Positions 1 to 64,000 of a DNA stretch of 64,000 bases are shown piece by piece. The notes under the pieces are model-generated. The model saw only the letters and a list, made by a program, of their open reading frames with translations. It searched no databases and was not told the DNA's origin. The DNA comes from Candidatus Obscuribacterales bacterium. Lineage in GTDB: Bacteria > Cyanobacteriota > Vampirovibrionia > Obscuribacterales > Obscuribacteraceae. Each line of letters begins with the position of its first letter. Position 1 is the stretch's first letter. Both the position numbers and the translations under genes were made by a program. The DNA lies in assembly GCA_965228855.1 (NCBI GenBank), contig CBDDIJ010000003.1:1824001-1888000 (forward strand), in the 5' to 3' direction.

Positions 1-537
1 GTCGACAGGCAAGCCGTCTCTGCAAATTGCTCGGCGCAGTTCCTCTTGCGAGCGAACGGCATACGCTCCTGATGAGAGAATGGACTTTACCGGTTTCACA
101 AACCTCGGAAACTGAATTGAATCAATCGCGCCATGGTCATCCGGATGAATAAGTTGAAACGCGGCTGTCGCCTCGGGCACAAACTGTTGCTGAGCTAAAC
201 GGCTGTAGTACTTATGCTCACACGTCAAAATCGCAAGTGGCGACGGTCCCGGCAATCCAAGCTTTTGTGCGATGCAGGCAGACGCGACATTCATTCCGGG
301 GAAAGCAACCGCGCAAGTGACACCATCAAGTTTGACTTTTAAATTGAGTTCAGTCGTTGATTCGATCAAATCCAGGATGTCTAGCTCATGTCCGTAAGTC
401 GGGTTTGAGAGAAAACCACCCCTCGACCTGGGTTCTTCAATGATATTGCAACCAATCTTTTCGCCAAGAGCTGCCAGAGCCTCTCCAGCTCTTCGTGTCG
501 GACAAAGGAGAAGGACATTTCGATTGTTCTCAGTCAT
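1..537 (-). CDS. ATP-grasp domain protein (N-terminal part; runs off the left edge)
   Basis: Hand-translated, not in the ORF track. ATG at 537 preceded by GGAG, open to position 1: MTENNRNVLLLCPT...LGLPGPSPLAILTCEHKYYSR...QFPRFVKPVKSILSSGAYAV. The LGLPG..K..SR and FP.FVKP motifs are typical of ATP-grasp enzymes. Confidence 0.7.
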   Translation of the reverse strand, partial: MTENNRNVLLLCPTRRAGEALAALGEKIGCNIIEEPRSRGGFLSNPTYGHELDILDLIESTTELNLKVKLDGVTCAVAFPGMNVASACIAQKLGLPGPSPLAILTCEHKYYSRLAQQQFVPEATAAFQLIHPDDHGAIDSIQFPRFVKPVKSILSSGAYAVRSQEELRRAICRDGLPVD

Positions 538-598
538 AATGACTCCGAGCCGGACGTTAATCGATCATAGCAGCGCAATACGGATATTGGTCACTTGT

Positions 599-1894
599 TT
601 ATCTGAGATTGTGCAGAGCAGTTTCCGCAATTTCGCGAATCTTCGGGTCACGCGCATTTTGCGCGACCCAGCGAAACTCACCGGCAGCCAATGTGACTTG
701 ATCCAAACCCAGAAAGCATAGACCGGACAGATATCTGCATCTCTCATCCGCTCGGTTCTCAGAAAGTAGGTCAAGCGCCTGCTTGTATCTGTGCGCGCGA
801 TAATGCTCCGAGGCTCGCATATAGGGACTTATCTCCTCTGACTGACTGCCGTCATCAGAATCTACGTATGGAAGTTCTGCCACCACTCCTGGTTCTACAG
901 CATTAGCGCCACCTGTACATTGCTCGATCGTAAACCCTTCATCCATCAGAACAGAGAGAACGCCTTTCTCGCCAACCACTCTCCGCACGTCCAGGGAGAG
1001 AAAAATCGGGCTCACGTTCTTCGCGACATTCGCGAGAACGGAAACGAGCTGTTTATTCCTGTTTATATACAGCGCCTGATATGCCTCAAAAAGGTCTGGA
1101 TGAGCCTTGACCGTCATCAGGCACGCATCAGCCATCTTGGACCTATCACCAAGCCGCCAGGCCTTCTCGAGAGCAGTCTCTTGCTGCTCATAATTTAAAA
1201 GCTCCAACAGCGACAATCGCAGACACTGGTCCTGCATGTCCGGCGTCAGGGAGTCGAAGTACTCCAGGCGAGCGAGCGCCGGATCAAGCTCCATCAGAGG
1301 CTTTCGAGTCCGTTTGGATTCAGTGATCAGCTGCCGTTCAAGATCCAGGAGGTTGAAGCCGATCTGTCGGATCAAGGACTGATCGAAACTCGTGATCAGG
1401 AAAAACGGCTTCCAGACTTCGTAAATTGCTGTGGTATCGTCGGTCACCCGAGCCAATTCGTACAGGATCTTAACTGTTTTATCCTGTATGTGACTGGAAA
1501 GTTTATCACCGGACCCATAGCATCCCATACTGTATGGATCCGACGGCAATCCCGCATGAGAATCAACCGCCATAGCTTTTGACTGTTTAAACGCGCGTGC
1601 GGCTTCTCCGGTTAACGCAAAATAGCGGTCCTTTCCGTGGTTTATCGTAGCGTAGATATAAACATTTGCCTTTCCTCTGGTCGCTTTCCACAAGACGGGT
1701 CGGCGTTCTCCCTCTGAACCAGCAGCTTTGCTTTCTGCAGCCGGATTCGCATCGTTCGCCTTGCCGTCACCAGATTTAGTTCCACTAGTAGAGCAGAGCT
1801 TCTCCTCGGCAAAAACCATCTGCGGTGTCAATACCGCAGACAGTACTAGTACCAAAAGCGATGCCTGCACAGACGACTTTAAACGCGCAATCAT
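599..1894 (-). CDS. TraB/GumN-family secreted protein with C-terminal TPR-like segment
   Basis: Signal peptide; VLWKATRG..NVYIYATI, LEKAWRLGD, LYINRN and GVLSVLMDEGFTIEQ match the TraB/GumN layout; TPR-like tail (RYLSGLCFLGLDQ). Confidence 0.7.
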   Translation of the reverse strand: MIARLKSSVQASLLVLVLSAVLTPQMVFAEEKLCSTSGTKSGDGKANDANPAAESKAAGSEGERRPVLWKATRGKANVYIYATINHGKDRYFALTGEAARAFKQSKAMAVDSHAGLPSDPYSMGCYGSGDKLSSHIQDKTVKILYELARVTDDTTAIYEVWKPFFLITSFDQSLIRQIGFNLLDLERQLITESKRTRKPLMELDPALARLEYFDSLTPDMQDQCLRLSLLELLNYEQQETALEKAWRLGDRSKMADACLMTVKAHPDLFEAYQALYINRNKQLVSVLANVAKNVSPIFLSLDVRRVVGEKGVLSVLMDEGFTIEQCTGGANAVEPGVVAELPYVDSDDGSQSEEISPYMRASEHYRAHRYKQALDLLSENRADERCRYLSGLCFLGLDQVTLAAGEFRWVAQNARDPKIREIAETALHNLR

Positions 1895-2466
1895 GGCGTT
1901 ATCTCAAAAGAGTTGAAGAACCTGGACACGTCCTTGGAGTTGACCCAAACCCCCGTTCCCATCGCGGAAACGAGATATAGTTTTTTGCCTGCAACATAGC
2001 CCCGCGCGATCGCTTGCACATCAGCCTCGACCTTAACCTTGCCGCGCATCTCCAGACCATCATATTCTTTCAACTTGATCGAAGATTCGGTATCGACTTC
2101 CGCCTTCATCCCCTCTATTGCAGCACGAACAATCGGTTTGATTTTTTCCGGTGTCAGCTCTTCATCGTCAGGACCGGTCATGCTCAAAAACATATAGATG
2201 CCGTGGGGCAAATCGGCGCCCATTGCGGTCAACTGTCCGTTCAGATCTTTCTTTTGAAACTGAACCGGCATCAAAATCTTCGCCGAATAATTCGGGAAGT
2301 ATGCGGTCTTCAGTTTATCTAAAACCTTATGAGGTTTCGAAACTGAAGCTGTCTTCTCCGGCGGTGATTTTGCGACCACATCTTTCGAATCAGCTAAAGT
2401 CGCCCCCGCAAAAACAGAGGCAAGCACGATGGCGATTGAGACCAGTCCAACCGCGCGACCCAGCAT
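1891..2466 (-). CDS. hypothetical secreted protein
   Basis: Signal peptide; ends RFFNSFEITP; start and stop overlap both neighbouring genes. Confidence 0.65.
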   Translation of the reverse strand: MLGRAVGLVSIAIVLASVFAGATLADSKDVVAKSPPEKTASVSKPHKVLDKLKTAYFPNYSAKILMPVQFQKKDLNGQLTAMGADLPHGIYMFLSMTGPDDEELTPEKIKPIVRAAIEGMKAEVDTESSIKLKEYDGLEMRGKVKVEADVQAIARGYVAGKKLYLVSAMGTGVWVNSKDVSRFFNSFEITP

Positions 2467-5057
2467 TATTGCCGAGTATCTGGCGAAGTGCCTGCCATCG
2501 TCTGTGGTTGCGCGGTCATGTTTTTAGCCTTATGCGATGCGTAAGACAGAATCGCTTCGACCTGACCTAAATAATCGACGATGTAGCGAGCACGGAAGCC
2601 TCGCTGAATGAAAGCCTCCAGGCGGAGCCATTCTTTGACGGTGCTGTGCAGACTGGATACATCTTTCAGAGCAACATCAATCTCCTTCTCAGTAGATTTT
2701 TTATCGAGCGAATGCATAGCCTTTTGAAGCGACTCGATCTGGTTCAGAACATCATTCGTACTAGCTGTATCCGACAGGATGTGCGTTTTGGGGTCCTGCA
2801 AATAGCGATTAACCATTGCCGCAAAGTCATCAACGAGGAAACGGCTTGCGCGAATCGGCTCTGATTGCGGTGTTAATAGCGGTTGCTTGCGATAGGGACC
2901 GAGTTTCAAAACATTCAGTTTCTTATCGTCAAGGTGCGCGGCGGCGAACATTGTCGTTCCTAACGTTCCAGTCGAACGTGCAGTATCGAGTTGTTCGATC
3001 AATCCGGCCATGTCAACACGCATGATCGCAAGTCCTGGATAAACGAGCGTTTTATCCTGAGTCGATTCACGACAGAACTTCGCCATGTTCGAGAGGTCTT
3101 GTGGAGTGTGAGAGTACGTCATCGGATTGAGCGTATCAATCCAACCGTTCATAACCCACGTTTCCCAATCTTGCTGAATAGCATTGATACGCATTCGGCG
3201 AGGGAAAGCGTAGACGGCAACAGAGATACGCAGCTTCGGACGCTGCGAGCGAATCATCTCGGAAACTTCTTTCACGAGTTGGTTGACCTGATGAGTTTTC
3301 CAGGCGGTAAACAGTTCGCGAGTGCTGTCGTCCAGCCGGTCTAGAGACAAACCTGTTTCCTGCTCGAATCTGGTTCGGCTCATCCAGTTTAAACCGCACT
3401 CGCTGCCTTTGTTGTTAAACGGATAGCGGATGTAATCGAGTTGAATTCCATCAACCTGATACTTGGAGATGGTTTCTGAAATCAAGTCTTTAATGTACTT
3501 GCGGCAATCAGGATTCGATGCATCAAGCCAGTATTCATGCTGCTTTGGTGGAACCAGAGTACCAGTCGCGGTAGACAACGCCCAGGTCATGTCATGCTTC
3601 GAAAGTACCGGACCCGGATAGTCGGGATCTTTTCCGATGATGGGATTGTGCCTTGTGTTTCCAACTGCAAAACTCCAGAACCAGGCATGTATTTCCATGC
3701 CGCGTTTCTTAGCCTCGATGCAGGCAACACCAAGCGGATCCCAACCCTTTGTCTCCGGGTTCTGCTCCGTCATGTTGCTTGGATACATGGTGAATCCGGC
3801 GTTATTGGTTTCAAAATAAATGACGTTGATGCCTGATGCTTTGAGCTTATCGAATAGCTCGGTCATGCCCTTCGGACCTTTGCAGGCAACGATGGTCCCG
3901 CGGTCAAGCCAGACAGAGCGGGCTTCGACCGGGCGGACGGGCATAGCCTGACCGAATGCAAGCGCAAAGTACTGTCTTGCTTTTGCCAGATCTTGATCGG
4001 CTTCGTAGAACCGGCGGTCTTTATAGGCGGTATGGAAGGCAGCAACGTGCTTGAGAGCCGTATCGTAGTCGGACTGTATCGAGCGATAGGGTACGACAAA
4101 CTCGGCTTGTTTAGCCGTCTTGATGGTCTCTAACGTTCTATTTGACAGATAATCGAGTTCTTCCTTGATTGTTTGATACTCGGCATAACTGATTTGAACA
4201 GCTGCTTTCTGAGTGATACCAGGAGACAAATCGTCGAGCACCATGGAGATGTATCGCGAGTTCATGCCGATGTCGCCCTGCAGTCCTGGCGCCCAACCTA
4301 AGAAGGCTGCGTTTCCTTTGCGGACAACAGCGCTGCCAGGAGAATTGCCACCGGCGACATCCCATTTAGCGAGCGTCTTCGCGTCGGGTGCTACCACCAC
4401 CCGCGCCACCAGAGTTCCAACGGCAATATTGTCGCTCATCGGAAGAGGTGAGTTCGTCCATGTAAGCTTCGCCGGATCTTTGAAGTTAGTCTGTGAATCT
4501 ACTTTGACGCCGGCGAGTGCGCTCAATGCTACCGCGCCACTACCGGGAGTACCGCCACCATCCATGATGATAATCTTTCCGCCGCCGCGCGCGTAGTCAC
4601 TGAGACCTGATACCACCCCTGGTAGCAAGTCGACTAGCATCGGCACAATCACCGCGTCATACTTGGAAAGTTTTTCGCGCCCCATACCTGCATCGACATC
4701 GCCGAGTTCGTCGTAGCGAACGTTTGCTCCGCCCAACGTTCGTTTAAATTCGGCGTAGTCGTCATCATACGTACCGAGGTGTTGATCCTGGTAAACGTCC
4801 CGGTTGTGTTGGCTGTTTAACAGCCCCACCGGTGATTCCGCGAGTGCCACACCAGCAAAAAACACTGACAAAAACAAACCCAGAGCGGCGGAAAGCGTCA
4901 CCCTTAGTGTCGTCCGTTTTCCGAATGCCTTGAACACTGCACTCCTCCTGACAAAATTTCTCGCCCAGCGAAAGCCGTCTCGCGTGTTTCTACAACATAA
5001 GACTTTACTGGTTTCTCTTAGACCTTGCATTATTGAACTATTCGCTTTGATTTTCAT
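2466..5057 (-). CDS. GHL10 / DUF187 family glycoside hydrolase-like protein with extra N-terminal domain
   Basis: Motifs EARSVWLD, GINVIYFET, WDPL...AKKRGMEIHAW, DGIQLDYIRYP and QDWETW. The true start may lie downstream of 5057. Confidence 0.8.
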   Translation of the reverse strand: MKIKANSSIMQGLRETSKVLCCRNTRDGFRWARNFVRRSAVFKAFGKRTTLRVTLSAALGLFLSVFFAGVALAESPVGLLNSQHNRDVYQDQHLGTYDDDYAEFKRTLGGANVRYDELGDVDAGMGREKLSKYDAVIVPMLVDLLPGVVSGLSDYARGGGKIIIMDGGGTPGSGAVALSALAGVKVDSQTNFKDPAKLTWTNSPLPMSDNIAVGTLVARVVVAPDAKTLAKWDVAGGNSPGSAVVRKGNAAFLGWAPGLQGDIGMNSRYISMVLDDLSPGITQKAAVQISYAEYQTIKEELDYLSNRTLETIKTAKQAEFVVPYRSIQSDYDTALKHVAAFHTAYKDRRFYEADQDLAKARQYFALAFGQAMPVRPVEARSVWLDRGTIVACKGPKGMTELFDKLKASGINVIYFETNNAGFTMYPSNMTEQNPETKGWDPLGVACIEAKKRGMEIHAWFWSFAVGNTRHNPIIGKDPDYPGPVLSKHDMTWALSTATGTLVPPKQHEYWLDASNPDCRKYIKDLISETISKYQVDGIQLDYIRYPFNNKGSECGLNWMSRTRFEQETGLSLDRLDDSTRELFTAWKTHQVNQLVKEVSEMIRSQRPKLRISVAVYAFPRRMRINAIQQDWETWVMNGWIDTLNPMTYSHTPQDLSNMAKFCRESTQDKTLVYPGLAIMRVDMAGLIEQLDTARSTGTLGTTMFAAAHLDDKKLNVLKLGPYRKQPLLTPQSEPIRASRFLVDDFAAMVNRYLQDPKTHILSDTASTNDVLNQIESLQKAMHSLDKKSTEKEIDVALKDVSSLHSTVKEWLRLEAFIQRGFRARYIVDYLGQVEAILSYASHKAKNMTAQPQTMAGTSPDTRQ

Positions 5058-5129
5058 TAACCTTGATCACAACTCGATCTCGAGTGATATCGAAAAGACA
5101 TACAGAACCGAAAAGAACCAGGGAAACCA

Positions 5130-5651
5130 TCAATAGCGCTGCGACTTCACGACCCGTTCCAGTTGTCGCTGAGAATCACGTTTTGAAATTGTGTCGCGCT
5201 TGTCGTGCAATTTCTTACCTCTACACAAGCCCAGAGCGATTTTTGCGCGGTTGTTTTTAAAATACAGCTTCAGAGGAATCAAGGTTAGCCCTTTCTCCTG
5301 AACTTTGGCTTTCAGCCTGCGAATCTCGTATTTGTGCAGAAGCATGCGCCGTTTGCGGTCAGGGTCGTGGTTGAAACGATTGCCATGGTCATAAGGGGAG
5401 ATATGACAGCCGTAAAGCCAGACCTCGCCTGCTTCGATACGCGCATGCGCATCCTGCAAGTTAGCGAGCCCCTGCCGCATCGACTTAACCTCGGTGCCGA
5501 CCAGTGCCAGACCGCATTCCAGCGTCTCCAGCACTTCATATTCGAAGCGCGCGCGTTTGTTATCAGTGATCACCTTTATCGTGTCAGCCTTCTCGGCCGG
5601 CGCGGACGGTTTTTGAGTCGGGGCGGTTGGGTTCGATTTTTTCTTGGACAT
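5130..5651 (-). CDS. smpB: SsrA-binding protein SmpB
   Basis: NKRARFEY, GLALVGTEVKSMR, GLTLIPLKLYFK, RGKKLHDKR. Confidence 0.97.
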   Translation of the reverse strand: MSKKKSNPTAPTQKPSAPAEKADTIKVITDNKRARFEYEVLETLECGLALVGTEVKSMRQGLANLQDAHARIEAGEVWLYGCHISPYDHGNRFNHDPDRKRRMLLHKYEIRRLKAKVQEKGLTLIPLKLYFKNNRAKIALGLCRGKKLHDKRDTISKRDSQRQLERVVKSQRY

Positions 5652-5894
5652 GGTGAATGGACGAGCGTGTTAAGAACCGGTGAGCACTCGGCAAAGCGCG
5701 GCAAGAGCCAAACAGCCCGCAGAGTCGCTCTTTCTGAGACCGAGTTCCGGCAGACAACTGTTATCTATGTCAGTATAAATGGTATGTAGCTGTTGTGGGG
5801 AAACGTGGCGCAAAGAGTCAGACAGTCCCACTTGGCAGCCGTGATATGATGAAGGCGAAAGCTTCGTCTCGAATACCAGGAATCGCTGACGCAG

Positions 5895-7022
5895 ATGATC
5901 AAGATTCAACCGTTCCTCCCAGTAGACTCAACGCAAGTAAAGGCGCTGCTCCGTCATCAAAACGAGCCCGTGCCGTACGAGAGCTTCTGCCAGGAAGATC
6001 GTGTTCTGAATTCCGGCATGACCTTCTGGCAGCACTGGATTCCATGCGGATTGCACGTCGGTCCGTCCGTTTACGTCGCTAAAGAAGATAACGTCGTCCT
6101 GGGTTTAATCTCAGTGGACACAAACGGCCGCAGTCACAATTGCTGGCGAGTAGATCACCTTGTGGTCCATCCTCAACATCGAGGACGCGGCATCGCACAG
6201 GAACTTTTGAGATTCGCGCTGGCCTATTTCGGCAGCCAGGGAATCGCCCATTTCGTTATGGAAGTGTCGGATCAGAATTCGGCAGGTCTTGCGCTTTTAG
6301 GCTCATGCGGCTTTCGACGCTGCACCAAAGTAACTTACTATCAGGTTCCCCTCGATCTCGAAGACAGACAGGGCAATACCACAGATGGTGACGTTTTCCG
6401 CCTGGCGGTTCCAACAGACAGAAACAAGATTTACGACCTTTCGCAAGACGTCATACCGCTGGATTTAAGACGCATCTTCGATTACGTCGCCGATGACTTT
6501 CATGTCGCAGAATTGAAACTGGAAGGTCTCGATAAGCTATCGAAGCGCCTCTTGCGTACTCGCCGATGGTACTGGGTAAAAGAGCAACCAGAGCGCGGCG
6601 TCATTCCATGCGCCATTCAAGTAACTGCGCATCGGGAAGGCGACTATCACCTCGAATTTTTCGTCCATCCGGGCTGGTCTCACATGGCTCCAGAGGTCAT
6701 CGACTTCGTGCTTACGTTCATGAAACGCGCCGGCATGAAGGGAATGGTGATGATCAAGGTGTACGATTTCCAGAAAGAGGTCATGGAAGCCGTTGAGAAC
6801 GCTGGATTAGAACGGATGGGCAGCTTCGGTCTATACGCCCGCGAACATTGGAAACGCGCAAAGAAACCGAAGACAGCAATGCTGGAGAACGTTCAACTCA
6901 ATCTCGGCAGGCCGGCAGTCAATATTCCGTTCGTCGCCGGCGCTGATGGCGCAAGCATGATCATGGATCTGGACTTCGAATATCGCCGCCTGGAAGGCTT
7001 TGACCAGACAGACGACTCCTGA
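5895..7022 (+). CDS. tandem GNAT-family N-acetyltransferase
   Basis: Acetyl-CoA-binding motif LVVHPQHRGRGIA, NSAGLALLGSCGF, and a second degenerate GNAT domain (FVHPGWSH). Confidence 0.8.
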   Translation: MIKIQPFLPVDSTQVKALLRHQNEPVPYESFCQEDRVLNSGMTFWQHWIPCGLHVGPSVYVAKEDNVVLGLISVDTNGRSHNCWRVDHLVVHPQHRGRGIAQELLRFALAYFGSQGIAHFVMEVSDQNSAGLALLGSCGFRRCTKVTYYQVPLDLEDRQGNTTDGDVFRLAVPTDRNKIYDLSQDVIPLDLRRIFDYVADDFHVAELKLEGLDKLSKRLLRTRRWYWVKEQPERGVIPCAIQVTAHREGDYHLEFFVHPGWSHMAPEVIDFVLTFMKRAGMKGMVMIKVYDFQKEVMEAVENAGLERMGSFGLYAREHWKRAKKPKTAMLENVQLNLGRPAVNIPFVAGADGASMIMDLDFEYRRLEGFDQTDDS

Positions 7023-7100
7023 GAAAGCTGGTGGAAGTTTAACCCAACTACTATATAGGGAACGTTGACTGAATCGCGTGTTCTATTCGAGGAGTTTTTC

Positions 7101-8132
7101 ATGGCAGTAAAAAAGTATGGCGTCCCAGGAATTCCCGGCTTCACACCAACGACAGCAAGGAATGCTGCGGTTTTCGCAGGCTTGACGCTCATGCTTCTCT
7201 CCAGCGTTCCAGCCTCTCAAGCCCAGGCGCCGAAGGATAAACAGAAAGAGTCCACGTCAGACAACGCCTCCAAGAGCGGAAAGCAAGCAAAATCGGCTGA
7301 CGAAGCGGCTGTGAAACAGGACGAGCATCTCACTCTCGGACCGGCTACAGTCAGGCTAGGCACTCTGCTCGCCAATCTTGAGCTTCCGGCTGGCTACATA
7401 TTCGTAGATAAAGAGGAAGCCGAAAAATTTCTGAAGGCACAAGGAAGCTCGCCTGAAGGTATTCTTGGCATCATTGCTCCGGCTGATCAAAAGAAAGATG
7501 GTTCATTCGTCGTAATCTGCCGCTTTGAAGACGTAGGCTACGTCAAGGACGACGACGCAGACAAAATCAAACCTGATGAGATTCTCAACTCATACAAGGA
7601 AGGGACGCGCGATCAAAACGAAGAACGCAAGGAATTGAACCTTCCGCCGATATTCGTGGGAGGCTGGGCTGAAAAACCGCACTATAAAAAAGACTCGCAC
7701 CAGGTGATCTGGGGAATCGAGGTTAAAGACGAAGACCGCGCCGAAGCCCCCGTTCAGGACATCAACTACAACACACGCATATTAGGAAGACGTGGCGTTC
7801 TATCTTTGAACCTCGTCACCTCACCTCAGGAACTGGAGTCGAACAAAAAGAAAGTCGCTCAATTGCTTGACGCGACAACGTTTGTGAAGTCTCAAACCTA
7901 TGCAGACTACGATCCTGCCACCGATAAGAAGGCGGAGTACGGCCTCGCCGGTTTAATTCTTGGCGGCGGCGCAATGGCAGCAGCAGCTAAGTTTGGCATC
8001 TTTGGCGCGCTTGGCAAATGGCTGATCGGCATCGTGCTTGTTTTCAAGAAATTCGCCATCGTCGCGATCGCCGGTGTTGGAGCGCTTATCGCGAAGCTGT
8101 TTGGCAAGAAAAACAAAGACGAGCAACAGTAA
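7101..8132 (+). CDS. DUF2167 family membrane-anchored protein
   Basis: GYVKDDDA, GWAEKPHY, INYNTRILGRRGVLSLN, DKKAEYGLAGLI. ATG at 7101 after GGAG is preferred over the TTG at 7065. Confidence 0.85.
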   Translation: MAVKKYGVPGIPGFTPTTARNAAVFAGLTLMLLSSVPASQAQAPKDKQKESTSDNASKSGKQAKSADEAAVKQDEHLTLGPATVRLGTLLANLELPAGYIFVDKEEAEKFLKAQGSSPEGILGIIAPADQKKDGSFVVICRFEDVGYVKDDDADKIKPDEILNSYKEGTRDQNEERKELNLPPIFVGGWAEKPHYKKDSHQVIWGIEVKDEDRAEAPVQDINYNTRILGRRGVLSLNLVTSPQELESNKKKVAQLLDATTFVKSQTYADYDPATDKKAEYGLAGLILGGGAMAAAAKFGIFGALGKWLIGIVLVFKKFAIVAIAGVGALIAKLFGKKNKDEQQ

Positions 8133-8405
8133 AACGATAGTTTTCTCAGAAGAAACTAATCAAAAACAGCCGGAATCATTGCAGCATTTGTAAAGGAATT
8201 GCGAAAAGGGCGGTACTGCGCCCGGCAGATCTGATAGGCTTGCAGATCGCCGAGTGAAGCCGGTCTGAATCTTCAGACAGAGCAATTCTGTTTGGAGGTG
8301 GGCGGCGGATTTGGTATCATGTCCGTTCGCTCAACCAATTTAGAGCCGTAAGATAGTTCAAAATACCGTCGGTTAGCGGTTTTTAAGATACTCAGGAGAT
8401 ATCTG

Positions 8406-8807
8406 GTGCCAACCATCAACCAACTTATTCGCCACGAGCGCAAGAAGGTCACATTCAAGACCAAGTCGCCAGCCCTCAAGTCCTGCCCTCAGCGCAGGGG
8501 TGTTTGCACGCAAGTGAAAACAACCACACCTAAGAAGCCCAACTCGGCACTCAGAAAGATTGCCCGGGTGCGCCTCACCAACGGCATTGAAATTACGGCC
8601 TACATTCCAGGCATCGGACACAACTTGCAAGAGCACAGCGTTGTTCTCGTAAGAGGCGGTCGGGTCAAGGACCTGCCGGGTGTTCGCTATCACATCGTCC
8701 GCGGTGCTCTCGACACAGCAGGTGTCAAGGATCGCAAACAAGGACGCAGCAAGTATGGTGCTAAGCGCGCTAAACCAGGCGCAGCTAAGCCGGGCGCTAA
8801 GAAGTAA
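8406..8807 (+). CDS. rpsL: 30S ribosomal protein S12
   Basis: [32 protein letters not shown] start after AGGAG. Confidence 0.99.
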
Positions 8808-8853
8808 GCGCGAAATAGTTTTCGGTTAAGGACTTTGTTTTAGGAAACGAGTT

Positions 8854-9324
8854 ATGTCAAGAAGAAATGCGGCAACTAAGCGCCTTCCCCCTCCAGATCC
8901 GGTATACGATAGCCCGACGATTCAACGCTTCGTAAACCGCATGATGCAACGCGGAAAGAAAAGTACAGCACAAAGACTTTTCTATAACGCTCTCGAAATC
9001 ATCGCTGATAAAACCAAACAAGAAGCGCTCGACGTCTTCAACAAGGCTCTTAAGAACGTAACCCCGCTGGTCGAAGTAAAAGCTCGCCGCGTCGGTGGTT
9101 CTACATACCAGGTACCGGTCGAAGTAAAAAGTTCCCGCGGCGTCGCACTCGCAACGCAATGGATCATCACCAACAGCCGTAAGCGTGGTGGCAGATCGTT
9201 TGCAGAGCGCCTCTCGGCTGAACTTATCGATGCCTCAAACGGCGCCGGTGCTTCAGTGAAGAAGCGTGACGACACCCACAAGATGGCTGAAGCCAACAAA
9301 GCGTTCGCGCACTACCGTTATTAA
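8854..9324 (+). CDS. rpsG: 30S ribosomal protein S7
   Basis: RRVGGSTYQVP, HKMAEANKAFAHYRY. Confidence 0.99.
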   Translation: MSRRNAATKRLPPPDPVYDSPTIQRFVNRMMQRGKKSTAQRLFYNALEIIADKTKQEALDVFNKALKNVTPLVEVKARRVGGSTYQVPVEVKSSRGVALATQWIITNSRKRGGRSFAERLSAELIDASNGAGASVKKRDDTHKMAEANKAFAHYRY

Positions 9325-9357
9325 AGAATACGGGCGCCACAAGCTCCCGTAACCCGC

Positions 9358-9383
9358 AAAAGCCTGGATTTATCCAGGTTTTT
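9358..9383 (+). terminator. putative intrinsic terminator between rpsG and fusA
   Basis: Hairpin AAAAGCCTGGAT-TT-ATCCAGGTTTTT with a T tract. Confidence 0.65.
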
Positions 9384-9805
9384 CCGTATAAACGACCTTT
9401 TTGGTTTCAAATTCGGTATAACGATGATTGGTTTGAGTTTCTAAGAAAACACAGGCTCTTTTATCGAAGAACGGTTCGAAATCTAAAGGCGTAGCACTGG
9501 AAGGTCGCTGCGCTTTACATCAAAAGTGCAACGAGTTTCGTCCTGATGCCACCAAGCATACCGATCCTATACTGCCGGGATCGCGCATGGCAGGCTCTTC
9601 TCGAAAGGTTCTTGAAATTTGCGATTTTTCGTCCACTCACCCTGAAGGTGTTCCAGCGACGGTGAATTGTAAAGATCAGATCTGAAGGAAGTTGGTGATT
9701 CAGACGAATTATTGAAAACCCGTGTTACTTTCTCAAATGGTGATTTTCAGTACTCTTCCTGAAGATGACCTTGTGGACTCGAATCTATTACAGGGCAGCA
9801 GAAGT

Positions 9806-11938
9806 ATGGCTATGGTTATGAATGAAAAGGGCTCCGGCGTGACATCAAGATTGGACAATCTTCGCAACATGGGGATTGCCGCACACATCGACGCAGGCAA
9901 AACAACTTGCACGGAAAGAATTCTGTTCTATAGCGGTCTTATCCACCGCATGGGAGAAGTGCACGAAGGCACCTCCGTTACGGACTGGATGGAGCAAGAG
10001 CGCGAGCGTGGTATCACAATCACGGCTGCTGCCATCACTTCCGAGTGGAAAGGCCACAGAATCAACTTGATCGACACCCCTGGACACGTTGACTTCACTG
10101 TTGAAGTTGAGCGCTCCATGCGGGTTCTGGATGGCGTTGTAATCGTTCTTTGCGCAGTTGCCGGTGTGCAACCGCAAACTTTGACGGTTTGGAAACAAGC
10201 AAACCGCTACCAAGTTCCGCGTATGATTCTCGTCAACAAAATGGACCGTCAAGGTGCTGATTTCTTCCGCGTTGTGAAGCAAGTCAAAGAAAACCTTCCT
10301 GGTCTTCACTCCACCTGGGCTAATGCGCATCCACTGCAAATGCCTATCGGTGCTGAAGCCAATTTCATCGGTATCGTCGATTTGCTCGAGCGCACTTCGG
10401 TCATCTACGAAGAAAACGATCCGCTCGGCAAAAATGCTAAGTACGGCGACATCCCTGGCGACATGAAAGATGAAGCCGAAGTATGGCGTGGTCAACTCGT
10501 CGAAGCTATCGTCGAAACCGACGATGAGCTGATGGCGAAATACCTCGAAGGTGAAGAATGCTCGCCTGCTGAACTCAAAGCTGCACTTCGTCAAGCAGTC
10601 ATCAACAACCAGATCGTTCCGATGCTCTGCGGTTCCGCATTCAAAAACAAAGGCGTACAGCCGCTCCTCGACTACATCGTCGACTTGCTGCCCTCGCCGG
10701 TTGAAGCAAAAGCAATCAAAGGCATCCTGCCGAACGGCGAAGAAGCTGAAAGACCTTCAGATGAAACCGCTCCGTTCGCCGGTCTCGCTTTCAAAGTTAT
10801 GAACGACCCCTTCGTCGGTAAGCTGACCTTCGTCCGCATCTACAGCGGCAAGATTACCGCTGGCTCCTACGCTCTCAACAGCACAAAGGGCAAGCGCGAA
10901 CGTATCAGCCGTTTGATTCAGCTCCAGGCTGACCAACGTACTGATATCCAGGAAGCTTACGCAGGAGACATCGTTGCTTGCGTCGGTTTGAAAGACACCA
11001 CCACTGGTGACACTCTCTGCGACGACTCGAAGCCGATCATCCTCGAATCGATGAACTTCCCTGATCCGGTTATCTCGGTCGCTATCGAACCGAAGACCAA
11101 AGCAGACAACGATAAGCTCGGTGGCGCTCTCTCCCGTCTCGTTGAAGAAGACCCGACCTTCAAGGTCCGCGTCGATCACGAAACCGGTCAGACCATCATC
11201 GCTGGTATGGGTGAACTTCACCTTGAAATCATCGTTGACCGTCTGCTTCGCGAATTCAAAGTCGAAGCGAACGTCGGTAAGCCGCAAGTTGCGTACCGCG
11301 AAACCATTCGCAGTTCCGCAAAAGCAGAAGGCAAATTCGTCAGACAGACTGGTGGTCGTGGTCAGTTCGGACATTGCTGGCTCGAAGTCGAAGCTGGCGA
11401 ACCCGGCTCCGGCATCGTATTCGTCAACAAAATCGTTGGCGGCGCGATTCCGAAAGAATACGTACCTGCTGTTGAAAACGGCGTAAGAGAAGCTTGCGTA
11501 GGCGGTGTCTATGCCGGTTATCCGATCATCGACGTCAAAGTCACCTGCTACGACGGTTCGTTCCACCCTGTTGACTCCAACGAAATGGCGTTCAAGATCG
11601 CTGGTTCGATGGGCTTCAAGGATGGTTTCAACAAAGCGAAGCCGGTGCTCCTCGAACCTATGATGAAAGTAGAAGTCGAAGTTCCGGAAGACTACATGGG
11701 AGACGTCATCGGCGACCTCTCAGGACGTCGTGGACGCATCGACGGCATGGAAACCATCGACAAATTGTCGAAGGTCAGAAGCCATGTTCCGCTGTCTGAG
11801 ATGTTCGGCTATGCAACCGACATCCGCAACAAGACCCGCGGTCAAGGTACCTTCACAATGGAATTCGCTAACTACGAAGAAGTGCCGTCAAACCTGGCGA
11901 CTCAAATCATCTCTGCTGGCAAAGAGAAGAAAGACTAG
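9806..11938 (+). CDS. fusA: elongation factor G
   Basis: [41 protein letters not shown]. Start placed at ATG 9806 (9812 or 9818 are also possible) rather than 9722. Confidence 0.98.
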
Positions 11939-11967
11939 CCGCCTGAAGCGGATAAATAAACATCGGA

Positions 11968-11996
11968 GGCCGGTTGACAATCAACCGGTCTTTTTT
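11968..11996 (+). terminator. intrinsic terminator after fusA
   Basis: GGCCGGTTGA-CAA-TCAACCGGTC followed by TTTTTT. Confidence 0.85.
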
Positions 11997-12147
11997 GTGC
12001 GACACCAAAAGCTGCGCCAGGTCTTGGTTCGATCGAAGCCTTGAAGGTTATTTCGCCTCCACTGACAATTGGGAAAGGCTTGCAAATGGGGTACCATTTC
12101 TATGGACGGAACTTCCGAGTTTCATCGATTCCCACCCAGGAGATGTC

Positions 12148-12561
12148 ATGAAGTATCTGCATAGCGGCTACATTCTATTCTGCGAAAAAGCTGAACACGA
12201 CGACTGCGGCATGTTGAATGTCTACGGTCTATTCGACGTCCTCGAGGTCGCGGAGATACCCTCGATGATGAACTGCAACTGGGTGGTTGGATTCGGCACA
12301 CCTTACGAGCGCCGCACCTACAAAGGTCAGCTCACGGTCGAGAATCCCAAAGGCGAGCAAGTTTTAGTTCAAGAATTTGCGGCGAACGACCCCAACGACA
12401 TTTATAAGGGTCACTACGTGTTCAAGCCGGAGATAAATGTCGACCAGGAAGGCGCCTGGACGGTCAAAGTAGTTCTGCGCAATTGGAAAGACGAAAATAT
12501 GTGGGACATCGAGCGCCAGTTCTGGTGCATGCTCGAGTCGGACAGCCCGCCAGATCCATAA
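12148..12561 (+). CDS. hypothetical protein (predicted beta-rich)
   Basis: ATG 12148 after AGGAG gives a 137-aa protein MKYLHSGYILFCEKAEHDDCGMLNVYGLFD... Confidence 0.7.
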   Translation: MKYLHSGYILFCEKAEHDDCGMLNVYGLFDVLEVAEIPSMMNCNWVVGFGTPYERRTYKGQLTVENPKGEQVLVQEFAANDPNDIYKGHYVFKPEINVDQEGAWTVKVVLRNWKDENMWDIERQFWCMLESDSPPDP

Positions 12562-12567
12562 AGATCG

Positions 12568-13392
12568 CTAGCAAAAATTCAAAGTGTTAAACGAGGAGAG
12601 CGCCGGAAATAGTTCAGCACTCTTGAACTTGTGCGATGCCCGAAACTTTTGCGCTAAGGTTTTATACATTTGTCGAAAATCAATTTCGTCACTATATATG
12701 CCACCACTCACGCCACGTCCGACGGCAAACATCAGTCCGTTGCCACCGTGATCGGTACCACCCATCTCGTTCTCAAGCAGACTTCTCCCGAACTCTGAAT
12801 AGACCAGTATCAAGTCATCTGCTGTCGACTGACGCACAATTTTATCGATTAAAACTGAAAGACGACGAAGCGCCGCATGGTGCTGCGGTTTTTGCTCCGA
12901 GTGCGTGTCGAAACCATCAAGTGTGATGAGCGAAACGTGCTTACTTGCCGGCGCAAACCAGTCGTCACAATCAATTGAACCGGGCTTGCCGGTCCGCCAG
13001 ATTTCACTTGCGCGCTCATGCGACATGGTCAACCCATCACGGCAGCCGGTATTAGGAAAAGCTGCAACCATGCCGGTTCTGAACAGTTCAGCGACTTCCT
13101 TAAGCGCCGAATTAAATGCGTATTCGCCACTCACCTTAACGAGCTCGTCACCATGCAATGCGATCGTCGGTCTGCTCTTGTAGTACGCCAGTGAAGAATA
13201 TGGAACCAGGGTATTGATACCGTCATTGCCACCACTGAGGTGGATGATAGTCAGGTTTAAACACTGTCTAACTTCCGGCAATACCAGCGGTGATGCAATG
13301 GCCGATGGCGCGAAGAGCGCAGCTGCTCCTGCGACTCCTGTGATAAACTTTCGGCGTGAAATCTGTGACTTCCGATTCAAGGCGTTTTTCAA
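12568..13392 (-). CDS. DUF1501 domain protein with Tat signal (short)
   Basis: Twin-arginine SRRKFITG; LSGGNDGINTLVPY, GFDTHSEQ, YSEFGRS, GGTDHG. Confidence 0.8.
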   Translation of the reverse strand: MKNALNRKSQISRRKFITGVAGAAALFAPSAIASPLVLPEVRQCLNLTIIHLSGGNDGINTLVPYSSLAYYKSRPTIALHGDELVKVSGEYAFNSALKEVAELFRTGMVAAFPNTGCRDGLTMSHERASEIWRTGKPGSIDCDDWFAPASKHVSLITLDGFDTHSEQKPQHHAALRRLSVLIDKIVRQSTADDLILVYSEFGRSLLENEMGGTDHGGNGLMFAVGRGVSGGIYSDEIDFRQMYKTLAQKFRASHKFKSAELFPALSSFNTLNFC

Positions 13393-13980
13393 TTAGCCGC
13401 TTCCCTTGCCGTTCTTCGCTTCTTCCTCTCGCTCCTCGCCTTCCGCAATCCGTTTGACATAATTCAATCTTCTGTGGATATCCTGGTGCGTTTGCAAATG
13501 TTGTAAAAAGTCCTTACCAGGTACATTAGCTTCAGAATCAAGGAACGATGTCAATTTTACCAAAGTAGTCTTTCCGTCGCCCACCGGCGAAATCTGCCAA
13601 TTGCCCTCAAATATCTTGAGTTTGTTGGAGGAAAGCAATTGAAAGTCGATACGTGAGTAAGGCTCTTCAGTTTCTTTATACGTGCATTCGACATCACCTA
13701 ATACAGGCACCGATGGAAAGGTCTCTTTGATAGTGGTGCAGTTTTTCTGTTCTTCGAGAACTTTTCGCTTTAACGGCTCAGCTTTTCGGTAAGTGCGAAT
13801 AGCGTCGAAAACCTCTTTAGGGGTCGCTTTCACGATAACTTTACTGACGACACCGGTCATCTCTTTGTGGGACTCTGCACGCAGCATTCCGGCTGTAGAG
13901 ATTGAAACCGTAGCACTGAGTGCGGTCGCACAAATAATTCGAACAATGTTATTCGTTACCGGCATCAGAAGCATCCTCAT
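13393..13980 (-). CDS. SRPBCC/START (polyketide cyclase-like) family secreted protein
   Basis: Signal peptide; VKATPKEVFDAI and RIDFQLLSSNKLKIFEGNWQISP. Confidence 0.7.
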   Translation of the reverse strand: MRMLLMPVTNNIVRIICATALSATVSISTAGMLRAESHKEMTGVVSKVIVKATPKEVFDAIRTYRKAEPLKRKVLEEQKNCTTIKETFPSVPVLGDVECTYKETEEPYSRIDFQLLSSNKLKIFEGNWQISPVGDGKTTLVKLTSFLDSEANVPGKDFLQHLQTHQDIHRRLNYVKRIAEGEEREEEAKNGKGSG

Positions 13981-14024
13981 ATAATTGCCGTATTAGACTC
14001 GATGTGACATCCGTTAGTTAGAAA

Positions 14025-14996
14025 TTAACCCGGTTTGTTCGTTGAGTAAACGCTCTCAATCTGTTTCCTCGCTTCGATCGCAGTCTTGCACAAAGGATCG
14101 ATTTTAAGGGCCGCATCGCAGTCTTGACGAGCAAGGTCCAGCCTTTCCAGATGCAGATACACAAGCGCTCGGGAGCCCAATTCTTTCGCGCGCCATTCGT
14201 CAGCGGTGGCAAGACTGAGCGCGAAGTTCACTGAACTCAAGGCCTCATTAAACTGCTTTAGCTTGTCCTGTGAAACAGCAAGCTGCCAATACGCGGCACC
14301 ACATGCGGCATCACGCTTTAAAGCATCACGTGCCATCGAAATCGCCTTATCGGTTTCTCCTCTGCCATTAAAAATAGCCGACATGATCACGAATGGTATT
14401 GGGCGCTCTTTGTACATTTCGATAGACTTTTGAGCATCCAGCATAGCTTTATCATACTGTCCAAGCTCATACTCAGCGAGCGCCCGCGCTTCAAATGCAG
14501 TAGACCAATATGCATGTCTCTCCAGCGCTTTGTTTGCATCAGTTATGGCTCTGTCGAAACGGTTTAGCCTGGTGTTAATCCAGGATACGATCGAAAAGTC
14601 TTCAGCCGTGGCAGAGCCGCTATCGACTATGTGCTCGAAGTCCGCCAGCGCTTTGGCGTTCTCATCGAGTTCGAACAGCGCCTTTCCTCGAAGCCGAAAC
14701 AGAGCCAAATCATCTTTGTCGAGTTCGATCGCTTGATCGCAGTTTTTCACAACCTCGGTCCATATCCCGTCAATGGCATACGCACGCGCACGCGCAGCAT
14801 AACCGGCCCCTGATTTCGGGTTACGTTTCAAGTAGATGTCGAGAAACGCAACATCGCCAATCGCCTGACTGAATTTGTCCAGGAACTTCCAATCCCATGA
14901 GTCAGGAAGCGGAGTCTGGATAATCAAACCGTTTAGAAAAACAACTGCAGCAATCAGAATGGACTCAAAGATACCAATCAACCGATTAGAACTCAT
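14025..14996 (-). CDS. TPR-repeat protein with N-terminal membrane anchor
   Basis: Multiple TPR units (e.g. RGKALFELDENAKALADF, RALVYLHLERLDLARQDCDAAL). ATG 14996 overlaps the upstream TGA (ATGA). Confidence 0.85.
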   Translation of the reverse strand: MSSNRLIGIFESILIAAVVFLNGLIIQTPLPDSWDWKFLDKFSQAIGDVAFLDIYLKRNPKSGAGYAARARAYAIDGIWTEVVKNCDQAIELDKDDLALFRLRGKALFELDENAKALADFEHIVDSGSATAEDFSIVSWINTRLNRFDRAITDANKALERHAYWSTAFEARALAEYELGQYDKAMLDAQKSIEMYKERPIPFVIMSAIFNGRGETDKAISMARDALKRDAACGAAYWQLAVSQDKLKQFNEALSSVNFALSLATADEWRAKELGSRALVYLHLERLDLARQDCDAALKIDPLCKTAIEARKQIESVYSTNKPG

Positions 14997-16645
14997 TGCT
15001 GCGACCTCCGCTTCCATACCGCACAGCCATCAACCATACCCATCGGGTCGTAGCCAACGAGAGCTCGCTGGATAAACCGATGCTCTTCCAATGCGCGAGC
15101 TAGCGTCCATCCACCGGGCTGCGTCACCCATGCTTCCATGATCACGAGCCGCGGTTTTCCAGCCACCACATCTTCAACAATTTCTGTGACGACGGTTTCC
15201 TCCTGCCTTTTGACCAATTCACGATTATCGTTTGTCCTCTGCAAAAAACTGGTCATTCGCAACGGGAAACACCACACATAGCGAGTCGCAGGCGTCAGAT
15301 CTTTCTTCAATTGCAATTGATGCGCATGCGGTAGCATGGTGTGCAATATGACAATTGAGTCTCCAGACTTCGTTTCCTTGTCAACCAACGCATCCAGAGT
15401 ATCGAATGTCTTGCCCGTCACTATGCTGTTCTTCACTAAGAACGGAGTGACAGGCATTAAGATGCACGACCATAACAGAAATGAGATCACGGCGAACTGA
15501 CGCGCATTCGATGAGAGGGAACGCGCAGCGTTAATCTTTGAAGCAACAAAACTCAGGATGAACTCGACTACCGTATACATAACGACGGAGGAGACGAGGA
15601 AGAAGCCTGACACGCATGGTATCGATTGATACGACCAGCCTCGCCCCTGGATGAGGAAAATGAGCAGACCGCCAATTCCCCACGCTATCAATGGTGGAAT
15701 CAGCGATGAACGTTTCCACAAACACAGCGCGCAAGTCAAAATGACGGAAGCGATGATTGGATTGGCAAGCAAATGCCCATCGGGGCTGGTGAACGAGAGA
15801 ATATCCAGTGAAGGAGCATTGTAAGCAGCATAACCGGAGGTCAGAAACGGAATCCAACGCGTGTAGTATTCGCCAATGTTCGGAATCGCAAAAGAAGCCA
15901 GAAAGCAGACAAGCAGCGTGACTATCAAGGCGATTTGCTCCGCGGCAAGGAAGCAATTGCGCCACTGCTTCCGGTGCCGGGTAGAAACAAACAGCGTCAG
16001 TTCAATAAGGATGAGAACGAGCAGGAACTGAGGCTTAACATACGTGCTTGCACCACAGGCGACACCAAGTACTGCGGCTACTAAATTCTTCGAAGTAGGG
16101 TAACGATTGTGCCATCGGAGCCAACGCAGCAGGAACAGAGGGAAATAAGCCAGTACGAAGAAATGCTCACGCTGACCGAAGTGGAATCCGAGTGTTAGTT
16201 GAAACAGGAAAAACGCCGTGACAAGCGGACCGACAGAAATCAAATCTCGGCGAGTGAGCGAGCCCTGTTTCTCGAGACTAGCGGCAGCGGATAGACTAGC
16301 TTGTTGCAAAACTGCAACGGTCGCAAAACCTGACAGATAGACTGCACCGAGGACAATGAACTGCCAAACCACGGTAATCGGTAGCGATGTCAGCTTCGAA
16401 ATCCACCACGGCGGCACGGCAAAATAAAGGATAATTGGAGGGAGCAGATCGACAAGCTGCTGTTTCCCATTAAGCAAAAGTTTAGAACCAAGAAGGTAGA
16501 ATGCGCAGTCATAGTTTACAACCCCTGGCGCACTGAGAACCGCATAGAGCAACAACCCGAATACGGTAGCAACAGGAATTGCAACCAGCTGCACCGGATA
16601 TGGTGCTTGCGCGAACGCGTTTCTGTTAGTAGAATCCGTGCTCAT
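14993..16645 (-). CDS. polytopic membrane protein, putative GT-C-type glycosyltransferase (paralogue 2)
   Basis: Many hydrophobic segments; NYDCAFYL, GQREHFFVL, VKPQF, QGRGWSYQ. ATGA overlap with the upstream gene. Confidence 0.6.
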   Translation of the reverse strand: MSTDSTNRNAFAQAPYPVQLVAIPVATVFGLLLYAVLSAPGVVNYDCAFYLLGSKLLLNGKQQLVDLLPPIILYFAVPPWWISKLTSLPITVVWQFIVLGAVYLSGFATVAVLQQASLSAAASLEKQGSLTRRDLISVGPLVTAFFLFQLTLGFHFGQREHFFVLAYFPLFLLRWLRWHNRYPTSKNLVAAVLGVACGASTYVKPQFLLVLILIELTLFVSTRHRKQWRNCFLAAEQIALIVTLLVCFLASFAIPNIGEYYTRWIPFLTSGYAAYNAPSLDILSFTSPDGHLLANPIIASVILTCALCLWKRSSLIPPLIAWGIGGLLIFLIQGRGWSYQSIPCVSGFFLVSSVVMYTVVEFILSFVASKINAARSLSSNARQFAVISFLLWSCILMPVTPFLVKNSIVTGKTFDTLDALVDKETKSGDSIVILHTMLPHAHQLQLKKDLTPATRYVWCFPLRMTSFLQRTNDNRELVKRQEETVVTEIVEDVVAGKPRLVIMEAWVTQPGGWTLARALEEHRFIQRALVGYDPMGMVDGCAVWKRRSQQ

Positions 16646-18264
16646 TTCAACTTCCAAAGTGCAAACCCGTTTTCGCCGCGGAGCGGTTCATAACCGTTGA
16701 GAACCTCACTTACCGCTGGATCTTGAAACAAATCACGGTGCAAGGATTCGTTCCATTTGTCAAACGCTATTAGCTTCGGCTTCGCATTACGTATGTCCGT
16801 GACGACATCCTTAATGAACGAAGCATATTCCGCGTCCCATTTTTTGCCGTCCGGTCCTTTTCGCAGCATCTCGACCATTGGCACGTTAAAACACCACAGA
16901 TAGCGCGCGGCCTGCCTCCGCTCCATCTGAAGGATTACGGGAAAAGCGGCTGAAAAATTAGTTGTTAGAATCAACACGTTGTCTTTCGGTTTAGTCTCAC
17001 GAGCGATCACCGTATCCAATACCGGAAGGATTTTCGCGGAAACTGAACTGTTGTGAATCAACGACGCGGCAAATGGAATTGATAGTGCACCGTAAAAGAG
17101 AAAGGCTATGACAGCGGACTGAGACAAAACCATGTGGTTTTCATCCGTATTTATGGTCTTAGAACTCCAGTAATCCCCACTCTTATTCAACCAGCTTAAC
17201 CCACGAAGCAGGTAAATCGCACACATTCCAACCACGATGGTAGCCGTCAGATAGTAGCCTGCAACCATTGGAATAGAATGGTAAGCCCATCCCTTACCCT
17301 GCAGAGCATAGATTGCAAAACCAGAAATCGTCCACACCAGAAGTGGTGCAAGCAAACTTGTAGTTCTGATTAAAAACAAGCCTAGTAGAACAAACGCGAT
17401 AACAACAAGGCGGTTGCCGACCAGCTGCCCGTGAATGCTTTCGAAGCTGAATAGAGCGGCCTTGGAAACGTCAAACGCCTGATAGCCATTCACAACCAGT
17501 GGCATAATTCGATCGTAGTATTCGCCAATATTTGGGATAGCGAATGATACGAGTGGGCACGCTGCGCCGATGGCAACAAAAGCCAGAACCTCCTGTGCTC
17601 TTAAAAGGGCATAGTATGCTCGACGCTTCCGGAGAACGGCGTTTAAAAACCAGTACAACTCAAGAGCGAAAACAGTGACACAGAAATACGGTTTTACGAA
17701 ACAAATGAAACCGCATGCAGTACCAGTGCTTATAGCGATCCGTTTGTCAACTTCCAGTCCAAGAAGCCTTTTCCAGCGCAGGAGAAAAAACAGAAAGAAC
17801 GTGAGGACAAAAAGATGTTCTCTTTGACCGAGGTGATAGGACATCACCAGATTCCACAGCAGGAAACCACAAAAAAGAGGTCCGACCATAAGCCAGTCCC
17901 TTGCCGTATGTTTATCCGCATCCTTCTCTACAATCAAGATCGCAAGTATGTAAGTTGCGCAAATAAAGCCAAAACAGAGCAAATTCCAGGTTAGCGCCAC
18001 AGGCAGAGCAAAACTTTGACAGAGTAAACAAAACGGCACGAGAGCGTAGAAGGTGAGCGGTGGCGCCATATCGAGAAAGCCGCTCATCGGATGCCTTCCA
18101 TCGAGGATGAGCTGCGCACCGTGCAGAATAAACGCGCAATCGTGATTTATTGTATTTGGCTGAGACAGGATGGAAAATAACAACTGTGACAACAGCACCA
18201 CGCCTGGTATCACTAGAAGTTTAAGCGGGTAAAACCGGCGGTCGTTGTTTTGATTCGCCTCCAC
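16642..18264 (-). CDS. polytopic membrane protein, putative GT-C-type glycosyltransferase (paralogue 1)
   Basis: NHDCAFIL, DMAPPL, GQREHLFVL, VKPYF, QGKGWAYH; clearly paralogous to the adjacent gene. Confidence 0.6.
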   Translation of the reverse strand: MEANQNNDRRFYPLKLLVIPGVVLLSQLLFSILSQPNTINHDCAFILHGAQLILDGRHPMSGFLDMAPPLTFYALVPFCLLCQSFALPVALTWNLLCFGFICATYILAILIVEKDADKHTARDWLMVGPLFCGFLLWNLVMSYHLGQREHLFVLTFFLFFLLRWKRLLGLEVDKRIAISTGTACGFICFVKPYFCVTVFALELYWFLNAVLRKRRAYYALLRAQEVLAFVAIGAACPLVSFAIPNIGEYYDRIMPLVVNGYQAFDVSKAALFSFESIHGQLVGNRLVVIAFVLLGLFLIRTTSLLAPLLVWTISGFAIYALQGKGWAYHSIPMVAGYYLTATIVVGMCAIYLLRGLSWLNKSGDYWSSKTINTDENHMVLSQSAVIAFLFYGALSIPFAASLIHNSSVSAKILPVLDTVIARETKPKDNVLILTTNFSAAFPVILQMERRQAARYLWCFNVPMVEMLRKGPDGKKWDAEYASFIKDVVTDIRNAKPKLIAFDKWNESLHRDLFQDPAVSEVLNGYEPLRGENGFALWKLK

Positions 18265-18363
18265 TGGCAGCCTCGAAAACTAGCTCCGCGTATGATAAAC
18301 CATTCGACCGCTGCTGACGCGATGAAAACGTCGCGCTGATCAGGTTTTAAATTCTCAAATTTA

Positions 18364-18436
18364 TGGACGGTACTGGACTCGAACCAGTGGCCCCCACTAT
18401 GTCAAAGTGGTGCGCTACCAACTGCGCCAACCGTCC
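18364..18436 (-). tRNA. tRNA-Val(GAC)
   Basis: Minus strand GGACGGT...ACCGTCCA; anticodon arm CCACT-TTGACAT-AGTGG; T arm GGTTCGAGTCC. CCA end not encoded. Confidence 0.96.
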
Positions 18437-18486
18437 GTAGGTTTTAAATTGTATCCTCAAATCGGGATTCGTTCAATGAAAGGTAA

Positions 18487-18557
18487 AGGCGGCACCCAGA
18501 TTCGAACTGGGGGTAGAGGTTTTGCAGACCTCGGCCTTACCACTTGGCTATGCCGCC
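18487..18557 (-). tRNA. tRNA-Cys(GCA)
   Basis: Minus strand GGCGGCA...TGCCGCCT; anticodon arm GAGGT-CTGCAAA-ACCTC; U discriminator base. CCA end not encoded. Confidence 0.96.
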
Positions 18558-18701
18558 AGAATTCAAAAGACAAGACCAGCAGCCGAAACAGCCGCTGGGT
18601 ATGTATCCTAAATCGTTTAAACCGCGATTGTCAACGAATGGTCACATTGCGTAACCGAATTGAGGGCACAATATTAACAACGAAAGGCAAGGAGTTTTCA
18701 T

Positions 18702-19724
18702 CTGTTTAGGTTCGTATTAAAACGGCTGCTGGCGGCTATTCCGCTGCTTTTCGTGCTCTCGATCGTTTCGTTCGGATTGATTCGCTCACTTCCGGGCGAT
18801 CCCGTTGATGCAATGATGGGCGGCAATACGCGGGATATCGACCCGCGCGAATTAGCGGCTATCAGGAGCGAATTCGGGTTGGACCAGCCAATCCCGAAGC
18901 AGTACGCATCCTGGCTAAAAGGTTTTATCGGACAGGGCGAACTGGGTCGTTCATATCAAGACAATCGGAAGGTGATGGTTGTCATTGGCGAACGCATTCC
19001 AGCGACAATGACTCTGGTCGGCATCGCGCTGATTTTGAGCTTTGCAAATGGCATTTTCTGGGGGCTCGTGATGATCACGGTCCGTTTTAAGTTTCGCAGC
19101 CGCTTGCTTGAAGCGCCTTTTGTCGGCACCGCCCTCCTGCTTCATTCCGTACCGGCCTTTTTTCTCGGGCTTCTTGTAATCTACGGCGTGACAATAATAC
19201 CGGCGTTCCACTCCATTCCGTTGTTCGGTGCGTTGAGAGCGGACGAAGCGGCGACGCCGGCGAATCTCTTAAAATTTGCAATCTTGCCCGCCCTGACGCT
19301 AGCTCTCAGCAGGAGCGCCAAAGTTGCTCTTTTTGTTCGCTCGCTCGCACTTGATGAAATTACTCGCGGTTACGTAACAACCGCGTTAGCTAAAGGATTG
19401 TCGTATTCGCAGGTTGTCGTACGTCACGTTGCTCGAAACTGTTTGGTTCCAATCGTCAACCTTCTCGCTTTATCTCTGCCGTCTTTAATCGGAGGCTCTG
19501 TCCTGATCGAAACGATTTTTGCCTGGCCGGGTACCGGGAGGCTGGCAGTAGAAGCCACTTTCGGCAGAAATTTTCCAGTCATGACGACGCTTGTGATGAT
19601 TTATGGAACTATGGTCGTTCTTTCAAATCTCGTTGCCGACCTTCTTCAGGGACTTGCCGATCCGAGAATTGCCGAGTCGATTGCCAACAACCAGACCACA
19701 GTGACGCGAGCGAGAAGCATCTAA
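18702..19724 (+). CDS. peptide/nickel ABC transporter permease (DppB/OppB-like)
   Basis: LPGDPV, FGLDQP, GELGRSY, YVTTALAKGL, ETIFAWPG. The N-terminus extends in frame to a CTG at 18702 behind AAGGAG. Confidence 0.9.
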   Translation: MFRFVLKRLLAAIPLLFVLSIVSFGLIRSLPGDPVDAMMGGNTRDIDPRELAAIRSEFGLDQPIPKQYASWLKGFIGQGELGRSYQDNRKVMVVIGERIPATMTLVGIALILSFANGIFWGLVMITVRFKFRSRLLEAPFVGTALLLHSVPAFFLGLLVIYGVTIIPAFHSIPLFGALRADEAATPANLLKFAILPALTLALSRSAKVALFVRSLALDEITRGYVTTALAKGLSYSQVVVRHVARNCLVPIVNLLALSLPSLIGGSVLIETIFAWPGTGRLAVEATFGRNFPVMTTLVMIYGTMVVLSNLVADLLQGLADPRIAESIANNQTTVTRARSI

Positions 19725-20674
19725 TGGGCACGAAGATCGAGACGCTGAGAACCTCAAGTGCCGCCGATGCAGGCGCAAAGATTCGTATGACGCTCTCGAT
19801 TGGCTTAGTCGTGTTTCTAGCGATTCTTCCAATTCTCGCACCGATACTGCATCCGGTGACGCCGCCGCTGACTCCATCACACGTGGACCTTACAGTGGCA
19901 AACGTGCCACCATTCACGGGCGATCACTTTCTCGGTACCGATAGTCTTGGCAGAGATGTGCTATCGATGGCGTTGTGGGGGGCGAGAACCTCACTTGCAC
20001 TCGGCTTGGTCGCAGCTTTGTTGGCGGTTTCATTTGGAACGTTATGGGGTGCTGTAAGTTCGCTAATCGGTGGATTCGTCGACACGGTGATGATGCGAAT
20101 CGTCGACGGTCTGCTCGCGATTCCCCCCCTCATTCTTCTTCTAGCCCTCTCTGCACTTGTAAATGGACCGGCGTTCGCCGATACGCTGCCAAAAACCGTT
20201 TTATCGCTGCTCAATGTGACTTCTTACAGCTTGGGCTTCTTGCCGTTCGTCACCGTAATTTCGGTTATCGCGGCGACATCGTGGCTGGAAGCGGCACGGA
20301 TTGCCCACAGCAAGATATCCGCAATACAACTCGAAGAATATATCGAAGCGGCGCGCGCGCTCGGAGCAGGCACAGCGCACACCCTTTTCAAACACCTGGT
20401 ACCCAACGCCTCGCGAATAATCATGATTCAGGCGACACTGCTGATCTCCGACGCGATTGTCATGGAGGCCGGTCTGAGTTTCCTCGGACTCGGGCTCAGT
20501 CCTGACACTCCGAGCTGGGGAACGATGTTGCGCCAGGCTTCCAGCGACTTGTTCCTGGGAAACTGGTGGGCGCCTCTCGTGCCTGCGGCCTTGATATCCC
20601 TGACTGTTCTTGCCGTAGAACTGCTTGGGGAGAGCCTCCTGCGTGTAATCGGGCACGATGACAAGCTACGCTGA
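19724..20674 (+). CDS. peptide/nickel ABC transporter permease (DppC/OppC-like)
   Basis: HFLGTDSLGRDV, EAA motif EYIEAARALGA, EAGLSFLGLG, PSWGTML. Confidence 0.92.
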   Translation: MGTKIETLRTSSAADAGAKIRMTLSIGLVVFLAILPILAPILHPVTPPLTPSHVDLTVANVPPFTGDHFLGTDSLGRDVLSMALWGARTSLALGLVAALLAVSFGTLWGAVSSLIGGFVDTVMMRIVDGLLAIPPLILLLALSALVNGPAFADTLPKTVLSLLNVTSYSLGFLPFVTVISVIAATSWLEAARIAHSKISAIQLEEYIEAARALGAGTAHTLFKHLVPNASRIIMIQATLLISDAIVMEAGLSFLGLGLSPDTPSWGTMLRQASSDLFLGNWWAPLVPAALISLTVLAVELLGESLLRVIGHDDKLR

Positions 20675-20800
20675 AGCCCAGTTTATAAGCCGGTAGCGTT
20701 ATTCCGGATTGTTCAACCCAATTCATACCTACCGGGCGCAAGTGTTTTATACTTTGGGTTAGAAGTGTGAGCGAAAGTTCACTCGTCAACCGGGGAGATT

Positions 20801-21340
20801 TTGATTTTGAAAAACAGCAATAGCAATTTTAAATCGGTGCAACGCATGGCACTACCTGCGGTGCTTACCTTTGCTGTGCTCGCTTTGACAGCATGCGGAA
20901 ACGAAAAATCCGTCACATACAGCTCCGGCGGCATGACGAACACTTTCAACGAAGGTGAAAAAGGCGTTCCCAAAGATCTACAGCTGCTCGTCTACCCCGG
21001 TGCCGAAATCGCAGGCTCCACCTCGGCACAAGATAAAGATGGTGAACATTCGGCTTTCGTTTCGCTCTCCACACCTGATAGCCTTGAGCGAGTTTCCGAC
21101 TGGTATCAAGATTCGCTCAAAAAAAATGGCTGGACAATCGACAACCACGATGCGACGCAGCCGTCATTCGTGAGTATCAGCGGACATCAAAAAGATGTTG
21201 AAATCAATGTGATCGTTGCTCAGGATGCTAACAAAACGACCATCAGCGTTTCAGAAGGAAAATCCGGAGAAGGTGATCCTGTAGACGAAGAAGAGATTGA
21301 GAAATTCACGCCGAACTCAATCGTGCCACCGACGGAATAG
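20801..21340 (+). CDS. hypothetical lipoprotein
   Basis: Lipobox LTAC; VYPGA and WYQDSLKKNGW. The start may be ATG 20846. Confidence 0.7.
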   Translation: MILKNSNSNFKSVQRMALPAVLTFAVLALTACGNEKSVTYSSGGMTNTFNEGEKGVPKDLQLLVYPGAEIAGSTSAQDKDGEHSAFVSLSTPDSLERVSDWYQDSLKKNGWTIDNHDATQPSFVSISGHQKDVEINVIVAQDANKTTISVSEGKSGEGDPVDEEEIEKFTPNSIVPPTE

Positions 21341-21379
21341 CAGTTCTGAGGACAGATTTATTATGCGAGGGTCTGAGTC

Positions 21380-21994
21380 ATGTCTCGGAAAACTATCGTA
21401 TCGCTGCCTGTAGCAGAAATTACTGCGTCATCGATCACTGGCTTTCAAGCGGAGTGCTTGCCGGGCGAGGGAACCCAGTCAGACCTGCCGCCCAAGCCAC
21501 GCTTCGGCAGTTTTTTGCGCGTCGAGTCATCAGATACTTCGATTTTTGCAGTCGCGTATAACGTAATAACCGGACCACAGGACTCGGTTCACAAACCGTC
21601 GGCACTCGGCATGACTCGCGAAGAATTGCGGTTAGAACAGCCGCATATCTTTTCTCTTTTGAAAACGGAAGTGCATGCACTCCTGGTCGGACACGGCTCC
21701 GAGGCTCGGATTTATCAGCATCTGCCGCCTCACCCTCCCGACGTACATGACTTTGTATACCAGGCTACGCAAGAAGAAATTCGAGAGCTAACCAGCAACT
21801 TCGAATTTCTGCGTTTACTGTTAAACGTCAGCGAAATTCCCAGTGACGAGCTTATAGCTGCCACTATCCGCGAGGCTCACCTGGCTCTCGGCAAAGACCC
21901 TGATTTCCTTGTTGAAGCAGGTCGCGCGCTTTCAAATATAATGCGTTCCGATTACGATCGCCTCCTCACAATTTTGAAAAAGATACGTCCCTGA
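21380..21994 (+). CDS. HAS-barrel domain-like protein
   Basis: PRFGSFLRV, ALGMTREELRLEQPHIFSLL and YQHLPPHPPDVH resemble the cyanobacterial HAS-barrel family. Confidence 0.7.
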   Translation: MSRKTIVSLPVAEITASSITGFQAECLPGEGTQSDLPPKPRFGSFLRVESSDTSIFAVAYNVITGPQDSVHKPSALGMTREELRLEQPHIFSLLKTEVHALLVGHGSEARIYQHLPPHPPDVHDFVYQATQEEIRELTSNFEFLRLLLNVSEIPSDELIAATIREAHLALGKDPDFLVEAGRALSNIMRSDYDRLLTILKKIRP

Positions 21995-21995
21995 A

Positions 21996-22835
21996 TTGAA
22001 TAAACGCAATTTTCAAGAAGTAAACTCAAACAAGTGGTCTGCGACAATAGACTGGAGAAGCGCTCTGGCTGTCATTTCTTCGACCATCTTGCTAGGCTCC
22101 CTGCCCCAGAGTCCGCCGATCTCGAAAGAAATTGCGAATTCGATTCTAACGTTTACTGAACACTTTCAATTGGATTTGACGGTGGCGGAAACCGTCAAAT
22201 TGTATGGGAAGGACGCAAGAACTCGCATTGCGCCATTTTTCAAAAAAGCGCGGATCCCCTATCCGCCCTCAAAACTCACGTTTCTCTCACTAAAACAGGA
22301 GCGTGTGCTCATTGTCTTTGCTCCGGACGGCAACGGAGGATGGAAACAAATCAACGGCTACTATGTTGTGGGCACGAGTGGAAAGGCCGGTCCCAAGCTT
22401 AGAGAAGGCGACCTGCAAATTCCCGAGGGATTTTACAAAATAACCGGTCTCTATCCGAACTCGATTGCACATCTAGGATTACGAATAAACTATCCGAATG
22501 CTCAAGACAAACTCAGAGCGAGAAAAGATAACCGCACCAAACTCGGTGGCGACATTTTAATACATGGCAGCTACTGGTCGACTGGTTGTCTGGCTATGGG
22601 CAACGCAGCAATCGAAGAGATTTACATAATGGCGAATGACGTCGGTTGCAACAACATACGAATGATTTTTGCTCCCTGTAATTTGAAAACCACGAAACCT
22701 GACATCGACTTCAAAAAGCAGCCGGACTGGGTCCCGATTCTATATAGGGATTTGATGACAGAGTTAAAACTCTATCCAATTGAAATCGATCCGCAATGGC
22801 AGTCCAAAGCGCCTGCCAAGCCAACCGACGACTAG
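21996..22835 (+). CDS. L,D-transpeptidase (YkuD/YafK-like) family protein
   Basis: GPKLREGDLQIPEGFY, LGGDILIHG and STGCLA (His/Cys catalytic motif). Confidence 0.88.
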   Translation: MNKRNFQEVNSNKWSATIDWRSALAVISSTILLGSLPQSPPISKEIANSILTFTEHFQLDLTVAETVKLYGKDARTRIAPFFKKARIPYPPSKLTFLSLKQERVLIVFAPDGNGGWKQINGYYVVGTSGKAGPKLREGDLQIPEGFYKITGLYPNSIAHLGLRINYPNAQDKLRARKDNRTKLGGDILIHGSYWSTGCLAMGNAAIEEIYIMANDVGCNNIRMIFAPCNLKTTKPDIDFKKQPDWVPILYRDLMTELKLYPIEIDPQWQSKAPAKPTDD

Positions 22836-23656
22836 TCTCTTTGGCGAGACAATTCGTGATTGCCTGAAGCTCCTGCGTCAGAAGCCCCAGACGCGGAATC
22901 TCTGTTTATCGCGCTGCGCGTCGCCGTGACTTGCGTACGCTCACCTGAATCGGCGCCGACTGCTTTGATGTTAGCGCAAGGGCATGAACGCGAGCTGATG
23001 GCCTGCGTTTTGATAGTTTTAAGATGATGGTGAGCTACGTAATCTTTAATCCATTCTCTATTGTTCTCAAGCACATCGTCGTAGAACCAGAAGGTCGGCC
23101 ACTTTCTGCGAAGCTCGTGGCATTTAAGCTCATCTCGAACTTGATCGATATTCCACCCTTCAAAAGCCATACGATAGAGTTCCAGATAAAAAGATGTGCG
23201 ATCTCTACCGCCAACGCAGAATATATAAACAGGCTGATTCTCAGGATTACCAACGATCGACAGAAATTTTTCCATCTCAACACGAGTAGGTTTTTTGATG
23301 ACACCAGTCTTCACGTGAAACCACTTCATACCTATACTCTCGGCGAATTTCTCGTCCTTGTGCCGTGGGTTGGTGCGCAAACAAACTAGAGACTTAACGC
23401 CGACGGCTTTCAGTTGACTCATCTTGTCACGATCGGGCTGATGCCCCCAGAAAAGAATCCGTGAGGCTTGTCCTTCGCGCGATAACGATGGCAGCACTGT
23501 CAGTGGTATCACTAGAATCAAACTAAGCAGCGCAACAACGGATCGATCGAGGACACGCCTGTTCCGAGCGTCCTCACGAATATATCCAAGAGAGTCATTG
23601 AAGAGTAAAGTCAAAACGGGCTCCCTGAGGCGGTTTCTATGCCGTCGAGCGCTCAC
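22832..23656 (-). CDS. protein-tyrosine/dual-specificity phosphatase family protein
   Basis: Cx5R motif (PVYIFCVGGRDRT), GVKSLVCLR and an N-terminal hydrophobic segment. Start uncertain. Confidence 0.8.
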   Translation of the reverse strand: MSARRHRNRLREPVLTLLFNDSLGYIREDARNRRVLDRSVVALLSLILVIPLTVLPSLSREGQASRILFWGHQPDRDKMSQLKAVGVKSLVCLRTNPRHKDEKFAESIGMKWFHVKTGVIKKPTRVEMEKFLSIVGNPENQPVYIFCVGGRDRTSFYLELYRMAFEGWNIDQVRDELKCHELRRKWPTFWFYDDVLENNREWIKDYVAHHHLKTIKTQAISSRSCPCANIKAVGADSGERTQVTATRSAINRDSASGASDAGASGNHELSRQRD

Positions 23657-24096
23657 AACGACCTGCAGAATTCGCTTACAGGCTCTATTTAGCGCTCTCC
23701 TCGATCATTGTTGCCCGTCAAGTCTGAGAAAGCTGGGATTTCTTGAAAGCTAGTTTGAGCCGGATGCGCTCAATTTTTTTTTCAGAAGAGCGCTGTTCAT
23801 GGACCTTTCAACGTAGAAGGCTCGCCCGCACCGGCGGAAGTAAATGGCCCCCTGGAGAATCAGGCAAACAGCAACCGAAAGAAGAGTGACAGAATCGCGC
23901 ATCAGGCTGACTACGAATTTCGACATCCCGGTAAAGCAGGCAAACTGGCGGTTTTGAGATGCAGGAGTCATGAATACCGGTCTGCTGCTGAAACGCCGAC
24001 CTTCGTTACATTTAGTGCGGAAACGGAAACAGGCGCTACATTGAGGCTAATATTGTCTGGCCGGCTCAATGCGGCTTGCCAGGAGAGAAAGTTCGC

Positions 24097-25071
24097 GTGC
24101 GCATAATTTACTTAGGTACCCCAGAATTTGCCGTCCCAACTTTGAAGCGGTTGATTGAAGAAAAAGACTTTGAGGTTGTTGCGGCCGTTTGTCAGCCGGA
24201 CAGACCCAAAGGTAGAGGCAACAAACTTGCAGCGCCACCAGTTAAGGTCACTGCGCAAGAGCATGGCATCCCGGTTCTTCAGCCGGAGAAATTAGCAAAG
24301 GCGCCGGAAATCGTCCAAGCCATGAGGGACCTCAATCCTGACGTCATCGTGATGGTGGCATTTGGACAAATTTTGAAGGAGGCGGTTCTAAAAATGCCTC
24401 CATACGGTGTCATAAACCTGCATGGTTCTTTGCTTCCACATTACCGGGGCGCAGCACCTATTAATTGGTCGATCCTTAATGGCGATACCAAAACCGGTAT
24501 CACGACGATGCAAACAGAAGCAGGCGTCGATACCGGACCGATGCTTCTCAAAGCGGAAGTTGAGATAACGGAGAACATGACAGCGCCCGAGTTGGCAGAG
24601 AAACTGTCAACAGTCGGAGCTGAGCTTATAGTAAAAACATTACGCGGGCTCAAAGATGGCTCGGTGACGCCGGAAAAACAGGACGATTCGCTGGCTACTT
24701 TTGCGCCGATCATGACTAAAGAAATGGCTGACATCGACTGGTCGAAATCCGCACGACACATCCATAATCAGGTTCGAGGTCTCGTGCCATGGCCGGGAAC
24801 TTCGACCGTATTTCGGGGTACACAATTAAAGATCGTGAAAACTGAACTGGTGAAGGATGGTGGCACGAACCAGAAAGAGTTGCCACCAGGGACGATACTG
24901 ACGACGAGCAAGGAAGTACTGGTATCCTGTGGCGCGACTGGCAGCGAACGTCTGCGGTTAGTTCTCGTAAAGCCACAAGGTAAAGGAGATGTAGAAGCTA
25001 GAAGCTGGGCTAATGGCGCTCGACTAACCGATTCAGACAGATTTGAAAACAGTAAGCAACTGGCAACATAA
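24097..25071 (+). CDS. fmt: methionyl-tRNA formyltransferase
   Basis: RIIYLGTPEFA, QPDRPKGRG, INLHGSLLPHYRGAAPI. GTG start at 24097. Confidence 0.97.
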   Translation: MRIIYLGTPEFAVPTLKRLIEEKDFEVVAAVCQPDRPKGRGNKLAAPPVKVTAQEHGIPVLQPEKLAKAPEIVQAMRDLNPDVIVMVAFGQILKEAVLKMPPYGVINLHGSLLPHYRGAAPINWSILNGDTKTGITTMQTEAGVDTGPMLLKAEVEITENMTAPELAEKLSTVGAELIVKTLRGLKDGSVTPEKQDDSLATFAPIMTKEMADIDWSKSARHIHNQVRGLVPWPGTSTVFRGTQLKIVKTELVKDGGTNQKELPPGTILTTSKEVLVSCGATGSERLRLVLVKPQGKGDVEARSWANGARLTDSDRFENSKQLAT

Positions 25072-26528
25072 TGGACAAGGAATCCTCAAAGAATAAAACA
25101 GCTCCACGTGGGTTTCAATCCAGAAAAATCGCCGTGGAAGTTCTCGTTCGAGTCAACGAGTCCGGCGCGTATTCCAATCTCGCCCTGTCGCAGGCACTCA
25201 AAAATAGCCAACTATCGGCCCGCGATAAAGCATTCGTAACTCTGCTCGTTCAGGGAGTAACAAGGAACCTGAGTGAAGTGGATGGCGTGATCGCCAGGTT
25301 TTCAAAAAATCCTTTAGATACACTTCCAGGCGTGCTTCTCAATACTCTGCGACTGGGAATCTTTCAGCTGGAATTCCTGGAAGATACGCCACCACCGGCA
25401 GTGTTAAACACTTCCACTGCAGTAGCTAAGGCATGCGGGCACAAAGGCATGGCGTCATACACTACAGCAGTGCTGCGCAATTATCTGCGAGCCCGCGAGG
25501 CTGACGGAGGAGCCGCACTGATTCGGAAAGACACTGCCGAGGATGCATCCGCCGAACTAGCCGCAGAGAATAGAATCGAATCACTGGCAAAGAAATTCTC
25601 AGTTCCTGAATGGCTCGTAAAACGATGGTTCGAGAACTTTTCTGAGAAAGAAGCTCTGTGTCTATTACAGTATTCCAGGTCCGAACCTCGCATTGTACTT
25701 AGAACAAATGATCTAAAAACGACGACGGAAGAGTTCATGCAGACATTGAAAAATGCCGGCGTGGAGTTCGATGTTTCGCCACTCGTGCCATCATGCCTGG
25801 TGCTGAAATCTAAGGGGAGAGGGCGAGGAAACCCATCTGAATTACCGGGATACAGCGAAGGGCTATTCAGTATTCAAGACGACACCGCTGCCTTTGTCTC
25901 AAAAGTACTTTCTCCGGAACCCGGCAACCTGGTCATAGATCTTTGTGCCGCGCCTGGCGGAAAAGCGCTCTACATAGGCGAATTGATGGGAAACAAAGGT
26001 CGCATCATCGCGGTGGACACGCGAGCGAAACGATTGGAGCTTTTGAAAACAAACCGCCGCCGCCTTGGCGTTATGAATATCGAAATCGTAGAGGCGGATG
26101 GCACAAACTTCGATTTCCAGCCTCAAGCAGATCGCATCTTGGTTGATGCGCCATGCTCTGGAACAGGCGTTTTAAATCGGCGCGCCGATCTTCGCCATCG
26201 CCGAGTAGAACATGACATCGAGAGCCTGGCAAAACTTCAGTACGACCTGCTTGCCAATGCGCAGAGACTGCTAAAGCCGGGCGGAGTCATGGTGTACGCA
26301 ACCTGTACGGTGGAACCGGAAGAGAATGAGCAGGTGGTCCGAAAATTTCTCGAAAACCATTCGGACTTTTACCTCGACGACCTCACACCGTTTTTCCCTG
26401 CAGAATTAGTTGAGCAGCACCAACTTCAGGATGTTTTGAAGACCGGCATGATCCAGATTCTGCCGACGATCAGCGACTTATCCGGATTCTACATCGCTCG
26501 CCTGGTAAAAGCCGAGCAACAACCTTAG
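25071..26528 (+). CDS. rsmB: 16S rRNA m5C967 methyltransferase RsmB (Sun)
   Basis: NusB-like N-terminus; DLCAAPGGK, DAPCSGTG, YATCT; follows fmt. Confidence 0.93.
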   Translation: MDKESSKNKTAPRGFQSRKIAVEVLVRVNESGAYSNLALSQALKNSQLSARDKAFVTLLVQGVTRNLSEVDGVIARFSKNPLDTLPGVLLNTLRLGIFQLEFLEDTPPPAVLNTSTAVAKACGHKGMASYTTAVLRNYLRAREADGGAALIRKDTAEDASAELAAENRIESLAKKFSVPEWLVKRWFENFSEKEALCLLQYSRSEPRIVLRTNDLKTTTEEFMQTLKNAGVEFDVSPLVPSCLVLKSKGRGRGNPSELPGYSEGLFSIQDDTAAFVSKVLSPEPGNLVIDLCAAPGGKALYIGELMGNKGRIIAVDTRAKRLELLKTNRRRLGVMNIEIVEADGTNFDFQPQADRILVDAPCSGTGVLNRRADLRHRRVEHDIESLAKLQYDLLANAQRLLKPGGVMVYATCTVEPEENEQVVRKFLENHSDFYLDDLTPFFPAELVEQHQLQDVLKTGMIQILPTISDLSGFYIARLVKAEQQP

Positions 26529-26677
26529 CGTTCTTCTTCGGTTTCCTGATTGAAAAGCGAATAGAGCAGTAGATTGTCCGCATCTTCAACCCACATTTTA
26601 CGCGGCAACAGTTCCAGCAGGTTTAGAAAATCTAGTCGTTTCGACGTGGAATTGACCGGTTTCTTGTCGTCTTTCAT
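26525..26677 (-). CDS. putative small protein (50 aa)
   Basis: Hand-translated MKDDKKPVNSTSKRLDFLNLLELLPRKMWVEDADNLLLYSLFNQETEEER; GGAGA upstream; stop overlaps the rsmB stop. Confidence 0.45.
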   Translation of the reverse strand: MKDDKKPVNSTSKRLDFLNLLELLPRKMWVEDADNLLLYSLFNQETEEER

Positions 26678-26869
26678 ACCATTCTCTCCGTGAACAAGAT
26701 GAAGGGTAACGGACCATCGTTTAAGACAGAGTTAAAACTGCAATGTTTTGTTCCAGTCGGCCAACTCAGGTCTGGGCAAGGTATTCAGGGTAAATCCCGG
26801 TTTGAACGGAAGGTCAAACTGGGTACGTCTCAAACGGAGACCCTCGACGCACGGTTCCGAGGTTATGAG

Positions 26870-27721
26870 ATGGAGATTTTCCAATTACTGTTCAGCACGC
26901 CGATGATGTTCTTCTACGCCTTTGTGGTGATAGCGTATTTGCTTTCCGCTGTTCGCTTCGTGAAAGAATACGACCGTCTTGTAATTTTTACGCTCGGGCA
27001 AGTTAAGGGGGTCGGCGGACCAGGATTCACGATGGTCTATCCGATCATTCAGTCGGAGAAAAAAGTCGACCTGCGCATGATTACCATGTCAATTCCGATG
27101 CAAGAAATTATCACCAAGGATAACGTGTCAGCCAGGACGGCCGCGGTGTGTTTCTTCCAGGTTGTCGATCCTTATAAAGCGGTCACTAAAGTCGAAGACC
27201 CGGTTAATGCAACCAGCCAGATCGCGCAGACCACGCTGCGAAGCGTACTCGGTCAACATGAACTCGATGACCTTCTGACAGAACGCGATCAGATCAATCA
27301 GAAACTGTCGGCAATCATCGACAGACAAACTGAACCCTGGGGCATCAAAGTAATATCGGTCGAAGTCAAAGATGTAGAAATTCCTGAGACAATGCAACGA
27401 GCAATGGCTCGCCAGGCAGAGGCTGAGCGGGAGCGTCGCGCAAAAATCGTTGCCGCCGAGGGTGAACTGCAGGCTGCAGAGAAACTTGCTGAAGCGGCGA
27501 GAACAATCGGGGCTTCGCCGGGAGCGATGCAACTGCGTCAACTGCAAACAATGGTGGAAGTTTCAGCGGAAAATAATTCAACCATTATCTTCCCAGTGCC
27601 CATCGAGCTTTTCGAGAAATCTCATAAGCTGCAATTGCCTGTCGAGAAGATGGCGGAATCTATTAATAACCTTCAAAATCAAAACAAGCTGAAAGTCAAC
27701 GAGCAAGAAAAGCAGCAGTAA
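26870..27721 (+). CDS. SPFH/stomatin (slipin) family protein
   Basis: QEIITKDNV, AQTTLRSVLG, RAMARQAEAERERRAK. Start moved to ATG 26870. Confidence 0.93.
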   Translation: MEIFQLLFSTPMMFFYAFVVIAYLLSAVRFVKEYDRLVIFTLGQVKGVGGPGFTMVYPIIQSEKKVDLRMITMSIPMQEIITKDNVSARTAAVCFFQVVDPYKAVTKVEDPVNATSQIAQTTLRSVLGQHELDDLLTERDQINQKLSAIIDRQTEPWGIKVISVEVKDVEIPETMQRAMARQAEAERERRAKIVAAEGELQAAEKLAEAARTIGASPGAMQLRQLQTMVEVSAENNSTIIFPVPIELFEKSHKLQLPVEKMAESINNLQNQNKLKVNEQEKQQ

Positions 27722-27741
27722 ACGTTAAGAAGCAGCACCAC

Positions 27742-28296
27742 CTACGGTGCCGGTTTCGAGAGAAACTCCGGAAGCGTCAAATCTTTCGGTTTCTTCACTA
27801 TCCACACACATGCCTCAGCCACAGCGTCTTTTAGCGCCTCATCAGGGTCTTCAGCCATCTCGTGCTCGAAGATTAATCGATACGCGGCGACGTTTTCGCC
27901 ATACCAGAGAAAGACGCGAATGGAATCTCCACGACCGAAGTTAACCAGCAAGTGATCGAGATCTTGCGGCGGAGAAACATCGAAGCCTCGCTTATATTCA
28001 GTGATTGTGTCGAGCCCATAGGCCACATCGAGTCCGGCTCTGTGCTTCCCGAACATGCCGGACTCTTTGAAGGCTCGACCGCGGCAAATCACAACTTTGT
28101 CCTTGCCTCGCCGATAGGTCAGCCAGCCCTTCCAATCAGCGGGAGCCGCATCAGCGAGTTTCAAACCGATTTCCTTTTCAACGATGGACAAAAGAATTTC
28201 GCACTCGGGAGTGAGCTCTTCCAGCCCCCTGCGAGCCTCTTCTTTGGCGATTATCTCCGACTCCAGTTCCAAAAGCCGGGCGTGAAATTTTGACAC
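27742..28296 (-). CDS. hypothetical protein
   Basis: 184-aa ORF filling the gap, co-oriented with the upstream genes. Confidence 0.65.
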   Translation of the reverse strand: MSKFHARLLELESEIIAKEEARRGLEELTPECEILLSIVEKEIGLKLADAAPADWKGWLTYRRGKDKVVICRGRAFKESGMFGKHRAGLDVAYGLDTITEYKRGFDVSPPQDLDHLLVNFGRGDSIRVFLWYGENVAAYRLIFEHEMAEDPDEALKDAVAEACVWIVKKPKDLTLPEFLSKPAP

Positions 28297-28331
28297 TCTA
28301 CCTATCCACCTTTCCGTGATTTAATTATGCC

Positions 28332-29177
28332 CTAAAGCAGCAATTCGTTGTATGCAAGACTGGCGGCGACGATAAGCATAACTATTCCAAACCCGCGTCG
28401 CAGCCAAGAATCTTTGAGCCTCAACGCCAGAGTGCTTCCGAGAAATGAGCCGGGAATCGAACCGAACATCATCGCAAACATCAACGGAAAATCGACGTGA
28501 CCGGCAATGGCATGCGTAATAGTTCCCGGAATTGAAATTGCAGCGACCACGAGAAGCGACGTTCCAAACGCGGTTTTAATAGGCGTTTTAAACAGATACA
28601 TCAAGCAAGGTACAAATATAAAGCCACCACCGACGCCGAAGAAACCAGCCATGAATCCGGCGAAAAGTCCGATGAGGAGCAATTTAATCGTTCGCTTTGA
28701 TAGATTGCCGAGGATCCGGCGATTATCTTCCTCCTGCTCGAGTTCGTCGATTTCAACTGCGGTTTTATCTCCCTGTTTCTCCGCCGAACGCGCAAAGAGT
28801 TTCAACACCACACCAAAAGTCAGGTCCAGACCTGCAACACAGACGAATGCGGCAAACGATAGCATGAGCGCCGTGCCGTGTACGAAAGTCGTAGCAATCG
28901 CACCAAGGATTACGCCTAGCACCGCAGGCGATACCATTGTGAAACCCATCTTGAGATCTATCTCTTGCTTGCGAATGTAATTGAACGTCCCGCTTATCGA
29001 GGTCGGGATGATAAGAGCCATCGTCGTTCCCACAGCGACGTGCGGCGAAATATTCAACGTCAAACGCAAAAGCGGGGTCGAAACAGTGCCGCCCCCAATT
29101 CCAAAAGCTCCGGAGAACAAACCGGTAACTAAACCGATCGCCAGAGCAAGTAAAATGTGTCCAGTTACAAAACTCAC
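28332..29177 (-). CDS. sulfite exporter TauE/SafE family protein
   Basis: Duplicated GLFSGAFGIGGG / GFMAGFFGVGGG motifs; AVGTT / AFGTSL. Confidence 0.92.
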   Translation of the reverse strand: MSFVTGHILLALAIGLVTGLFSGAFGIGGGTVSTPLLRLTLNISPHVAVGTTMALIIPTSISGTFNYIRKQEIDLKMGFTMVSPAVLGVILGAIATTFVHGTALMLSFAAFVCVAGLDLTFGVVLKLFARSAEKQGDKTAVEIDELEQEEDNRRILGNLSKRTIKLLLIGLFAGFMAGFFGVGGGFIFVPCLMYLFKTPIKTAFGTSLLVVAAISIPGTITHAIAGHVDFPLMFAMMFGSIPGSFLGSTLALRLKDSWLRRGFGIVMLIVAASLAYNELLL

Positions 29178-29923
29178 ATGTACTTCGAGATTATTCTGCC
29201 AAGATCAGGATTGTCCACGATCATTTGGTCAAATATAGGATTTCTTGAGAGTATCCTTATGATCTTCTTGTCTCTTTGAATTGCCGAGTAGATTCCTTCG
29301 GGGTCCAACATGGCTACTTCTTTGACCTCGCCGTTGGCGGCAAGCACGCGGGCCGCCGACTTCCACTTCGTTATTCGCCGACAGACGTAATGGTCTGCGT
29401 CCGCAATCTCCGAGAGCCTCGGGTGCTTGGCAAGCAGCTTGGCAGCGCTTTTGTGATCGGTAATCGCCTCGATTACTCGCGGATTTGCGTCCGCAACCTT
29501 ATCGAGCCAGTGGTATTTCGCTAACCGCTTAGCCGCCTTCCCGTCGAAGCGCAGGCGCAAGGTATCAGGTCCGGCATCCTTCAAAATCGATTGCACGGCG
29601 CTGTCAATTTCCTTTTGCTCAGCCGCCGTTGATGTTTTCGCCGGGACAACAGGACTGGCGGGAACGGAGGAGCCGACAGGCACAACCGGCAGTTTCACGA
29701 ACGGTTTCAATTTCGCCGGAGACTCCCAGCCTTCTGCTGAATTGGTCTTCCCTTCATCACCGAAAGCCGGGGCGATCAAACTTGAAGCACACAAGATGCT
29801 CACTGAAACTGCCGCGGCACCGAAGAAACGCTTGAGCCGCTTCCCGGATTGCAAACGGCTGTGCGACTCTTCGCATTCGAAACTGAATAATGCCACCACG
29901 TTTAATTCACCCGGGAAGTTCAT
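29174..29923 (-). CDS. hypothetical secreted protein with ~30-aa helical repeats
   Basis: Signal-like segment, Pro-rich linker and four imperfect repeats. Confidence 0.7.
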   Translation of the reverse strand: MNFPGELNVVALFSFECEESHSRLQSGKRLKRFFGAAAVSVSILCASSLIAPAFGDEGKTNSAEGWESPAKLKPFVKLPVVPVGSSVPASPVVPAKTSTAAEQKEIDSAVQSILKDAGPDTLRLRFDGKAAKRLAKYHWLDKVADANPRVIEAITDHKSAAKLLAKHPRLSEIADADHYVCRRITKWKSAARVLAANGEVKEVAMLDPEGIYSAIQRDKKIIRILSRNPIFDQMIVDNPDLGRIISKYM

Positions 29924-30105
29924 TTATTGATCGAATTCTATCACGCGCCAATCTGAGCAGGATTCGCGAATCACATGACACCGATGGCGATACTATATAT
30001 CTAGAACTAACGCGTCCGATATTCAACGCAAATTACAAGACTGCCAAATAGATTTTTCCGCCGCGTCTGCGGTCAATAGTAGAATGGAGAAGTGTCTCCG
30101 AGGTC

Positions 30106-31890
30106 ATGTTTATGTCCAACCCTTTGGGCTCAAACAAACCATCATCATCTGACCAGCCGGAAGAGAAACCGGTTAAGCCGGCTGATGCGGCGGAAAAGCC
30201 GGCGACATCGTTGTCCATTTCGGACTTGATGTCTATGAAATCTCAGTTGGGTCAGGGTTCCTCCCTCTCGACTTCAGACACCGGTGCATTCCACGCACCG
30301 GACCTCACGCTTGAATCACCCGCTGAACCTCGCTTCGACGGCTTACGCACCATCGATCTCAGCAGATTCCTCTCCGACAAGAATATCGCCAGAGATCTGT
30401 CGAAAACGCCTTCCATACAGAACGACGGTAAAGACTTTACCTGGCAAACCACTCATATGCTGGACGCCAACGCCAATATGGGGCTGACTATCCCGCTCGG
30501 ATTGCGCCAACACTTCCTACTACGAGGAGTGGACGCAAAAGCGATAGAAGAACAAAAGCTGCTTGAAGAGCTCAAGCTGAGACTGGCCGAGCTAAAAGGA
30601 AATTCGGTTAATGATGAATTGATAATAACCGAGGAAACCCGCCGCAGCATGGAAGAGGCGACCCAGGCGGCAAAGCGGTCCATGACCATTCCGGAGCTTG
30701 TTTCAAATAGTCTAAATTTAGCCCGAATCCTTGAGTGCATAGGCTATATTGAGGATGCCAGGAAGGCAGTAGCAATTGCGTGCTCAGCCGATCCCAAAAA
30801 CCACCTGGCACACCAAATGCTTCAGGAGCTTGAAAGAGTGCATCCCCAGGACATAGCGTTCGCCCCGATCACCGCGCCAACACCGGAACTTACAAAATCA
30901 AATCTAGCAAAACGAATAATCGATCTGTCTAGAGGCAGTATCGCCGTCGTCGGAGACCTGCTAATCGACGAGCTTCTGGAAGCCAATCCCACCAGAATCT
31001 CAAGAGAAGCTCCTGTTTTGATCCTCGAGCACGCTGACACAGAACACATTCCTGGTGGCGCCGCTAATACCGCTCACAATATTACCGCGTTCGGCGCAAA
31101 ATGCCATGCGATCGGCGTTTGCGGAGACGATGACTATTCAGACAAGCTAGCGAAGATGCTAGAGAAACATGGAATTACTCACGATCTGGTCAAAGATCCT
31201 TCCAGACCAACGACCGTGAAGACCCGCATTCTGAGTAAGTCTCACTCATTGATGCAACAGCTGCTTCGTCTGGACAGAATTTCTCACGAAAAAATCAGCG
31301 AAGAGATCGCCCAGAAGCTTGCTCAGAAAGTCCTTGATTCCACCGGCTCATACAGCGCGATCATCCTCTCCGATTACAAAGCAGGCGTGATTGTAGATAG
31401 CGTCGTCGAGGCTTGCCGCAAGGTGTCGGCCGACCGAAAAATTCTTTTGATCGTCGATGCCCAGAATGATTTCAAACGCTTTAACGGCTGCACACTCATC
31501 ACGCCGAACCAGCCAGACTCCGAAGAAGCAGTCGGATATAAAATCGACTCACCTCAAGCACTTGAACGAGCGGGCGCTGATTTGCTTGCACAAAGCAAAG
31601 CAGAAGCCGTTCTTCTCACTCGCGGCAGTCATGGCATGGCGCTGTTCCGCCGCCATGAAGGTTTAGTGGAGTTACCACCATTCAACAAATCCGAAGTATT
31701 CGATGTCACCGGAGCTGGTGACACTGTCGTAGCGACAATGGCTCTGGCACTGGTTACCGGGGCATCTTTCGTCGAAGCAATGGCGCTGGGTAATCTTGCC
31801 GCCGGCATCGTGGTGAAGAAAGTTGGCACTGCGGTGACAAGCCAAAAAGAAATGCTCGACACGCTGGAAACCATCTCTTTGTTCAAGTAG
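30106..31890 (+). CDS. RfaE/HldE-type heptose-phosphate kinase (PfkB family) with long N-terminal extension
   Basis: VVGDLLIDE, RISREAPV, PGGAANTA, RPTTVKTRI, SDYKAG, TPNQPD, DVTGAGDT. No adenylyltransferase domain. Confidence 0.88.
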   Translation: MFMSNPLGSNKPSSSDQPEEKPVKPADAAEKPATSLSISDLMSMKSQLGQGSSLSTSDTGAFHAPDLTLESPAEPRFDGLRTIDLSRFLSDKNIARDLSKTPSIQNDGKDFTWQTTHMLDANANMGLTIPLGLRQHFLLRGVDAKAIEEQKLLEELKLRLAELKGNSVNDELIITEETRRSMEEATQAAKRSMTIPELVSNSLNLARILECIGYIEDARKAVAIACSADPKNHLAHQMLQELERVHPQDIAFAPITAPTPELTKSNLAKRIIDLSRGSIAVVGDLLIDELLEANPTRISREAPVLILEHADTEHIPGGAANTAHNITAFGAKCHAIGVCGDDDYSDKLAKMLEKHGITHDLVKDPSRPTTVKTRILSKSHSLMQQLLRLDRISHEKISEEIAQKLAQKVLDSTGSYSAIILSDYKAGVIVDSVVEACRKVSADRKILLIVDAQNDFKRFNGCTLITPNQPDSEEAVGYKIDSPQALERAGADLLAQSKAEAVLLTRGSHGMALFRRHEGLVELPPFNKSEVFDVTGAGDTVVATMALALVTGASFVEAMALGNLAAGIVVKKVGTAVTSQKEMLDTLETISLFK

Positions 31891-32069
31891 AGCGGCTAAC
31901 GGAGCCACTACACGTCACTTGAAATTGAAACGGTTTCAACCTACGGAATTTGAGAAATAGCACAAAAAAAGCGAAAGAGCACGTACCCGACGCGCTCTCT
32001 GCAATTTCCATCAGTTCAACTCAAAATTTTATTGCGGTTCAGTAGCCGCCACGCCATTAGTTCTCGCTT

Positions 32070-32396
32070 CTAAACAGAAGCTTGATTAGCCATTCTCGCA
32101 TCGTACTTTGCGACGAATGAAGCGTATAAAACATTGTCGGAATTAGAAGAAAGACCTCGCACTCCGTCAACGCAGGACTTTTGCACAGCTTCCGGCAAAC
32201 CACCCAGAAGGGTGGCGTAGTGATTGGTAAGTTGTTCCGTGTACTGTTTGATGATTCTCTCGTTTGCTTGAATCAGATCCATAGCACTCGGTTTTTCATT
32301 TGCTTCATAACCTTCTTGTACAACATGATCGCCAATCGACATATTGTTGGAGTCAGCCGCTTCCATATTGAATTCAAATCCATTTGGGGTGGGCAT
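32070..32396 (-). CDS. hypothetical protein
   Basis: 108 aa; AAGGAG ribosome-binding site upstream. Confidence 0.6.
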   Translation of the reverse strand: MPTPNGFEFNMEAADSNNMSIGDHVVQEGYEANEKPSAMDLIQANERIIKQYTEQLTNHYATLLGGLPEAVQKSCVDGVRGLSSNSDNVLYASFVAKYDARMANQASV

Positions 32397-32623
32397 TGTG
32401 TCTCTCCTTAAAACCTAAAATTCAGAACCGCCGCATCGTGTGAATAGTTCTATCGCCGTTCGCCAATTGTTCGACAACACCTCTACGTGGAAACACCATG
32501 CTTTCTGGAAAAATATCGAAAAAGTTTTTCCGGTATGAGTGGGAAAACCACAATCGCCACGTAAAGCCGTAAGTAGTAACTTAAGATAATCGCCGATCAG
32601 GTGATGAACACAGAGGAAAGTGT

Positions 32624-32851
32624 ATGAATTCAATCTCTCCAACTCTATCTACTCCAGAGTTGATGCGGATTGCAGCTGAGCACAGGGGCGGGGGCAGAAG
32701 CCTGTCGCCTATCGACGAGCGGCTTCTTCTCGAAATGCTCAAAGAGCGCGGACGAGAAGAACTCGATTACGGGCAAGAGCTCATTGTAGACAGCGTCAAA
32801 ATCATCCGGCGTGTTACGGGCAACGTGTCGGTATTCTTTGGAAAGATATAA
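32624..32851 (+). CDS. hypothetical small protein
   Basis: 75 aa; AGAGGA upstream and a hairpin downstream. Confidence 0.55.
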   Translation: MNSISPTLSTPELMRIAAEHRGGGRSLSPIDERLLLEMLKERGREELDYGQELIVDSVKIIRRVTGNVSVFFGKI

Positions 32852-32877
32852 CTAAACAGCTCGAATGGAAACACAAC

Positions 32878-32915
32878 CGGCGCCTCTGTGGAAACACAGG
32901 CGCCGTCATTGTTTT
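32878..32915 (+). terminator. putative terminator hairpin
   Basis: CGGCGCCTCTGTG-GAAA-CACAGGCGCCG followed by TCATTGTTTT. Confidence 0.55.
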
Positions 32916-33046
32916 ACGCGAAGTTCTAAATCATATAGCTTCTGGATGCGCTGACTAACTAGACTTTCGATCTTCTCATAAGCGTCAAGACTGATATGAT
33001 GGGCGTTTGGACGAAGGTTACTAATATACAGAAGATATAAAACAGC

Positions 33047-33622
33047 ATGAGAAGACTAAACGCATTTGATACAGCAGTAATCGTAGTGGGCGTTTTTTGC
33101 GCAATGGGCTTTGGTCTCGCCAAAGCTGGCTATGCAGGAGTCGACAAGATTGTCGAAGGCAAAGCCAAGGTCGGAATCGATGTTTATCTGATCGGCTTGA
33201 AGACAACCGACGCTGATTTATTCACCGTCGGCGACAAATCCGCCATCACTATTAGAAACCGCCCGGTCGAGCCACCTATGGAAATCACAAAAGTGATTCA
33301 CTGGCCTCATAAAGCGTCCTTCCTCGCACAGGACGGCAAGTCAGCAGTGGCATTTACCGACCCGACCATGATGATTGAAGGGACCAATACTCCTATCGCA
33401 CACGATTTCCTGATCACAGTCACAGAAACTGCTGAGCGAACAAAAGATGGATACATCGTCAGCGGCAATAAGATAAAAATCGGCAACCAGGTTGAGCTGG
33501 AAGGCTTCAAATATAGAGCTCAGGGAGTTGTGGTCGATATAAAAGAAGTCGGAGCTGATGCGGCTGCATCAAGTGGAGCGCCAGTCAAAAACTCTGCCCC
33601 GAGTGAGGAATCAGAAAAGTGA
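33047..33622 (+). CDS. DUF4330 family protein
   Basis: N-terminal TM segment; ITIRNRP and GNKIKIGNQVELEGFKY resemble cyanobacterial DUF4330. Confidence 0.7.
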   Translation: MRRLNAFDTAVIVVGVFCAMGFGLAKAGYAGVDKIVEGKAKVGIDVYLIGLKTTDADLFTVGDKSAITIRNRPVEPPMEITKVIHWPHKASFLAQDGKSAVAFTDPTMMIEGTNTPIAHDFLITVTETAERTKDGYIVSGNKIKIGNQVELEGFKYRAQGVVVDIKEVGADAAASSGAPVKNSAPSEESEK

Positions 33623-35103
33623 GCTTCAGCGGTCTCTTAGATCGAACAGCCGAAAAGCTCTCACTGACATCCTTTGACCAATCCTGGTCGGATTCTCTGC
33701 GTAGCTCGATCTTTTTGAAACCTTTATTTGGTCTCTTTGAAGCGGTTCAACGAATGATGCCGCAGGACCTTGGTCGCATAGGCAGTATTCTGCAAAAGAT
33801 GGCGTTTGGCTTAAGTGTCCTTCTGTTCGGACTGATCGGGCTGCCACAGTTCGCAAGCGACAAATTCGCTCTGGCAATCGTCATAATTGCCGGACTTGGA
33901 CTATGGATTTTCGGACGATTACTGGGTGGCTCGGAGAGACGGGATTTCAGCGCTTATGATGCTATCGTGCTCGCTTACTTAGCTGCAAATGTCATCGCTA
34001 CATTTGCCTCGCACTACTTCACACCGAGCCTCAAAGGTTTAGGCAAAGTAGTCGTATATATAGGTAGCTATTTTCTATTCACCGCAGTTTTCGCGCACAA
34101 TATGAAGCGCAAGTTGATGGTACTGGGTATGGTGCTGGCCTGCGGCGTGGCACTTTCCTTGTACGGCTTCTATCAATATAAAATCGGCGTTGCGCCTCTG
34201 GCAACCTGGGAAGATCCTACGGTAGAAGGAGGAGGTGGTACGCGGATCTTCGCGACCTTAGGCAATCCAAATCTCCTCGCCGGATTACTGGTTCCGCTCG
34301 CCCCTCTGGCGATGGGACTGGGCTTGGGATTTCTCTTCGACTCCCGAAACAGACCGCTGTTGAAGGCCGGCGCGCTGATCGCAGTGGGCGCAAGCGGAAT
34401 TCTTGCACTGGCATCAGTTCTAACTCAAAGCAGAGGCGGATTCCTTGGATTGGCGGCCGGCTTTGGCGTCATCCTATATATAGGATGCGTATGGGTGTGG
34501 GTCAACCATAAGAAACTACGCACGGCAGTCATTGGCGGAGCAGTAGTATTGGTCGTATCGGCAGCAGCGGCAGTAGTTGTGATTCCATCCATCAACCAGC
34601 GAGTTTCATCAATATTCGCCGGCAGAGAACACAGCTCAAATTCTTATAGAATGAATGTCTACAGTTCGTCGCTCAAAATGTTCAAAGACAACTGGTGGAT
34701 CGGCACTGGTCCAGGGAACGAAACATTCCGGCTCGCCTACGGCTTATACATGGTGAGCAGTTACGACGCGTTGGGAACGTATTGCGTGCCACTCGAGGTC
34801 GCCGTTGAGACTGGAATCCCAGGTCTTCTGGCGTTCATCGCCATGCTCGCCTGCGCCGGAGCCAAGGCGCACGTCAAGTTCTGGGGTAAGGAGGAAGGCA
34901 CCCAGAGCTCGTCAATGACGTCCAGATGGGTCGCAGGCGGTTTAGCAGCCGCTCTGTTAGGGCTTATTGTACATGGAATGGTAGACACGGTCTTTTACCG
35001 GCCGCAAGTCCACTTTTTGTTCTGGTTGATAATTGCTTTACTAGTAACGAGTGATGAGCCGAAAAGCTCGACAGGTTCAGAAAATTCGATTAAAACGGCA
35101 TAA
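33619..35103 (+). CDS. ictB: IctB-family / O-antigen ligase-like membrane protein
   Basis: GVAPLATWEDP, RIFATLGNPNLLAG, SIFAGREHSSNSYRMNVY, GPGNETF, PLEVAVETG, DTVFYRPQV. Confidence 0.88.
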   Translation: MSFSGLLDRTAEKLSLTSFDQSWSDSLRSSIFLKPLFGLFEAVQRMMPQDLGRIGSILQKMAFGLSVLLFGLIGLPQFASDKFALAIVIIAGLGLWIFGRLLGGSERRDFSAYDAIVLAYLAANVIATFASHYFTPSLKGLGKVVVYIGSYFLFTAVFAHNMKRKLMVLGMVLACGVALSLYGFYQYKIGVAPLATWEDPTVEGGGGTRIFATLGNPNLLAGLLVPLAPLAMGLGLGFLFDSRNRPLLKAGALIAVGASGILALASVLTQSRGGFLGLAAGFGVILYIGCVWVWVNHKKLRTAVIGGAVVLVVSAAAAVVVIPSINQRVSSIFAGREHSSNSYRMNVYSSSLKMFKDNWWIGTGPGNETFRLAYGLYMVSSYDALGTYCVPLEVAVETGIPGLLAFIAMLACAGAKAHVKFWGKEEGTQSSSMTSRWVAGGLAAALLGLIVHGMVDTVFYRPQVHFLFWLIIALLVTSDEPKSSTGSENSIKTA

Positions 35104-35242
35104 CATTAGCACCGCTTAATGAAATCCAGTTAATCTTAAATTCAAATCTTGCCCGAGCCTACTCTTTTGAAATCCACCCTATAGCCAATACAGTTGAGGC
35201 ATTCAAAGGATCGACTCAAAATAGTCTTAAAGGTTCCTAATC

Positions 35243-35271
35243 TTGACAGACTGTGAACATTAAGCGATACT
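35243..35271 (+). promoter_or_regulatory. putative sigma70-type promoter
   Basis: TTGACA, 17-nt spacer, GATACT; about 140 nt upstream of the 35413 start. Confidence 0.5.
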
Positions 35272-35412
35272 AATTTATATCTGTTTAATGCGGCCCCATT
35301 TTGGCATGGCTGCGAACGTAGAAAAGTTACTCAAGTTACTCTCTCGGATCCCCAAAGTTTGAATCGAAAACGGACCTTTATTCGGCTGAGACCACACGGA
35401 GGATGCAGCCAC

Positions 35413-37671
35413 ATGAAACTAAATCGACGGAGAGGGGCAACACTAGGTCTGGTGGCAGTATGCGTACTGGTCATCATCGTCCTGGGCGTTGGCTTCTTCA
35501 TCCTTTCTCAAATCCTCGGCGGCGGACGCGAAGTCGCGAACGCCACTGACGCAGGTGTGTTGAACGTAGCAAGAAGAGCTCTTTCACCAACACTTATTCA
35601 AGTCCCGTTGACCGGCGACTCGCCGGGTAACCCGACGGACGACTTCCTGGCTGTTGGTATCGACCCTGCCGGTAATGCCAACACTGGCACCGGTAACCTC
35701 GACTCTACGCACAGAAACATCTCGATGCTCGGTCTCAACCGTATCGTCGCCCAAGCAGTCATCGTTGCCTGCAACGCTCAAGAAATCAATACTACCGCCG
35801 CATCCGGTCACGCACAAAACGTAGCCGCAGCAGCAAAATCAGTTGCAACACAGCTGAAAAATATGGTCGAAGGTGGAACGAAACTTCCGCCGGAATTCAC
35901 CAACGTTGCTCATTCGAACAACACCAAGATGTTCCAGGGCAATAAAGTCACCCTGACGAGCCTCCAGACCGGATTCCTCCGTCCCGGCTTATCAACCAAC
36001 GTTTATATCTCGCCTGGTTTGACCTCGGCGATTAACGTTTCAATGCCGAGCAACTTGAAGTCGAACCATCACTTCCCGAATGCTCTAACGCATGACCTTT
36101 CCAGACAAGATCAGTACATGGCAGGATACATCAACTTCTCCGTACCGGCTGGACCGGGTGGACCCGTTGAAATTTCCGGCGTTCCGATCTTCCCGAAACA
36201 AAAACCTCACTTGGTCGACATCGGCGAATTCAACGCCGGTTCGAGCTCGCCATCGGGTGTCAACTACCTGCCACCTAACGCATTCCGCGCCAATAGCCAG
36301 ACCCAGGAGAATAATTCTTCCGGATTCGGTGGAGCGGTTGCATGCGCACTGGTTGGTGCTCTCGACCAGGACTTTGCCGCTTCGGTTCCAAGAGGATACA
36401 TCCGTATCAAGAACGGACCTGATGCAGGCGCAGCTCACTCATCGATTATTTCGAACCCGGTTGTCGACGGACAAAACGACGTGTTCAACAACGAACTGTG
36501 GCCACCGAACGGCGGCGGCGTCGATATCACCAACAATGGAATTTATGCTCTGAACTCGGAAACCGCAGCTCAGAACTACCTTTCACAGGTCCTCGCGTAC
36601 AATGCAGATAATACAAAACCGGAACCAGATTGGTTGAACCCTCCTTCGGCTCTTCAAATCCTCACCGGTACCGGCGGCGGACACAGAAGTCCAAACGAGC
36701 TTGAACTCAAAGCAGCCGGCACGTCCAAACAGCAGTGCGACGCTCTCACTCTGTGGGATGCACCTTGCAATCACTGGGCACCAGATCCGAACACCGGAGC
36801 AGTCCCTGGTGACAGCAGTATCGTCACCGCTCTTCAAGATCAGTATCACGCTAACAGCACTCAGAACAACCCCGGTTCAAACAATGGCTACACCGCAGTT
36901 GAAGTGCAAAAGCATGACCTGCTCTCACATCGCTACGGCGGTTCCAAGTGCTCGTCCGTCGTTGCCATCGGACGTGACGGCTCCACCAAGTACGGTATGA
37001 AGCAATTCGAGCCATCGGGTTGCTACGCGACACCGCACTCCAACGTCGCCTTCGGCGCACCTGGCTCGCCTCTGGCTTACCTCCAACAAATTGGTAACCA
37101 GGGATGGAAAGGATCGAGAGGCTCTACAGGTACCCTCCCGTCCGGTCCGTTCGCGTCGGCAAGCGCCGACAACCACTCCGGTTCGGCAGCATGCCAGGAT
37201 GACATCATCGACAGAATCTGGAAGAGAATGAGACAAGTCGATCCCAGTATTCCTAGAGATAAAGTTGAGTTGGCACTCTCGCAACAGCCTCTCGAATTGG
37301 GTGAAACCTTGTACCTCCATTGCCCTGGTCCTGGTACCGTAACCATGACCTCCGCAACACCAGCTGATTACTTCAGCTCCGGAGTGCCTAACGATGGCGC
37401 ATCGTCAGCGGCGATCTACAACTGCGAAAACCAGTACAACATCTCCAACACGATCGTCAACGCCAAGCATGGTAGTGGTTCACCGAACGTGAGCTGTCAC
37501 GCAACCGGTGATGCTAACTTCCACGACAGACCATACACCGAAGGTCCTGACTTCCTCCCTGGAATCGACCGCGCGGTATGGACGCCTTCAACAGGATGGA
37601 GAAACCTCCTCGGCGAAATCGAATTCCAAAACGAAGCCGGTGGAGCAGGTACATTCTGCAAACCTAACTAA
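35413..37671 (+). CDS. large Tad/TadG-like N-anchored extracellular protein
   Basis: ATG 35413 after GGAGGA; RRRGATLGLVAV hydrophobic helix then ATDAGVLNVA (TadG/TadE-like pattern); Gly/Asn/Ser/Cys-rich body. Confidence 0.65.
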   Translation: MKLNRRRGATLGLVAVCVLVIIVLGVGFFILSQILGGGREVANATDAGVLNVARRALSPTLIQVPLTGDSPGNPTDDFLAVGIDPAGNANTGTGNLDSTHRNISMLGLNRIVAQAVIVACNAQEINTTAASGHAQNVAAAAKSVATQLKNMVEGGTKLPPEFTNVAHSNNTKMFQGNKVTLTSLQTGFLRPGLSTNVYISPGLTSAINVSMPSNLKSNHHFPNALTHDLSRQDQYMAGYINFSVPAGPGGPVEISGVPIFPKQKPHLVDIGEFNAGSSSPSGVNYLPPNAFRANSQTQENNSSGFGGAVACALVGALDQDFAASVPRGYIRIKNGPDAGAAHSSIISNPVVDGQNDVFNNELWPPNGGGVDITNNGIYALNSETAAQNYLSQVLAYNADNTKPEPDWLNPPSALQILTGTGGGHRSPNELELKAAGTSKQQCDALTLWDAPCNHWAPDPNTGAVPGDSSIVTALQDQYHANSTQNNPGSNNGYTAVEVQKHDLLSHRYGGSKCSSVVAIGRDGSTKYGMKQFEPSGCYATPHSNVAFGAPGSPLAYLQQIGNQGWKGSRGSTGTLPSGPFASASADNHSGSAACQDDIIDRIWKRMRQVDPSIPRDKVELALSQQPLELGETLYLHCPGPGTVTMTSATPADYFSSGVPNDGASSAAIYNCENQYNISNTIVNAKHGSGSPNVSCHATGDANFHDRPYTEGPDFLPGIDRAVWTPSTGWRNLLGEIEFQNEAGGAGTFCKPN

Positions 37672-37692
37672 TCAATCAACTGACCGAGATGA

Positions 37693-37738
37693 CGAGGACC
37701 CGCCTCCCCGCGATAGCAGAGAGGCGGGTTCTTCGTTT
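37693..37738 (+). terminator. putative intrinsic terminator
   Basis: Hairpin GAGGACCCGCCTC...GAGGCGGGTTCTTC followed by GTTT. Confidence 0.6.
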
Positions 37739-37838
37739 CAATCTTGGATCAGAACCTAGAAAAGTGGCACCAGTCCCGAAAGGCACATCTCCAATTGTGG
37801 TAAATTGAAATAAATCGCTCGACTACACGGGAGGACAA

Positions 37839-38369
37839 ATGAAGAGGTTTAGAATCGCGACTCAGATCGCCATGACGCTAGTCGTTGGATCACTCGGATT
37901 TTTCAGCACGATGGCTGACGCTCAAGCCCCAAAAACGCCGACGCAACAGTATAGACGCCAGCAGATGGCAAGAAATTACGGCGCTCCGGTTCGCCGAGAA
38001 CAACCAAGTGAGTACAAAGCGAATGTCCTTGATCGCGATGTAGTTCTACCAAATCTTCCCGGCTATACGGGAAAACAAGTTTTCGTATCCGGTTTGATCT
38101 ATCCAAACGCGCGCAACTCGCCAGGATACATGGTCACGTACAATACAGAACACACCAAGGATCAGGTAAAACAGTGGTGGATGAACGCACTGAATATGCC
38201 ACCATGGAAAGTGACTTTTACTGACTCCAGCTCGATTCAAGCGGTGTCAAAAGACGGTGCAAAAGTCACGGTTTCACCAGGCATTAGCGTGACGACCACG
38301 GCTGAGAAACGCAAAGGAATGCATGGAAGCTACATTGTGTATTACCACGACAATGGCAAGCCACGCTAA
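37839..38369 (+). CDS. hypothetical secreted protein
   Basis: GGAGG ribosome-binding site; signal peptide ending ADA. Confidence 0.7.
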   Translation: MKRFRIATQIAMTLVVGSLGFFSTMADAQAPKTPTQQYRRQQMARNYGAPVRREQPSEYKANVLDRDVVLPNLPGYTGKQVFVSGLIYPNARNSPGYMVTYNTEHTKDQVKQWWMNALNMPPWKVTFTDSSSIQAVSKDGAKVTVSPGISVTTTAEKRKGMHGSYIVYYHDNGKPR

Positions 38370-38405
38370 ACATCGGAAACGAACTTATCAGCTTGCGTAA
38401 AGCGT

Positions 38406-39314
38406 GTGCGTCAAAAACTTCGACGACTCTCAAGAATAACCGCGATGATCTTTCTGCTGAGCACAAGCTTGGTATCCCTTTCTTCGTGTCGTGCAAATGA
38501 ACTGATGTTGGGGAACCAGGCGAGATCCGGTGAGATGGATATCGCTTTGAATAAGGTTGCAAGCTTTAATTACCTTTCTCGCAGTCAGATTCTTGCAATA
38601 CGAAGCGCGCAGGTTTCAAAATTTGCGGATCTGCTGCAAAAACCATACGAGCCAAATCACTTTGTTTTCGATCAAATTGTCGACAACAAGCCGTGGTGGG
38701 GAATGCATGGTGCCTTCGTCTTCGGCGAAGGACAAAGAAGTATCGAAGGTCCATCGGAAGAATCACGCTTCGTTCTCAATCCATATCTATTAGTAGCGGC
38801 GTCATCCTGGTCAGCCGAAATCTGGAACAAAGAAAAGATTTCAGAGGAGGATCTGACACAGCCGGATTTTCCATTCTGCTGGAATCCCGTTTCCTTGCGC
38901 TTCTCGCCGAAGGAGAAAACTGTTTCCGCGACCTACGATGTATCATCCTTCAATCGCAGTTTGGAAAAATGGCAAGACAAGATTATAGATAGATCGCCGA
39001 TCGACGATTTCGGTTTAGTCGCATATAACGCGCGTGACTTCGGATTCAACTACATCTTCGTCCCTGTCGATCAATGCACTAACGTGAAAAATCTGAACAA
39101 TGCGCCCGGTCCCACCGACATCAAGCAATACATACACTGCGGAAACACCTGCAAATACTCAGGCGATTGCAATAACATGAGCCCAGCACAAGAGCCTATA
39201 GATCACTTCAAGTTCACAGCACTCCCGGCAGAAGTGAAAGTTCTTCTCTGGAAGGAAAAACCAAAGAGCACTCAAGCCTCGCCTGACATGACCGTTTTCA
39301 TCAAGCTACAGTAG
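38406..39314 (+). CDS. hypothetical lipoprotein
   Basis: Lipobox-like LSSC; Cys cluster HCGNTCKYSGDCNN. Confidence 0.65.
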   Translation: MRQKLRRLSRITAMIFLLSTSLVSLSSCRANELMLGNQARSGEMDIALNKVASFNYLSRSQILAIRSAQVSKFADLLQKPYEPNHFVFDQIVDNKPWWGMHGAFVFGEGQRSIEGPSEESRFVLNPYLLVAASSWSAEIWNKEKISEEDLTQPDFPFCWNPVSLRFSPKEKTVSATYDVSSFNRSLEKWQDKIIDRSPIDDFGLVAYNARDFGFNYIFVPVDQCTNVKNLNNAPGPTDIKQYIHCGNTCKYSGDCNNMSPAQEPIDHFKFTALPAEVKVLLWKEKPKSTQASPDMTVFIKLQ

Positions 39315-39545
39315 CACCTCAGTCACCGCTCCAACGCAAACAACTCGTCTATCGCAATTGTGAGCTCATCACTTTTGCGGTCGGTCAACAACGCGCTTTG
39401 TCCTTATGGCACACGGAGAAGCAGCAGGGGCGGTCTTTGATCGACTTTTATGTGAATGTTATGTTGCGCAGGCAGAATCTAAATCACCAGCCACTAGCGA
39501 GCCACGAAGCGCTCCAGCTCACTATTTTTAACCGGAGATACAAAA

Positions 39546-40646
39546 ATGGGACAACAAGCAAACCACGAATCGATTGGCGACATCGCCCGCGACCCGCTCA
39601 AGGGCGGAGCTGATGGAGCTTATAAACAGTTACGCGCAGAAGTAATCGGCACCGACCCTTACGACACCGTCGCAGCGCACAATCGAATGTCGGAAGCTAC
39701 TCAAGATATGGTAGACCAGGGCGTTCTCCCACAAGTATCGGCAGCATGGCTGAAGAACGAATTCTCGAGAATCGACACAAGCGGAAATGGACTTATCGAA
39801 CGCGACGAAATCAAGGCCGCGAAAGAGCAAAGCACAAGATTCGGTGAGTTTGACGGAACTTTCGCCAATGAATTCGATAACAACCTTTTCGATAGATTGG
39901 CGTCATTGGATGAGCGAATCGGCGAAGAGAACATCTCGAAAGGCGATTTGAACCGCTTCTTGCGCCGCGATGATCGTGCTCATCGCAGAGAGAATAGACA
40001 AGAAGATGCACGAGATGAACTCGCACCTTTGTATCAAGGAGCAGACCCAGCGATCAACTATTTGAACACTGACGGCAATCGAAGAGTAAGCAGATCCGAG
40101 ATGAAAGCATTTATGCGCGACTATGAAAAGTTTCATGGAAGCGGTCCTTACACCGAAGAGAATGCAAAACTCGTAGATGACCTTCTACACGGCCGCGTCC
40201 TCTCGATTCATCACGGCGGTGCAGGCGGTTTCTCCGCAAGACACACTGCAAAGGCTATGGGAATGGATTCGGCGCATGGCAGAAAGCATAAAGATTTCTC
40301 ACTGGTAGTCGAGGACTACGACAAGGAGCGACCAACCAGATACGGTCAGGCAGACCCAAGTTCACCAGGAGAGGGAGAACGAAGCGATTCTGCTGTGGAA
40401 GTCAAACCGACGGCAGCGCCGGAAGTTTGCCCGGAGCCGGTGGAGAGCTATAAGGTCAAGAAAGGTGATTGCGTCTGGAACATCGCAAAAGATCACATGA
40501 CTTCGGACGAACACCGTCCAAGAAATCGCGAGGTGCACAGGTACGTGAAACAGATCTCCCGCGTCAATGATCTGGACAAAAACGGCAGATCTCCGGACCT
40601 CATCTATCCAGGTGAGAGCCTGCTGATTCCGCCTCTAGACAGATAA
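39546..40646 (+). CDS. EF-hand-like and LysM domain protein
   Basis: Loops DTSGNGLIERDE and NTDGNRRVSRSE; C-terminal YKVKKGDCVWNIA...PDLIYPGESLLIP. Confidence 0.8.
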   Translation: MGQQANHESIGDIARDPLKGGADGAYKQLRAEVIGTDPYDTVAAHNRMSEATQDMVDQGVLPQVSAAWLKNEFSRIDTSGNGLIERDEIKAAKEQSTRFGEFDGTFANEFDNNLFDRLASLDERIGEENISKGDLNRFLRRDDRAHRRENRQEDARDELAPLYQGADPAINYLNTDGNRRVSRSEMKAFMRDYEKFHGSGPYTEENAKLVDDLLHGRVLSIHHGGAGGFSARHTAKAMGMDSAHGRKHKDFSLVVEDYDKERPTRYGQADPSSPGEGERSDSAVEVKPTAAPEVCPEPVESYKVKKGDCVWNIAKDHMTSDEHRPRNREVHRYVKQISRVNDLDKNGRSPDLIYPGESLLIPPLDR

Positions 40647-40693
40647 GCATTACATCAACCAGAGCAGGAGCATGAGCACCGCGCATGGTGGCG

Positions 40694-40735
40694 AAGAGAA
40701 GGCCCAGTATCGGAAACGAGCTGGGCACTCTCTTT
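40694..40735. terminator. probable terminator hairpin between convergent genes
   Basis: AAGAGAAGGCCCAG...CTGGGCACTCTCTTT. Confidence 0.55.
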
Positions 40736-42530
40736 AGAATTCCGGAGTCGAAAACGCATAAGCAGGCAGCGTAGTTAAGCGCGAGTCGTGAACGGCTTTT
40801 CCAAAGGTGAAGTTGTAGATCACTTCTTTTCCATCATCAAGAGCTAGATATTTGTTTATATCATCATCCACAAAGCAGCCTATCCCTGTGGCGTCATGAC
40901 CGAGGGCGCAAGCGGTCAAATAGAGCATTTGACCTATGTATCCGGCCTCATAATGCGCGAATCGGTAGCAGCGATCACCATACAGACGGTAGCCTTCCTG
41001 AAAATCTGCAATCATCGAAACAGAAAATGCGCCGTCACTAGCTATATCCTGGAAGCAGCTGGTTTCCTTCGCGCCCTCCCTCTGATCGCGCAAGAGGAGG
41101 GGAACGAGGTTGTTTTCAAACCGATCGAAGTAATAAAGACCTGGTGCGAGACCCTCCACTCGGTGAACGTAGAGATACAAATGAATAAGATGCTCGCGAG
41201 CAGATCGAGTCCAGTGACCATCGGTTACAACATCAACACCCTGAAAGTCAGCAGGGAAACCCATGGTAGAGGTACGCAGAATGTACGTCAGGTGCTTCAA
41301 CGGCATGCCGGTTTTACCATCCATGTCGACAGCAGACCGTCTCTTACGAATAGTTTGGTGAACCGACTTGTGCTGAGAGATCTCGCTTGCGTTCTCAAAA
41401 TCAAACTGCAGGTCTATTGCGTCGCCGGCAGCTTGGACGGGACCAGGTTTTGGTGCCGCCTTCGCAGCTCCCCCGGTAAAAAAATCTTTCTGTTTGCGAC
41501 GAACATCACGGCACGAATCTAAACCATATTTGGTCGCCTGGTAGACTCTCGAGATCTGAGGATAGTCGATAATTTGAGACGACAACTGATTCGGTTTTCC
41601 GATAAACGGGCCCAGAGCAGAAAGTGTCGTGGTCTCCGTTCCAGCCGGATCACCCGGTTGCGCCGCCCCCGCATGGAAAGAATCCAGCGAAAGCACAGAG
41701 TCGTGCGGAGCAAACAAATTAGCAGAACCAGGAGACAGCAGGACCAGAGCAAGCGGCTTCTCATCAGTCTGGTTTAAACCCAGATAGTCTGCAACCTCTT
41801 CGTCAGGGAAAATACCAACGATGCGCATCGACCAGCCCAATGCCGACGCCGACAGAGACAGCGAAGCAAGCGCATGTCCCATATCATGCTGACAGTAGCG
41901 GAATGCGCGCTCCCTGTATTTCCAGGCCTCTCGGAAAAATATCGAGGAGAGACATAGCACCACAGGAGGTGCATCGATCTGAATGCCGAGCCGCCGTAAA
42001 AGCGGAGTGACGGCATCACCGCGCACGCGCTGCTCGAGCTTATGCTCATTGACTTTATAGTGATACGCACCGGCGCCGAGACCGACGGAACCACGACTGA
42101 TGAGCACATGAGTATCAGTCGGATGAAGATTTCCTGATGACGCATTGACGCGAAGCGCCCATCGATTGTTTGTACCGACAACCTGTTTCCATGCACTTAT
42201 CGCCACGCCATAGAAGAGAAGGTTGGAGATGAACTTGAGAAGATCATCCGTTTCCGGCTTCTGTGCATCGCTGTCCCGTTGGCTAAAAACAATCCGAGCG
42301 TTTTCAACGTGTGAAACTGCCGCCTGAAAAAGATCCTGGCTGGAAACCGAGAACTCATGCGGCAGATCAATGAGCGGCGCGCCGTCGAAACGGAGAAACG
42401 GATCGGGCTGACTGTCCCAGGCAAGACGATGACCATACGAATACAGTTTCTGAATCGTGTGCTTGGTGGCGTGATGGTATTCGTAAAACGGGGATTGTTT
42501 CAAATCCGTTTCTGTGCGGCTGAATGGCAT
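40734..42530 (-). CDS. SagB/ThcOx-family (tandem nitroreductase) FMN-dependent oxidoreductase
   Basis: YHHATKH, LRVNASSGNLHPT, REAWKYRERAFRYCQHDMGH, IRKRRS, GIGCFVDD. Start placed at ATG 42530. Confidence 0.88.
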   Translation of the reverse strand: MPFSRTETDLKQSPFYEYHHATKHTIQKLYSYGHRLAWDSQPDPFLRFDGAPLIDLPHEFSVSSQDLFQAAVSHVENARIVFSQRDSDAQKPETDDLLKFISNLLFYGVAISAWKQVVGTNNRWALRVNASSGNLHPTDTHVLISRGSVGLGAGAYHYKVNEHKLEQRVRGDAVTPLLRRLGIQIDAPPVVLCLSSIFFREAWKYRERAFRYCQHDMGHALASLSLSASALGWSMRIVGIFPDEEVADYLGLNQTDEKPLALVLLSPGSANLFAPHDSVLSLDSFHAGAAQPGDPAGTETTTLSALGPFIGKPNQLSSQIIDYPQISRVYQATKYGLDSCRDVRRKQKDFFTGGAAKAAPKPGPVQAAGDAIDLQFDFENASEISQHKSVHQTIRKRRSAVDMDGKTGMPLKHLTYILRTSTMGFPADFQGVDVVTDGHWTRSAREHLIHLYLYVHRVEGLAPGLYYFDRFENNLVPLLLRDQREGAKETSCFQDIASDGAFSVSMIADFQEGYRLYGDRCYRFAHYEAGYIGQMLYLTACALGHDATGIGCFVDDDINKYLALDDGKEVIYNFTFGKAVHDSRLTTLPAYAFSTPEF

Positions 42531-42912
42531 GAGCAGAGCGTTTCCCTTGATGCAGTCGCCGGCGTTCGAACATCTCCGGCGAGCGACCGTTTTTCCAATC
42601 TTTATCCGACCAGTATATATACGATCGGAAATTAGATGCTGCTTCAGCGACGGACTAGCCGACGTTGCCAACAAAAATTCATAGATGCCGTCGCAAACAA
42701 GAGCCAGAGCCAGAAATCATTGCTCGAAACCTTTGTTGTCATGAGACGTTTGAGATTGGGTTGGGTTTTCAACAGACGAAACTCAGGAAAAACCCTATGG
42801 TCTCCTGAAAAACCGGCAAACTATGCTGAGGTATACCAGCCGCTGGTTTTTCCCGCGTGTAGCCCGAGAAAGATTAACCATCGCCAGCGGTTGCTTACAA
42901 AGACGTTAGAGG

Positions 42913-42942
42913 GAGGGAAGAGTGACCTTCCCTCGTCTTTTT
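42913..42942 (+). terminator. plus-strand terminator-like hairpin between two minus-strand genes
   Basis: GAGGGAAG-AGTGAC-CTTCCCTC then GTCTTTTT. Confidence 0.5.
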
Positions 42943-42992
42943 GGAGAGTTCTTCTCCGAGACGATCGAAAACGAAGGACGTTCCCTCCAGGT

Positions 42993-43787
42993 TCAGTCTT
43001 CGAGGAATGCCACCACTCTCGCCGGCGCCGCGCTGGCACCAACCAGTTTTATCGGGAAAAACGCGACTTTGAACCCGGAAGATGGAACGCTGTCCAGGTT
43101 GACTAACTGCTGAACAACGAAGAACTCCTTATCGCGATGAGCGAAGTGTGCATCCCAGATAAACTTCTTGTCTCTGGTTTTCTGATACTCAGCAATCATG
43201 ACGTGAAAGGGACGATCCCAACCAAGGGCGTCGGTGCCCCCGACCTTCGCTCCTTTATCAGCCAGCCACTGAGCCGATTCTCTTGTCATTCCCGGATAGT
43301 TGTAGCGCGCCGGATCGTTAATCGCGAACTTGTCGTGATCTGTTCTTATCAAGACAGCTTCACCGCCTGTGATATCACACCCGATCTTGTCCAGGGCCGA
43401 TTCCAGATCGGATACTGTAATTCCGCTGCCGGAGCCTCTTTTGTGTGTCATGTCCAGCACAATGGCAGGCAGATACAGATCGTGCAAATCGATTTCGTCA
43501 ACAGCTTTGGCCCTCTCTCCTCCGCAAGTGCTGCCGTAATGCAAGGGAGCATCCACGTGTGTTCCCATATGGCTCGACATTTTGAGATTGTCCTCGCCCC
43601 AGCCTTCGCCTTCTGGTAAGTCTTCTTTGCTGCAACCGAAAATCTCCATCATGATTTCGGCGCCTTTCTGATTGTCTATATATTCGATTTCTGGAGATAT
43701 TATTCTGAAGAGTGGCTTGATAATATCTGGAAAGCTAGCCTCATCCAGCGGCTTGAGAGCCCGCGTCAGGTCTACCAGTCGTGTCAT
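42993..43787 (-). CDS. cyclase family protein (kynurenine formamidase-like metal hydrolase)
   Basis: HxGTHxDAPxH motif (SHMGTHVDAPLHY), YPGMT, PIKLVGASAAPARVVA. Confidence 0.9.
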   Translation of the reverse strand: MTRLVDLTRALKPLDEASFPDIIKPLFRIISPEIEYIDNQKGAEIMMEIFGCSKEDLPEGEGWGEDNLKMSSHMGTHVDAPLHYGSTCGGERAKAVDEIDLHDLYLPAIVLDMTHKRGSGSGITVSDLESALDKIGCDITGGEAVLIRTDHDKFAINDPARYNYPGMTRESAQWLADKGAKVGGTDALGWDRPFHVMIAEYQKTRDKKFIWDAHFAHRDKEFFVVQQLVNLDSVPSSGFKVAFFPIKLVGASAAPARVVAFLED

Positions 43788-43879
43788 ATGTGGCTTCTCC
43801 GGTTTTATATGCTATGGACAATTTAGCCAATTCGGGTCATTTTAGATAGAGAACAGGTCTCTGTGATTACTGGAGTGTC

Positions 43880-44425
43880 ATGTTTCCAAAGTTCTTCACA
43901 TTGGAGGAAGCGAGGGCAGCATTGCCCGTCATCAAGGAATTTCTCCTTGCTGCCAATAGCGAGCTGGAAATACTCGCCGAGGACCTTATAGAAGCTAACG
44001 AGCGATTCGACCGCATTGAGAAGCGCCTGACCCACGCAAACATCATCAGCGTGGCGACCAGGGATAGCACGCTTGACTGGTCGAAAGCCGACGAGCTTTT
44101 CGAACGCGAAGTCAAACGCAGCGGTGCCTTGCATCATACTCCACACGAGGAAGATGAAGAGCGCTTCTCAGAAGCGGCTCATTCGCTTGCCGATTTGCAA
44201 AACAATTATTTGATCAGGTTGAACTACTGGCTCGACAAGATCAACGAGCAAGGCGTTATTCTGCGCGATTTGAGAACCGGATTGCTCGATTTTCCAGCCA
44301 GAGAAGGCTCGCTCGAATACTTTCTTTGCTGGAGACTTAGTGACTCGGATATAACTACCTGGCACCCGGTCAATGAAGGCTTTGCCGGACGGAAGCCTCT
44401 GTCAGTCCTTATCGAATACACTTAA
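43880..44425 (+). CDS. DUF2203 domain protein
   Basis: FTLEEARAALP, LRDLRTGLLDFP, LCWRLSD, WHPVNEGFAGRKPL. Confidence 0.88.
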   Translation: MFPKFFTLEEARAALPVIKEFLLAANSELEILAEDLIEANERFDRIEKRLTHANIISVATRDSTLDWSKADELFEREVKRSGALHHTPHEEDEERFSEAAHSLADLQNNYLIRLNYWLDKINEQGVILRDLRTGLLDFPAREGSLEYFLCWRLSDSDITTWHPVNEGFAGRKPLSVLIEYT

Positions 44426-44426
44426 A

Positions 44427-45173
44427 CTAACGAGAGTCCGGCACCGGCGCTTCCTCAATCGGTTTTTCGATTGATATCGCATATGGTGCACTACGAACAT
44501 TGTTCGTAGTTACAACGACTTCAGCTTCGCCGTTGCCGATGTGATCGGGAACTTTGACGGTGAGGGAATTGCGAGACGCATACAGCAATTGGGCGTCCCT
44601 TCCGCCGATGGAAACGTGGTTCTCGGACGGGTCGAGACTGAAACCTTTTCCTGAAAGGGTAAGGCGTCCACCTGCACGCGCAGTGGTGGGATTAATACCG
44701 GCGAATTCCGGAGTCAGTGGACCTTGCAGCACCCAACTCATGACCGCACCTTTGGGAGCTGTACCCTCAAGAATCAATGTGTTTATGCCCTGGAATACTT
44801 TGCCTGACAAATCGACATTCACCGTATGGCGCTCAATATAACTTTCGTCAAAAACCAGGTCTGCAGTAGGTTCCTCAGCGCCTTTGAGATTGGAGACGTT
44901 CATGTCACCGCCGATTAAAACTCGAATCCAGTTGAAACCGGCAGTTCCGCCGACACCGTTGTGGATAATCAGCGTCAGCGGTTTCATCACATCGGCTGCA
45001 TCAAGTTTGAACTGGCCAAAAAACCGCTGCATATGTTTCGAATTCGCGACAAAAGGACCTGCTGTTGCCACTTCTTCTACCGCGGTAGTGGAGACCTGAG
45101 CGAAACCAGGCGCTGGTGCAATGCCTAAGGCAAACGCCAAGATGAAAGCAATCAGTCGACGTTTCATTGTCAT
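44427..45173 (-). CDS. secreted IPT/TIG domain protein
   Basis: Signal peptide; C-terminal INPTTARAGGRLTLSGKGF...LTVKVP. Confidence 0.75.
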   Translation of the reverse strand: MTMKRRLIAFILAFALGIAPAPGFAQVSTTAVEEVATAGPFVANSKHMQRFFGQFKLDAADVMKPLTLIIHNGVGGTAGFNWIRVLIGGDMNVSNLKGAEEPTADLVFDESYIERHTVNVDLSGKVFQGINTLILEGTAPKGAVMSWVLQGPLTPEFAGINPTTARAGGRLTLSGKGFSLDPSENHVSIGGRDAQLLYASRNSLTVKVPDHIGNGEAEVVVTTNNVRSAPYAISIEKPIEEAPVPDSR

Positions 45174-45211
45174 TCTCTGTCCAATTTTAGATTTTGAAAC
45201 CGTTTGCGAAT

Positions 45212-45334
45212 TTAGAACTCAGCGACGAGTCCGAACATCGCGATCAAAATGATAAAGCTGAAGTACAGGAGGAAGAACCACACCCAGCGGTTGATCAATT
45301 GAGTTTCGGTTAGTTTTACGTCTTTGCCGGCCAT
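45212..45334 (-). CDS. small single-TM protein (40 aa), distal gene of the respiratory operon
   Basis: Hand-translated MAGKDVKLTETQLINRWVWFFLLYFSFIILIAMFGLVAEF; purine-rich RBS; 42 nt after the mvhD-like stop. Confidence 0.7.
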   Translation of the reverse strand: MAGKDVKLTETQLINRWVWFFLLYFSFIILIAMFGLVAEF

Positions 45335-45376
45335 TTCAATCTCTCTTTATTTATCCACGCTTGTTCTGTGCAGAAC

Positions 45377-46018
45377 CTAGTCCTTCTTCTCTTCGGTCTT
45401 AGATTCTTCGGCTTTCTTTTCTTCTGCGGGCTTGTCACCGGAGGTGGTGGCAGCATCAACCTTAGCTTCAGCAGCCTTATCGGCATCTGCCGGGGTTGTT
45501 TCAGCAGTAGGTTTCGACTCTATAGCAGCCTTCGCATCTTCTTTCTTATCGTCACTCGGAGTAGCAGCTGGTGCAGCCGGCTTAGCGGCGGGCGCAGGTT
45601 TGGGTGCGGCTGCCGGAGCAGCGGCGAGCGGTTCCAAACCTTTGATGTAGGCGACGAACTCTTTTGCTTCAGCTTCAAACTTCCCGCGTTGCAGTCTGGA
45701 TAGCCAGAGCGCAAGTACACGTCGTCTTTCGACCGTCTTTTTCAAGCCGGGAGTACGCTCGCCTAAAAGTCTCTCGCGAATCATGCGATTGCCTTCGCGG
45801 TAATAGCAGTCGCCGATCTGGCAGCCGGTGACGATGACTCCGGAAGCGCCGGCTTTAAAGGCACCTTCGATCATCAGCGGTTGTACCATTCCGGAGCAAG
45901 GCAGTTTTACGACTTTCAGACCGGAAACGGTCGTGCAGTTACCTGCTTTGTCGCAGATGCCATCAACATCGGCGGCACGCTCGCATAAAAGTGTTATTAC
46001 TGTCTTCTGATCGGTCAT
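45377..46018 (-). CDS. mvhD: MvhD/FlpD-like [2Fe-2S] protein (hydrogenase delta subunit family) with Ala/Pro/Lys/Glu-rich tail
   Basis: LLCERAAD, VKLPCSGMV, AFKAGASGVIVTGCQIGDCYYREGN supply the four MvhD-type Cys. Confidence 0.85.
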   Translation of the reverse strand: MTDQKTVITLLCERAADVDGICDKAGNCTTVSGLKVVKLPCSGMVQPLMIEGAFKAGASGVIVTGCQIGDCYYREGNRMIRERLLGERTPGLKKTVERRRVLALWLSRLQRGKFEAEAKEFVAYIKGLEPLAAAPAAAPKPAPAAKPAAPAATPSDDKKEDAKAAIESKPTAETTPADADKAAEAKVDAATTSGDKPAEEKKAEESKTEEKKD

Positions 46019-46068
46019 TTCGGTTTACCTTCTGAACTCCGAATCGTGGTCACTGTATATGGTGCCGA

Positions 46069-47217
46069 TTAGGCAGATTGGCTGTTGGCCAATTGTTTGA
46101 TTTTCTCGTTAACATCCGAATCCAGGAGATTCGGCAAATCGATCGCATCGAATGCGCAAGCGCCGACGCAGACGCCGCATCCAGAGCAACGGTAAGGTTT
46201 GACCGTCGCCAACAATTTGAAACGAGAGCCGGCTGGAGCAGGCACCATCTCGATAGCCTGGAACGGGCAATCTTTGAAGCAGAACGAGCAACCTGTACAT
46301 TTCGAATCAACGACTTCCGCCGATTCCACCGGTTTCTTATTAGTGAACGGATACGGAATCAAACAGAGTGCAGCCGTGATCAAGATCATCGAGATCCAGA
46401 AGCCTGTCGTGCCAAGTGCACCGAGAACGGCATAGGGCAACAGGAAGAAAACGTCGATATCCATGCTGGTCGGTTGCGAATTCAAATCTGCAATCTTGGT
46501 TGCGGTGATCGGGAAGAAGTAGACAACCGCAAAGATGATGGTCATCAAAATGTAGTTGAGCGCAGGAGGCGGTGTGATGACCGGTCTCGACATACGCACG
46601 TAGTGGATCCACAGAGCGAAAAGTAGTGAGAACGAAAGTCCGATGTGGATAAACAGGAAGTTCGACAGGGTCAGGTTGGAAATTGTCCGACCGTTTAGGA
46701 ACCAGTTTCTAAGCGGTTCTCCAATAACCGGAACGACTTCGAGAGCCGATACGGTCATACGAGTAAGAAGGAGCGAGCGCTCGTCCCAGATCAGGTAATA
46801 ACCGGTTTGACCGATGAAAAGAACCATCAACAGCAGGACGATACCTGATTCCCACTGAACCCAGCGGTACTGGCGATATCTATCGGTAAACCACACACGC
46901 ACCATGTGAATCAAAATTGCAACGACCATCGCATCGCCGGCGTATCTGTGAACCGCGCGGATCACCGCGCCGAACGGAATATCGTTGGTGATGTATGCGA
47001 CCGAGGTATACGCATTAACGAGGTTCTTCGAGAAGTACGCGTTATCGATCGTCGGCACATAGTAGGCAAAAAGAAGCAGCCCACTTAAGAACAGGATATA
47101 CATGATGAACTGCGGCAAGGCGCCGTGGTAGTACAACGGGTTGTACTTGCTCGTCGATATCTTGTTGAGTAAATCTTCTGTTACCAGAAAAATTTGGGTC
47201 CAGATATTCGTTTTCAT
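46069..47217 (-). CDS. cytochrome b (#2) fused to a C-terminal 2x[4Fe-4S] ferredoxin domain
   Basis: Four His ligands in IRAVHRYAGDAMVVAILIH and FIHIGLSFSLLFALWIH; CTGCSFCFKDCP and CSGCGVCVGAC. Confidence 0.9.
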   Translation of the reverse strand: MKTNIWTQIFLVTEDLLNKISTSKYNPLYYHGALPQFIMYILFLSGLLLFAYYVPTIDNAYFSKNLVNAYTSVAYITNDIPFGAVIRAVHRYAGDAMVVAILIHMVRVWFTDRYRQYRWVQWESGIVLLLMVLFIGQTGYYLIWDERSLLLTRMTVSALEVVPVIGEPLRNWFLNGRTISNLTLSNFLFIHIGLSFSLLFALWIHYVRMSRPVITPPPALNYILMTIIFAVVYFFPITATKIADLNSQPTSMDIDVFFLLPYAVLGALGTTGFWISMILITAALCLIPYPFTNKKPVESAEVVDSKCTGCSFCFKDCPFQAIEMVPAPAGSRFKLLATVKPYRCSGCGVCVGACAFDAIDLPNLLDSDVNEKIKQLANSQSA

Positions 47218-47268
47218 TAGTCCTGTCCTTCGGCTCCCCTCTTCAATTCACGAAATCAAATTTCAAAA

Positions 47269-47607
47269 CTACTTCTTCTCGGGCAACGTCATCTTCTCTT
47301 CGTCATCAGCGCTGCCGATAGCCGCAATCGCAATCGCAGCACCTAAAAGAGCCAAGCCGATAGCCAGGGAGTAAACATATTCGCCTTTTTTACCCTCTGC
47401 CTTTTGCGACTCCAGATGCGTTTTGTGTTTATCGGCCGAGCCGCCATAAATCTCGCCCAGGGCCTTTCCAACCGGCTCGAGGTGCAGGAGTTTAAAAGTG
47501 TGAGGCAAATTATCGACATTCATGTCCAACTCTGCCCACGGCATCATTGCGCTTGCCCAGAGACAAAGCCCAATCGCCGCCGCCATTAATCCAACTCGAA
47601 TAGCCAC
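47269..47607 (-). CDS. hypothetical 2-TM protein in the respiratory operon
   Basis: GTG start 3 nt after the upstream stop; two hydrophobic segments. Confidence 0.7.
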   Translation of the reverse strand: MAIRVGLMAAAIGLCLWASAMMPWAELDMNVDNLPHTFKLLHLEPVGKALGEIYGGSADKHKTHLESQKAEGKKGEYVYSLAIGLALLGAAIAIAAIGSADDEEKMTLPEKK

Positions 47608-47610
47608 TTC

Positions 47611-47991
47611 TCAGCTCTCTCCCTTTTCAGTTACCACGACCTTGTTGCCGCTTTTGGGCTGCAGGGCAAGGTTGATTCTCTCAAACAACTGGATACGTTT
47701 TTTCAAAGTGCCTTTTGCTTTTTCTTCGAAGTAGACCCAGTAGGCATGCACTCCGAGAAACAACAAGGTGAAGACGGTGCCTGCGACCAGAGTGACGGCG
47801 TTGGCCAAACTCAAGTCCTTACCGATCTCGCGCCAACCTTCGAAAAAAAGAGAAAGCGCGTAAGCAGCACAGCTGAAGTTGATCAGCTTGTAGATGAACT
47901 TCACCTTTTGATGCGGGACCGAAGCATGCTCGGCAGTGCCACCATGTTCGGTGCCACCGGCTGATGCCTGCATCTTGTCCTTATTCGTCAT
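47611..47991 (-). CDS. hypothetical 2-TM protein in the respiratory operon
   Basis: Start placed at ATG 47991 (MTNKDK) to avoid overlap with cytochrome b; two hydrophobic segments. Confidence 0.7.
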   Translation of the reverse strand: MTNKDKMQASAGGTEHGGTAEHASVPHQKVKFIYKLINFSCAAYALSLFFEGWREIGKDLSLANAVTLVAGTVFTLLFLGVHAYWVYFEEKAKGTLKKRIQLFERINLALQPKSGNKVVVTEKGES

Positions 47992-48014
47992 CGAAAGTTG
48001 AAGTACTCCCATGT

Positions 48015-49805
48015 CTATTTCTTGGCGTCCACTTGAGCAGCGGATTTGCTGCGAGCCACGAAGAAGGTCACAATCGCTGCAAGAGTGGTCACGAAGCCAC
48101 CAATCATCCACCACCAATCCACTTCAGGTACGCTCATCGGGTAGACCTCGAACGGTTTCGGATTGAGATTGGACAGGTTCATACGATCGTGGAAGTTGAC
48201 GTAATCCCAGGCCCATTTGTTGGCGATCATGAAATCGACCGCGCCTTTGTAGACAGGGTTTTTCTCGTCGAAGGTCGGAATGAGCTGGAACAACCAGTCG
48301 ATACCGGTTGTGGTGTTCTTGAGTTCTTCCAACTTCGCGACGGCAACATCACCGCCTTGAATTTTCTGAATCCACGAATTCACGGCAACCGTGAAGTCGG
48401 TGTTGTAAGGCATTTCAGTTCCTTTCGGAACCAGCGTGCGAATTGTGGTCTCCAGTTCGTCTGCCTTTCCACCCCAGAACGGTCTGAAGAGTAGATAGGT
48501 AAAGCCCTGCGTCACCGGCGACATAAACATTTCGGTTCTTGCCATGTAGTAGTACAGCACAGCGAGAATCGATTGCAGTCCGCCGAGAACTGCCATGACG
48601 ATTGAAGGACGAACTCCTTTTGCCCATTCCTTCGCATCTTTAGATTGCCAGATCATGACGATTTGCCATAGCAAGCCGACATCGATAGCAAGATATGAAA
48701 GTGAACGCCAGAACGGAGGATCGTAGTGAATGTTCGCTACGTTGATAACGATCAGGTATGAGAAGACAATCCACGAGACTCCACCCATGATGGTCATCAT
48801 CAGGATGAACGGGCGCTTCATGATGTTCTTTTCCGGTCCGGCGATCCAGGTGTCGAGGAACGGCAAGAGAATAACCGTCACCGGAATGACCATAGTGATT
48901 TCGGTAGCCACGACCGGCTCCAGGTATTTGTACATCTGATACAAGCCCAGGAAGTACCAGTCAGAAAGAATCGGCAACGGCGTGACGTCCGGGTCGGAAC
49001 GTCGACCTTGAGCAGCCGGGAGAATTACAGCAGTAATCACGAGCATCATGATGACGGTAAAGCGCTTGATCCAGTTGAGCGGCATGCGCACGTAGTTGTT
49101 GTTGTAGAAATAGATTTCTACAAGAATCAAAGGGATCAAGGAGAAAGCCAGGTGAAGAGAGAAGAAGCGCGTAATCGTTTCTTGAGTGATTGCACCACCT
49201 GCGCCAAGAAGAACCTCGGCGGTGTTCCAACCCAAGTGCAACGACTTGACGAGAGGCTCGTAGTAATCGCCCATTACAGGGAACTGGTCCATGTAAGTCG
49301 GGAATGTGGCAAACACTTTTGTAGCCCAAAAAGCGCGCTGGTTCCAAATCAACAAATATCCGGTCAGACCGGAATACATTGACAGGAGAAGCATCACAAG
49401 ACCGATTGCGATGTTGAATTCTTTGCTCGGTTTATAGTCAGCAAGAATGAACATACGGAAAACTCGCATGGTAGCGGCGATAATCATCGCGTCCGCCCCA
49501 TACTTATGAACCCCTCGGACTATATTTCCGAAAGGCACGTGCCATTGAATTGCATAGATCGAGTCGTACGCTGCCGCTTTGGTAGGCACGTACCACATGA
49601 TGAGCATGAGTCCGGAAGCCATCGTAACGAACCAGACCAGATAGAAAATCGGTCCCAGCGCGTAGAACGGATTGGTCTTCGCTTCCAGCTGATGGTGCTC
49701 ATCGAATATGTCGATGTTTTTGAAGCGCGTTCCTAAGTAGTCCCAGAGGAACTGAACGCCTCCCCACACCTTATTTCCAGGTTTGTTTGCAGTGCTACTC
49801 GTCAT
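48015..49805 (-). CDS. petB: cytochrome b (#1), unsplit b6+subunit IV-like, with long C-terminal extension
   Basis: VRGVHKYG, LTGYLLIWNQRAFWA, TITRFFSLH, ILSDWYFL, PFLD; follows the Rieske gene. Confidence 0.88.
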   Translation of the reverse strand: MTSSTANKPGNKVWGGVQFLWDYLGTRFKNIDIFDEHHQLEAKTNPFYALGPIFYLVWFVTMASGLMLIMWYVPTKAAAYDSIYAIQWHVPFGNIVRGVHKYGADAMIIAATMRVFRMFILADYKPSKEFNIAIGLVMLLLSMYSGLTGYLLIWNQRAFWATKVFATFPTYMDQFPVMGDYYEPLVKSLHLGWNTAEVLLGAGGAITQETITRFFSLHLAFSLIPLILVEIYFYNNNYVRMPLNWIKRFTVIMMLVITAVILPAAQGRRSDPDVTPLPILSDWYFLGLYQMYKYLEPVVATEITMVIPVTVILLPFLDTWIAGPEKNIMKRPFILMMTIMGGVSWIVFSYLIVINVANIHYDPPFWRSLSYLAIDVGLLWQIVMIWQSKDAKEWAKGVRPSIVMAVLGGLQSILAVLYYYMARTEMFMSPVTQGFTYLLFRPFWGGKADELETTIRTLVPKGTEMPYNTDFTVAVNSWIQKIQGGDVAVAKLEELKNTTTGIDWLFQLIPTFDEKNPVYKGAVDFMIANKWAWDYVNFHDRMNLSNLNPKPFEVYPMSVPEVDWWWMIGGFVTTLAAIVTFFVARSKSAAQVDAKK

Positions 49806-50380
49806 GCGATCGAACCGGCCTCCAACGATGTTATTTCGATCTTTCCGCCATCCTTCTTGAGCTGGAATTTACGCGGCGGACGCGGCGCCGGACCGGAGAT
49901 AACCTTGCCGCCATGAGCAATGTCATAAACGGAGAGGTGGCACGGGCAGGCGAATACTGGACCAGCGGGTTTGTAGTTATAGCCTTTGGCGCACTCTTCA
50001 GGCTCTTTGACGAAGTTGAAGATGCAACCAAGGTGCGGACAGATGCGGCTGTACGCTTCTACGTCACCATTCGGCAATTTAACGATGAAACCAGGGATGG
50101 TACGAACTTCTTTGAGTTCAGGGTTGTACTCCAGGTATTTCTGGTTGAAAGTAAACGGAATGCAAGTCCAGGGCTCCGGGAAATCTGCATCCGTGAATGT
50201 TGGAATTGGTGGCTCTGCGAGCGGTTGGTCGGATTTACCGAGGATGTCCAACGGACCCAGAGTCGGGCGCAGGAAGCGCAAGAACGGCGAGACCAGCAGT
50301 CCGAAAGTCATTGCCAGCGGAACAGCTGCCACCGTCTTTAGTATCGTTCTTCTCTTAACACCATCACTCATGGCAGTCAC
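49802..50380 (-). CDS. petC: Rieske [2Fe-2S] subunit of a Rieske/cytochrome b complex
   Basis: Tat-like KRRTILK plus TM anchor; CPHLGC and CPCHLSVY boxes; GPAPRP. Confidence 0.93.
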   Translation of the reverse strand: MTAMSDGVKRRTILKTVAAVPLAMTFGLLVSPFLRFLRPTLGPLDILGKSDQPLAEPPIPTFTDADFPEPWTCIPFTFNQKYLEYNPELKEVRTIPGFIVKLPNGDVEAYSRICPHLGCIFNFVKEPEECAKGYNYKPAGPVFACPCHLSVYDIAHGGKVISGPAPRPPRKFQLKKDGGKIEITSLEAGSIA

Positions 50381-50384
50381 CTTC

Positions 50385-51377
50385 TTATTGAACAGATTCT
50401 TTTCTGTCGAGTTTTTCAGCTATGCGCGCCTTGTCAGCGGCCGCCTTATCTTTGATATTAGTTGAAATCGCGCTTGGCGACGCGGAATTGTTGCGCGATG
50501 CTTTCTTGCCTTCAAGAGCTGGCGCGCTGTCTTCGTGGAAGTTTCGAACGTACTGCGTCAGCTTCCAGATATAATCCGCGTCAAACGTGACTTTGTTTCC
50601 TCTGTCTTGTTTGCCGAGGAAGTTGGGCATACCCTCCCAGCGGATACCGTTGGCGATGTGGTCCCAGATTTGTTCGTCGGTTCTGTCGTAGAAACGATCG
50701 AACTGAGTGAAGTTGGCGGGAGCCGGCTGTAGAACCAGACCTTTGTTAAGCTGCCCGTCTCCTGCGCCTCGGCTTCCGTGACACACGGCGCAATTCGCAC
50801 CGAACACGGCTTTCATTGCCAATCGCTCTTCGTCAGAAAGTAACGGAACAGCAAGACTTCTCGTGTAGAAAATCAGGTCCCATCTCTGGCGCTTGCTCAG
50901 CTTATCGAGAAACGCTTCGTGCTTCATGACACGGGGCGCAGCCTCTTTGGTCTCCGTTTCGCTTCCTTCAGCAGTTCCAAGAGCGCTGGTCACAGGCGTA
51001 ATCTCTTCCTTGCCTTCGCCGAAAGAAATCAACTTATATTGATCGACCGGCTTGCGTTGTCTCATACGCTCGACATTGGTAAGGTCGATATCGCATTGAC
51101 CGGCTACGCCTTTGCCGTCGGCACCGTGACACGATGCGCAATTTTGCTGCTGCCAGTAGACACTTCCGTCATAGACAGAAGGTACTGCGTCCGGGAAAAG
51201 AACGACGTCCTTACCGGCAGTAGCATCTCTGTTAGCCAGTTCCGACTCCTTCTGTCCGACACTCACCTGAGATTGGCAAGCTGTCAGGGACACGGCAATC
51301 GGGATAGTAAGGAGCGCAAATCCAAGCAGATTGAATTTGCGAGTTAGTTTTTTCAATCGAGTGAGTTGAGGGTGCAT
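50385..51377 (-). CDS. dihaem cytochrome c lipoprotein
   Basis: Lipobox LTAC; haem motifs CASCH and CAVCH. Confidence 0.88.
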   Translation of the reverse strand: MHPQLTRLKKLTRKFNLLGFALLTIPIAVSLTACQSQVSVGQKESELANRDATAGKDVVLFPDAVPSVYDGSVYWQQQNCASCHGADGKGVAGQCDIDLTNVERMRQRKPVDQYKLISFGEGKEEITPVTSALGTAEGSETETKEAAPRVMKHEAFLDKLSKRQRWDLIFYTRSLAVPLLSDEERLAMKAVFGANCAVCHGSRGAGDGQLNKGLVLQPAPANFTQFDRFYDRTDEQIWDHIANGIRWEGMPNFLGKQDRGNKVTFDADYIWKLTQYVRNFHEDSAPALEGKKASRNNSASPSAISTNIKDKAAADKARIAEKLDRKESVQ

Positions 51378-51416
51378 TTCTATTTCAACTTTACTTGTGA
51401 TACCAGCGAGACGAAA

Positions 51417-51587
51417 TCAATAATTGAAGAACGGAATCCAGGAGACCGCTGCATACATGAAAATAAGCACGAACGCGACGACGAGAAACGGAGGAGGCGG
51501 ACCTTCTCCGATTCGGTATTCCGACACTACTTCGTAGTGCTCTTCGGCTGGTTCTTCTTTAGCTTTTGGATTGCTTGGGTTAGCCAT
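51417..51587 (-). CDS. small single-TM protein (56 aa)
   Basis: Hand-translated MANPSNPKAKEEPAEEHYEVVSEYRIGEGPPPPFLVVAFVLIFMYAAVSWIPFFNY; GAGGTGA ribosome-binding site. Confidence 0.75.
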   Translation of the reverse strand: MANPSNPKAKEEPAEEHYEVVSEYRIGEGPPPPFLVVAFVLIFMYAAVSWIPFFNY

Positions 51588-51606
51588 TTCTCACCTCTAA
51601 CGAACA

Positions 51607-51858
51607 CTAGCTCTGCGACTTGAGGGCCGCGGCGGCTCTGGCGCGCTCGACCAGCGCTTTCGCCCGTTCCGATGCCGACGTGTCTTCGCCGTCATCGAGC
51701 ATGTCGAATTTGGAACCTTCCAGATCCTCGAACTCGCCATTACCGAATGCCCACCACATCGCGATGATGCCGACTACGAAGAATACGGCGCATACACCGA
51801 ATGCTACGTACAATCCCGCATCAAGCGGAGCCTGGTTAAGAATACAGTTGGGACACAT
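51607..51858 (-). CDS. ccoS: cbb3-type oxidase maturation protein CcoS-like
   Basis: TM segment followed by WWAFGNGEFEDLE...MLDD (CcoS pattern); start overlaps the ccoO stop. Confidence 0.8.
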   Translation of the reverse strand: MCPNCILNQAPLDAGLYVAFGVCAVFFVVGIIAMWWAFGNGEFEDLEGSKFDMLDDGEDTSASERAKALVERARAAAALKSQS

Positions 51859-52811
51859 TAGTGCTCATCGCCTCCTGAATGTGGCTCGTACTGCTGCTTC
51901 GTGAGCTTAGGCAAACGAATAGGTTCGAGTTTGTCGAGTTGATCGAGTTTGTCGATTGTTTGCTCGACATCTTGAGGAAGAGTCTTGAGGTACGCGACAA
52001 GGTACCAACGTTCTTCTTCCGTCAAAATCAGGTTGAAGCGCGGCATTCTTGTACCGACGACGCCTTCGGACACGCGATAGAACCACATTTCATCGTCGTA
52101 CTGTTTATAGAACGGTCTGGTGAAGTTTGCAGGTTTCTTCGTCAGAGAAATCGAGTTCGGTCCGTTGCCCTTCGCTTCCAATCCATGACAGGCAGCGCAG
52201 TTTTGCGTGTAGATCCCGCGTCCGGCGTTAGCCGAAGCATCGGAATTTGTGTCTACGTGTTTTCTCTCGTGCAGTGCGAATCCAACCGGCGTGCTGACCT
52301 GATATTCATCAGGCGCTGCAACGTAATGATTGACTGTACGCTTGTTTCCGAGAGTCTGGATATAGCAGACCAGGTCGTTCATATCTCTATCATTCAGGTA
52401 GCTGAAGCTCGGCATGATCGAACCGGGCTTAACAGCGCGAGGTTGAATCAAGTGAGCTTTCTGCCATTCCGAGGGAAATTTGTTTCCTTCGTTAGTCAGG
52501 TCGGGACCGGTTCTAGCGGTACCAAGTTGGTGAGGTGTTTCATACACGTAATCACCAGCCTTAACGAGCGGTCCGTATTCACGGTCCTGCAGACGCGTGA
52601 ACTGGGTGTGGCAGTAGAAGCAACCTTCTCTTACGTAGATTCTTCTTCCGCGAACCGGGTCGCCAACTTTGGCTTCAGCTTTGTAATCGTTTCTTGTGTC
52701 AGACGGGTCTGGTCTGAACAACACCATCGGCATCAACACTGTTGAGAAGATGATGATGAAGAACGTTGAGATGATACCAATGGCACCGAGTCGGTAGCCG
52801 TAGCCATTCAT
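51858..52811 (-). CDS. ccoO: cbb3-type oxidase subunit II (CcoO) fused to a second cytochrome c domain
   Basis: GRRIYVREGCFYCHTQ, GTARTGPDL, PGSIMPSF; second haem motif CAACH with MPRF. Confidence 0.92.
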   Translation of the reverse strand: MNGYGYRLGAIGIISTFFIIIFSTVLMPMVLFRPDPSDTRNDYKAEAKVGDPVRGRRIYVREGCFYCHTQFTRLQDREYGPLVKAGDYVYETPHQLGTARTGPDLTNEGNKFPSEWQKAHLIQPRAVKPGSIMPSFSYLNDRDMNDLVCYIQTLGNKRTVNHYVAAPDEYQVSTPVGFALHERKHVDTNSDASANAGRGIYTQNCAACHGLEAKGNGPNSISLTKKPANFTRPFYKQYDDEMWFYRVSEGVVGTRMPRFNLILTEEERWYLVAYLKTLPQDVEQTIDKLDQLDKLEPIRLPKLTKQQYEPHSGGDEH

Positions 52812-54202
52812 TAGACTTTGACCTCCCGTGTTTTGGCCGTGACTTCGACCGCTTTAGGCGTATAAATAGTGCGGAAGGCGTTGTAGCAAAACAGCGCTTG
52901 TCCCGTCACGATCATGATGCCGCTTATGGCGCGGACGAACCAGTATGGGTACAACGTGTTGGACCACTGGTCGACCGGGAAGCCCATAGCCCAACCTGCA
53001 GACTGAACCAGTCCGGCAACGGTGAGTGAGAAGTACATGATCAAGAAGCCGATGAATTTGAGCCAGTAGTGACCGCGAACCAGTCCCATGCTGTGCCATT
53101 CTCTGCCGGTCAATCTGGGCAGCATGTAATAAACAGCTGAAGTCAGAATGAAGGAGAAAGCACCGAGCAAGGCAGCGTGCGCGTGACCGACGACCCACTG
53201 AGTGAAGTGGATATACCAGTTGATCCAGCGCGTCGCCTGGAACGGTCCCTGCAAGCAAGTCATCAAATAGAAGAGTGCAGAGGTCATCGCAAATCTTAGC
53301 GGTAGATCATCAGCCCCCTGTCCCCACTTACCCTTCATGGTCATAAAGAAGTTGGTGAGAACTGTGAATACTGGAACCAACAAGAAGATCGACGAGATGA
53401 CCGCAATCGCCTTCAACCATTCCGGAACCGGTGATTGAAGAATATGGTGTGTTCCTGTCGGAGCATAAAACAGCGCAATCCCCCAGAATCCGAGCATTGA
53501 CAGTCCGTGGCTGTACAACGGAGCCTGAGTGTAGCGAGGTATCAAGTAGTACATGATGCCGACGCCTACCGTCGTGAACCACATACCCAGGATGTTGTGG
53601 CCGTAGAACCAACCGATGATGGCGTCGTTCAAACCAGGCAAGAACACGAAAGTTCTTTGACCGATGATGTAAACGAGGGGAAACCAGAACAACGAACCGA
53701 GGAAGTACCAGAGGCTGACGTAGAGTTTTTTAACTCTGCGGTGAGCCACTGTCATCAGGACGTTGAATGTGACCGTACACAGCGCGACTGCAGCCATGCA
53801 ATCGAGGATCGCGCCGAGTTCGGCATACTCACGACCTTCCGTGTTGCCGTTCAGGAGGGTGCAGAATGCACCAATCATCAACAGGTTCCAAGCCCACATA
53901 GTGAAGTTGCCGAGGCGCTCCGAAAACAGTTTGTTTTTGCAGAGGGTCGGAACCATGTGGAACATTGAAGCGATGTAACCCATCGAAAGCCAACCGATGG
54001 TCACAGCATTTACGTGCCACATTCTTAAGTGTGGCATTGAGAACTGAGGAATGTTATGGACCAAGTCCGGGTTATAGAACTCCATGGAGGCGAAAAGACC
54101 CGCCCCCATTCCGAACAGTGACCACCACATCGCCGAAACGAGAAAGTTACGGCTGGCGCTCCCTTCCTCGTTGCTCAGGAATTTGTCTAGCAAACCGCTC
54201 AC
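52811..54202 (-). CDS. ccoN: C-family (cbb3-type) haem-copper oxygen reductase subunit I
   Basis: LRMWHVN, GREYAE, WFYGHN, FYAPTGTHH (Tyr positioned as in the C family), VVGHAH. GTG start after AGGAG. Confidence 0.93.
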   Translation of the reverse strand: MSGLLDKFLSNEEGSASRNFLVSAMWWSLFGMGAGLFASMEFYNPDLVHNIPQFSMPHLRMWHVNAVTIGWLSMGYIASMFHMVPTLCKNKLFSERLGNFTMWAWNLLMIGAFCTLLNGNTEGREYAELGAILDCMAAVALCTVTFNVLMTVAHRRVKKLYVSLWYFLGSLFWFPLVYIIGQRTFVFLPGLNDAIIGWFYGHNILGMWFTTVGVGIMYYLIPRYTQAPLYSHGLSMLGFWGIALFYAPTGTHHILQSPVPEWLKAIAVISSIFLLVPVFTVLTNFFMTMKGKWGQGADDLPLRFAMTSALFYLMTCLQGPFQATRWINWYIHFTQWVVGHAHAALLGAFSFILTSAVYYMLPRLTGREWHSMGLVRGHYWLKFIGFLIMYFSLTVAGLVQSAGWAMGFPVDQWSNTLYPYWFVRAISGIMIVTGQALFCYNAFRTIYTPKAVEVTAKTREVKV

Positions 54203-54461
54203 AAGCTACGTACTCCTAAGGACTCCAAAATCTGGAACAGTAGTGATTCTAGGCTACTGACATCAGGGTAGTTAATCTATAGCCTTGTTTTTCAATGAAG
54301 AATTATTTCAGTCGCGTTACCACAATTCCGAAAGCCCCCAGCCATCGATACAAAGCTTAACTACTGACAGTCGTATTAATGTCCTGTAAGGTTAGCGCTT
54401 TGAAACCAAATCGGTCTGATCGTCAATTTCAAAGTGATACCAAATATGGTTCTCAACTGTT

Positions 54462-55346
54462 TCAAACTTCATCTTGGAAAGGCGAGAGCCATTTTTGCTC
54501 GATCAATTTTTTCCAGCGCTGCTCGTGCACACGATGGGTTTCCGCCAGTGCGCGGACACAAGTTGTTGAAAACAACTTTAATTCGTCAGCATCGATTCCT
54601 TTTACAGGCTTCTTATTAAGTACAGCGGCGAGAATTTCCGCCGCTTTGCAATGAACATTCCGTGAACTGAGCTTTTGTTGAAACTCATCAAGAGCTGCTT
54701 CCAGTTCACTAAGTGCCTCGGTCTCCTTTTCATTTGGAGGTCGCACCTTGGGTTTTGGCTCAACAGGATTTGCCAGATTGATGCCATTAAAGCGATTGGC
54801 TGTTTCAAGTCCTCCTGCCGAGATCCAGGAAGAAGCAGTGTCGGCAGCGAGCTTTAAACTTTTTTGATAGAGGTCGACGTCTTCAGGGGCGACGCGTGAC
54901 AACACATAAGCGGCGCGGCGCGCCCCGCCAGGATCGGGACCGACTCCGACCTTCAATCGATCGAAATTGTTCTTCCCACCCAGACATTCGATTATCGACT
55001 CGATGCCATGCTGACCGCCGGCGCCGCCGCCTTGCTGCAGGCGAACACGTCCAAGAATAAAGGACACGTCGTCGTGAATCACCAGTATGTTGGGAATCTC
55101 AATCTTAAGATAGGAAGCAATAGCGCGAACGGCTTCGCCAGAGAGATTCATGTAAGTATCCGGCTTGAGGAAAATTACATCTTCGTTTTTAAATCTTGTC
55201 TTACAAAAATAGCCTTTGTATTTGCCCTCGAACTTCAGGCTCGCACCAGCTTCGATGCAGAGAGCGTCCACTACTTGAAAGCCGACGTTATGGCGGGTCC
55301 ATTCATACTGTAGCCCGGGATTACCGAGACCTACGACCAGTTTCAT
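54462..55346 (-). CDS. pth: peptidyl-tRNA hydrolase with C-terminal extension
   Basis: MKLVVGLGNPG, TRHNVGF, KPDTYMNLSG, IHDD, GGQHG. Start placed at ATG 55346. Confidence 0.93.
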   Translation of the reverse strand: MKLVVGLGNPGLQYEWTRHNVGFQVVDALCIEAGASLKFEGKYKGYFCKTRFKNEDVIFLKPDTYMNLSGEAVRAIASYLKIEIPNILVIHDDVSFILGRVRLQQGGGAGGQHGIESIIECLGGKNNFDRLKVGVGPDPGGARRAAYVLSRVAPEDVDLYQKSLKLAADTASSWISAGGLETANRFNGINLANPVEPKPKVRPPNEKETEALSELEAALDEFQQKLSSRNVHCKAAEILAAVLNKKPVKGIDADELKLFSTTCVRALAETHRVHEQRWKKLIEQKWLSPFQDEV

Positions 55347-55627
55347 TTCACAAACCCTATAGCGGAGTGAGAGCAAGTTATCGAAAGGGCGAAAACAAGG
55401 CGGCGAGCCGTTTTGCTCCAGCAGAGTCAAGTTTCCGGCACGTCGGTTGCACTGCAAGTCTACTTCCTCGCATCGTACATTATTTATAAACGGATTTATC
55501 AACGCACGCTGTGATGATCTGATCTTAAGCGCTCAACAAGAGATAATATAGTCCGACGGTATTTTTCGCACTCGCCTTCAGGCGGCGCAATGATTTAGAT
55601 CGCTTCATTTTTTAGAGAGGCTCGGAA

Positions 55628-57079
55628 ATGACTCAGAACGAAAGTCCCCAGATCCCTTATCTGCCGCATACGAAAGGCGATCGAGAGGCAATGCTGGAAA
55701 CCATCGGCGCAAAGACTTTCGAAGACCTGGTCTCCCACATTCCGAAACAACTTCGCATCGAAGCGCTGAAAGTTCGAGAAGGACTTTCTGAACTCGAACT
55801 CGTCAAAGAGATTCAAGCGCTGGCAGCAAAGAACACGCCGGCTTCGCAACAACACTCCTTCCTGGGCGGTGGTTCATATCGACGTTACGTGCCATCAGTG
55901 GTTTCACAGGTGATATCACGTTCGGAATTCGCAACAGCATATACACCATACCAACCAGAAGTATCGCAAGGCAGCTTGCAGGTCATATACGAGTTCCAGA
56001 CAGCGATTTGCCTGTTAACTGGAATGGATGTAGCAAACGCCTCGATGTACGACGGTCCGACCGCTTGTGCTGAAGCGGGTCTGATGGCCGCGCGACTCAC
56101 CAACAGAAAAAAGATTGCGATACTCCGCTCGGTAAACCCAGAATACCGCATGGTGTCTCACGCTTACGCAAAAGCATGCGGTCTCGACTTTAACGTCATT
56201 GATACCGCCGACGGCATCGTGAAGACCGACGATCTCAAGCTCGATTCAGAAACAGCCGCGCTCATCGTCCAGTATCCTAACTTCTTTGGATGCTTCGAGG
56301 ACCTGGAAGCGGTTTCTAAAAAGGCAAAAGAAGCGGGCGCTTTGCTGGTTGTCGTTACCGATCCGATCGCTCTTTCGATTCTTACGCCACCAGGAGATCT
56401 GGGAGCGGACATTGTAGTCGGCGATGCTCAGCCCTGTGGAAACTTCCTGTCATTCGGCGGTCCATCAGCCGGATACATGGCTTGCAAAAAGGATTTCGTC
56501 AGACAGCTGCCCGGTCGACTTGCCGGCATCACAGTGGATAAGAACGGGAAACGCGCTTTCACACTGACGCTTCAAACTCGTGAGCAACACATCCGCCGCG
56601 CCCGAGCGACGTCCAACATCTGCACCAACCAGGCGTTAAACGCGCTCGCCATGCTGGTTTACCTCACCCTCCTCGGCAAGACCGGATTGCAGCAAATCGC
56701 CACAATCTCTTTGCAACGAACTCACTATTTGTTCGACCAGGTGACGAAACTCACTGGCGTCAAGCCTTTATATAAGCATCAGTTTTTCAATGAGTTTGTT
56801 TTGAAATTCGATGCAAACGTCGAACACGTTTTCGAAAAGATGCAAAGCAAAGGATATCTGCCGGGCATCACGTTAACACGCATGCTTCCGGAACTGGAGA
56901 ATTGTTTACTTGTTGCGGTCACCGAGATGAATTCGAAAGAAGAGCTCGACGGTTACGTCGCCGCCATGAAAGAGACTCTTGACGAAATTGCCAGAGGCGA
57001 CCTTGCCGGCACGAAAAATGACAATCTGAGAAAAAAAGAAGCTAAAGGCATGGCGTTAGCCGGCAAGCAAGAGTCTTAA
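55628..57079 (+). CDS. gcvPA: glycine dehydrogenase (decarboxylating) subunit 1
   Basis: PYLPHT, TAYTPYQPEVSQG, ANASMYDG, LQTREQHIRR, ATSNICTNQ. Confidence 0.96.
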   Translation: MTQNESPQIPYLPHTKGDREAMLETIGAKTFEDLVSHIPKQLRIEALKVREGLSELELVKEIQALAAKNTPASQQHSFLGGGSYRRYVPSVVSQVISRSEFATAYTPYQPEVSQGSLQVIYEFQTAICLLTGMDVANASMYDGPTACAEAGLMAARLTNRKKIAILRSVNPEYRMVSHAYAKACGLDFNVIDTADGIVKTDDLKLDSETAALIVQYPNFFGCFEDLEAVSKKAKEAGALLVVVTDPIALSILTPPGDLGADIVVGDAQPCGNFLSFGGPSAGYMACKKDFVRQLPGRLAGITVDKNGKRAFTLTLQTREQHIRRARATSNICTNQALNALAMLVYLTLLGKTGLQQIATISLQRTHYLFDQVTKLTGVKPLYKHQFFNEFVLKFDANVEHVFEKMQSKGYLPGITLTRMLPELENCLLVAVTEMNSKEELDGYVAAMKETLDEIARGDLAGTKNDNLRKKEAKGMALAGKQES

Positions 57080-57130
57080 CCCGAGAAAGAAATTGTTTGG
57101 GTTTGTATAATCGAACTCAGACATCAGCTG

Positions 57131-57982
57131 ATGCTGGGTCGAAAGACTCGAGGAATTTTTCGGATGCAATCAAATCATCGTCTTGAAGAAACCACTGCCC
57201 AGGATGGTTCGGAACAGTCACGAGACGAAAGAAATGGAAACACGACGGAGCCGGCAAGAAAATCGATGAACGTTGAGACTCAAAATTCGGACAAAGTCTC
57301 TATGGTGAAGGGGCTGTTCAGAGAAGGCATTGAGCTTGTCGTCGTTACTCTCATTCTCCTGATTGTGATCAGACTCTGCATCGGCGAAGCTCGATATATA
57401 CCTTCGGCATCCATGGAGCCGACTCTGCAGATCAACGACCGTTTAATCGTCGAAAAGATAACGAAAAACCTCGGTCACCCCATTCAACGGGGCGACATTT
57501 TGGTTTTCTATCCGCCGCCGGTTGAGATGGGCGGCGTGGATTTGAAAAACGATCCGCTTACGCTGCTGGGACGCTGGACCGGTCTGCCGTTCCTTCCCAA
57601 CGATGCGGCGTTCATTAAACGCGTGGTCGGGCTTCCCGGCGACCATATTCGCATTCAACAGGGCGCAGGAGTTCTCGTCAACGGTCAGCTGCTGGACGAA
57701 TCGGGTTACATAAAGGAAATTCCAAACTACGACCTCAACGTTCTGGGCGATATACAGGGGCGAAACACGCTCGGCGAGTTTATTCACCCTTACGACAAGC
57801 GCCCGAACGACCCAATCATCGTACCGGCTGGTCATCTTTTCATGATGGGCGACAACCGCAACAATAGCGAGGACAGCCATGTCTGGGGTTTCCTGGACGA
57901 AAAACGAGTTATTGGTCGAGCCTGGGTGCTGATCTGGCGCCGTTTAAACCCGCCGACATACCCGCCAATCTTGAGCGAATAG
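57131..57982 (+). CDS. lepB: signal peptidase I
   Basis: IPSASMEPTL, FIKRVVG, MGDNRNNSEDS. Start uncertain. Confidence 0.95.
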   Translation: MLGRKTRGIFRMQSNHRLEETTAQDGSEQSRDERNGNTTEPARKSMNVETQNSDKVSMVKGLFREGIELVVVTLILLIVIRLCIGEARYIPSASMEPTLQINDRLIVEKITKNLGHPIQRGDILVFYPPPVEMGGVDLKNDPLTLLGRWTGLPFLPNDAAFIKRVVGLPGDHIRIQQGAGVLVNGQLLDESGYIKEIPNYDLNVLGDIQGRNTLGEFIHPYDKRPNDPIIVPAGHLFMMGDNRNNSEDSHVWGFLDEKRVIGRAWVLIWRRLNPPTYPPILSE

Positions 57983-58056
57983 CCTCAGTTTGACGCCTGA
58001 CGGTAGAACTCTGTTCAGGGAGGCGGAACCGCAGCCGCGTGTGCGCCGCGCCAGGT

Positions 58057-58085
58057 TGACATTATCGCTGTAAACCTCAATACTT
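58057..58085 (+). promoter_or_regulatory. possible sigma70-type promoter
   Basis: TTGACA, 17-nt spacer, AATACT upstream of the GAF/HD gene. Confidence 0.4.
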
Positions 58086-58213
58086 CAATTTATCGCCGGT
58101 GCGCAGGGTCTCGAGCCTTGAAACTTGTTGTTTAGTTTCCCTTCGTCGCTTCAATTTTTGCCGGTGCGAATGGGTATATAAGATCGGTGTTTCGTATTAA
58201 GGGGATTGGTTAA

Positions 58214-59725
58214 ATGGCTAAGGCTTCTGGCTCCCACACTGCTTCTACAGGCAAAGCAGCCTCAGAAGAGGACAAGAAGGCGAAAAAACCTGCAAAGGAA
58301 GCTGATAAGCCGAAGAAGGGCGCAAAAGCGCCTGTATCCAAGAATGGTACGGCTAAAGACAAGTCCCCCGAACTTCACGCTTTCGAGGAAGAGCTAAATC
58401 GGCGCGAAGTATCGCTTATCGAGCGCGAAATCAAAACAATACGGATGCAGGAAGAGCTCGATCGACTTCGCCCTCTTTCAGGTCTTTATCGAGTGGTGAA
58501 GGCGATGGCTACCGAAAGGCGCCTCGATTCGTTGCTCGACACTATCACCAGGGAAACGCAGGCAATGCTCAAAGCAGACCGCTGTAGCGTTTTCGTGGTC
58601 GATTCCACTACGGACGAACTCTGGACACAAGTAGCGCAGGGACTGGAAGGGTTCCGGATGATTCGCATACCGGTTTCCGGCACAAGCATCGTGGCTTGGT
58701 GTGCGCGTTCCGGCGACATCATCAATATTCCGGACGCCTATGACGATGAGCGTTTCGACCCTGCCGTCGACAAAGCGACTGGTTACAGAACCAGAAGCGT
58801 TCTGTGTGTACCCATGCAGAACCGCAGTGGGCAAGTGATTGGTGTATTTCAGGTTTTAAACAAAAAAGACGGTCCGTTCACAAGCGAAGATGAAGACTGG
58901 CTTGAGGGCTTGGCGGCCGTCGCAGCTGGTTTGATCGAACAAGCGCAGGCCTACCAGGAAATCGAAAGTTTCGTAGACCAGACGCTGATGGTGCTGGCTC
59001 AAACGATTGATAAACGCGACCCTCTCACCGCCGGTCACTCAATCCGCGTGACCAAGTACAGTCTGTTGATCGGACAATCACTGATCATTCCTGACGAAGA
59101 CATAGATATTTTGCGGTATTCAGCGATGATGCACGATTATGGCAAAATCGGAGTACCGGAAGCCGTGCTCTGGAAGAACGGCAGACTGACGCCGGAAGAG
59201 TATGCCTGTGTTCAAACACACGCACGCATCACTTTCGACTTGCTCTCCAACTTGCCTTTCACCAAGCGGCTTGCGGCGGTTCCATTCGTCGCGTCCTGCC
59301 ACCATGAGAAGCTTGACGGTTCAGGCTACTACCGTGGACTCAAGGGAGAAGAAATTCCATTTCTTGCGAAGATTATCGCTGTGGCAGACGTGTTCGACGC
59401 ACTAACATCTGTTCGTCACTATCGTAATCGTATGCCTATAGACAAGGTTCACGAGATTCTCGAATCCGGTCGCAACAATCACTTTGAGAGCCGCTGCGTA
59501 GACGCATTTTTGCGCCTGCCGTGCCAGCAGGTGCTGAGCGTTATGGAGTCTGAGCGCGACAGGAACTCTAGCGAAGATCTCGAGCGTTTCGGCAGTATCA
59601 CCTGGGCTCGCCTCACCGAGCTTGTGTCCGGAGCAGAACCGAAAGGCGAAGAAGCCGGCATCGTAGAAATCTTCGAACGCATGTACAACTTTGGTTTGCC
59701 TGAAGGCTATAAGGCTCTAGACTAA
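58214..59725 (+). CDS. GAF + HD-GYP-type phosphodiesterase
   Basis: GAF (ADRCSVF, DKATGYRTRSVLCVP, NKKDGPF); HD domain (GHSIRV, MHDYGKIG, HHEKLDGSGYY, ADVFDALT). Confidence 0.92.
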   Translation: MAKASGSHTASTGKAASEEDKKAKKPAKEADKPKKGAKAPVSKNGTAKDKSPELHAFEEELNRREVSLIEREIKTIRMQEELDRLRPLSGLYRVVKAMATERRLDSLLDTITRETQAMLKADRCSVFVVDSTTDELWTQVAQGLEGFRMIRIPVSGTSIVAWCARSGDIINIPDAYDDERFDPAVDKATGYRTRSVLCVPMQNRSGQVIGVFQVLNKKDGPFTSEDEDWLEGLAAVAAGLIEQAQAYQEIESFVDQTLMVLAQTIDKRDPLTAGHSIRVTKYSLLIGQSLIIPDEDIDILRYSAMMHDYGKIGVPEAVLWKNGRLTPEEYACVQTHARITFDLLSNLPFTKRLAAVPFVASCHHEKLDGSGYYRGLKGEEIPFLAKIIAVADVFDALTSVRHYRNRMPIDKVHEILESGRNNHFESRCVDAFLRLPCQQVLSVMESERDRNSSEDLERFGSITWARLTELVSGAEPKGEEAGIVEIFERMYNFGLPEGYKALD

Positions 59726-60013
59726 CTCTGAGGTCACTGAACCTCAGCTTGAGCATTCAGATGTTCAAATCTTCAGGCTAAGACTTTTCTTAGATTGACA
59801 CCATTTTCAAGCAGAGGTTGTCGAGACCGCTGCCGGTGAGCGTTGACGCACTCGCCCAAAAGCGTGACTGGCAACGGAACGCAACGGTGAGTAACTTATG
59901 AAATGCTTCCTCTTTAAAAGCTGCCTGAGTTATTTATAGAATCTATTTTGCCCGGCACATACTATTCGCCGGCTCGTCGCTCGGTTTGAAACTTAGTGAC
60001 CGCAATAGGAACT

Positions 60014-60973
60014 ATGACAACGATAAAACTATTGAGCAAAGCATTTTTCTCCGCACTACTGGCGGTAGCATTCATCGCGGAATGCGGTCCGCAGGCGTCC
60101 GCACAAGCGCCCGGCGTCGGTCGTGGAAGAATGGCCGGAATGGCTTTTCAAAATCCCGGAAGAGCACTGGAGTATGGTCAAACCGACGACTATCTGAAGC
60201 TCGACAAAGAAGGCAAGCCAATCTATAAGCCCGGCAAGGAGCCTAAGGAAAGCAATAAAACAGTCACTGTCTATGAAGACGAAAACGATGAAGTCGCAGA
60301 TGCGGAGCCGGTGAAGGAAGGCGAAGTAACTATTGTCGCCACGGTAGCGGTTCCCCACATGAAGAAGAGTCTCACTCAGGTTACTGCTTATCCTTATCCG
60401 ATGAAGCCTCCGGCGATCAAACAGAAGATCAAGCTGTTGCCGGACAAAGACAAACAGCTCAAGCAGATGATGTTGTCGACCGGCTATTTCAGCCGCGCTT
60501 CGCTGGACGTACCGTATCCGCCAGGTGGCTGGCGTTGGCAATATGCTTTTTCAAAGGCGATCAAAAACAGCAAGATATCGCTTCCGCATTCCATATTCGA
60601 GCACTACCAGTGGGCAGATCGAATGGTGCCGTTCATGAAAGAACAAACCAAAATCTACAACAGGTTTGAACGTGAGCGCGTTGACGCCTATAACGCTGCC
60701 TTGGCCGAATACAACGACAACCGCACCGAAATCGAAGACGCCTCGATGCAACGCGGACTGCAGCCAGTACCGATGAAACGTGTGTACCTTAAGAGTGGCA
60801 AAGTAGGATTGCACTATGCCGGGAATTTGAAGTCCGGCAAATGGTGGATTATCGCGACGCATCGCGTGCCGGGCTTGAAATACTTCTGGCTTTTGCCGGC
60901 TGAAATCGGCGACAAGAAAGAGCGAATTATATTGAACGAAGGCAACGCCATATACGTCGAAGGCGGCTGGTAG
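60014..60973 (+). CDS. hypothetical secreted protein
   Basis: ATG 60014 after AGGA; signal peptide ending ASA. Confidence 0.7.
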   Translation: MTTIKLLSKAFFSALLAVAFIAECGPQASAQAPGVGRGRMAGMAFQNPGRALEYGQTDDYLKLDKEGKPIYKPGKEPKESNKTVTVYEDENDEVADAEPVKEGEVTIVATVAVPHMKKSLTQVTAYPYPMKPPAIKQKIKLLPDKDKQLKQMMLSTGYFSRASLDVPYPPGGWRWQYAFSKAIKNSKISLPHSIFEHYQWADRMVPFMKEQTKIYNRFERERVDAYNAALAEYNDNRTEIEDASMQRGLQPVPMKRVYLKSGKVGLHYAGNLKSGKWWIIATHRVPGLKYFWLLPAEIGDKKERIILNEGNAIYVEGGW

Positions 60974-60982
60974 TCGGCGCTG

Positions 60983-62725
60983 CTAGTTCTTGAGTGGAAA
61001 CGACAGATCGTGAAGGACCACCTGAACAGTCGGTTTCGCGCTCATTTTCGCTCGCAGGAGTTTCATAACGGTCTCGCGCAGCGAAGACTTCAACGGACCA
61101 AGCTCCAGTCCATCCTCTTGACCGGGTAATTTATCAGCGAATCTCTTAACGGTGCTCACTATGGCCTCGTTGAGTTCGTCCCGGGTATCAAGCCATTCTC
61201 TAGACTTGATAAAGCCCGAGGCACCGGCCGTGATACTGGGTCCAGAGACGATCTCACCTGCATTATTCACCGCCAGTGATACCGTGACAACGCCTTCCAT
61301 GCTGAGCGCGCGGCGTTCTTGTACAGAGTAGGTCGTAACTCGTTCGCCCTGCTCGCGGTTGTAGAGGACCGATTGCGACTCCACTGTGCCAATCACCGAG
61401 GCGACGCCGTTTTTAACTTCCAGGATATCGCCATTTTTAATTGGAAACACGTTTTCTTCGTCCATGCCCCATTCGATAGCTAGCTGCGCATGGTGCATGA
61501 TATGGCGACCTTCGCCGACTGTCGGAATGAAATATCGCGGTCTGGTCATAGACAGCATAAGCTTGAGTTCCTCACGGCTTGCATGTTTACTCACATGCAC
61601 CGTAGGACCTTGAATTGTTTTAACTCCCAATGAAAGCAGTTGATCGAGCACTTGAGCCATGTGTCGCAATTTGCCCGGCACGATGTTTGCCGAGTAAATC
61701 ACGGTATCGCCGTCTTTCAACTTTGCATCGGGATTTCCGCCGAAGGCGAGCACGTCCAGAACCATCAGTGGTTCTTCATCTATGCCACTTGCAATTACGA
61801 GCACTTCTTCATCAGGAAGAGCGCGCAGCTGTTCGACAGTCGCTTCGATTTGGCGATCATATATAAGGTTGCCGGTTACTACTGCCGACAAAGCTGTTGC
61901 GACGAGTGATTCTCCACTGAGCACCACTTTGCGACCGGTTGCCAGCGCGACATCGAACAAAATTTGAAGGCGATGAGTGTTTGTGCCAGGGAAAACAACA
62001 AAGACGCGACCTTTCGCGTTATTCACGTGTTTGAGCAGTTCAGCTTTGACGCTGATTTCCGATGGAGTATATCCGCGGTTTTCAACGCCGGCCGAATCGC
62101 TTATCAATGCCAGGACGCCTTTATCTCCGCTACCCGCTAAACCGTTTATGTCCAAAAATCGCTTATCTACAGGCGTCTGATCCAGTTTGAAACTCGATGT
62201 ATAAACGACGATACCCTCAGGAGTGGTTATTCGAAGCGCGCAGGCATCAGCGATTGCATTATTGACATGCATCCACTCAACTTCGAACGGTCCAATCTGG
62301 TATGCCTTGCGAACCTCCACAGTGTCGAGAACCTCGGCCAGCAAGTTTTGCTCCGCGGTCCGCGTCGGCGAGGCGATATTCGACTGGCTGAGAAGTTGAG
62401 AAACGAACCGCGGCGCCATGACCTTTGGGATAGCGAGGTGCCGGAGAAGGTAGTTGACGGCACCACAGTGCTCTTCGTGACCATTTGTGAGCAAGAGGGC
62501 GAGAATGCGCTCTTGATTAGCCTCGAGAAAGTTAGTGTTCGGGAAAAGCAGATCGACGCCCGGCAGATCCTCAGCCGGATACGCAGCACCGGCATCGACA
62601 AGAATCATCTCGCCGCCGAATTGCAGAATCCAGAGCATCTGCCCGAGCTCATTTTGCCCACCCAGTGGGATGAGAGCGAGGCTGTCATATTGTATGTCGG
62701 CGGTACCGGTGGCGATGTGTGCCAT
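60983..62725 (-). CDS. rnj: ribonuclease J family protein with degenerate metal-binding motifs
   Basis: IPLGGQNELG, PGVDLLFP, FKLDQTPVD, GYTPSE, HVSKHAS, ERRALSMEG. Confidence 0.85.
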   Translation of the reverse strand: MAHIATGTADIQYDSLALIPLGGQNELGQMLWILQFGGEMILVDAGAAYPAEDLPGVDLLFPNTNFLEANQERILALLLTNGHEEHCGAVNYLLRHLAIPKVMAPRFVSQLLSQSNIASPTRTAEQNLLAEVLDTVEVRKAYQIGPFEVEWMHVNNAIADACALRITTPEGIVVYTSSFKLDQTPVDKRFLDINGLAGSGDKGVLALISDSAGVENRGYTPSEISVKAELLKHVNNAKGRVFVVFPGTNTHRLQILFDVALATGRKVVLSGESLVATALSAVVTGNLIYDRQIEATVEQLRALPDEEVLVIASGIDEEPLMVLDVLAFGGNPDAKLKDGDTVIYSANIVPGKLRHMAQVLDQLLSLGVKTIQGPTVHVSKHASREELKLMLSMTRPRYFIPTVGEGRHIMHHAQLAIEWGMDEENVFPIKNGDILEVKNGVASVIGTVESQSVLYNREQGERVTTYSVQERRALSMEGVVTVSLAVNNAGEIVSGPSITAGASGFIKSREWLDTRDELNEAIVSTVKRFADKLPGQEDGLELGPLKSSLRETVMKLLRAKMSAKPTVQVVLHDLSFPLKN

Positions 62726-62835
62726 GAATCATTCACGTGTAAGCTATCAAACAATTGTATAGGTGTTCGCTTGTGGGATCTTCTAAAAACTCATAAGGCG
62801 TAAAATCTCATTATCGTAATTCGAGGTTGCAGCTC

Positions 62836-64000
62836 ATGAAAACCACTCTCCCAACCGCCGAGGATTTGCTGTTTGGACCAGCGCTCTCGGATAAAAAACA
62901 TAAAGCGATCATCCAGGCGCTGAAGGATGACGAGGTTGAGGATAGTTACGAACAGTTTTACAGCCGCGTCGGCGGTTTCGAAAAATTTCTGCAAGACAAA
63001 GGCGTCAAGAAAGGCGACGTCCTCGTCTTCTTGAGCCCAAACACCATCGCCCTTGCAGTCGGAATCCTGGGCACCTGGCGCAACGAAGCCATGGCTGTCC
63101 CAATCGACTTCAAGATGACTGCCCCTGAAGTGGCGAATGTGGTGAAGAGCACCAGGGCAAAATACATCTTCATGTCCAAGCGTTTTCCAGAGAAAGATAA
63201 ACTGCGAACGCTTCTGGCGGACGATCAAGATAAGATTTTGGAACTCGAACTATCTGTTCCGGAGCCGAGCGAAGCGTTTGCTTATGAGCAGAAACCGTTC
63301 AAAGACGATTTCGATGCACTAATGATTTTAACTTCGGGAACCACCGGCGTTCCGAAAGGCGCTGTGCATACGTTTAAAACGTTGATAGCGAACCTCGTTG
63401 AACTCGGAGAAGTGGCTGCGCTCGATAACGATATCAAGTCGCTTTTGCCGCTTCCAGTGAGCCACATCTTCGGTCTTGAAGTACTCTCCGCCTGCTTGAT
63501 GCATGGTGCCACCACTATTTTTGCGGAACTGGAACCGACTAAATTTGTTCAGGCCATAAACGGTTATAAACCTGAAATCATTTCCGGTGTTCCGCTCATG
63601 TACGACGGACTGCTGCGCGCTCCGGCTTTAGCGGTGCATCTGGACAATGCAAAAATATTGCTCTGCGGAGGAGCACCACTGCCGGTGGCGTTAGCCGAGG
63701 ACTTCGAAAAGAGATATAAGAAACGGATCAACAATGGCTACGGCTCGACCGAATCGAAAATCATCGCTTTGAATTTAGACGGACCGAAAGAATCTATCGG
63801 CAAAGTCGTTCCGTCTTGCAAGATAAACATCATCTCCGAAGATGGGCAGAAGCAGCCGGAAGGCAAAGAGGGCGAGATCGTTATCGATAGCCCGCATCTT
63901 ATGAAAGAATACTTCGATCAACCGGAGAAAACGAAAGAAGTGCTCACCGCCGATGGATACAAAACCGGCGACGTGGGTTATTACAAAGATGGCTATTTGT
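62836..64000 (+). CDS. AMP-binding enzyme (long-chain acyl-CoA ligase-like); runs off the right edge
   Basis: Hand-translated from ATG 62836 (MKTTLPT...): ILTSGTTGVPKG, LPVSHIFG, CGGAPL, NGYGSTE, YKTGDVG. Confidence 0.9.
   Translation, partial: MKTTLPTAEDLLFGPALSDKKHKAIIQALKDDEVEDSYEQFYSRVGGFEKFLQDKGVKKGDVLVFLSPNTIALAVGILGTWRNEAMAVPIDFKMTAPEVANVVKSTRAKYIFMSKRFPEKDKLRTLLADDQDKILELELSVPEPSEAFAYEQKPFKDDFDALMILTSGTTGVPKGAVHTFKTLIANLVELGEVAALDNDIKSLLPLPVSHIFGLEVLSACLMHGATTIFAELEPTKFVQAINGYKPEIISGVPLMYDGLLRAPALAVHLDNAKILLCGGAPLPVALAEDFEKRYKKRINNGYGSTESKIIALNLDGPKESIGKVVPSCKINIISEDGQKQPEGKEGEIVIDSPHLMKEYFDQPEKTKEVLTADGYKTGDVGYYKDGYL

Follow-up and report, generated by a model that had tools for sequence, protein, structure and literature searches.

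We found that the two cytochromes b encoded in a twelve-gene respiratory cluster of a Candidatus Obscuribacterales bacterium appear, as judged by their conserved residues, to hold complementary halves of the usual set of sites: one (b1) keeps the Qo site and lacks the ligands of heme bH, and the other (b2) keeps the ligands of both hemes and has a degraded Qo site. The cluster, which lies in a window of 64,000 nucleotides (the whole stretch of DNA analysed, GCA_965228855.1 CBDDIJ010000003.1:1824001-1888000), is known in outline, and the new point would be this complementarity. An initial annotation, in which heme-ligand and Qo-site differences between b1 and b2 were not mentioned, had described twelve co-oriented, tightly spaced or overlapping genes that link a C-family (cbb3-type) oxidase with a Rieske/cytochrome b complex. 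The ORF layout, the matches to Pfam and NCBIfam families and the adjacency of the genes agreed with this description, and the intergenic gaps ranged from -4 to 51 bases (Table 1). It had also proposed checking gene order across Vampirovibrionia, and here, in 39 of the 40 relative loci that were retrieved, the arrangement of the nine core genes was identical; this figure describes gene order and not prevalence since the loci were chosen via matches to b1 or b2. This shared order exceeds chance. Promoter and terminator scans of the cluster remained at chance level (7 vs 8.3; 17 vs 12.8 +/- 3.9), and the sole run labelled RNA-Seq, with even coverage over all 30 bins, was flagged as probably DNA. 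A downstream TIG-domain gene was excluded from the unit, being present in 3 of 20 loci.

Table 1. Genes of the cluster, in order along the minus strand; loci are those of the 40 relatives.
Feature	Coordinates	Strand	Evidence
CcoN, C-family heme-copper oxygen reductase subunit I, 463 aa	52811..54202	-	Pfam COX1
CcoO with second class I cytochrome c domain, 317 aa	51858..52811	-	FixO + Cytochrom_C
CcoS/FixS maturation protein, 83 aa	51607..51858	-	PF03597, E 4.5e-8
Conserved single-helix protein, 56 aa	51417..51587	-	40/40 loci; no family
Dihaem cytochrome c, lipobox-like Cys34, 330 aa	50385..51377	-	2 CxxCH
Rieske [2Fe-2S] protein, twin-arginine-like N-terminus	49802..50371	-	PF00355
Cytochrome b1, 596 aa	48015..49805	-	b6 alignments, conserved columns
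tmA, two-helix accessory protein, 133 aa	47611..48012	-	39/40 loci; no Pfam
tmB, two-helix accessory protein, 112 aa	47269..47607	-	Conserved position; no family
Cytochrome b2 fused to 2x[4Fe-4S] domain, 382 aa	46069..47217	-	Pfam, conserved columns
MvhD/FlpD-like [2Fe-2S] protein, 213 aa	45377..46018	-	PF02662; PDB 5odc_D
Single-helix protein, 40 aa	45212..45334	-	38/40 loci; alignment

In b1, the heme bL ligands H100 and H218 were present in 81 of 81 sequences. The ligand pair of heme bH was missing, with R114 and Y232 at those positions; the helix-B position was Arg or Lys in all 81 sequences, and a His at helix-D +14 was seen in only five. The Qo site of b1 combines an invariant cd1 helix with Ala (A161) at the G158-equivalent position and an SDWY motif, both in 81/81. 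The canonical set of four His per cytochrome b was found in b2 (H90, H104, H191 and H205, serving both hemes, 91/91) and not in b1, whereas the canonical Qo site, with a small residue at G158 and a P[ED]WY-type motif, was found in b1 and not in b2, which has Leu, Ile or Val at the G158-equivalent position in 90 of 91 sequences (L151 here) and a variable ef loop where PEWY is replaced by an xD[W/V]F-like motif. Mean column conservation was 0.99 in b1 vs 0.61 in b2 for cd1 and 0.88 vs 0.52 for ef, and 0.59 vs 0.71 for the cytoplasm-facing D-E stretch; this reciprocal pattern was also seen outside the Vampirovibrionia class. The AlphaFold model of b1 (mean pLDDT 78) has continuous helices B (93-121) and D (208-236), and extra helices are found at the C-terminus. 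Because b1 lacks bH ligands and the Qo site of b2 is degraded, a standard Q-cycle homodimer is excluded, and because each protein lacks the half of the machinery that the other keeps, the two are likely a lopsided pair.

Their distribution is consistent with such a pair. Of 151 class genomes, 87 gave a b1 match in profile searches and 89 a b2 match (a single-protein search, which gave 62/151, was an undercount and was replaced); all 87 genomes with b1 also had b2, and the two b2-only matches sit near contig starts. In genome G105 the cluster is split, yet both b1 and b2 are retained. Structure prediction for the b1-b2 heterodimer gave a score of 0.65, above a threshold that 116 of 157 solved pairs pass, as do 2 of 215 mismatched ones, while the best of three controls scored 0.00; the score covers this pair and the three controls and may stem from resemblance to known structures of cytochrome b homodimers. 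The runs shared at least 91% of contacts, partner pLDDT was at least 75, and helices A and D formed the interface. We consider it quite probable that b1 and b2 form an asymmetric heterodimer with cross-dimer electron transfer.

On the outer side, box II of the Rieske protein is followed by L-S-V-Y, an S-Y signature: Ser at +2 was found in 40/40 Vampirovibrionia loci and 39/39 others, and S-Y or S-F in 79/79 relatives. The two ordinary Rieske proteins of the same genome have G-Y. The S-Y protein is predicted to be of high potential; the signature rule for Rieske potential is given in the consulted sections of PMC4122944, which also state that PDWY-type cytochromes b couple only to low or mid-low potential Rieske proteins. 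Menaquinone is the putative quinone of the organism, from the pathway genes in the genome (two PF02621 and an MqnP-like prenyltransferase). The dihaem cytochrome c, with two CxxCH motifs in 40/40 relatives and a lipobox-like motif in 28/40, is likely the bridge from the Rieske protein to the oxidase, standing in for c1/f and CcoP, and the earlier view that the complex has only membrane-tethered c haems was upheld.

CcoN scored 287 bits against TIGR00780, under the cut-off of 583, and its best PDB matches were cbb3 subunit I. When aligned to solved subunit I, H63, H202, H252, H253, H340, H342, the cross-link Y246 and E125/E128 were present in 41/41, which provides the six His ligands and the helix-VII cross-link Tyr of the C family. 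CcoO matched the haem c subunit of this family (FixO, E 4.5e-31) and has an N-terminal helix and two CxxCH motifs in 40/40 relatives. Neither FixP_N over the cut-off nor FixG_C was found in the 95%-complete genome, consistent with the lack of a canonical CcoP and, as far as ccoG goes, of ccoGHI; these are common in Proteobacteria and not universal. The initial statement that canonical ccoP is missing stands for FixP_N over the cut-off and needs a footnote for weaker matches. The dihaem lipoprotein weakly matched the ccoP model (E 2e-11, far under the cut-off) and the 56-aa protein gave a weak FixP_N lead; CcoP may thus be split or replaced here. The 56-aa protein is possibly, on a weak lead, the N-terminal helix of CcoP as a separate protein: in its Atlas rank-4 cluster (0.88, below 0.9), 13% of the members contain FixP_N. 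As an established CcoP N-terminus it was rejected, with no Pfam match to the protein itself or in 25 members, no PDB match and no FixP_N at the locus.

The cytoplasmic arm consists of the C-terminal 2x[4Fe-4S] ferredoxin domain of b2 (C307-C354) and MvhD. The eight Fe-S cysteines of b2 are nearly invariant, as are the four of MvhD (C12, C41, C66 and C71; 40/40, or 39/40 for C71 with one truncated sequence, and 48/48), which has a low-complexity tail and matched 5odc_D at E 5.5e-15. In 122 of 150 representatives a b2-type protein and MvhD form one fused chain, whereas MvhD is a separate gene here; it is the single copy of FlpD in the genome, and no partner for it is encoded in the cluster. On the HdrA2 model, the ferredoxin domain aligns with 571-644 and MvhD with the next part, 672-773. 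Near the cytoplasmic side of b2, H31, R208, R211 and P212 were invariant (40/40 Vampirovibrionia). The Qi His position was T, S, Q or A in 40/40 Vampirovibrionia and His in 9 of 52 outside-class rows, and the position of heme-ci Cys35 is Y30 in b2 and A49 in b1. This absence of canonical Qi residues may leave another quinone-reducing site possible. H31 was rejected as a universal ligand, occurring in only 2 of 51 sequences outside the class.

The best explanation overall, which we put forward tentatively, is a heterodimer in which menaquinol would be oxidized at b1 only and the second electron would leave via the Fe-S arm. The first electron would pass from Rieske to the dihaem c lipoprotein, the CcoO haems, CcoN and O2. 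The second would cross from bL of b1 to bL and bH of b2 and continue through 2x[4Fe-4S] and the [2Fe-2S] cluster of MvhD to a cytoplasmic acceptor, either a ferredoxin or an NAD(P)+ reductase. This Fe-S route would take over from the Qi side of the Q cycle, extra drive would come from menaquinone in combination with the predicted high-potential Rieske protein, and the acceptor could feed the complex I of the genome, which is without an NADH module. A yet more speculative extension is a heterodimeric complex III family in at least four phyla, which would bifurcate menaquinol with no Q cycle, O2 pulling the second electron over bL-bL to Fe-S carriers and so yielding a low-potential reductant, or a feed to ferredoxin-type complex I, without cost in proton-motive force. 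The weak step of the best explanation is the outward direction of the arm. With menaquinone at about -75 mV, Rieske at about +280 mV and a membrane potential of about 150 mV, an electron leaving by the arm could get no lower than about -250 to -300 mV, which is marginal for NAD+ and too high for typical ferredoxin, and the MvhD of methanogen Hdr complexes delivers electrons into them.

Somewhat unlikely, in our view, is the same heterodimer with the Fe-S arm as an input, to which all heterodimer evidence applies equally. Reduced ferredoxin or an MvhD-docking dehydrogenase would give one electron and bH the other for quinone reduction at a single Qi site in b2, making the unit a ferredoxin/quinol:O2 oxidoreductase. 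Such a reaction is thermodynamically easy, the arm resembles the C-terminal ferredoxin of HdrA plus MvhD, the point of electron entry in Hdr, and one Qo site per dimer suits a one-plus-one electron supply. Besides, the genome has two POR_N enzymes and NuoF was not found in it, and the invariant cytoplasm-side residues of b2 would fit a site there. The pattern is that of Mitchell's original Q cycle and of the proposed function of heme ci in b6f; Mitchell's donor 'd' and the entry of electrons from ferredoxin at heme cn are treated in the consulted part of PMC5600118. However, an input arm leaves the S-Y Rieske in all relatives of a menaquinone user unexplained, b2 is without the canonical Qi His and heme-ci Cys, and 49 of 51 sequences outside the class have T or L in place of H31. 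By our own bookkeeping, its energy yield would also be no higher than that of a non-pumping dehydrogenase plus an ordinary bc complex, already present twice in the genome.

The initial annotation had proposed an obligate III-IV supercomplex, and with a near-ordinary Q cycle and an accessory or regulatory Fe-S arm this is improbable. In its favor, cco and III genes were adjacent in 40/40 Vampirovibrionia loci, the c haems are tethered, and a III/IV fusion has been published. However, neither cytochrome b is sufficient for a Q cycle by itself, and the near-invariant cysteines of the arm are unlike those of a dispensable add-on. Of 301 genomes sampled across the phylum, only three had b1, all of them Vampirovibrionia. 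The module also turned up in genomes of Armatimonadota/Sysuimicrobiota, Deinococcales and Bacillota, where cbb3 genes often do not lie beside it, so an obligate supercomplex is unsupported. Among 39 Rieske+b1+b2 loci outside named Vampirovibrionia, ccoN was upstream in 10, a distant oxidase was downstream in 2, in 17 the sequence upstream of the Rieske gene, at least 5.5 kb long, held no oxidase, and 10 were too short; adjacent cco genes were thus lacking in 17 of 29 informative loci. Linkage of III genes to one oxidase type therefore held in Vampirovibrionia and not outside; the full-length oxidase matches of three draft genomes (G428-G430) scored only 30-37 bits on the CcoN profile, and the split cluster of G105 also speaks against obligate association. 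A cross-dimer Q cycle through a Qi site of b2, with an idle arm, is possible.

Least probable are separate complexes, with a b1 homodimer carrying a non-His bH-like heme or none and b2-MvhD as an independent transmembrane wire like its eNOR-adjacent relatives. Heme ligation by Arg is unusual, 22 of 40 b1 sequences outside Vampirovibrionia have Phe at position 232, a b1 homodimer would have no exit for the bL electron, b1 never occurred without b2 in the 151 genomes and the b1-b2 heterodimer prediction passed. In favor of separate complexes, b1 retains G51 of helix A, the invariant E230 and Y232 in Vampirovibrionia and has a helix-D His in 5 of 40 sequences outside, b1 and b2 are deep paralogues (29% identity) on separate sides of a tree (a quick version with ferredoxin columns left untrimmed), a fused b-Fd-MvhD without Rieske lies next to an eNOR-like oxidase on plasmid NZ_CP156080, and a b2-type protein without Rieske is reported, in the consulted part of 10.64898/2026.01.22.701106, in the Ferrigenium eNOR operon.

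A combined complex III-IV operon of Melainabacteria is credited to Soo et al. 2017 in the consulted text of PMC6349859 and 10.1101/531145, and the supplement of the former lists 'petB, petB, petC' beside a type C oxidase, in line with the precedent with two cytochromes b that the initial annotation had named. The present cluster likewise has a C-family oxidase adjoining petB, petB and petC in the same class, and homologues are named Obscuribacterales or Melainabacteria; it is almost certainly that operon. Those accounts, in the sections consulted, give no small subunits, Fe-S arm, heme loss or mechanism. The same text of PMC6349859 annotates the operon as b6f, which is unsupported because the heme-ci Cys is missing and both cytochromes b are unsplit; besides, Pfam identified no cytochrome f among the 12 ORFs. 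The present reading would correct this annotation, which has been used in arguments on the origin of aerobic respiration, and would define the respiration of the non-photosynthetic sister group of oxygenic cyanobacteria. No description of complementary heme/Qo loss was found in the literature searched, though an earlier one is possible.

The consulted part of PMC4122944 (Kao and Hunte 2014) describes a PDWF-FeS clade of cytochromes b with 4Fe-4S and MvhD domains in Magnetospirillum, Turneriella and Alicycliphilus, as a sequence clade only. In our quick tree b2 groups with fused 4Fe-4S/MvhD proteins (100 SH-aLRT); only b2 has the 4Fe-4S and MvhD association and a DWF-type motif. Its assignment to the clade is by architecture, and MvhD is fused in the clade whereas it is separate here. 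That survey, according to the same part, dropped sequences without a heme His; b1-type proteins would therefore have been filtered out, and four-histidine filters have thrown away the b1 half. The present cluster would provide a first functional context for PDWF-FeS cytochromes b. With bc1, b6f and actinobacterial bcc-aa3 it shares the Rieske protein, the cytochrome b fold, Qo motifs, a dihaem c leading to the oxidase and a joint operon, but those complexes are homodimeric and each of their monomers has two hemes b, a Qo site and a Qi site, whereas the sites here are split between paralogues, and the oxidase, unlike that of bcc-aa3, is C-family and separable. Similarly, the ferredoxin domain and MvhD match the C-terminal module of HdrA/QmoB, but here the module hangs on a membrane cytochrome b, with no flavin domain, hydrogenase or HdrBC.

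The closest functional likeness is to engineered bc1 fusions (B-B, BS-B) carrying G158W in one half and H212N in the other, for which the consulted part of PMC4330944 reports turnover through bL-bL transfer. There also, Qo is in one cytochrome b and bH in the other, with the bL-bL bridge as the sole join, and the natural substitutions in b2 (L151) and b1 (bH ligands) are at positions equivalent to the engineered ones. The engineered enzyme is a laboratory construct with a normal Qi site. In the present case the two proteins are natural paralogues, the bH side bears a ferredoxin domain and MvhD, and the putative quinone is menaquinone and the oxidase of the cbb3 type. Crossing of bL-bL in normal complex III turnover has so far been argued from engineered asymmetric mutants. 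If our reading is true, this would be a natural counterpart of the cross-inactivated bc1 built for tests of inter-monomer transfer, without another route, in which the bL-bL path would be obligatory and directly testable.

The small subunits add minor observations. No Pfam or NCBIfam family was found for tmA or tmB; tmA is present in most non-Vampirovibrionia loci, and tmB is poorly conserved in sequence. For the 40-aa protein, a match to CydX (E 1.7) was rejected as chance, identity with the helix after MvhD in fused proteins was rejected with no specific match, and PDB searches gave no credible match; the protein ends in FG[LI][VI]AEx.

The twelve genes that the initial annotation had described as one operon are all there on the minus strand, with intergenic gaps of -4 to 51 bases. 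Family scans named ccoN, ccoO with a second c domain, ccoS, a dihaem c protein, a Rieske protein, two cytochromes b (b1, and b2, fused to a 2x[4Fe-4S] domain) and a FlpD/MvhD protein, and gave no family match for the four small membrane proteins. Conservation of gene order across Vampirovibrionia also held: nine core genes were in identical order in 39 of 40 relatives' loci, 20 picked via b2 matches and 20 via b1 matches. The sole exception was the relative G105, in which b2 and mvhD are on a separate contig; the break follows the two-helix protein gene tmB (L067 = G105:C58, L047 = G105:C64), and b2 and mvhD are ~580 bases apart. Names of homologues put the genome among Obscuribacterales-type Melainabacteria. 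Across 151 class genomes, profile searches recovered b1 from 87 and b2 from 89, every b1 genome being among the latter. The two b2-only matches begin close to contig starts, at distances of 0.4 and 1.3 kb, and three sampled families had neither protein in these searches (0/35, 0/8 and 0/2). The operon itself is already known; its anatomy is out of the ordinary. A Melainabacteria III-IV operon with two cytochromes b is supported by passages of PMC6349859 (a III/IV fusion with petB, petB and petC, labelled b6f) and of 10.1101/531145 (which, paraphrasing Soo 2017, gives two cytochrome bc proteins alongside a C-family reductase); the relevant passages of PMC4040986, PMC4451040 and PMC8235220 make pathway-level statements only.

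Judged by alignment, b1 and b2 are complementary in heme ligands and Qo site. Against solved b6, b1 keeps the heme bL ligands H100 and H218, has Arg for the helix-B bH ligand and lacks a His where helix D ends, while b2 keeps H90, H104, H191 and H205. In 41 Vampirovibrionia rows (window included), b1 position 114 is R in 34 and K in 7 and position 232 is Y in 41; the four His and eight Cys of b2 are invariant in 40 rows. The Qo pattern is reversed, the cd1 helix and ef-loop SDWY being almost invariant in b1 but not their equivalents in b2 (mean column conservation, cd1/ef, 0.99/0.88 and 0.61/0.52, respectively). The G158-equivalent, placed 47 residues past the helix-B bH position after Rhodobacter H111->G158, with no gaps relative to b6, is Ala in b1 and Leu/Ile in b2 in every Vampirovibrionia row. 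G158 is taken from PMC4330944, where a bc1 engineered to carry G158W in one of its halves and H212N in its partner showed full turnover via bL-bL transfer; b1 and b2 together match these cross-inactivated halves. The heme-ci cysteine is absent from both proteins, which share 29% identity, and helices B and D are unbroken in the b1 AlphaFold model (mean pLDDT 78).

No account of this complementary loss was found in the literature searched; Soo 2017 or Dibrova 2013 may contain part of it. PMC4122944 names a PDWF-FeS clade and notes bH loss in Pyrobaculum, having removed sequences without a heme His. PMC5600118 lists subfamily H and clade G' with function unknown, for which its passages gave no correspondence with the b1/b2 module and its supplement no matches. 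Passages of PMC3509893 and PMC11214002 held nothing direct on the complex, and the first 300,000 characters of PMC7908018 no match.

The III module also occurs beyond Melainabacteria. With b2 as the query, 299 proteins among 50%-identity representatives matched at E <= 1e-30; among the best 150 of these, MvhD was fused in 122, the Qo motif was degraded and all except fragments had the four His. A genome-contig scan with eight unfused relatives gave 80 loci, of which 53 were analysed (L071-L121, L136, L144), L120 and L136 being left out of counts as Vampirovibrionia-like. By record titles, the sources included Armatimonadota, Ca. Fervidifonticultor, Sysuimicrobium, Deinococcales, Bacillota and Symbiobacterium MAGs, and the recurring order was dihaem c, Rieske, b1, tmA, b2, mvhD. 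Both bL His, Arg/Lys at 114, E230 and SDWY were each present in 40/40 outside b1; the helix-D +14 His, retained in 5/40, is likely a relic of the lost bH site. The four b2 His (51/51), four MvhD Cys (48/48) and Rieske Ser at +2 (39/39) were likewise constant. In a quick tree, whose alignment still included ferredoxin columns, one branch (99) set 18 b1 apart, and another (100) grouped 17 b2 and 12 fused proteins. In most fused b2 relatives, MvhD is followed by an extra helix and a ~170-aa domain without Pfam match (P0134, P0136, P0143 and similar, 650-770 aa).

From the directly observed ligand and motif patterns, gene linkage and co-occurrence, we infer that quinol would be oxidised at b1, the first electron passing from Rieske through the dihaem lipoprotein and CcoO haems to CcoN, and the second crossing to b2 and arriving at bH. 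It may then leave bH of b2 toward the cytoplasm via the Fe-S arm (the b2 ferredoxin domain and MvhD), an export that we favour only tentatively. Thin energetic margins, and the fact that MvhD usually brings electrons in, speak against it. The genome carries futalosine-pathway menaquinone genes, yet 79/79 relatives carry an S-Y or S-F Rieske, with a predicted potential above or near 260 mV; since the Rieske centres that accompany PDWY-type cytochromes b are all low or mid-low according to PMC4122944, such a mismatch would add drive to the second electron. The absence of the canonical Qi His from b2 in 40/40 class rows would count toward export. NuoF was not found in the genome, which has a nuoA-K cluster without E-G (ORF reading) and two POR_N enzymes, which together give a ferredoxin-level carrier a sink. 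Close behind export, if rather unlikely itself, is the input of electrons, with ferredoxin and bH reducing quinone at one Qi site, as in Mitchell's original cycle (PMC5600118).

In Vampirovibrionia, the asymmetric complex III is linked to a cbb3 oxidase. The initial annotation had proposed an obligate III-IV supercomplex, which was not borne out: among 39 outside loci with Rieske, b1 and b2, ccoN was upstream in only 10, a distant oxidase was downstream in 2, none lay within at least 5.5 kb upstream in 17 and 10 were too short. For five draft genomes among these 17, 10 of the 12 COX1 matches were retrieved, and the nine scored on the CcoN profile gave 30-53 bits versus at least 500 for true CcoN, several showing the A-family HPEVY motif. 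These loci without nearby cco genes and the low scores indicate that the III module can stand apart from cbb3, and with these loci in view an ordinary cycle in an obligate supercomplex with an idle arm is improbable. Within the Rieske/cytochrome b family, the module is best classed as a complex III that is asymmetric and separable and whose cytoplasmic Fe-S arm is hard-wired. CcoN keeps its ligands and cross-link Tyr; in 41/41 rows, Gly (G238) and Gln (Q318) occupy positions where the aligned solved cbb3 subunit has His and Glu, which we take to be K-channel H243 and b3-proximal E323. This suggests that the proton path is altered or heme b3 tuned.

b1 and b2 probably pair as a heterodimer, separate complexes being the least probable reading. 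The stronger argument for pairing, ahead of the following prediction, is that a b1 homodimer would have no exit for the bL electron and a b2 homodimer no Qo. With b1 residues 15-430, b2 residues 1-378 and three hemes, the pair scored 0.65 and the best of three controls 0.00, a result that may reflect likeness to solved homodimers; the mark applied is reached by 116/157 solved and 2/215 mismatched pairs. Contact agreement between runs was at least 91%, partner pLDDT at least 75, and in each chain the predicted interface lay on helices A and D. The pair is not the genome's sole complex III, since two ordinary Rieske/cytochrome b pairs are present (four His, PEWY or PDWY, Rieske signature G-Y). 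Two membrane proteins that by eye resemble cytochrome bd subunit I, one of them bearing a CxxCH, flank the first; the other is within an A-family caa3-type operon carrying a cytochrome b-c fusion.

A related idea appears in 10.64898/2026.01.22.701106, where an eNOR operon with two Fe-S-bearing cytochromes b, but without Rieske, is proposed to encode a quinol:NAD+ oxidoreductase; from its gene order we infer the eNOR label of a plasmid enzyme among the additional features tabulated here.

Coordinates of the operon, its neighbours and related loci (G000, genome of the window; L-numbers, relatives' loci)
Feature	Location	Remark
Operon	window 54202 to 45212	minus strand
CcoN	window 52811-54202	
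CcoS	window 51607-51858	N-terminal CxxC (MCPNC), also in many relatives; may bind copper; genome lacks FixG_C
MvhD tail	window 45377-45630	Ala/Pro/Lys/Glu-rich, ~85 aa; whole MvhD 124 to 233 aa among relatives
Secreted TIG-domain gene	window 44427-45173	38 bases past operon end; same in 3/20 loci
Peptidyl-tRNA hydrolase	window 54462-55502	ahead of operon in 13/20 loci
Two tandem long membrane proteins	window 14993-18264	about 550 aa (by eye)
770-aa protein	window 35359-37671	pilin-like N-terminus (by eye)
646-aa protein	window 40734-42674	double nitroreductase-like (by eye)
Ordinary Rieske/cytochrome b loci	G000:C3:757396-761689; C3:1071541-1079401	
Group 3b-like NiFe hydrogenase	G000:C3:667584-672492	four subunits; possible Fe-S-arm partner (label by reading)
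Group 4/Ehr-like membrane complex	G000, C2:2452195-2459670	possible Fe-S-arm partner (label by reading)
Divergent heme-copper subunit I	L073 7577-10088; L095 11717-14166; L102 2829-5513	directly 3' of III module, with FixO-like and c subunits; 167-372 bits on CcoN profile
Fused cytochrome b-ferredoxin-MvhD gene	L041 7981-14520 (plasmid NZ_CP156080)	adjoins eNOR-like heme-copper enzyme; also heme o synthase, SCO, hemerythrin; Rieske gene absent

Follow-up and report, generated by a model that had tools for sequence, protein, structure and literature searches.

A fused complex III/IV operon of Melainabacteria was reportedly described by Soo and colleagues in Science in 2017. The cytochrome b-FeS-MvhD architecture is already known from Kao and Hunte (2014, PMC4122944), who named the fusion PDWF-FeS in Magnetospirillum magneticum AMB-1, Turneriella parva and Alicycliphilus denitrificans, described it without a functional test, and reported a sister form with a ferredoxin and a flavin oxidoreductase (section 14). 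The solved bc complexes found by search are all homodimers with two b haems per monomer.

The window analysed here is a stretch of 64,000 nt (contig CBDDIJ010000003.1, positions 1,824,001-1,888,000, assembly GCA_965228855.1) of Candidatus Obscuribacterales bacterium, the genome being 95% complete, and the feature followed up lies at positions 45377..47217 of it. The locus is the tail of a Vampirovibrionia (Melainabacteria) complex III/cbb3 operon, a setting of low-oxygen respiration in a non-photosynthetic relative of cyanobacteria. Its features, in window coordinates, are as follows:

45212..45334, minus strand: 40-aa membrane peptide with one helix, probably helix G of cytochrome b #2 split off as a separate gene (from its position)
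45377..46018, minus strand: MvhD/FlpD-type [2Fe-2S] protein, 213 aa, with C12, C41, C66, C71 and a lineage-specific low-complexity tail
46069..47217, minus strand: cytochrome b #2, 382 aa, helices A-F and a C-terminal HdrA-like 2[4Fe-4S] domain
47269..47607, minus strand: small two-helix membrane ORF, weakly conserved, no family match
47611..48012, minus strand: small membrane ORF, start uncertain, no family match
48015..49805, minus strand: cytochrome b #1, SDWY Qo motif, bL ligands H100/H218, R/K114 and Y232 at the bH positions
49802..50380, minus strand: Rieske protein, CPCHLSVY (S-Y, predicted high potential)
50385..51377, minus strand: di-haem cytochrome c with a lipoprotein-like N-terminus
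51417..51587, minus strand: 56-aa membrane peptide, kept across operon copies
51607..51858, minus strand: CcoS/FixS maturation protein
51858..52811, minus strand: CcoO with a second cytochrome c domain
52811..54202, minus strand: CcoN, subunit I of the C-family (cbb3) oxygen reductase

A scan of the locus for promoter and terminator signals gave no excess over shuffles, and three periplasmic-domain proteins had no Pfam family. As in PDWF-FeS, a cytochrome b, a 4Fe-4S domain and MvhD follow one another in the same order, here as adjacent genes; the motif, of xDWF type there, reads IDVF here. PDWF-FeS is, however, one chain encoded in a cluster without a Rieske gene, whereas three pieces are here combined with a Rieske protein, a one-haem cytochrome b and a cbb3 oxidase. 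Judged from sequence, the three-piece form in the Rieske/cbb3 operon would be a variant of the fusion already named.

In cytochrome b #2, residues 20-209 match Pfam Cytochrome_B (E 2e-26) and residues 306-358 a Fer4 dicluster. The haem ligands His 90/104/191/205 (bis-His bL and bH) are invariant in 40/40 Vampirovibrionia loci, and so are the eight Cys of the two CxxCxxCxxxC motifs (C307-317, C344-354), in agreement with the earlier note, which had described the MvhD-like gene as following a cytochrome b that ends in two such motifs. The Qo motif is degenerate (IDVF; across homologues D in 39/40, W in 24/40 and P in 0/40), and the canonical Qi residues His201/Asp228 are missing, the His201 equivalent being S, T, A or Q in 40/40. 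The linker between helices D and E falls about 19 residues short of the canonical length and has no conserved Asp, and the CxGG motif of haem cn is missing, YHGA standing there in 40/40 with Cys changed to Tyr. His31 is invariant in the 40/40 Rieske-coupled copies and its position is His in 0/80 and 2/150 other family members, which was counted for the explanation preferred below. Helices A-F match bc1/b6f cytochrome b over about 300 columns (Foldseek), and because the chain ends after helix F, its C-terminus is placed on the n-side. The ferredoxin domain is thus predicted to face the cytoplasm, as had been proposed; a periplasmic position was ruled out by the helix F alignment and the K/R bias.

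The MvhD-like protein matches PF02662 (FlpD) over residues 8-128 (Pfam; E 3e-19, 69.6 bits for a curated cut-off of 22.3), and MvhD chains are its best solved relatives (5odc_D, E 2e-15). The putative [2Fe-2S] ligands Cys 12/41/66/71 are invariant in the 40/40 Vampirovibrionia loci fetched, and C41/66/71 align with 5odc_D. The absence of an export signal was borne out (no hydrophobic segment; no RR in the first 30 residues in 40/40 homologues). Two extra Cys and a long tail, also pointed out at first reading, are present in the sequence but are not features of the family: C22 is Cys in 0/40 homologues and C28 in 2/40, and the tail of 83 aa, rich in A/K/P/E/D, is absent from most homologues, 37/40 being only 124-157 aa long. 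A role of the extra Cys as cluster ligands and a functional tail were dismissed, as neither is conserved among the 40 homologues.

Cytochrome b #2 and MvhD match positions 571-644 and 672-773 of HdrA2 (NF040770), in order, and residues 279-501 of the fused homologue P0122 match positions 560-770 in a single run (E 9e-37). Cytochrome b, ferredoxin and MvhD occur in one chain and in the same order in 21/21 full-length longer homologues, and the fused form was found in 146/150 best representatives. Binding of MvhD to cytochrome b #2 is suggested because the fused homologues carry both in one chain, and MvhD as its partner is thus supported at the level of sequence. In the fusion, the C-terminal ferredoxin of HdrA and MvhD are inserted between helices F and G of the cytochrome b. 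In the P0122 model, the superposition on canonical cytochrome b takes in the helix that follows MvhD and extends to residue 343. The 40-aa membrane peptide, overlooked at first reading, sits after mvhD in 38/40 loci and has no Pfam family; it is probably helix G of cytochrome b #2 in detached form, an identity taken from position because comparing sequence profiles with the fused family brought no match. Together with this peptide, cytochrome b #2 and MvhD look like a three-piece form of a widespread single-chain fusion.

Cytochrome b #1 lacks both haem bH ligands (R/K and Y instead of His) in 39/39 homologues, a loss overlooked at first reading, and keeps the bL ligands H100/H218 as well as the SDWY Qo motif (39/39 homologues). 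The Rieske gene is present in 39/40 loci, its signature being S-Y in 28/39 and S-F in 11/39 (predicted potential at least 260 mV), and the host has futalosine menaquinone genes. A complex model of cytochrome b #2 with residues 22-425 of cytochrome b #1 and 3 haems scored 0.70, the best of 3 controls scoring 0.00; the mark used is reached by 116/157 solved versus 2/215 mismatched pairs, counts which are only roughly valid here. The runs share at least 92% of contacts, with a partner pLDDT of at least 76 and an interface formed by helices A and D, and the two cytochromes b are predicted by these models to form a dimer. The pass may reflect resemblance to solved bc1 homodimers. A small tree with few outgroups places b1 as sister to the b2 family (support 0.99). 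Cytochrome b #1 was found at E 1e-90 in only 3 of 201 genomes of the phylum, all Vampirovibrionia, and five non-cyanobacterial genomes gave weak N-terminal matches only; more distant, taxon-less b #1 fragments (P0411-P0431) have lost the same ligands.

A heterodimeric Rieske/cytochrome b complex with the Fe-S arm as a cytoplasmic electron port is considered likely. That the port takes electrons in, probably from ferredoxin, is the best explanation for its direction and is held tentatively. The three pieces would form one cytochrome b that dimerises with b #1, and through it electrons from the cytoplasm would enter a complex III that cycles menaquinone and is joined to the cbb3 oxidase. Cytochrome b #1 would oxidise menaquinol at its SDWY site, the first electron passing through the Rieske protein, cytochrome c, CcoO and CcoN to O2, and the other from bL of b1 through bL to bH of b2. 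Ferredoxin would provide the second electron with which the quinone is reduced, because b #2 lacks the usual semiquinone-binding Qi residues and haem cn; this electron would run from reduced ferredoxin through the MvhD [2Fe-2S] cluster and the two [4Fe-4S] clusters to bH, the ferredoxin being reduced by the host 2-oxoacid:ferredoxin oxidoreductases. The quinone would be reduced at a non-canonical n-side site, which may use His31. The net effect would be oxidation of ferredoxin by low O2 with a built-in Q-cycle using Mitchell's external donor 'd'; this donor and the input from ferredoxin to haem cn are discussed by Dibrova (2017, section 10).

The bH ligand loss of b #1 with its SDWY kept, the conserved four His and eight Cys of b #2 and the b1:b2 complex model were counted for this explanation. 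Transfer from ferredoxin to haem b is downhill, which was counted for input. Co-occurrence was scored in 151 genomes of the class Vampirovibrionia, of which 88 carry the module, kin among them not being independent: module and ccoN occur together in 86, MvhD alone in 2, ccoN alone in 1 and neither in 62. This distribution was counted for ferredoxin input, together with the 2-oxoacid:ferredoxin oxidoreductase alpha subunit in 151/151 genomes and a NuoF-type NADH module in only 6/88 module-bearing ones. The sister proteins L101, L109 and L126, nested in the same clade, point the same way, the Fd-MvhD arm being replaced in them by a BenC/MmoC-type [2Fe-2S]-FAD-NAD reductase; in characterised enzymes this module runs from NADH outward. 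NDH-2 was tried as a complementary marker and is uninformative, being patchy (60/151 genomes, 46/88 module genomes; 14/17 genomes of family f5, of which only 2 bear the module).

The same heterodimer could work with opposite flow, and this is rather unlikely: quinol bifurcation would send electrons from bL1 through bL2, bH2 and both [4Fe-4S] clusters to MvhD and a cytoplasmic acceptor, paid for by O2 reduction, the acceptor being NAD(P)+ via a flavoprotein, or ferredoxin re-entering by the NuoEFG-less complex I. In Hdr complexes, as far as the accessible part of PMC12350162 goes, electrons pass from the HdrA [4Fe-4S] clusters to MvhD and on to the acceptor, an order which, read outward from bH, means output and counts against input. 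Available portions of a preprint on relatives in an eNOR operon (10.64898/2026.01.22.701106) propose quinol:NAD+ activity, again in favour of output. The lack of a canonical quinone-reduction site in b #2 was also counted against input, and that of canonical Qi residues and haem cn for output. A high-potential Rieske signature alongside menaquinone leaves surplus driving force, which fits output better than input, and NuoD without NuoF in 86/88 module genomes means that a ferredoxin:quinone route is already present, which counts against input and offers output a sink.

The energetics, however, are unfavourable to output. Doubling -60 to -80 mV and subtracting +260 to +300 mV puts the electron at about -380 to -460 mV on the p-side. 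Once it has crossed a membrane potential of about 150 mV, about -230 to -310 mV would be left, short of ferredoxin (about -400 mV) and marginal for NAD(P)H, and unusually low haem potentials would be required. S-F and S-Y Rieske proteins moreover accompany ordinary APWY and GPWY cytochromes b too, and these heterotrophs already produce reduced ferredoxin. The fullest version of output is a speculative possibility: an asymmetric three-haem complex III would split menaquinol electrons between O2 (Rieske, cbb3) and the HdrA/MvhD-derived wire, a quinone site and not a flavin supplying NAD(P)+ or ferredoxin with low-potential electrons, which would be recycled via the NuoEFG-less complex I. Related work for eNOR and B-family oxidases would fall to a large family of cytochromes b wired in this way.

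Elsewhere the fusion adjoins eNOR and B-family oxidases, without Rieske. Its neighbours in 80 GTDB loci are haem-copper subunit I (61), SCO (69), subunit II (54) and cyoE (38), with an HSSQQ-type eNOR motif in 49/70 subunit-I ORFs and a Rieske match in only 1/80, an Obscuribacterales locus; 48 metagenome loci of at least 6 kb (32 shorter ones being left out) have B-family-type subunit I in 34, SCO in 39, cyoE in 21 and Rieske with b1 in 4. Outside Vampirovibrionia the family has neither Rieske nor b #1 as a partner and so works without them there, which counts against ferredoxin input into an asymmetric complex III. These contexts favour b2-Fd-MvhD as an accessory transmembrane reductase for haem-copper enzymes, independent of b #1, reducing copper or haem for assembly or reactivation in the manner of CcoG, or supplying electrons directly. 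CcoG is a cupric reductase, here a functional analogy only, and ccoG (TIGR02745, E 1e-30) was found in 0/151 class genomes, which was counted for this reading; fused forms also end with an all-beta domain after the last helix, and 12/150 representatives add CxxCH. The proposal is nevertheless improbable for the present operon, as it gives the missing bH of b #1 no outlet, MvhD in the Vampirovibrionia form is followed by just the 40-aa peptide, without a beta domain, b1 and b2 are predicted to dimerise, and b1 and the b2 family are sisters in the tree described above. The fused forms tested, Magnetococcales and Spirochaetes proteins included, together make up the sister group of cytochrome b #2 (tree without the Magnetospirillum and Turneriella proteins). 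The family is estimated at about 1,400 GTDB stretches; 1,122 clusters were obtained at E 1e-30, a figure which may include other cytochromes b. Viral contigs gave no module match, and plasmids one eNOR-type operon with the fusion and without b #1.

The module tracks the cbb3 oxidase (86/88) and not NiFe hydrogenase (PF00374 above cut-off in 38/88). It is very improbable that the module works as MvhD does in methanogens, as an adaptor for Hdr, a hydrogenase or a formate dehydrogenase, or that it serves only in regulation or sensing: homology to MvhD and the HdrA C-terminus and one NiFe hydrogenase cluster elsewhere in the host (C3:667587-671723, presumably group-3b-like) speak for it, but 50/88 module genomes have no PF00374 match (MAGs being incomplete), the host has no HdrA, and the families without oxidase also lack the module (f6 0/32, f7 0/9). 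Hydrogenase or Hdr as general partner was dismissed on these counts. Five HdrA queries of the host genome matched only cytochrome b #2 and MvhD themselves, and the sole CCG-domain protein is one 450-aa ORF, which we take to be GlcF-like, so that no HdrA (FAD) with HdrBC was found. The window itself is free of hydrogenase and Hdr genes, as first reported, the sole PF00374 matches of the host lying outside it at C3:667608-668792. What survives of the initial proposal is the cytoplasmic Fe-S wire on a two-haem cytochrome b with MvhD as partner, upheld by the n-side C-terminus and the single-chain homologues; its hydrogenase/Hdr link does not.

If the heterodimer is true, with one Qo, three haems and an Fe-S arm replacing Qi, bL-to-bL transfer would be obligatory, and nature would offer a test case either for Mitchell's Q-cycle with an external donor or for bifurcation at a quinone site towards low-potential carriers. 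Also touched is the origin of O2 respiration, alongside a ferredoxin-centred metabolism, in the nearest non-photosynthetic kin of cyanobacteria. For the parent family, which is large and tied to eNOR and B-family oxidases, no tested function was found in the literature searched.

No description of the three-piece form or of a b1:b2 heterodimer was found in the literature searched; tandem cytochromes b are possibly described in Dibrova 2013, ten Brink 2013, Soo 2017, or the supplements of Dibrova 2017 and Kao and Hunte 2014, and the accessible parts of PMC9325076 and PMC4451040 contain nothing on the module. The Melainabacteria operon of Matheus Carnevali (2019, PMC6349859) likewise places petB- and petC-like genes next to a C-family oxidase, in Obscuribacter and its relatives; in the portions available it is labelled cytochrome b6f-like, with no mention of a ferredoxin fusion or lost haem ligands and 0 occurrences of MvhD in the main text. 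The HdrABC-MvhAGD, Fdh-Hdr and Elp-Hdr complexes (PDB 5odc, 7bkb, 8rvu) share the HdrA C-terminal ferredoxin domain and MvhD, whereas the present locus has no FAD domain, HdrBC or MvhAG and is anchored on a cytochrome b. The cytochrome b-FeS of the Ferrigenium eNOR operon (10.64898/2026.01.22.701106, in part) also lies in a haem-copper operon and was detected in the proteome, but its partner is a NO reductase, Rieske is absent, and the quinol:NAD+ activity is the authors' proposal only; its context resembles that of the 49/70 eNOR-motif ORFs, a likeness of context alone. With bc1 and b6f the locus shares the four-helix di-haem core, helices A-F, a predicted helix A/D dimer interface and the Rieske subunit; it differs from them in that the predicted dimer is made of two unlike cytochromes b and would hold three b haems and a single Qo, lacking a canonical Qi and the Cys of haem cn, with three Fe-S clusters on the n-side.

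The two ORFs described in the earlier note were borne out as a cytochrome b with a 2[4Fe-4S] domain (b #2) followed by an MvhD/FlpD protein. The features at this end of the operon and downstream of it are:

46069-47217 (-), cytochrome b #2, 382 aa, C-terminal 2[4Fe-4S] domain
45377-46018 (-), MvhD/FlpD protein
45212-45334 (-), 40-aa membrane peptide after mvhD, previously unlisted
44427-45173 (-), IPT/TIG-domain protein, downstream of the operon
43880-44425 (+), DUF2203 protein, downstream of the operon
42993-43787 (-), putative cyclase, downstream of the operon
40734-42674 (-), two-domain nitroreductase-family protein, downstream of the operon

The operon runs on one strand in the order ccoN, ccoO, ccoS, a small peptide, a di-haem cytochrome c, Rieske and cytochrome b #1, then two small membrane ORFs, b #2 and, at the end of the run, mvhD; near homologues carry Obscuribacterales or Melainabacteria names. 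Conservation was assessed in 40 loci drawn from the 88 Vampirovibrionia genomes with an MvhD match, picked for long contigs and family spread. b #2 and mvhD are present in 40/40 of these loci, b #1 and Rieske in 39/40, and gene order is constant where visible; the four MvhD cysteines, and the four haem histidines and eight ferredoxin cysteines of b #2, are invariant in all 40. Judged on sequence, the b #2-MvhD module is real and conserved. The two "extra" MvhD cysteines reported earlier are present here and are not a family feature (Cys in 0/40 and 2/40 homologues), and the low-complexity tail is local, since MvhD measures only 124-157 aa in 37/40 sampled loci. The four genes at 40734-45173 stand beside the operon in close relatives only and are not kept further out. 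At three other loci (L056:2290-4561, also L057 and L058), the operon is followed by a convergent pair confined to one family, an AprA-like flavoprotein (NF005331, over the cut-off) and a small ferredoxin; in two genomes of one genus (G141:C20 and G052:C2), mvhD is followed ~4 kb downstream by nuoD, encoded on the other strand.

Across 151 class genomes, MvhD-like proteins were detected in 88, ccoN in 87 and b #2 in 89; MvhD and ccoN occur together in 86, MvhD only in 2, ccoN only in 1 and neither in 62, counts in which kin are not independent and which largely represent one operon. No ccoG was found in any of the 151, despite the presence of ccoN in 87 of them. NuoD is encoded in 86/88 module genomes, an NDH-2 C-domain in 46/88 and a NuoF-type protein in 6/88; 2-oxoacid:ferredoxin oxidoreductase alpha subunits occur in 151/151 class genomes. 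Both PF02621 futalosine genes are present in the host, where MenB did not exceed the cut-off; its nuo cluster lacks NuoF, its single NiFe hydrogenase cluster lies away from the operon, and it has two cytochrome b operons besides the window's. In this genome (G000), a CydA-like gene (PF01654, E 2e-7) comes after a second cytochrome b gene at C3:757396-761686 (+), the full cydA being separate at C5:338764; a third respiratory cluster, at C3:1071544-1079401 (-), combines A-family-like oxidase subunits and a haem O synthase-like gene with Rieske and a cytochrome b of 649 aa. What may be read as a Hyf/Ehr-like membrane complex (C2:2452195-2459667, +) has a 505-aa large subunit without NiFe motif or PF00374 match.

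b #1 keeps its bL ligands and an SDWY motif (invariant, 39/39), and its bH ligand positions are occupied by R/K and Y in 39/39; its C-terminal extension is variable (441-658 aa across loci). The second electron from quinol would need a way out of b #1. A b1:b2 complex modelled with three haems from b #2 and residues 22-425 of b #1 reached a score of 0.70, the best control 0.00; the score mark is reached by 116/157 solved and 2/215 mismatched pairs, counts only roughly valid here. Contact agreement between runs was ≥92%, partner pLDDT ≥76, and the predicted interface consists of helices A and D; the score may reflect resemblance to solved bc1 homodimers.

In b #2, IDVF aligns with the PEWY of solved cytochrome b and the last helix with helix F; its AlphaFold model (pLDDT 89.6, pTM 0.87) matches bc1 cytochrome b over ~300 columns. 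Six helices would place the C-terminus, and hence the ferredoxin domain, on the cytoplasmic side, as the earlier note supposed, a placement consistent with K/R density (1.7 per 10 residues past the last helix versus 0.15-0.6 in p-side loops). No canonical Qi (quinone-reducing) site was found in the alignment of the 40 sampled loci; the His201-equivalent position is S/T/A/Q in 40/40, the D-E linker is ~19 residues shorter than canonical, and Tyr replaces the haem cn Cys. His31, adjoining the haem cn Cys position, is invariant in the 40/40 Rieske-coupled copies; other family members have His there in 0/80 and in 2 of the best 150.

Cytochrome b, ferredoxin and MvhD form a single chain in 21/21 full-length longer homologues and in 146 of the best 150 50%-cluster representatives. 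The ferredoxin-MvhD portion of one such fused form, P0122, resembles the HdrA2 C-terminus in one continuous match (E 9e-37), which in the window is divided between two proteins. In the P0122 model (pLDDT 79.1; for example versus 7o3c_C, Z 21.0, rmsd 3.8, 263 aligned), a helix beyond MvhD superposes on canonical cytochrome b as far as residue 343. These models can be read as an HdrA-C-terminus/MvhD cassette placed in the cytoplasmic F-G loop of cytochrome b. The 40-aa peptide, which follows mvhD in 38/40 related loci, is by its position probably the detached helix G of b #2; its sequence, when compared, matched nothing in the fused family.

When GTDB was scanned with the alignment of fused forms, at least 563 of 599 candidates were confirmed. 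Among the 80 loci kept, mostly of Proteobacteria, neighbours were SCO (69), haem-copper subunit I (61), subunit II (54), hemerythrin (52), cyoE (38) and nirS (19); the one Rieske match is in an Obscuribacterales locus. An HSSQQ-type motif in 49/70 subunit-I ORFs agrees with the Gln-for-Tyr hallmark of eNOR, as stated in the available text of PMC8756737 (eNOR is characterised in PMC11214002, likewise in the text available). A metagenome scan seeded with a basal clade gave the same picture (48 of 80 loci, those ≥6 kb: SCO 39, B-family-type subunit I 34, Rieske and b1 only 4). Throughout L071-L150, L151 and L152-L231, the neighbours of the fused gene are nearly always those of an eNOR or B-family oxidase, with SCO, cyoE and hemerythrin but no Rieske; two paralogues occur at some loci (L131, L147). 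Three loci (L101, L109, L126) encode an additional sister protein whose arm is a BenC/MmoC-type [2Fe-2S]-FAD-NAD reductase. In a small FastTree tree (few outgroups, L099 omitted), Vampirovibrionia b #2 branches as the sister group of the fused forms as a whole, with b #1 sister to both.

The Fe-S arm likely serves a b1:b2 heterodimer as its port to the cytoplasm. As to direction, input from ferredoxin is tentatively proposed: ferredoxin would pass an electron to MvhD, then to the clusters and bH, from which it would serve, as the second of two, to reduce menaquinone at a non-canonical site. Input is favoured because the transfer from ferredoxin to haem is downhill, the metabolism is ferredoxin-centred, and the sister form carries an NADH-reductase arm; Mitchell's donor "d" and the proposal that ferredoxin feeds haem cn offer parallels (Dibrova 2017, within section 10). 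The missing Qi residues, the Rieske signature (S-Y in 28/39, S-F in 11/39 sampled loci, predicted as high and mid-plus potential by the Kao & Hunte rule as excerpted from PMC4122944), the Hdr order of flow (in the portion available of PMC12350162) and the already existing ferredoxin:quinone route weigh against it. All four are accounted for by output, a rather doubtful reading in which quinol bifurcation would send electrons out through the arm; however, with menaquinone taken as -60 to -80 mV and a standard value for the membrane potential, the cytoplasmic side would reach only about -230 to -310 mV. It is unlikely that the unit helps haem-copper enzymes mature or supplies them directly with electrons; this reading accounts best for the loci that lack Rieske and for the missing ccoG, yet leaves the one-haem b #1 unexplained. 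A role as hydrogenase/Hdr adaptor, or a regulatory role, is quite improbable, NiFe large-subunit matches over the cut-off occurring in only 38/88 module genomes and HdrA not being found in the host genome.

Neither the three-piece form nor the heterodimer was found described in the literature searched, which lay outside important subscription papers and supplementary files; the fused architecture is already in print and the heterodimer context apparently new. In the portions of these sources available, Dibrova 2017 presents cytochrome b as a protein on which cytoplasmic oxidoreductases are anchored, an eNOR operon containing cytochrome b-FeS genes is mentioned by a 2026 preprint (10.64898/2026.01.22.701106), and Matheus Carnevali 2019 (PMC6349859) describes the complex III/IV combination of Melainabacteria, as here, but its description there does not include the b #2-MvhD module. 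Kao & Hunte 2014 (PMC4122944) named the cytochrome b-4Fe-4S-MvhD fusion and remarked that its cluster has no Rieske, whereas the Vampirovibrionia operon has one.
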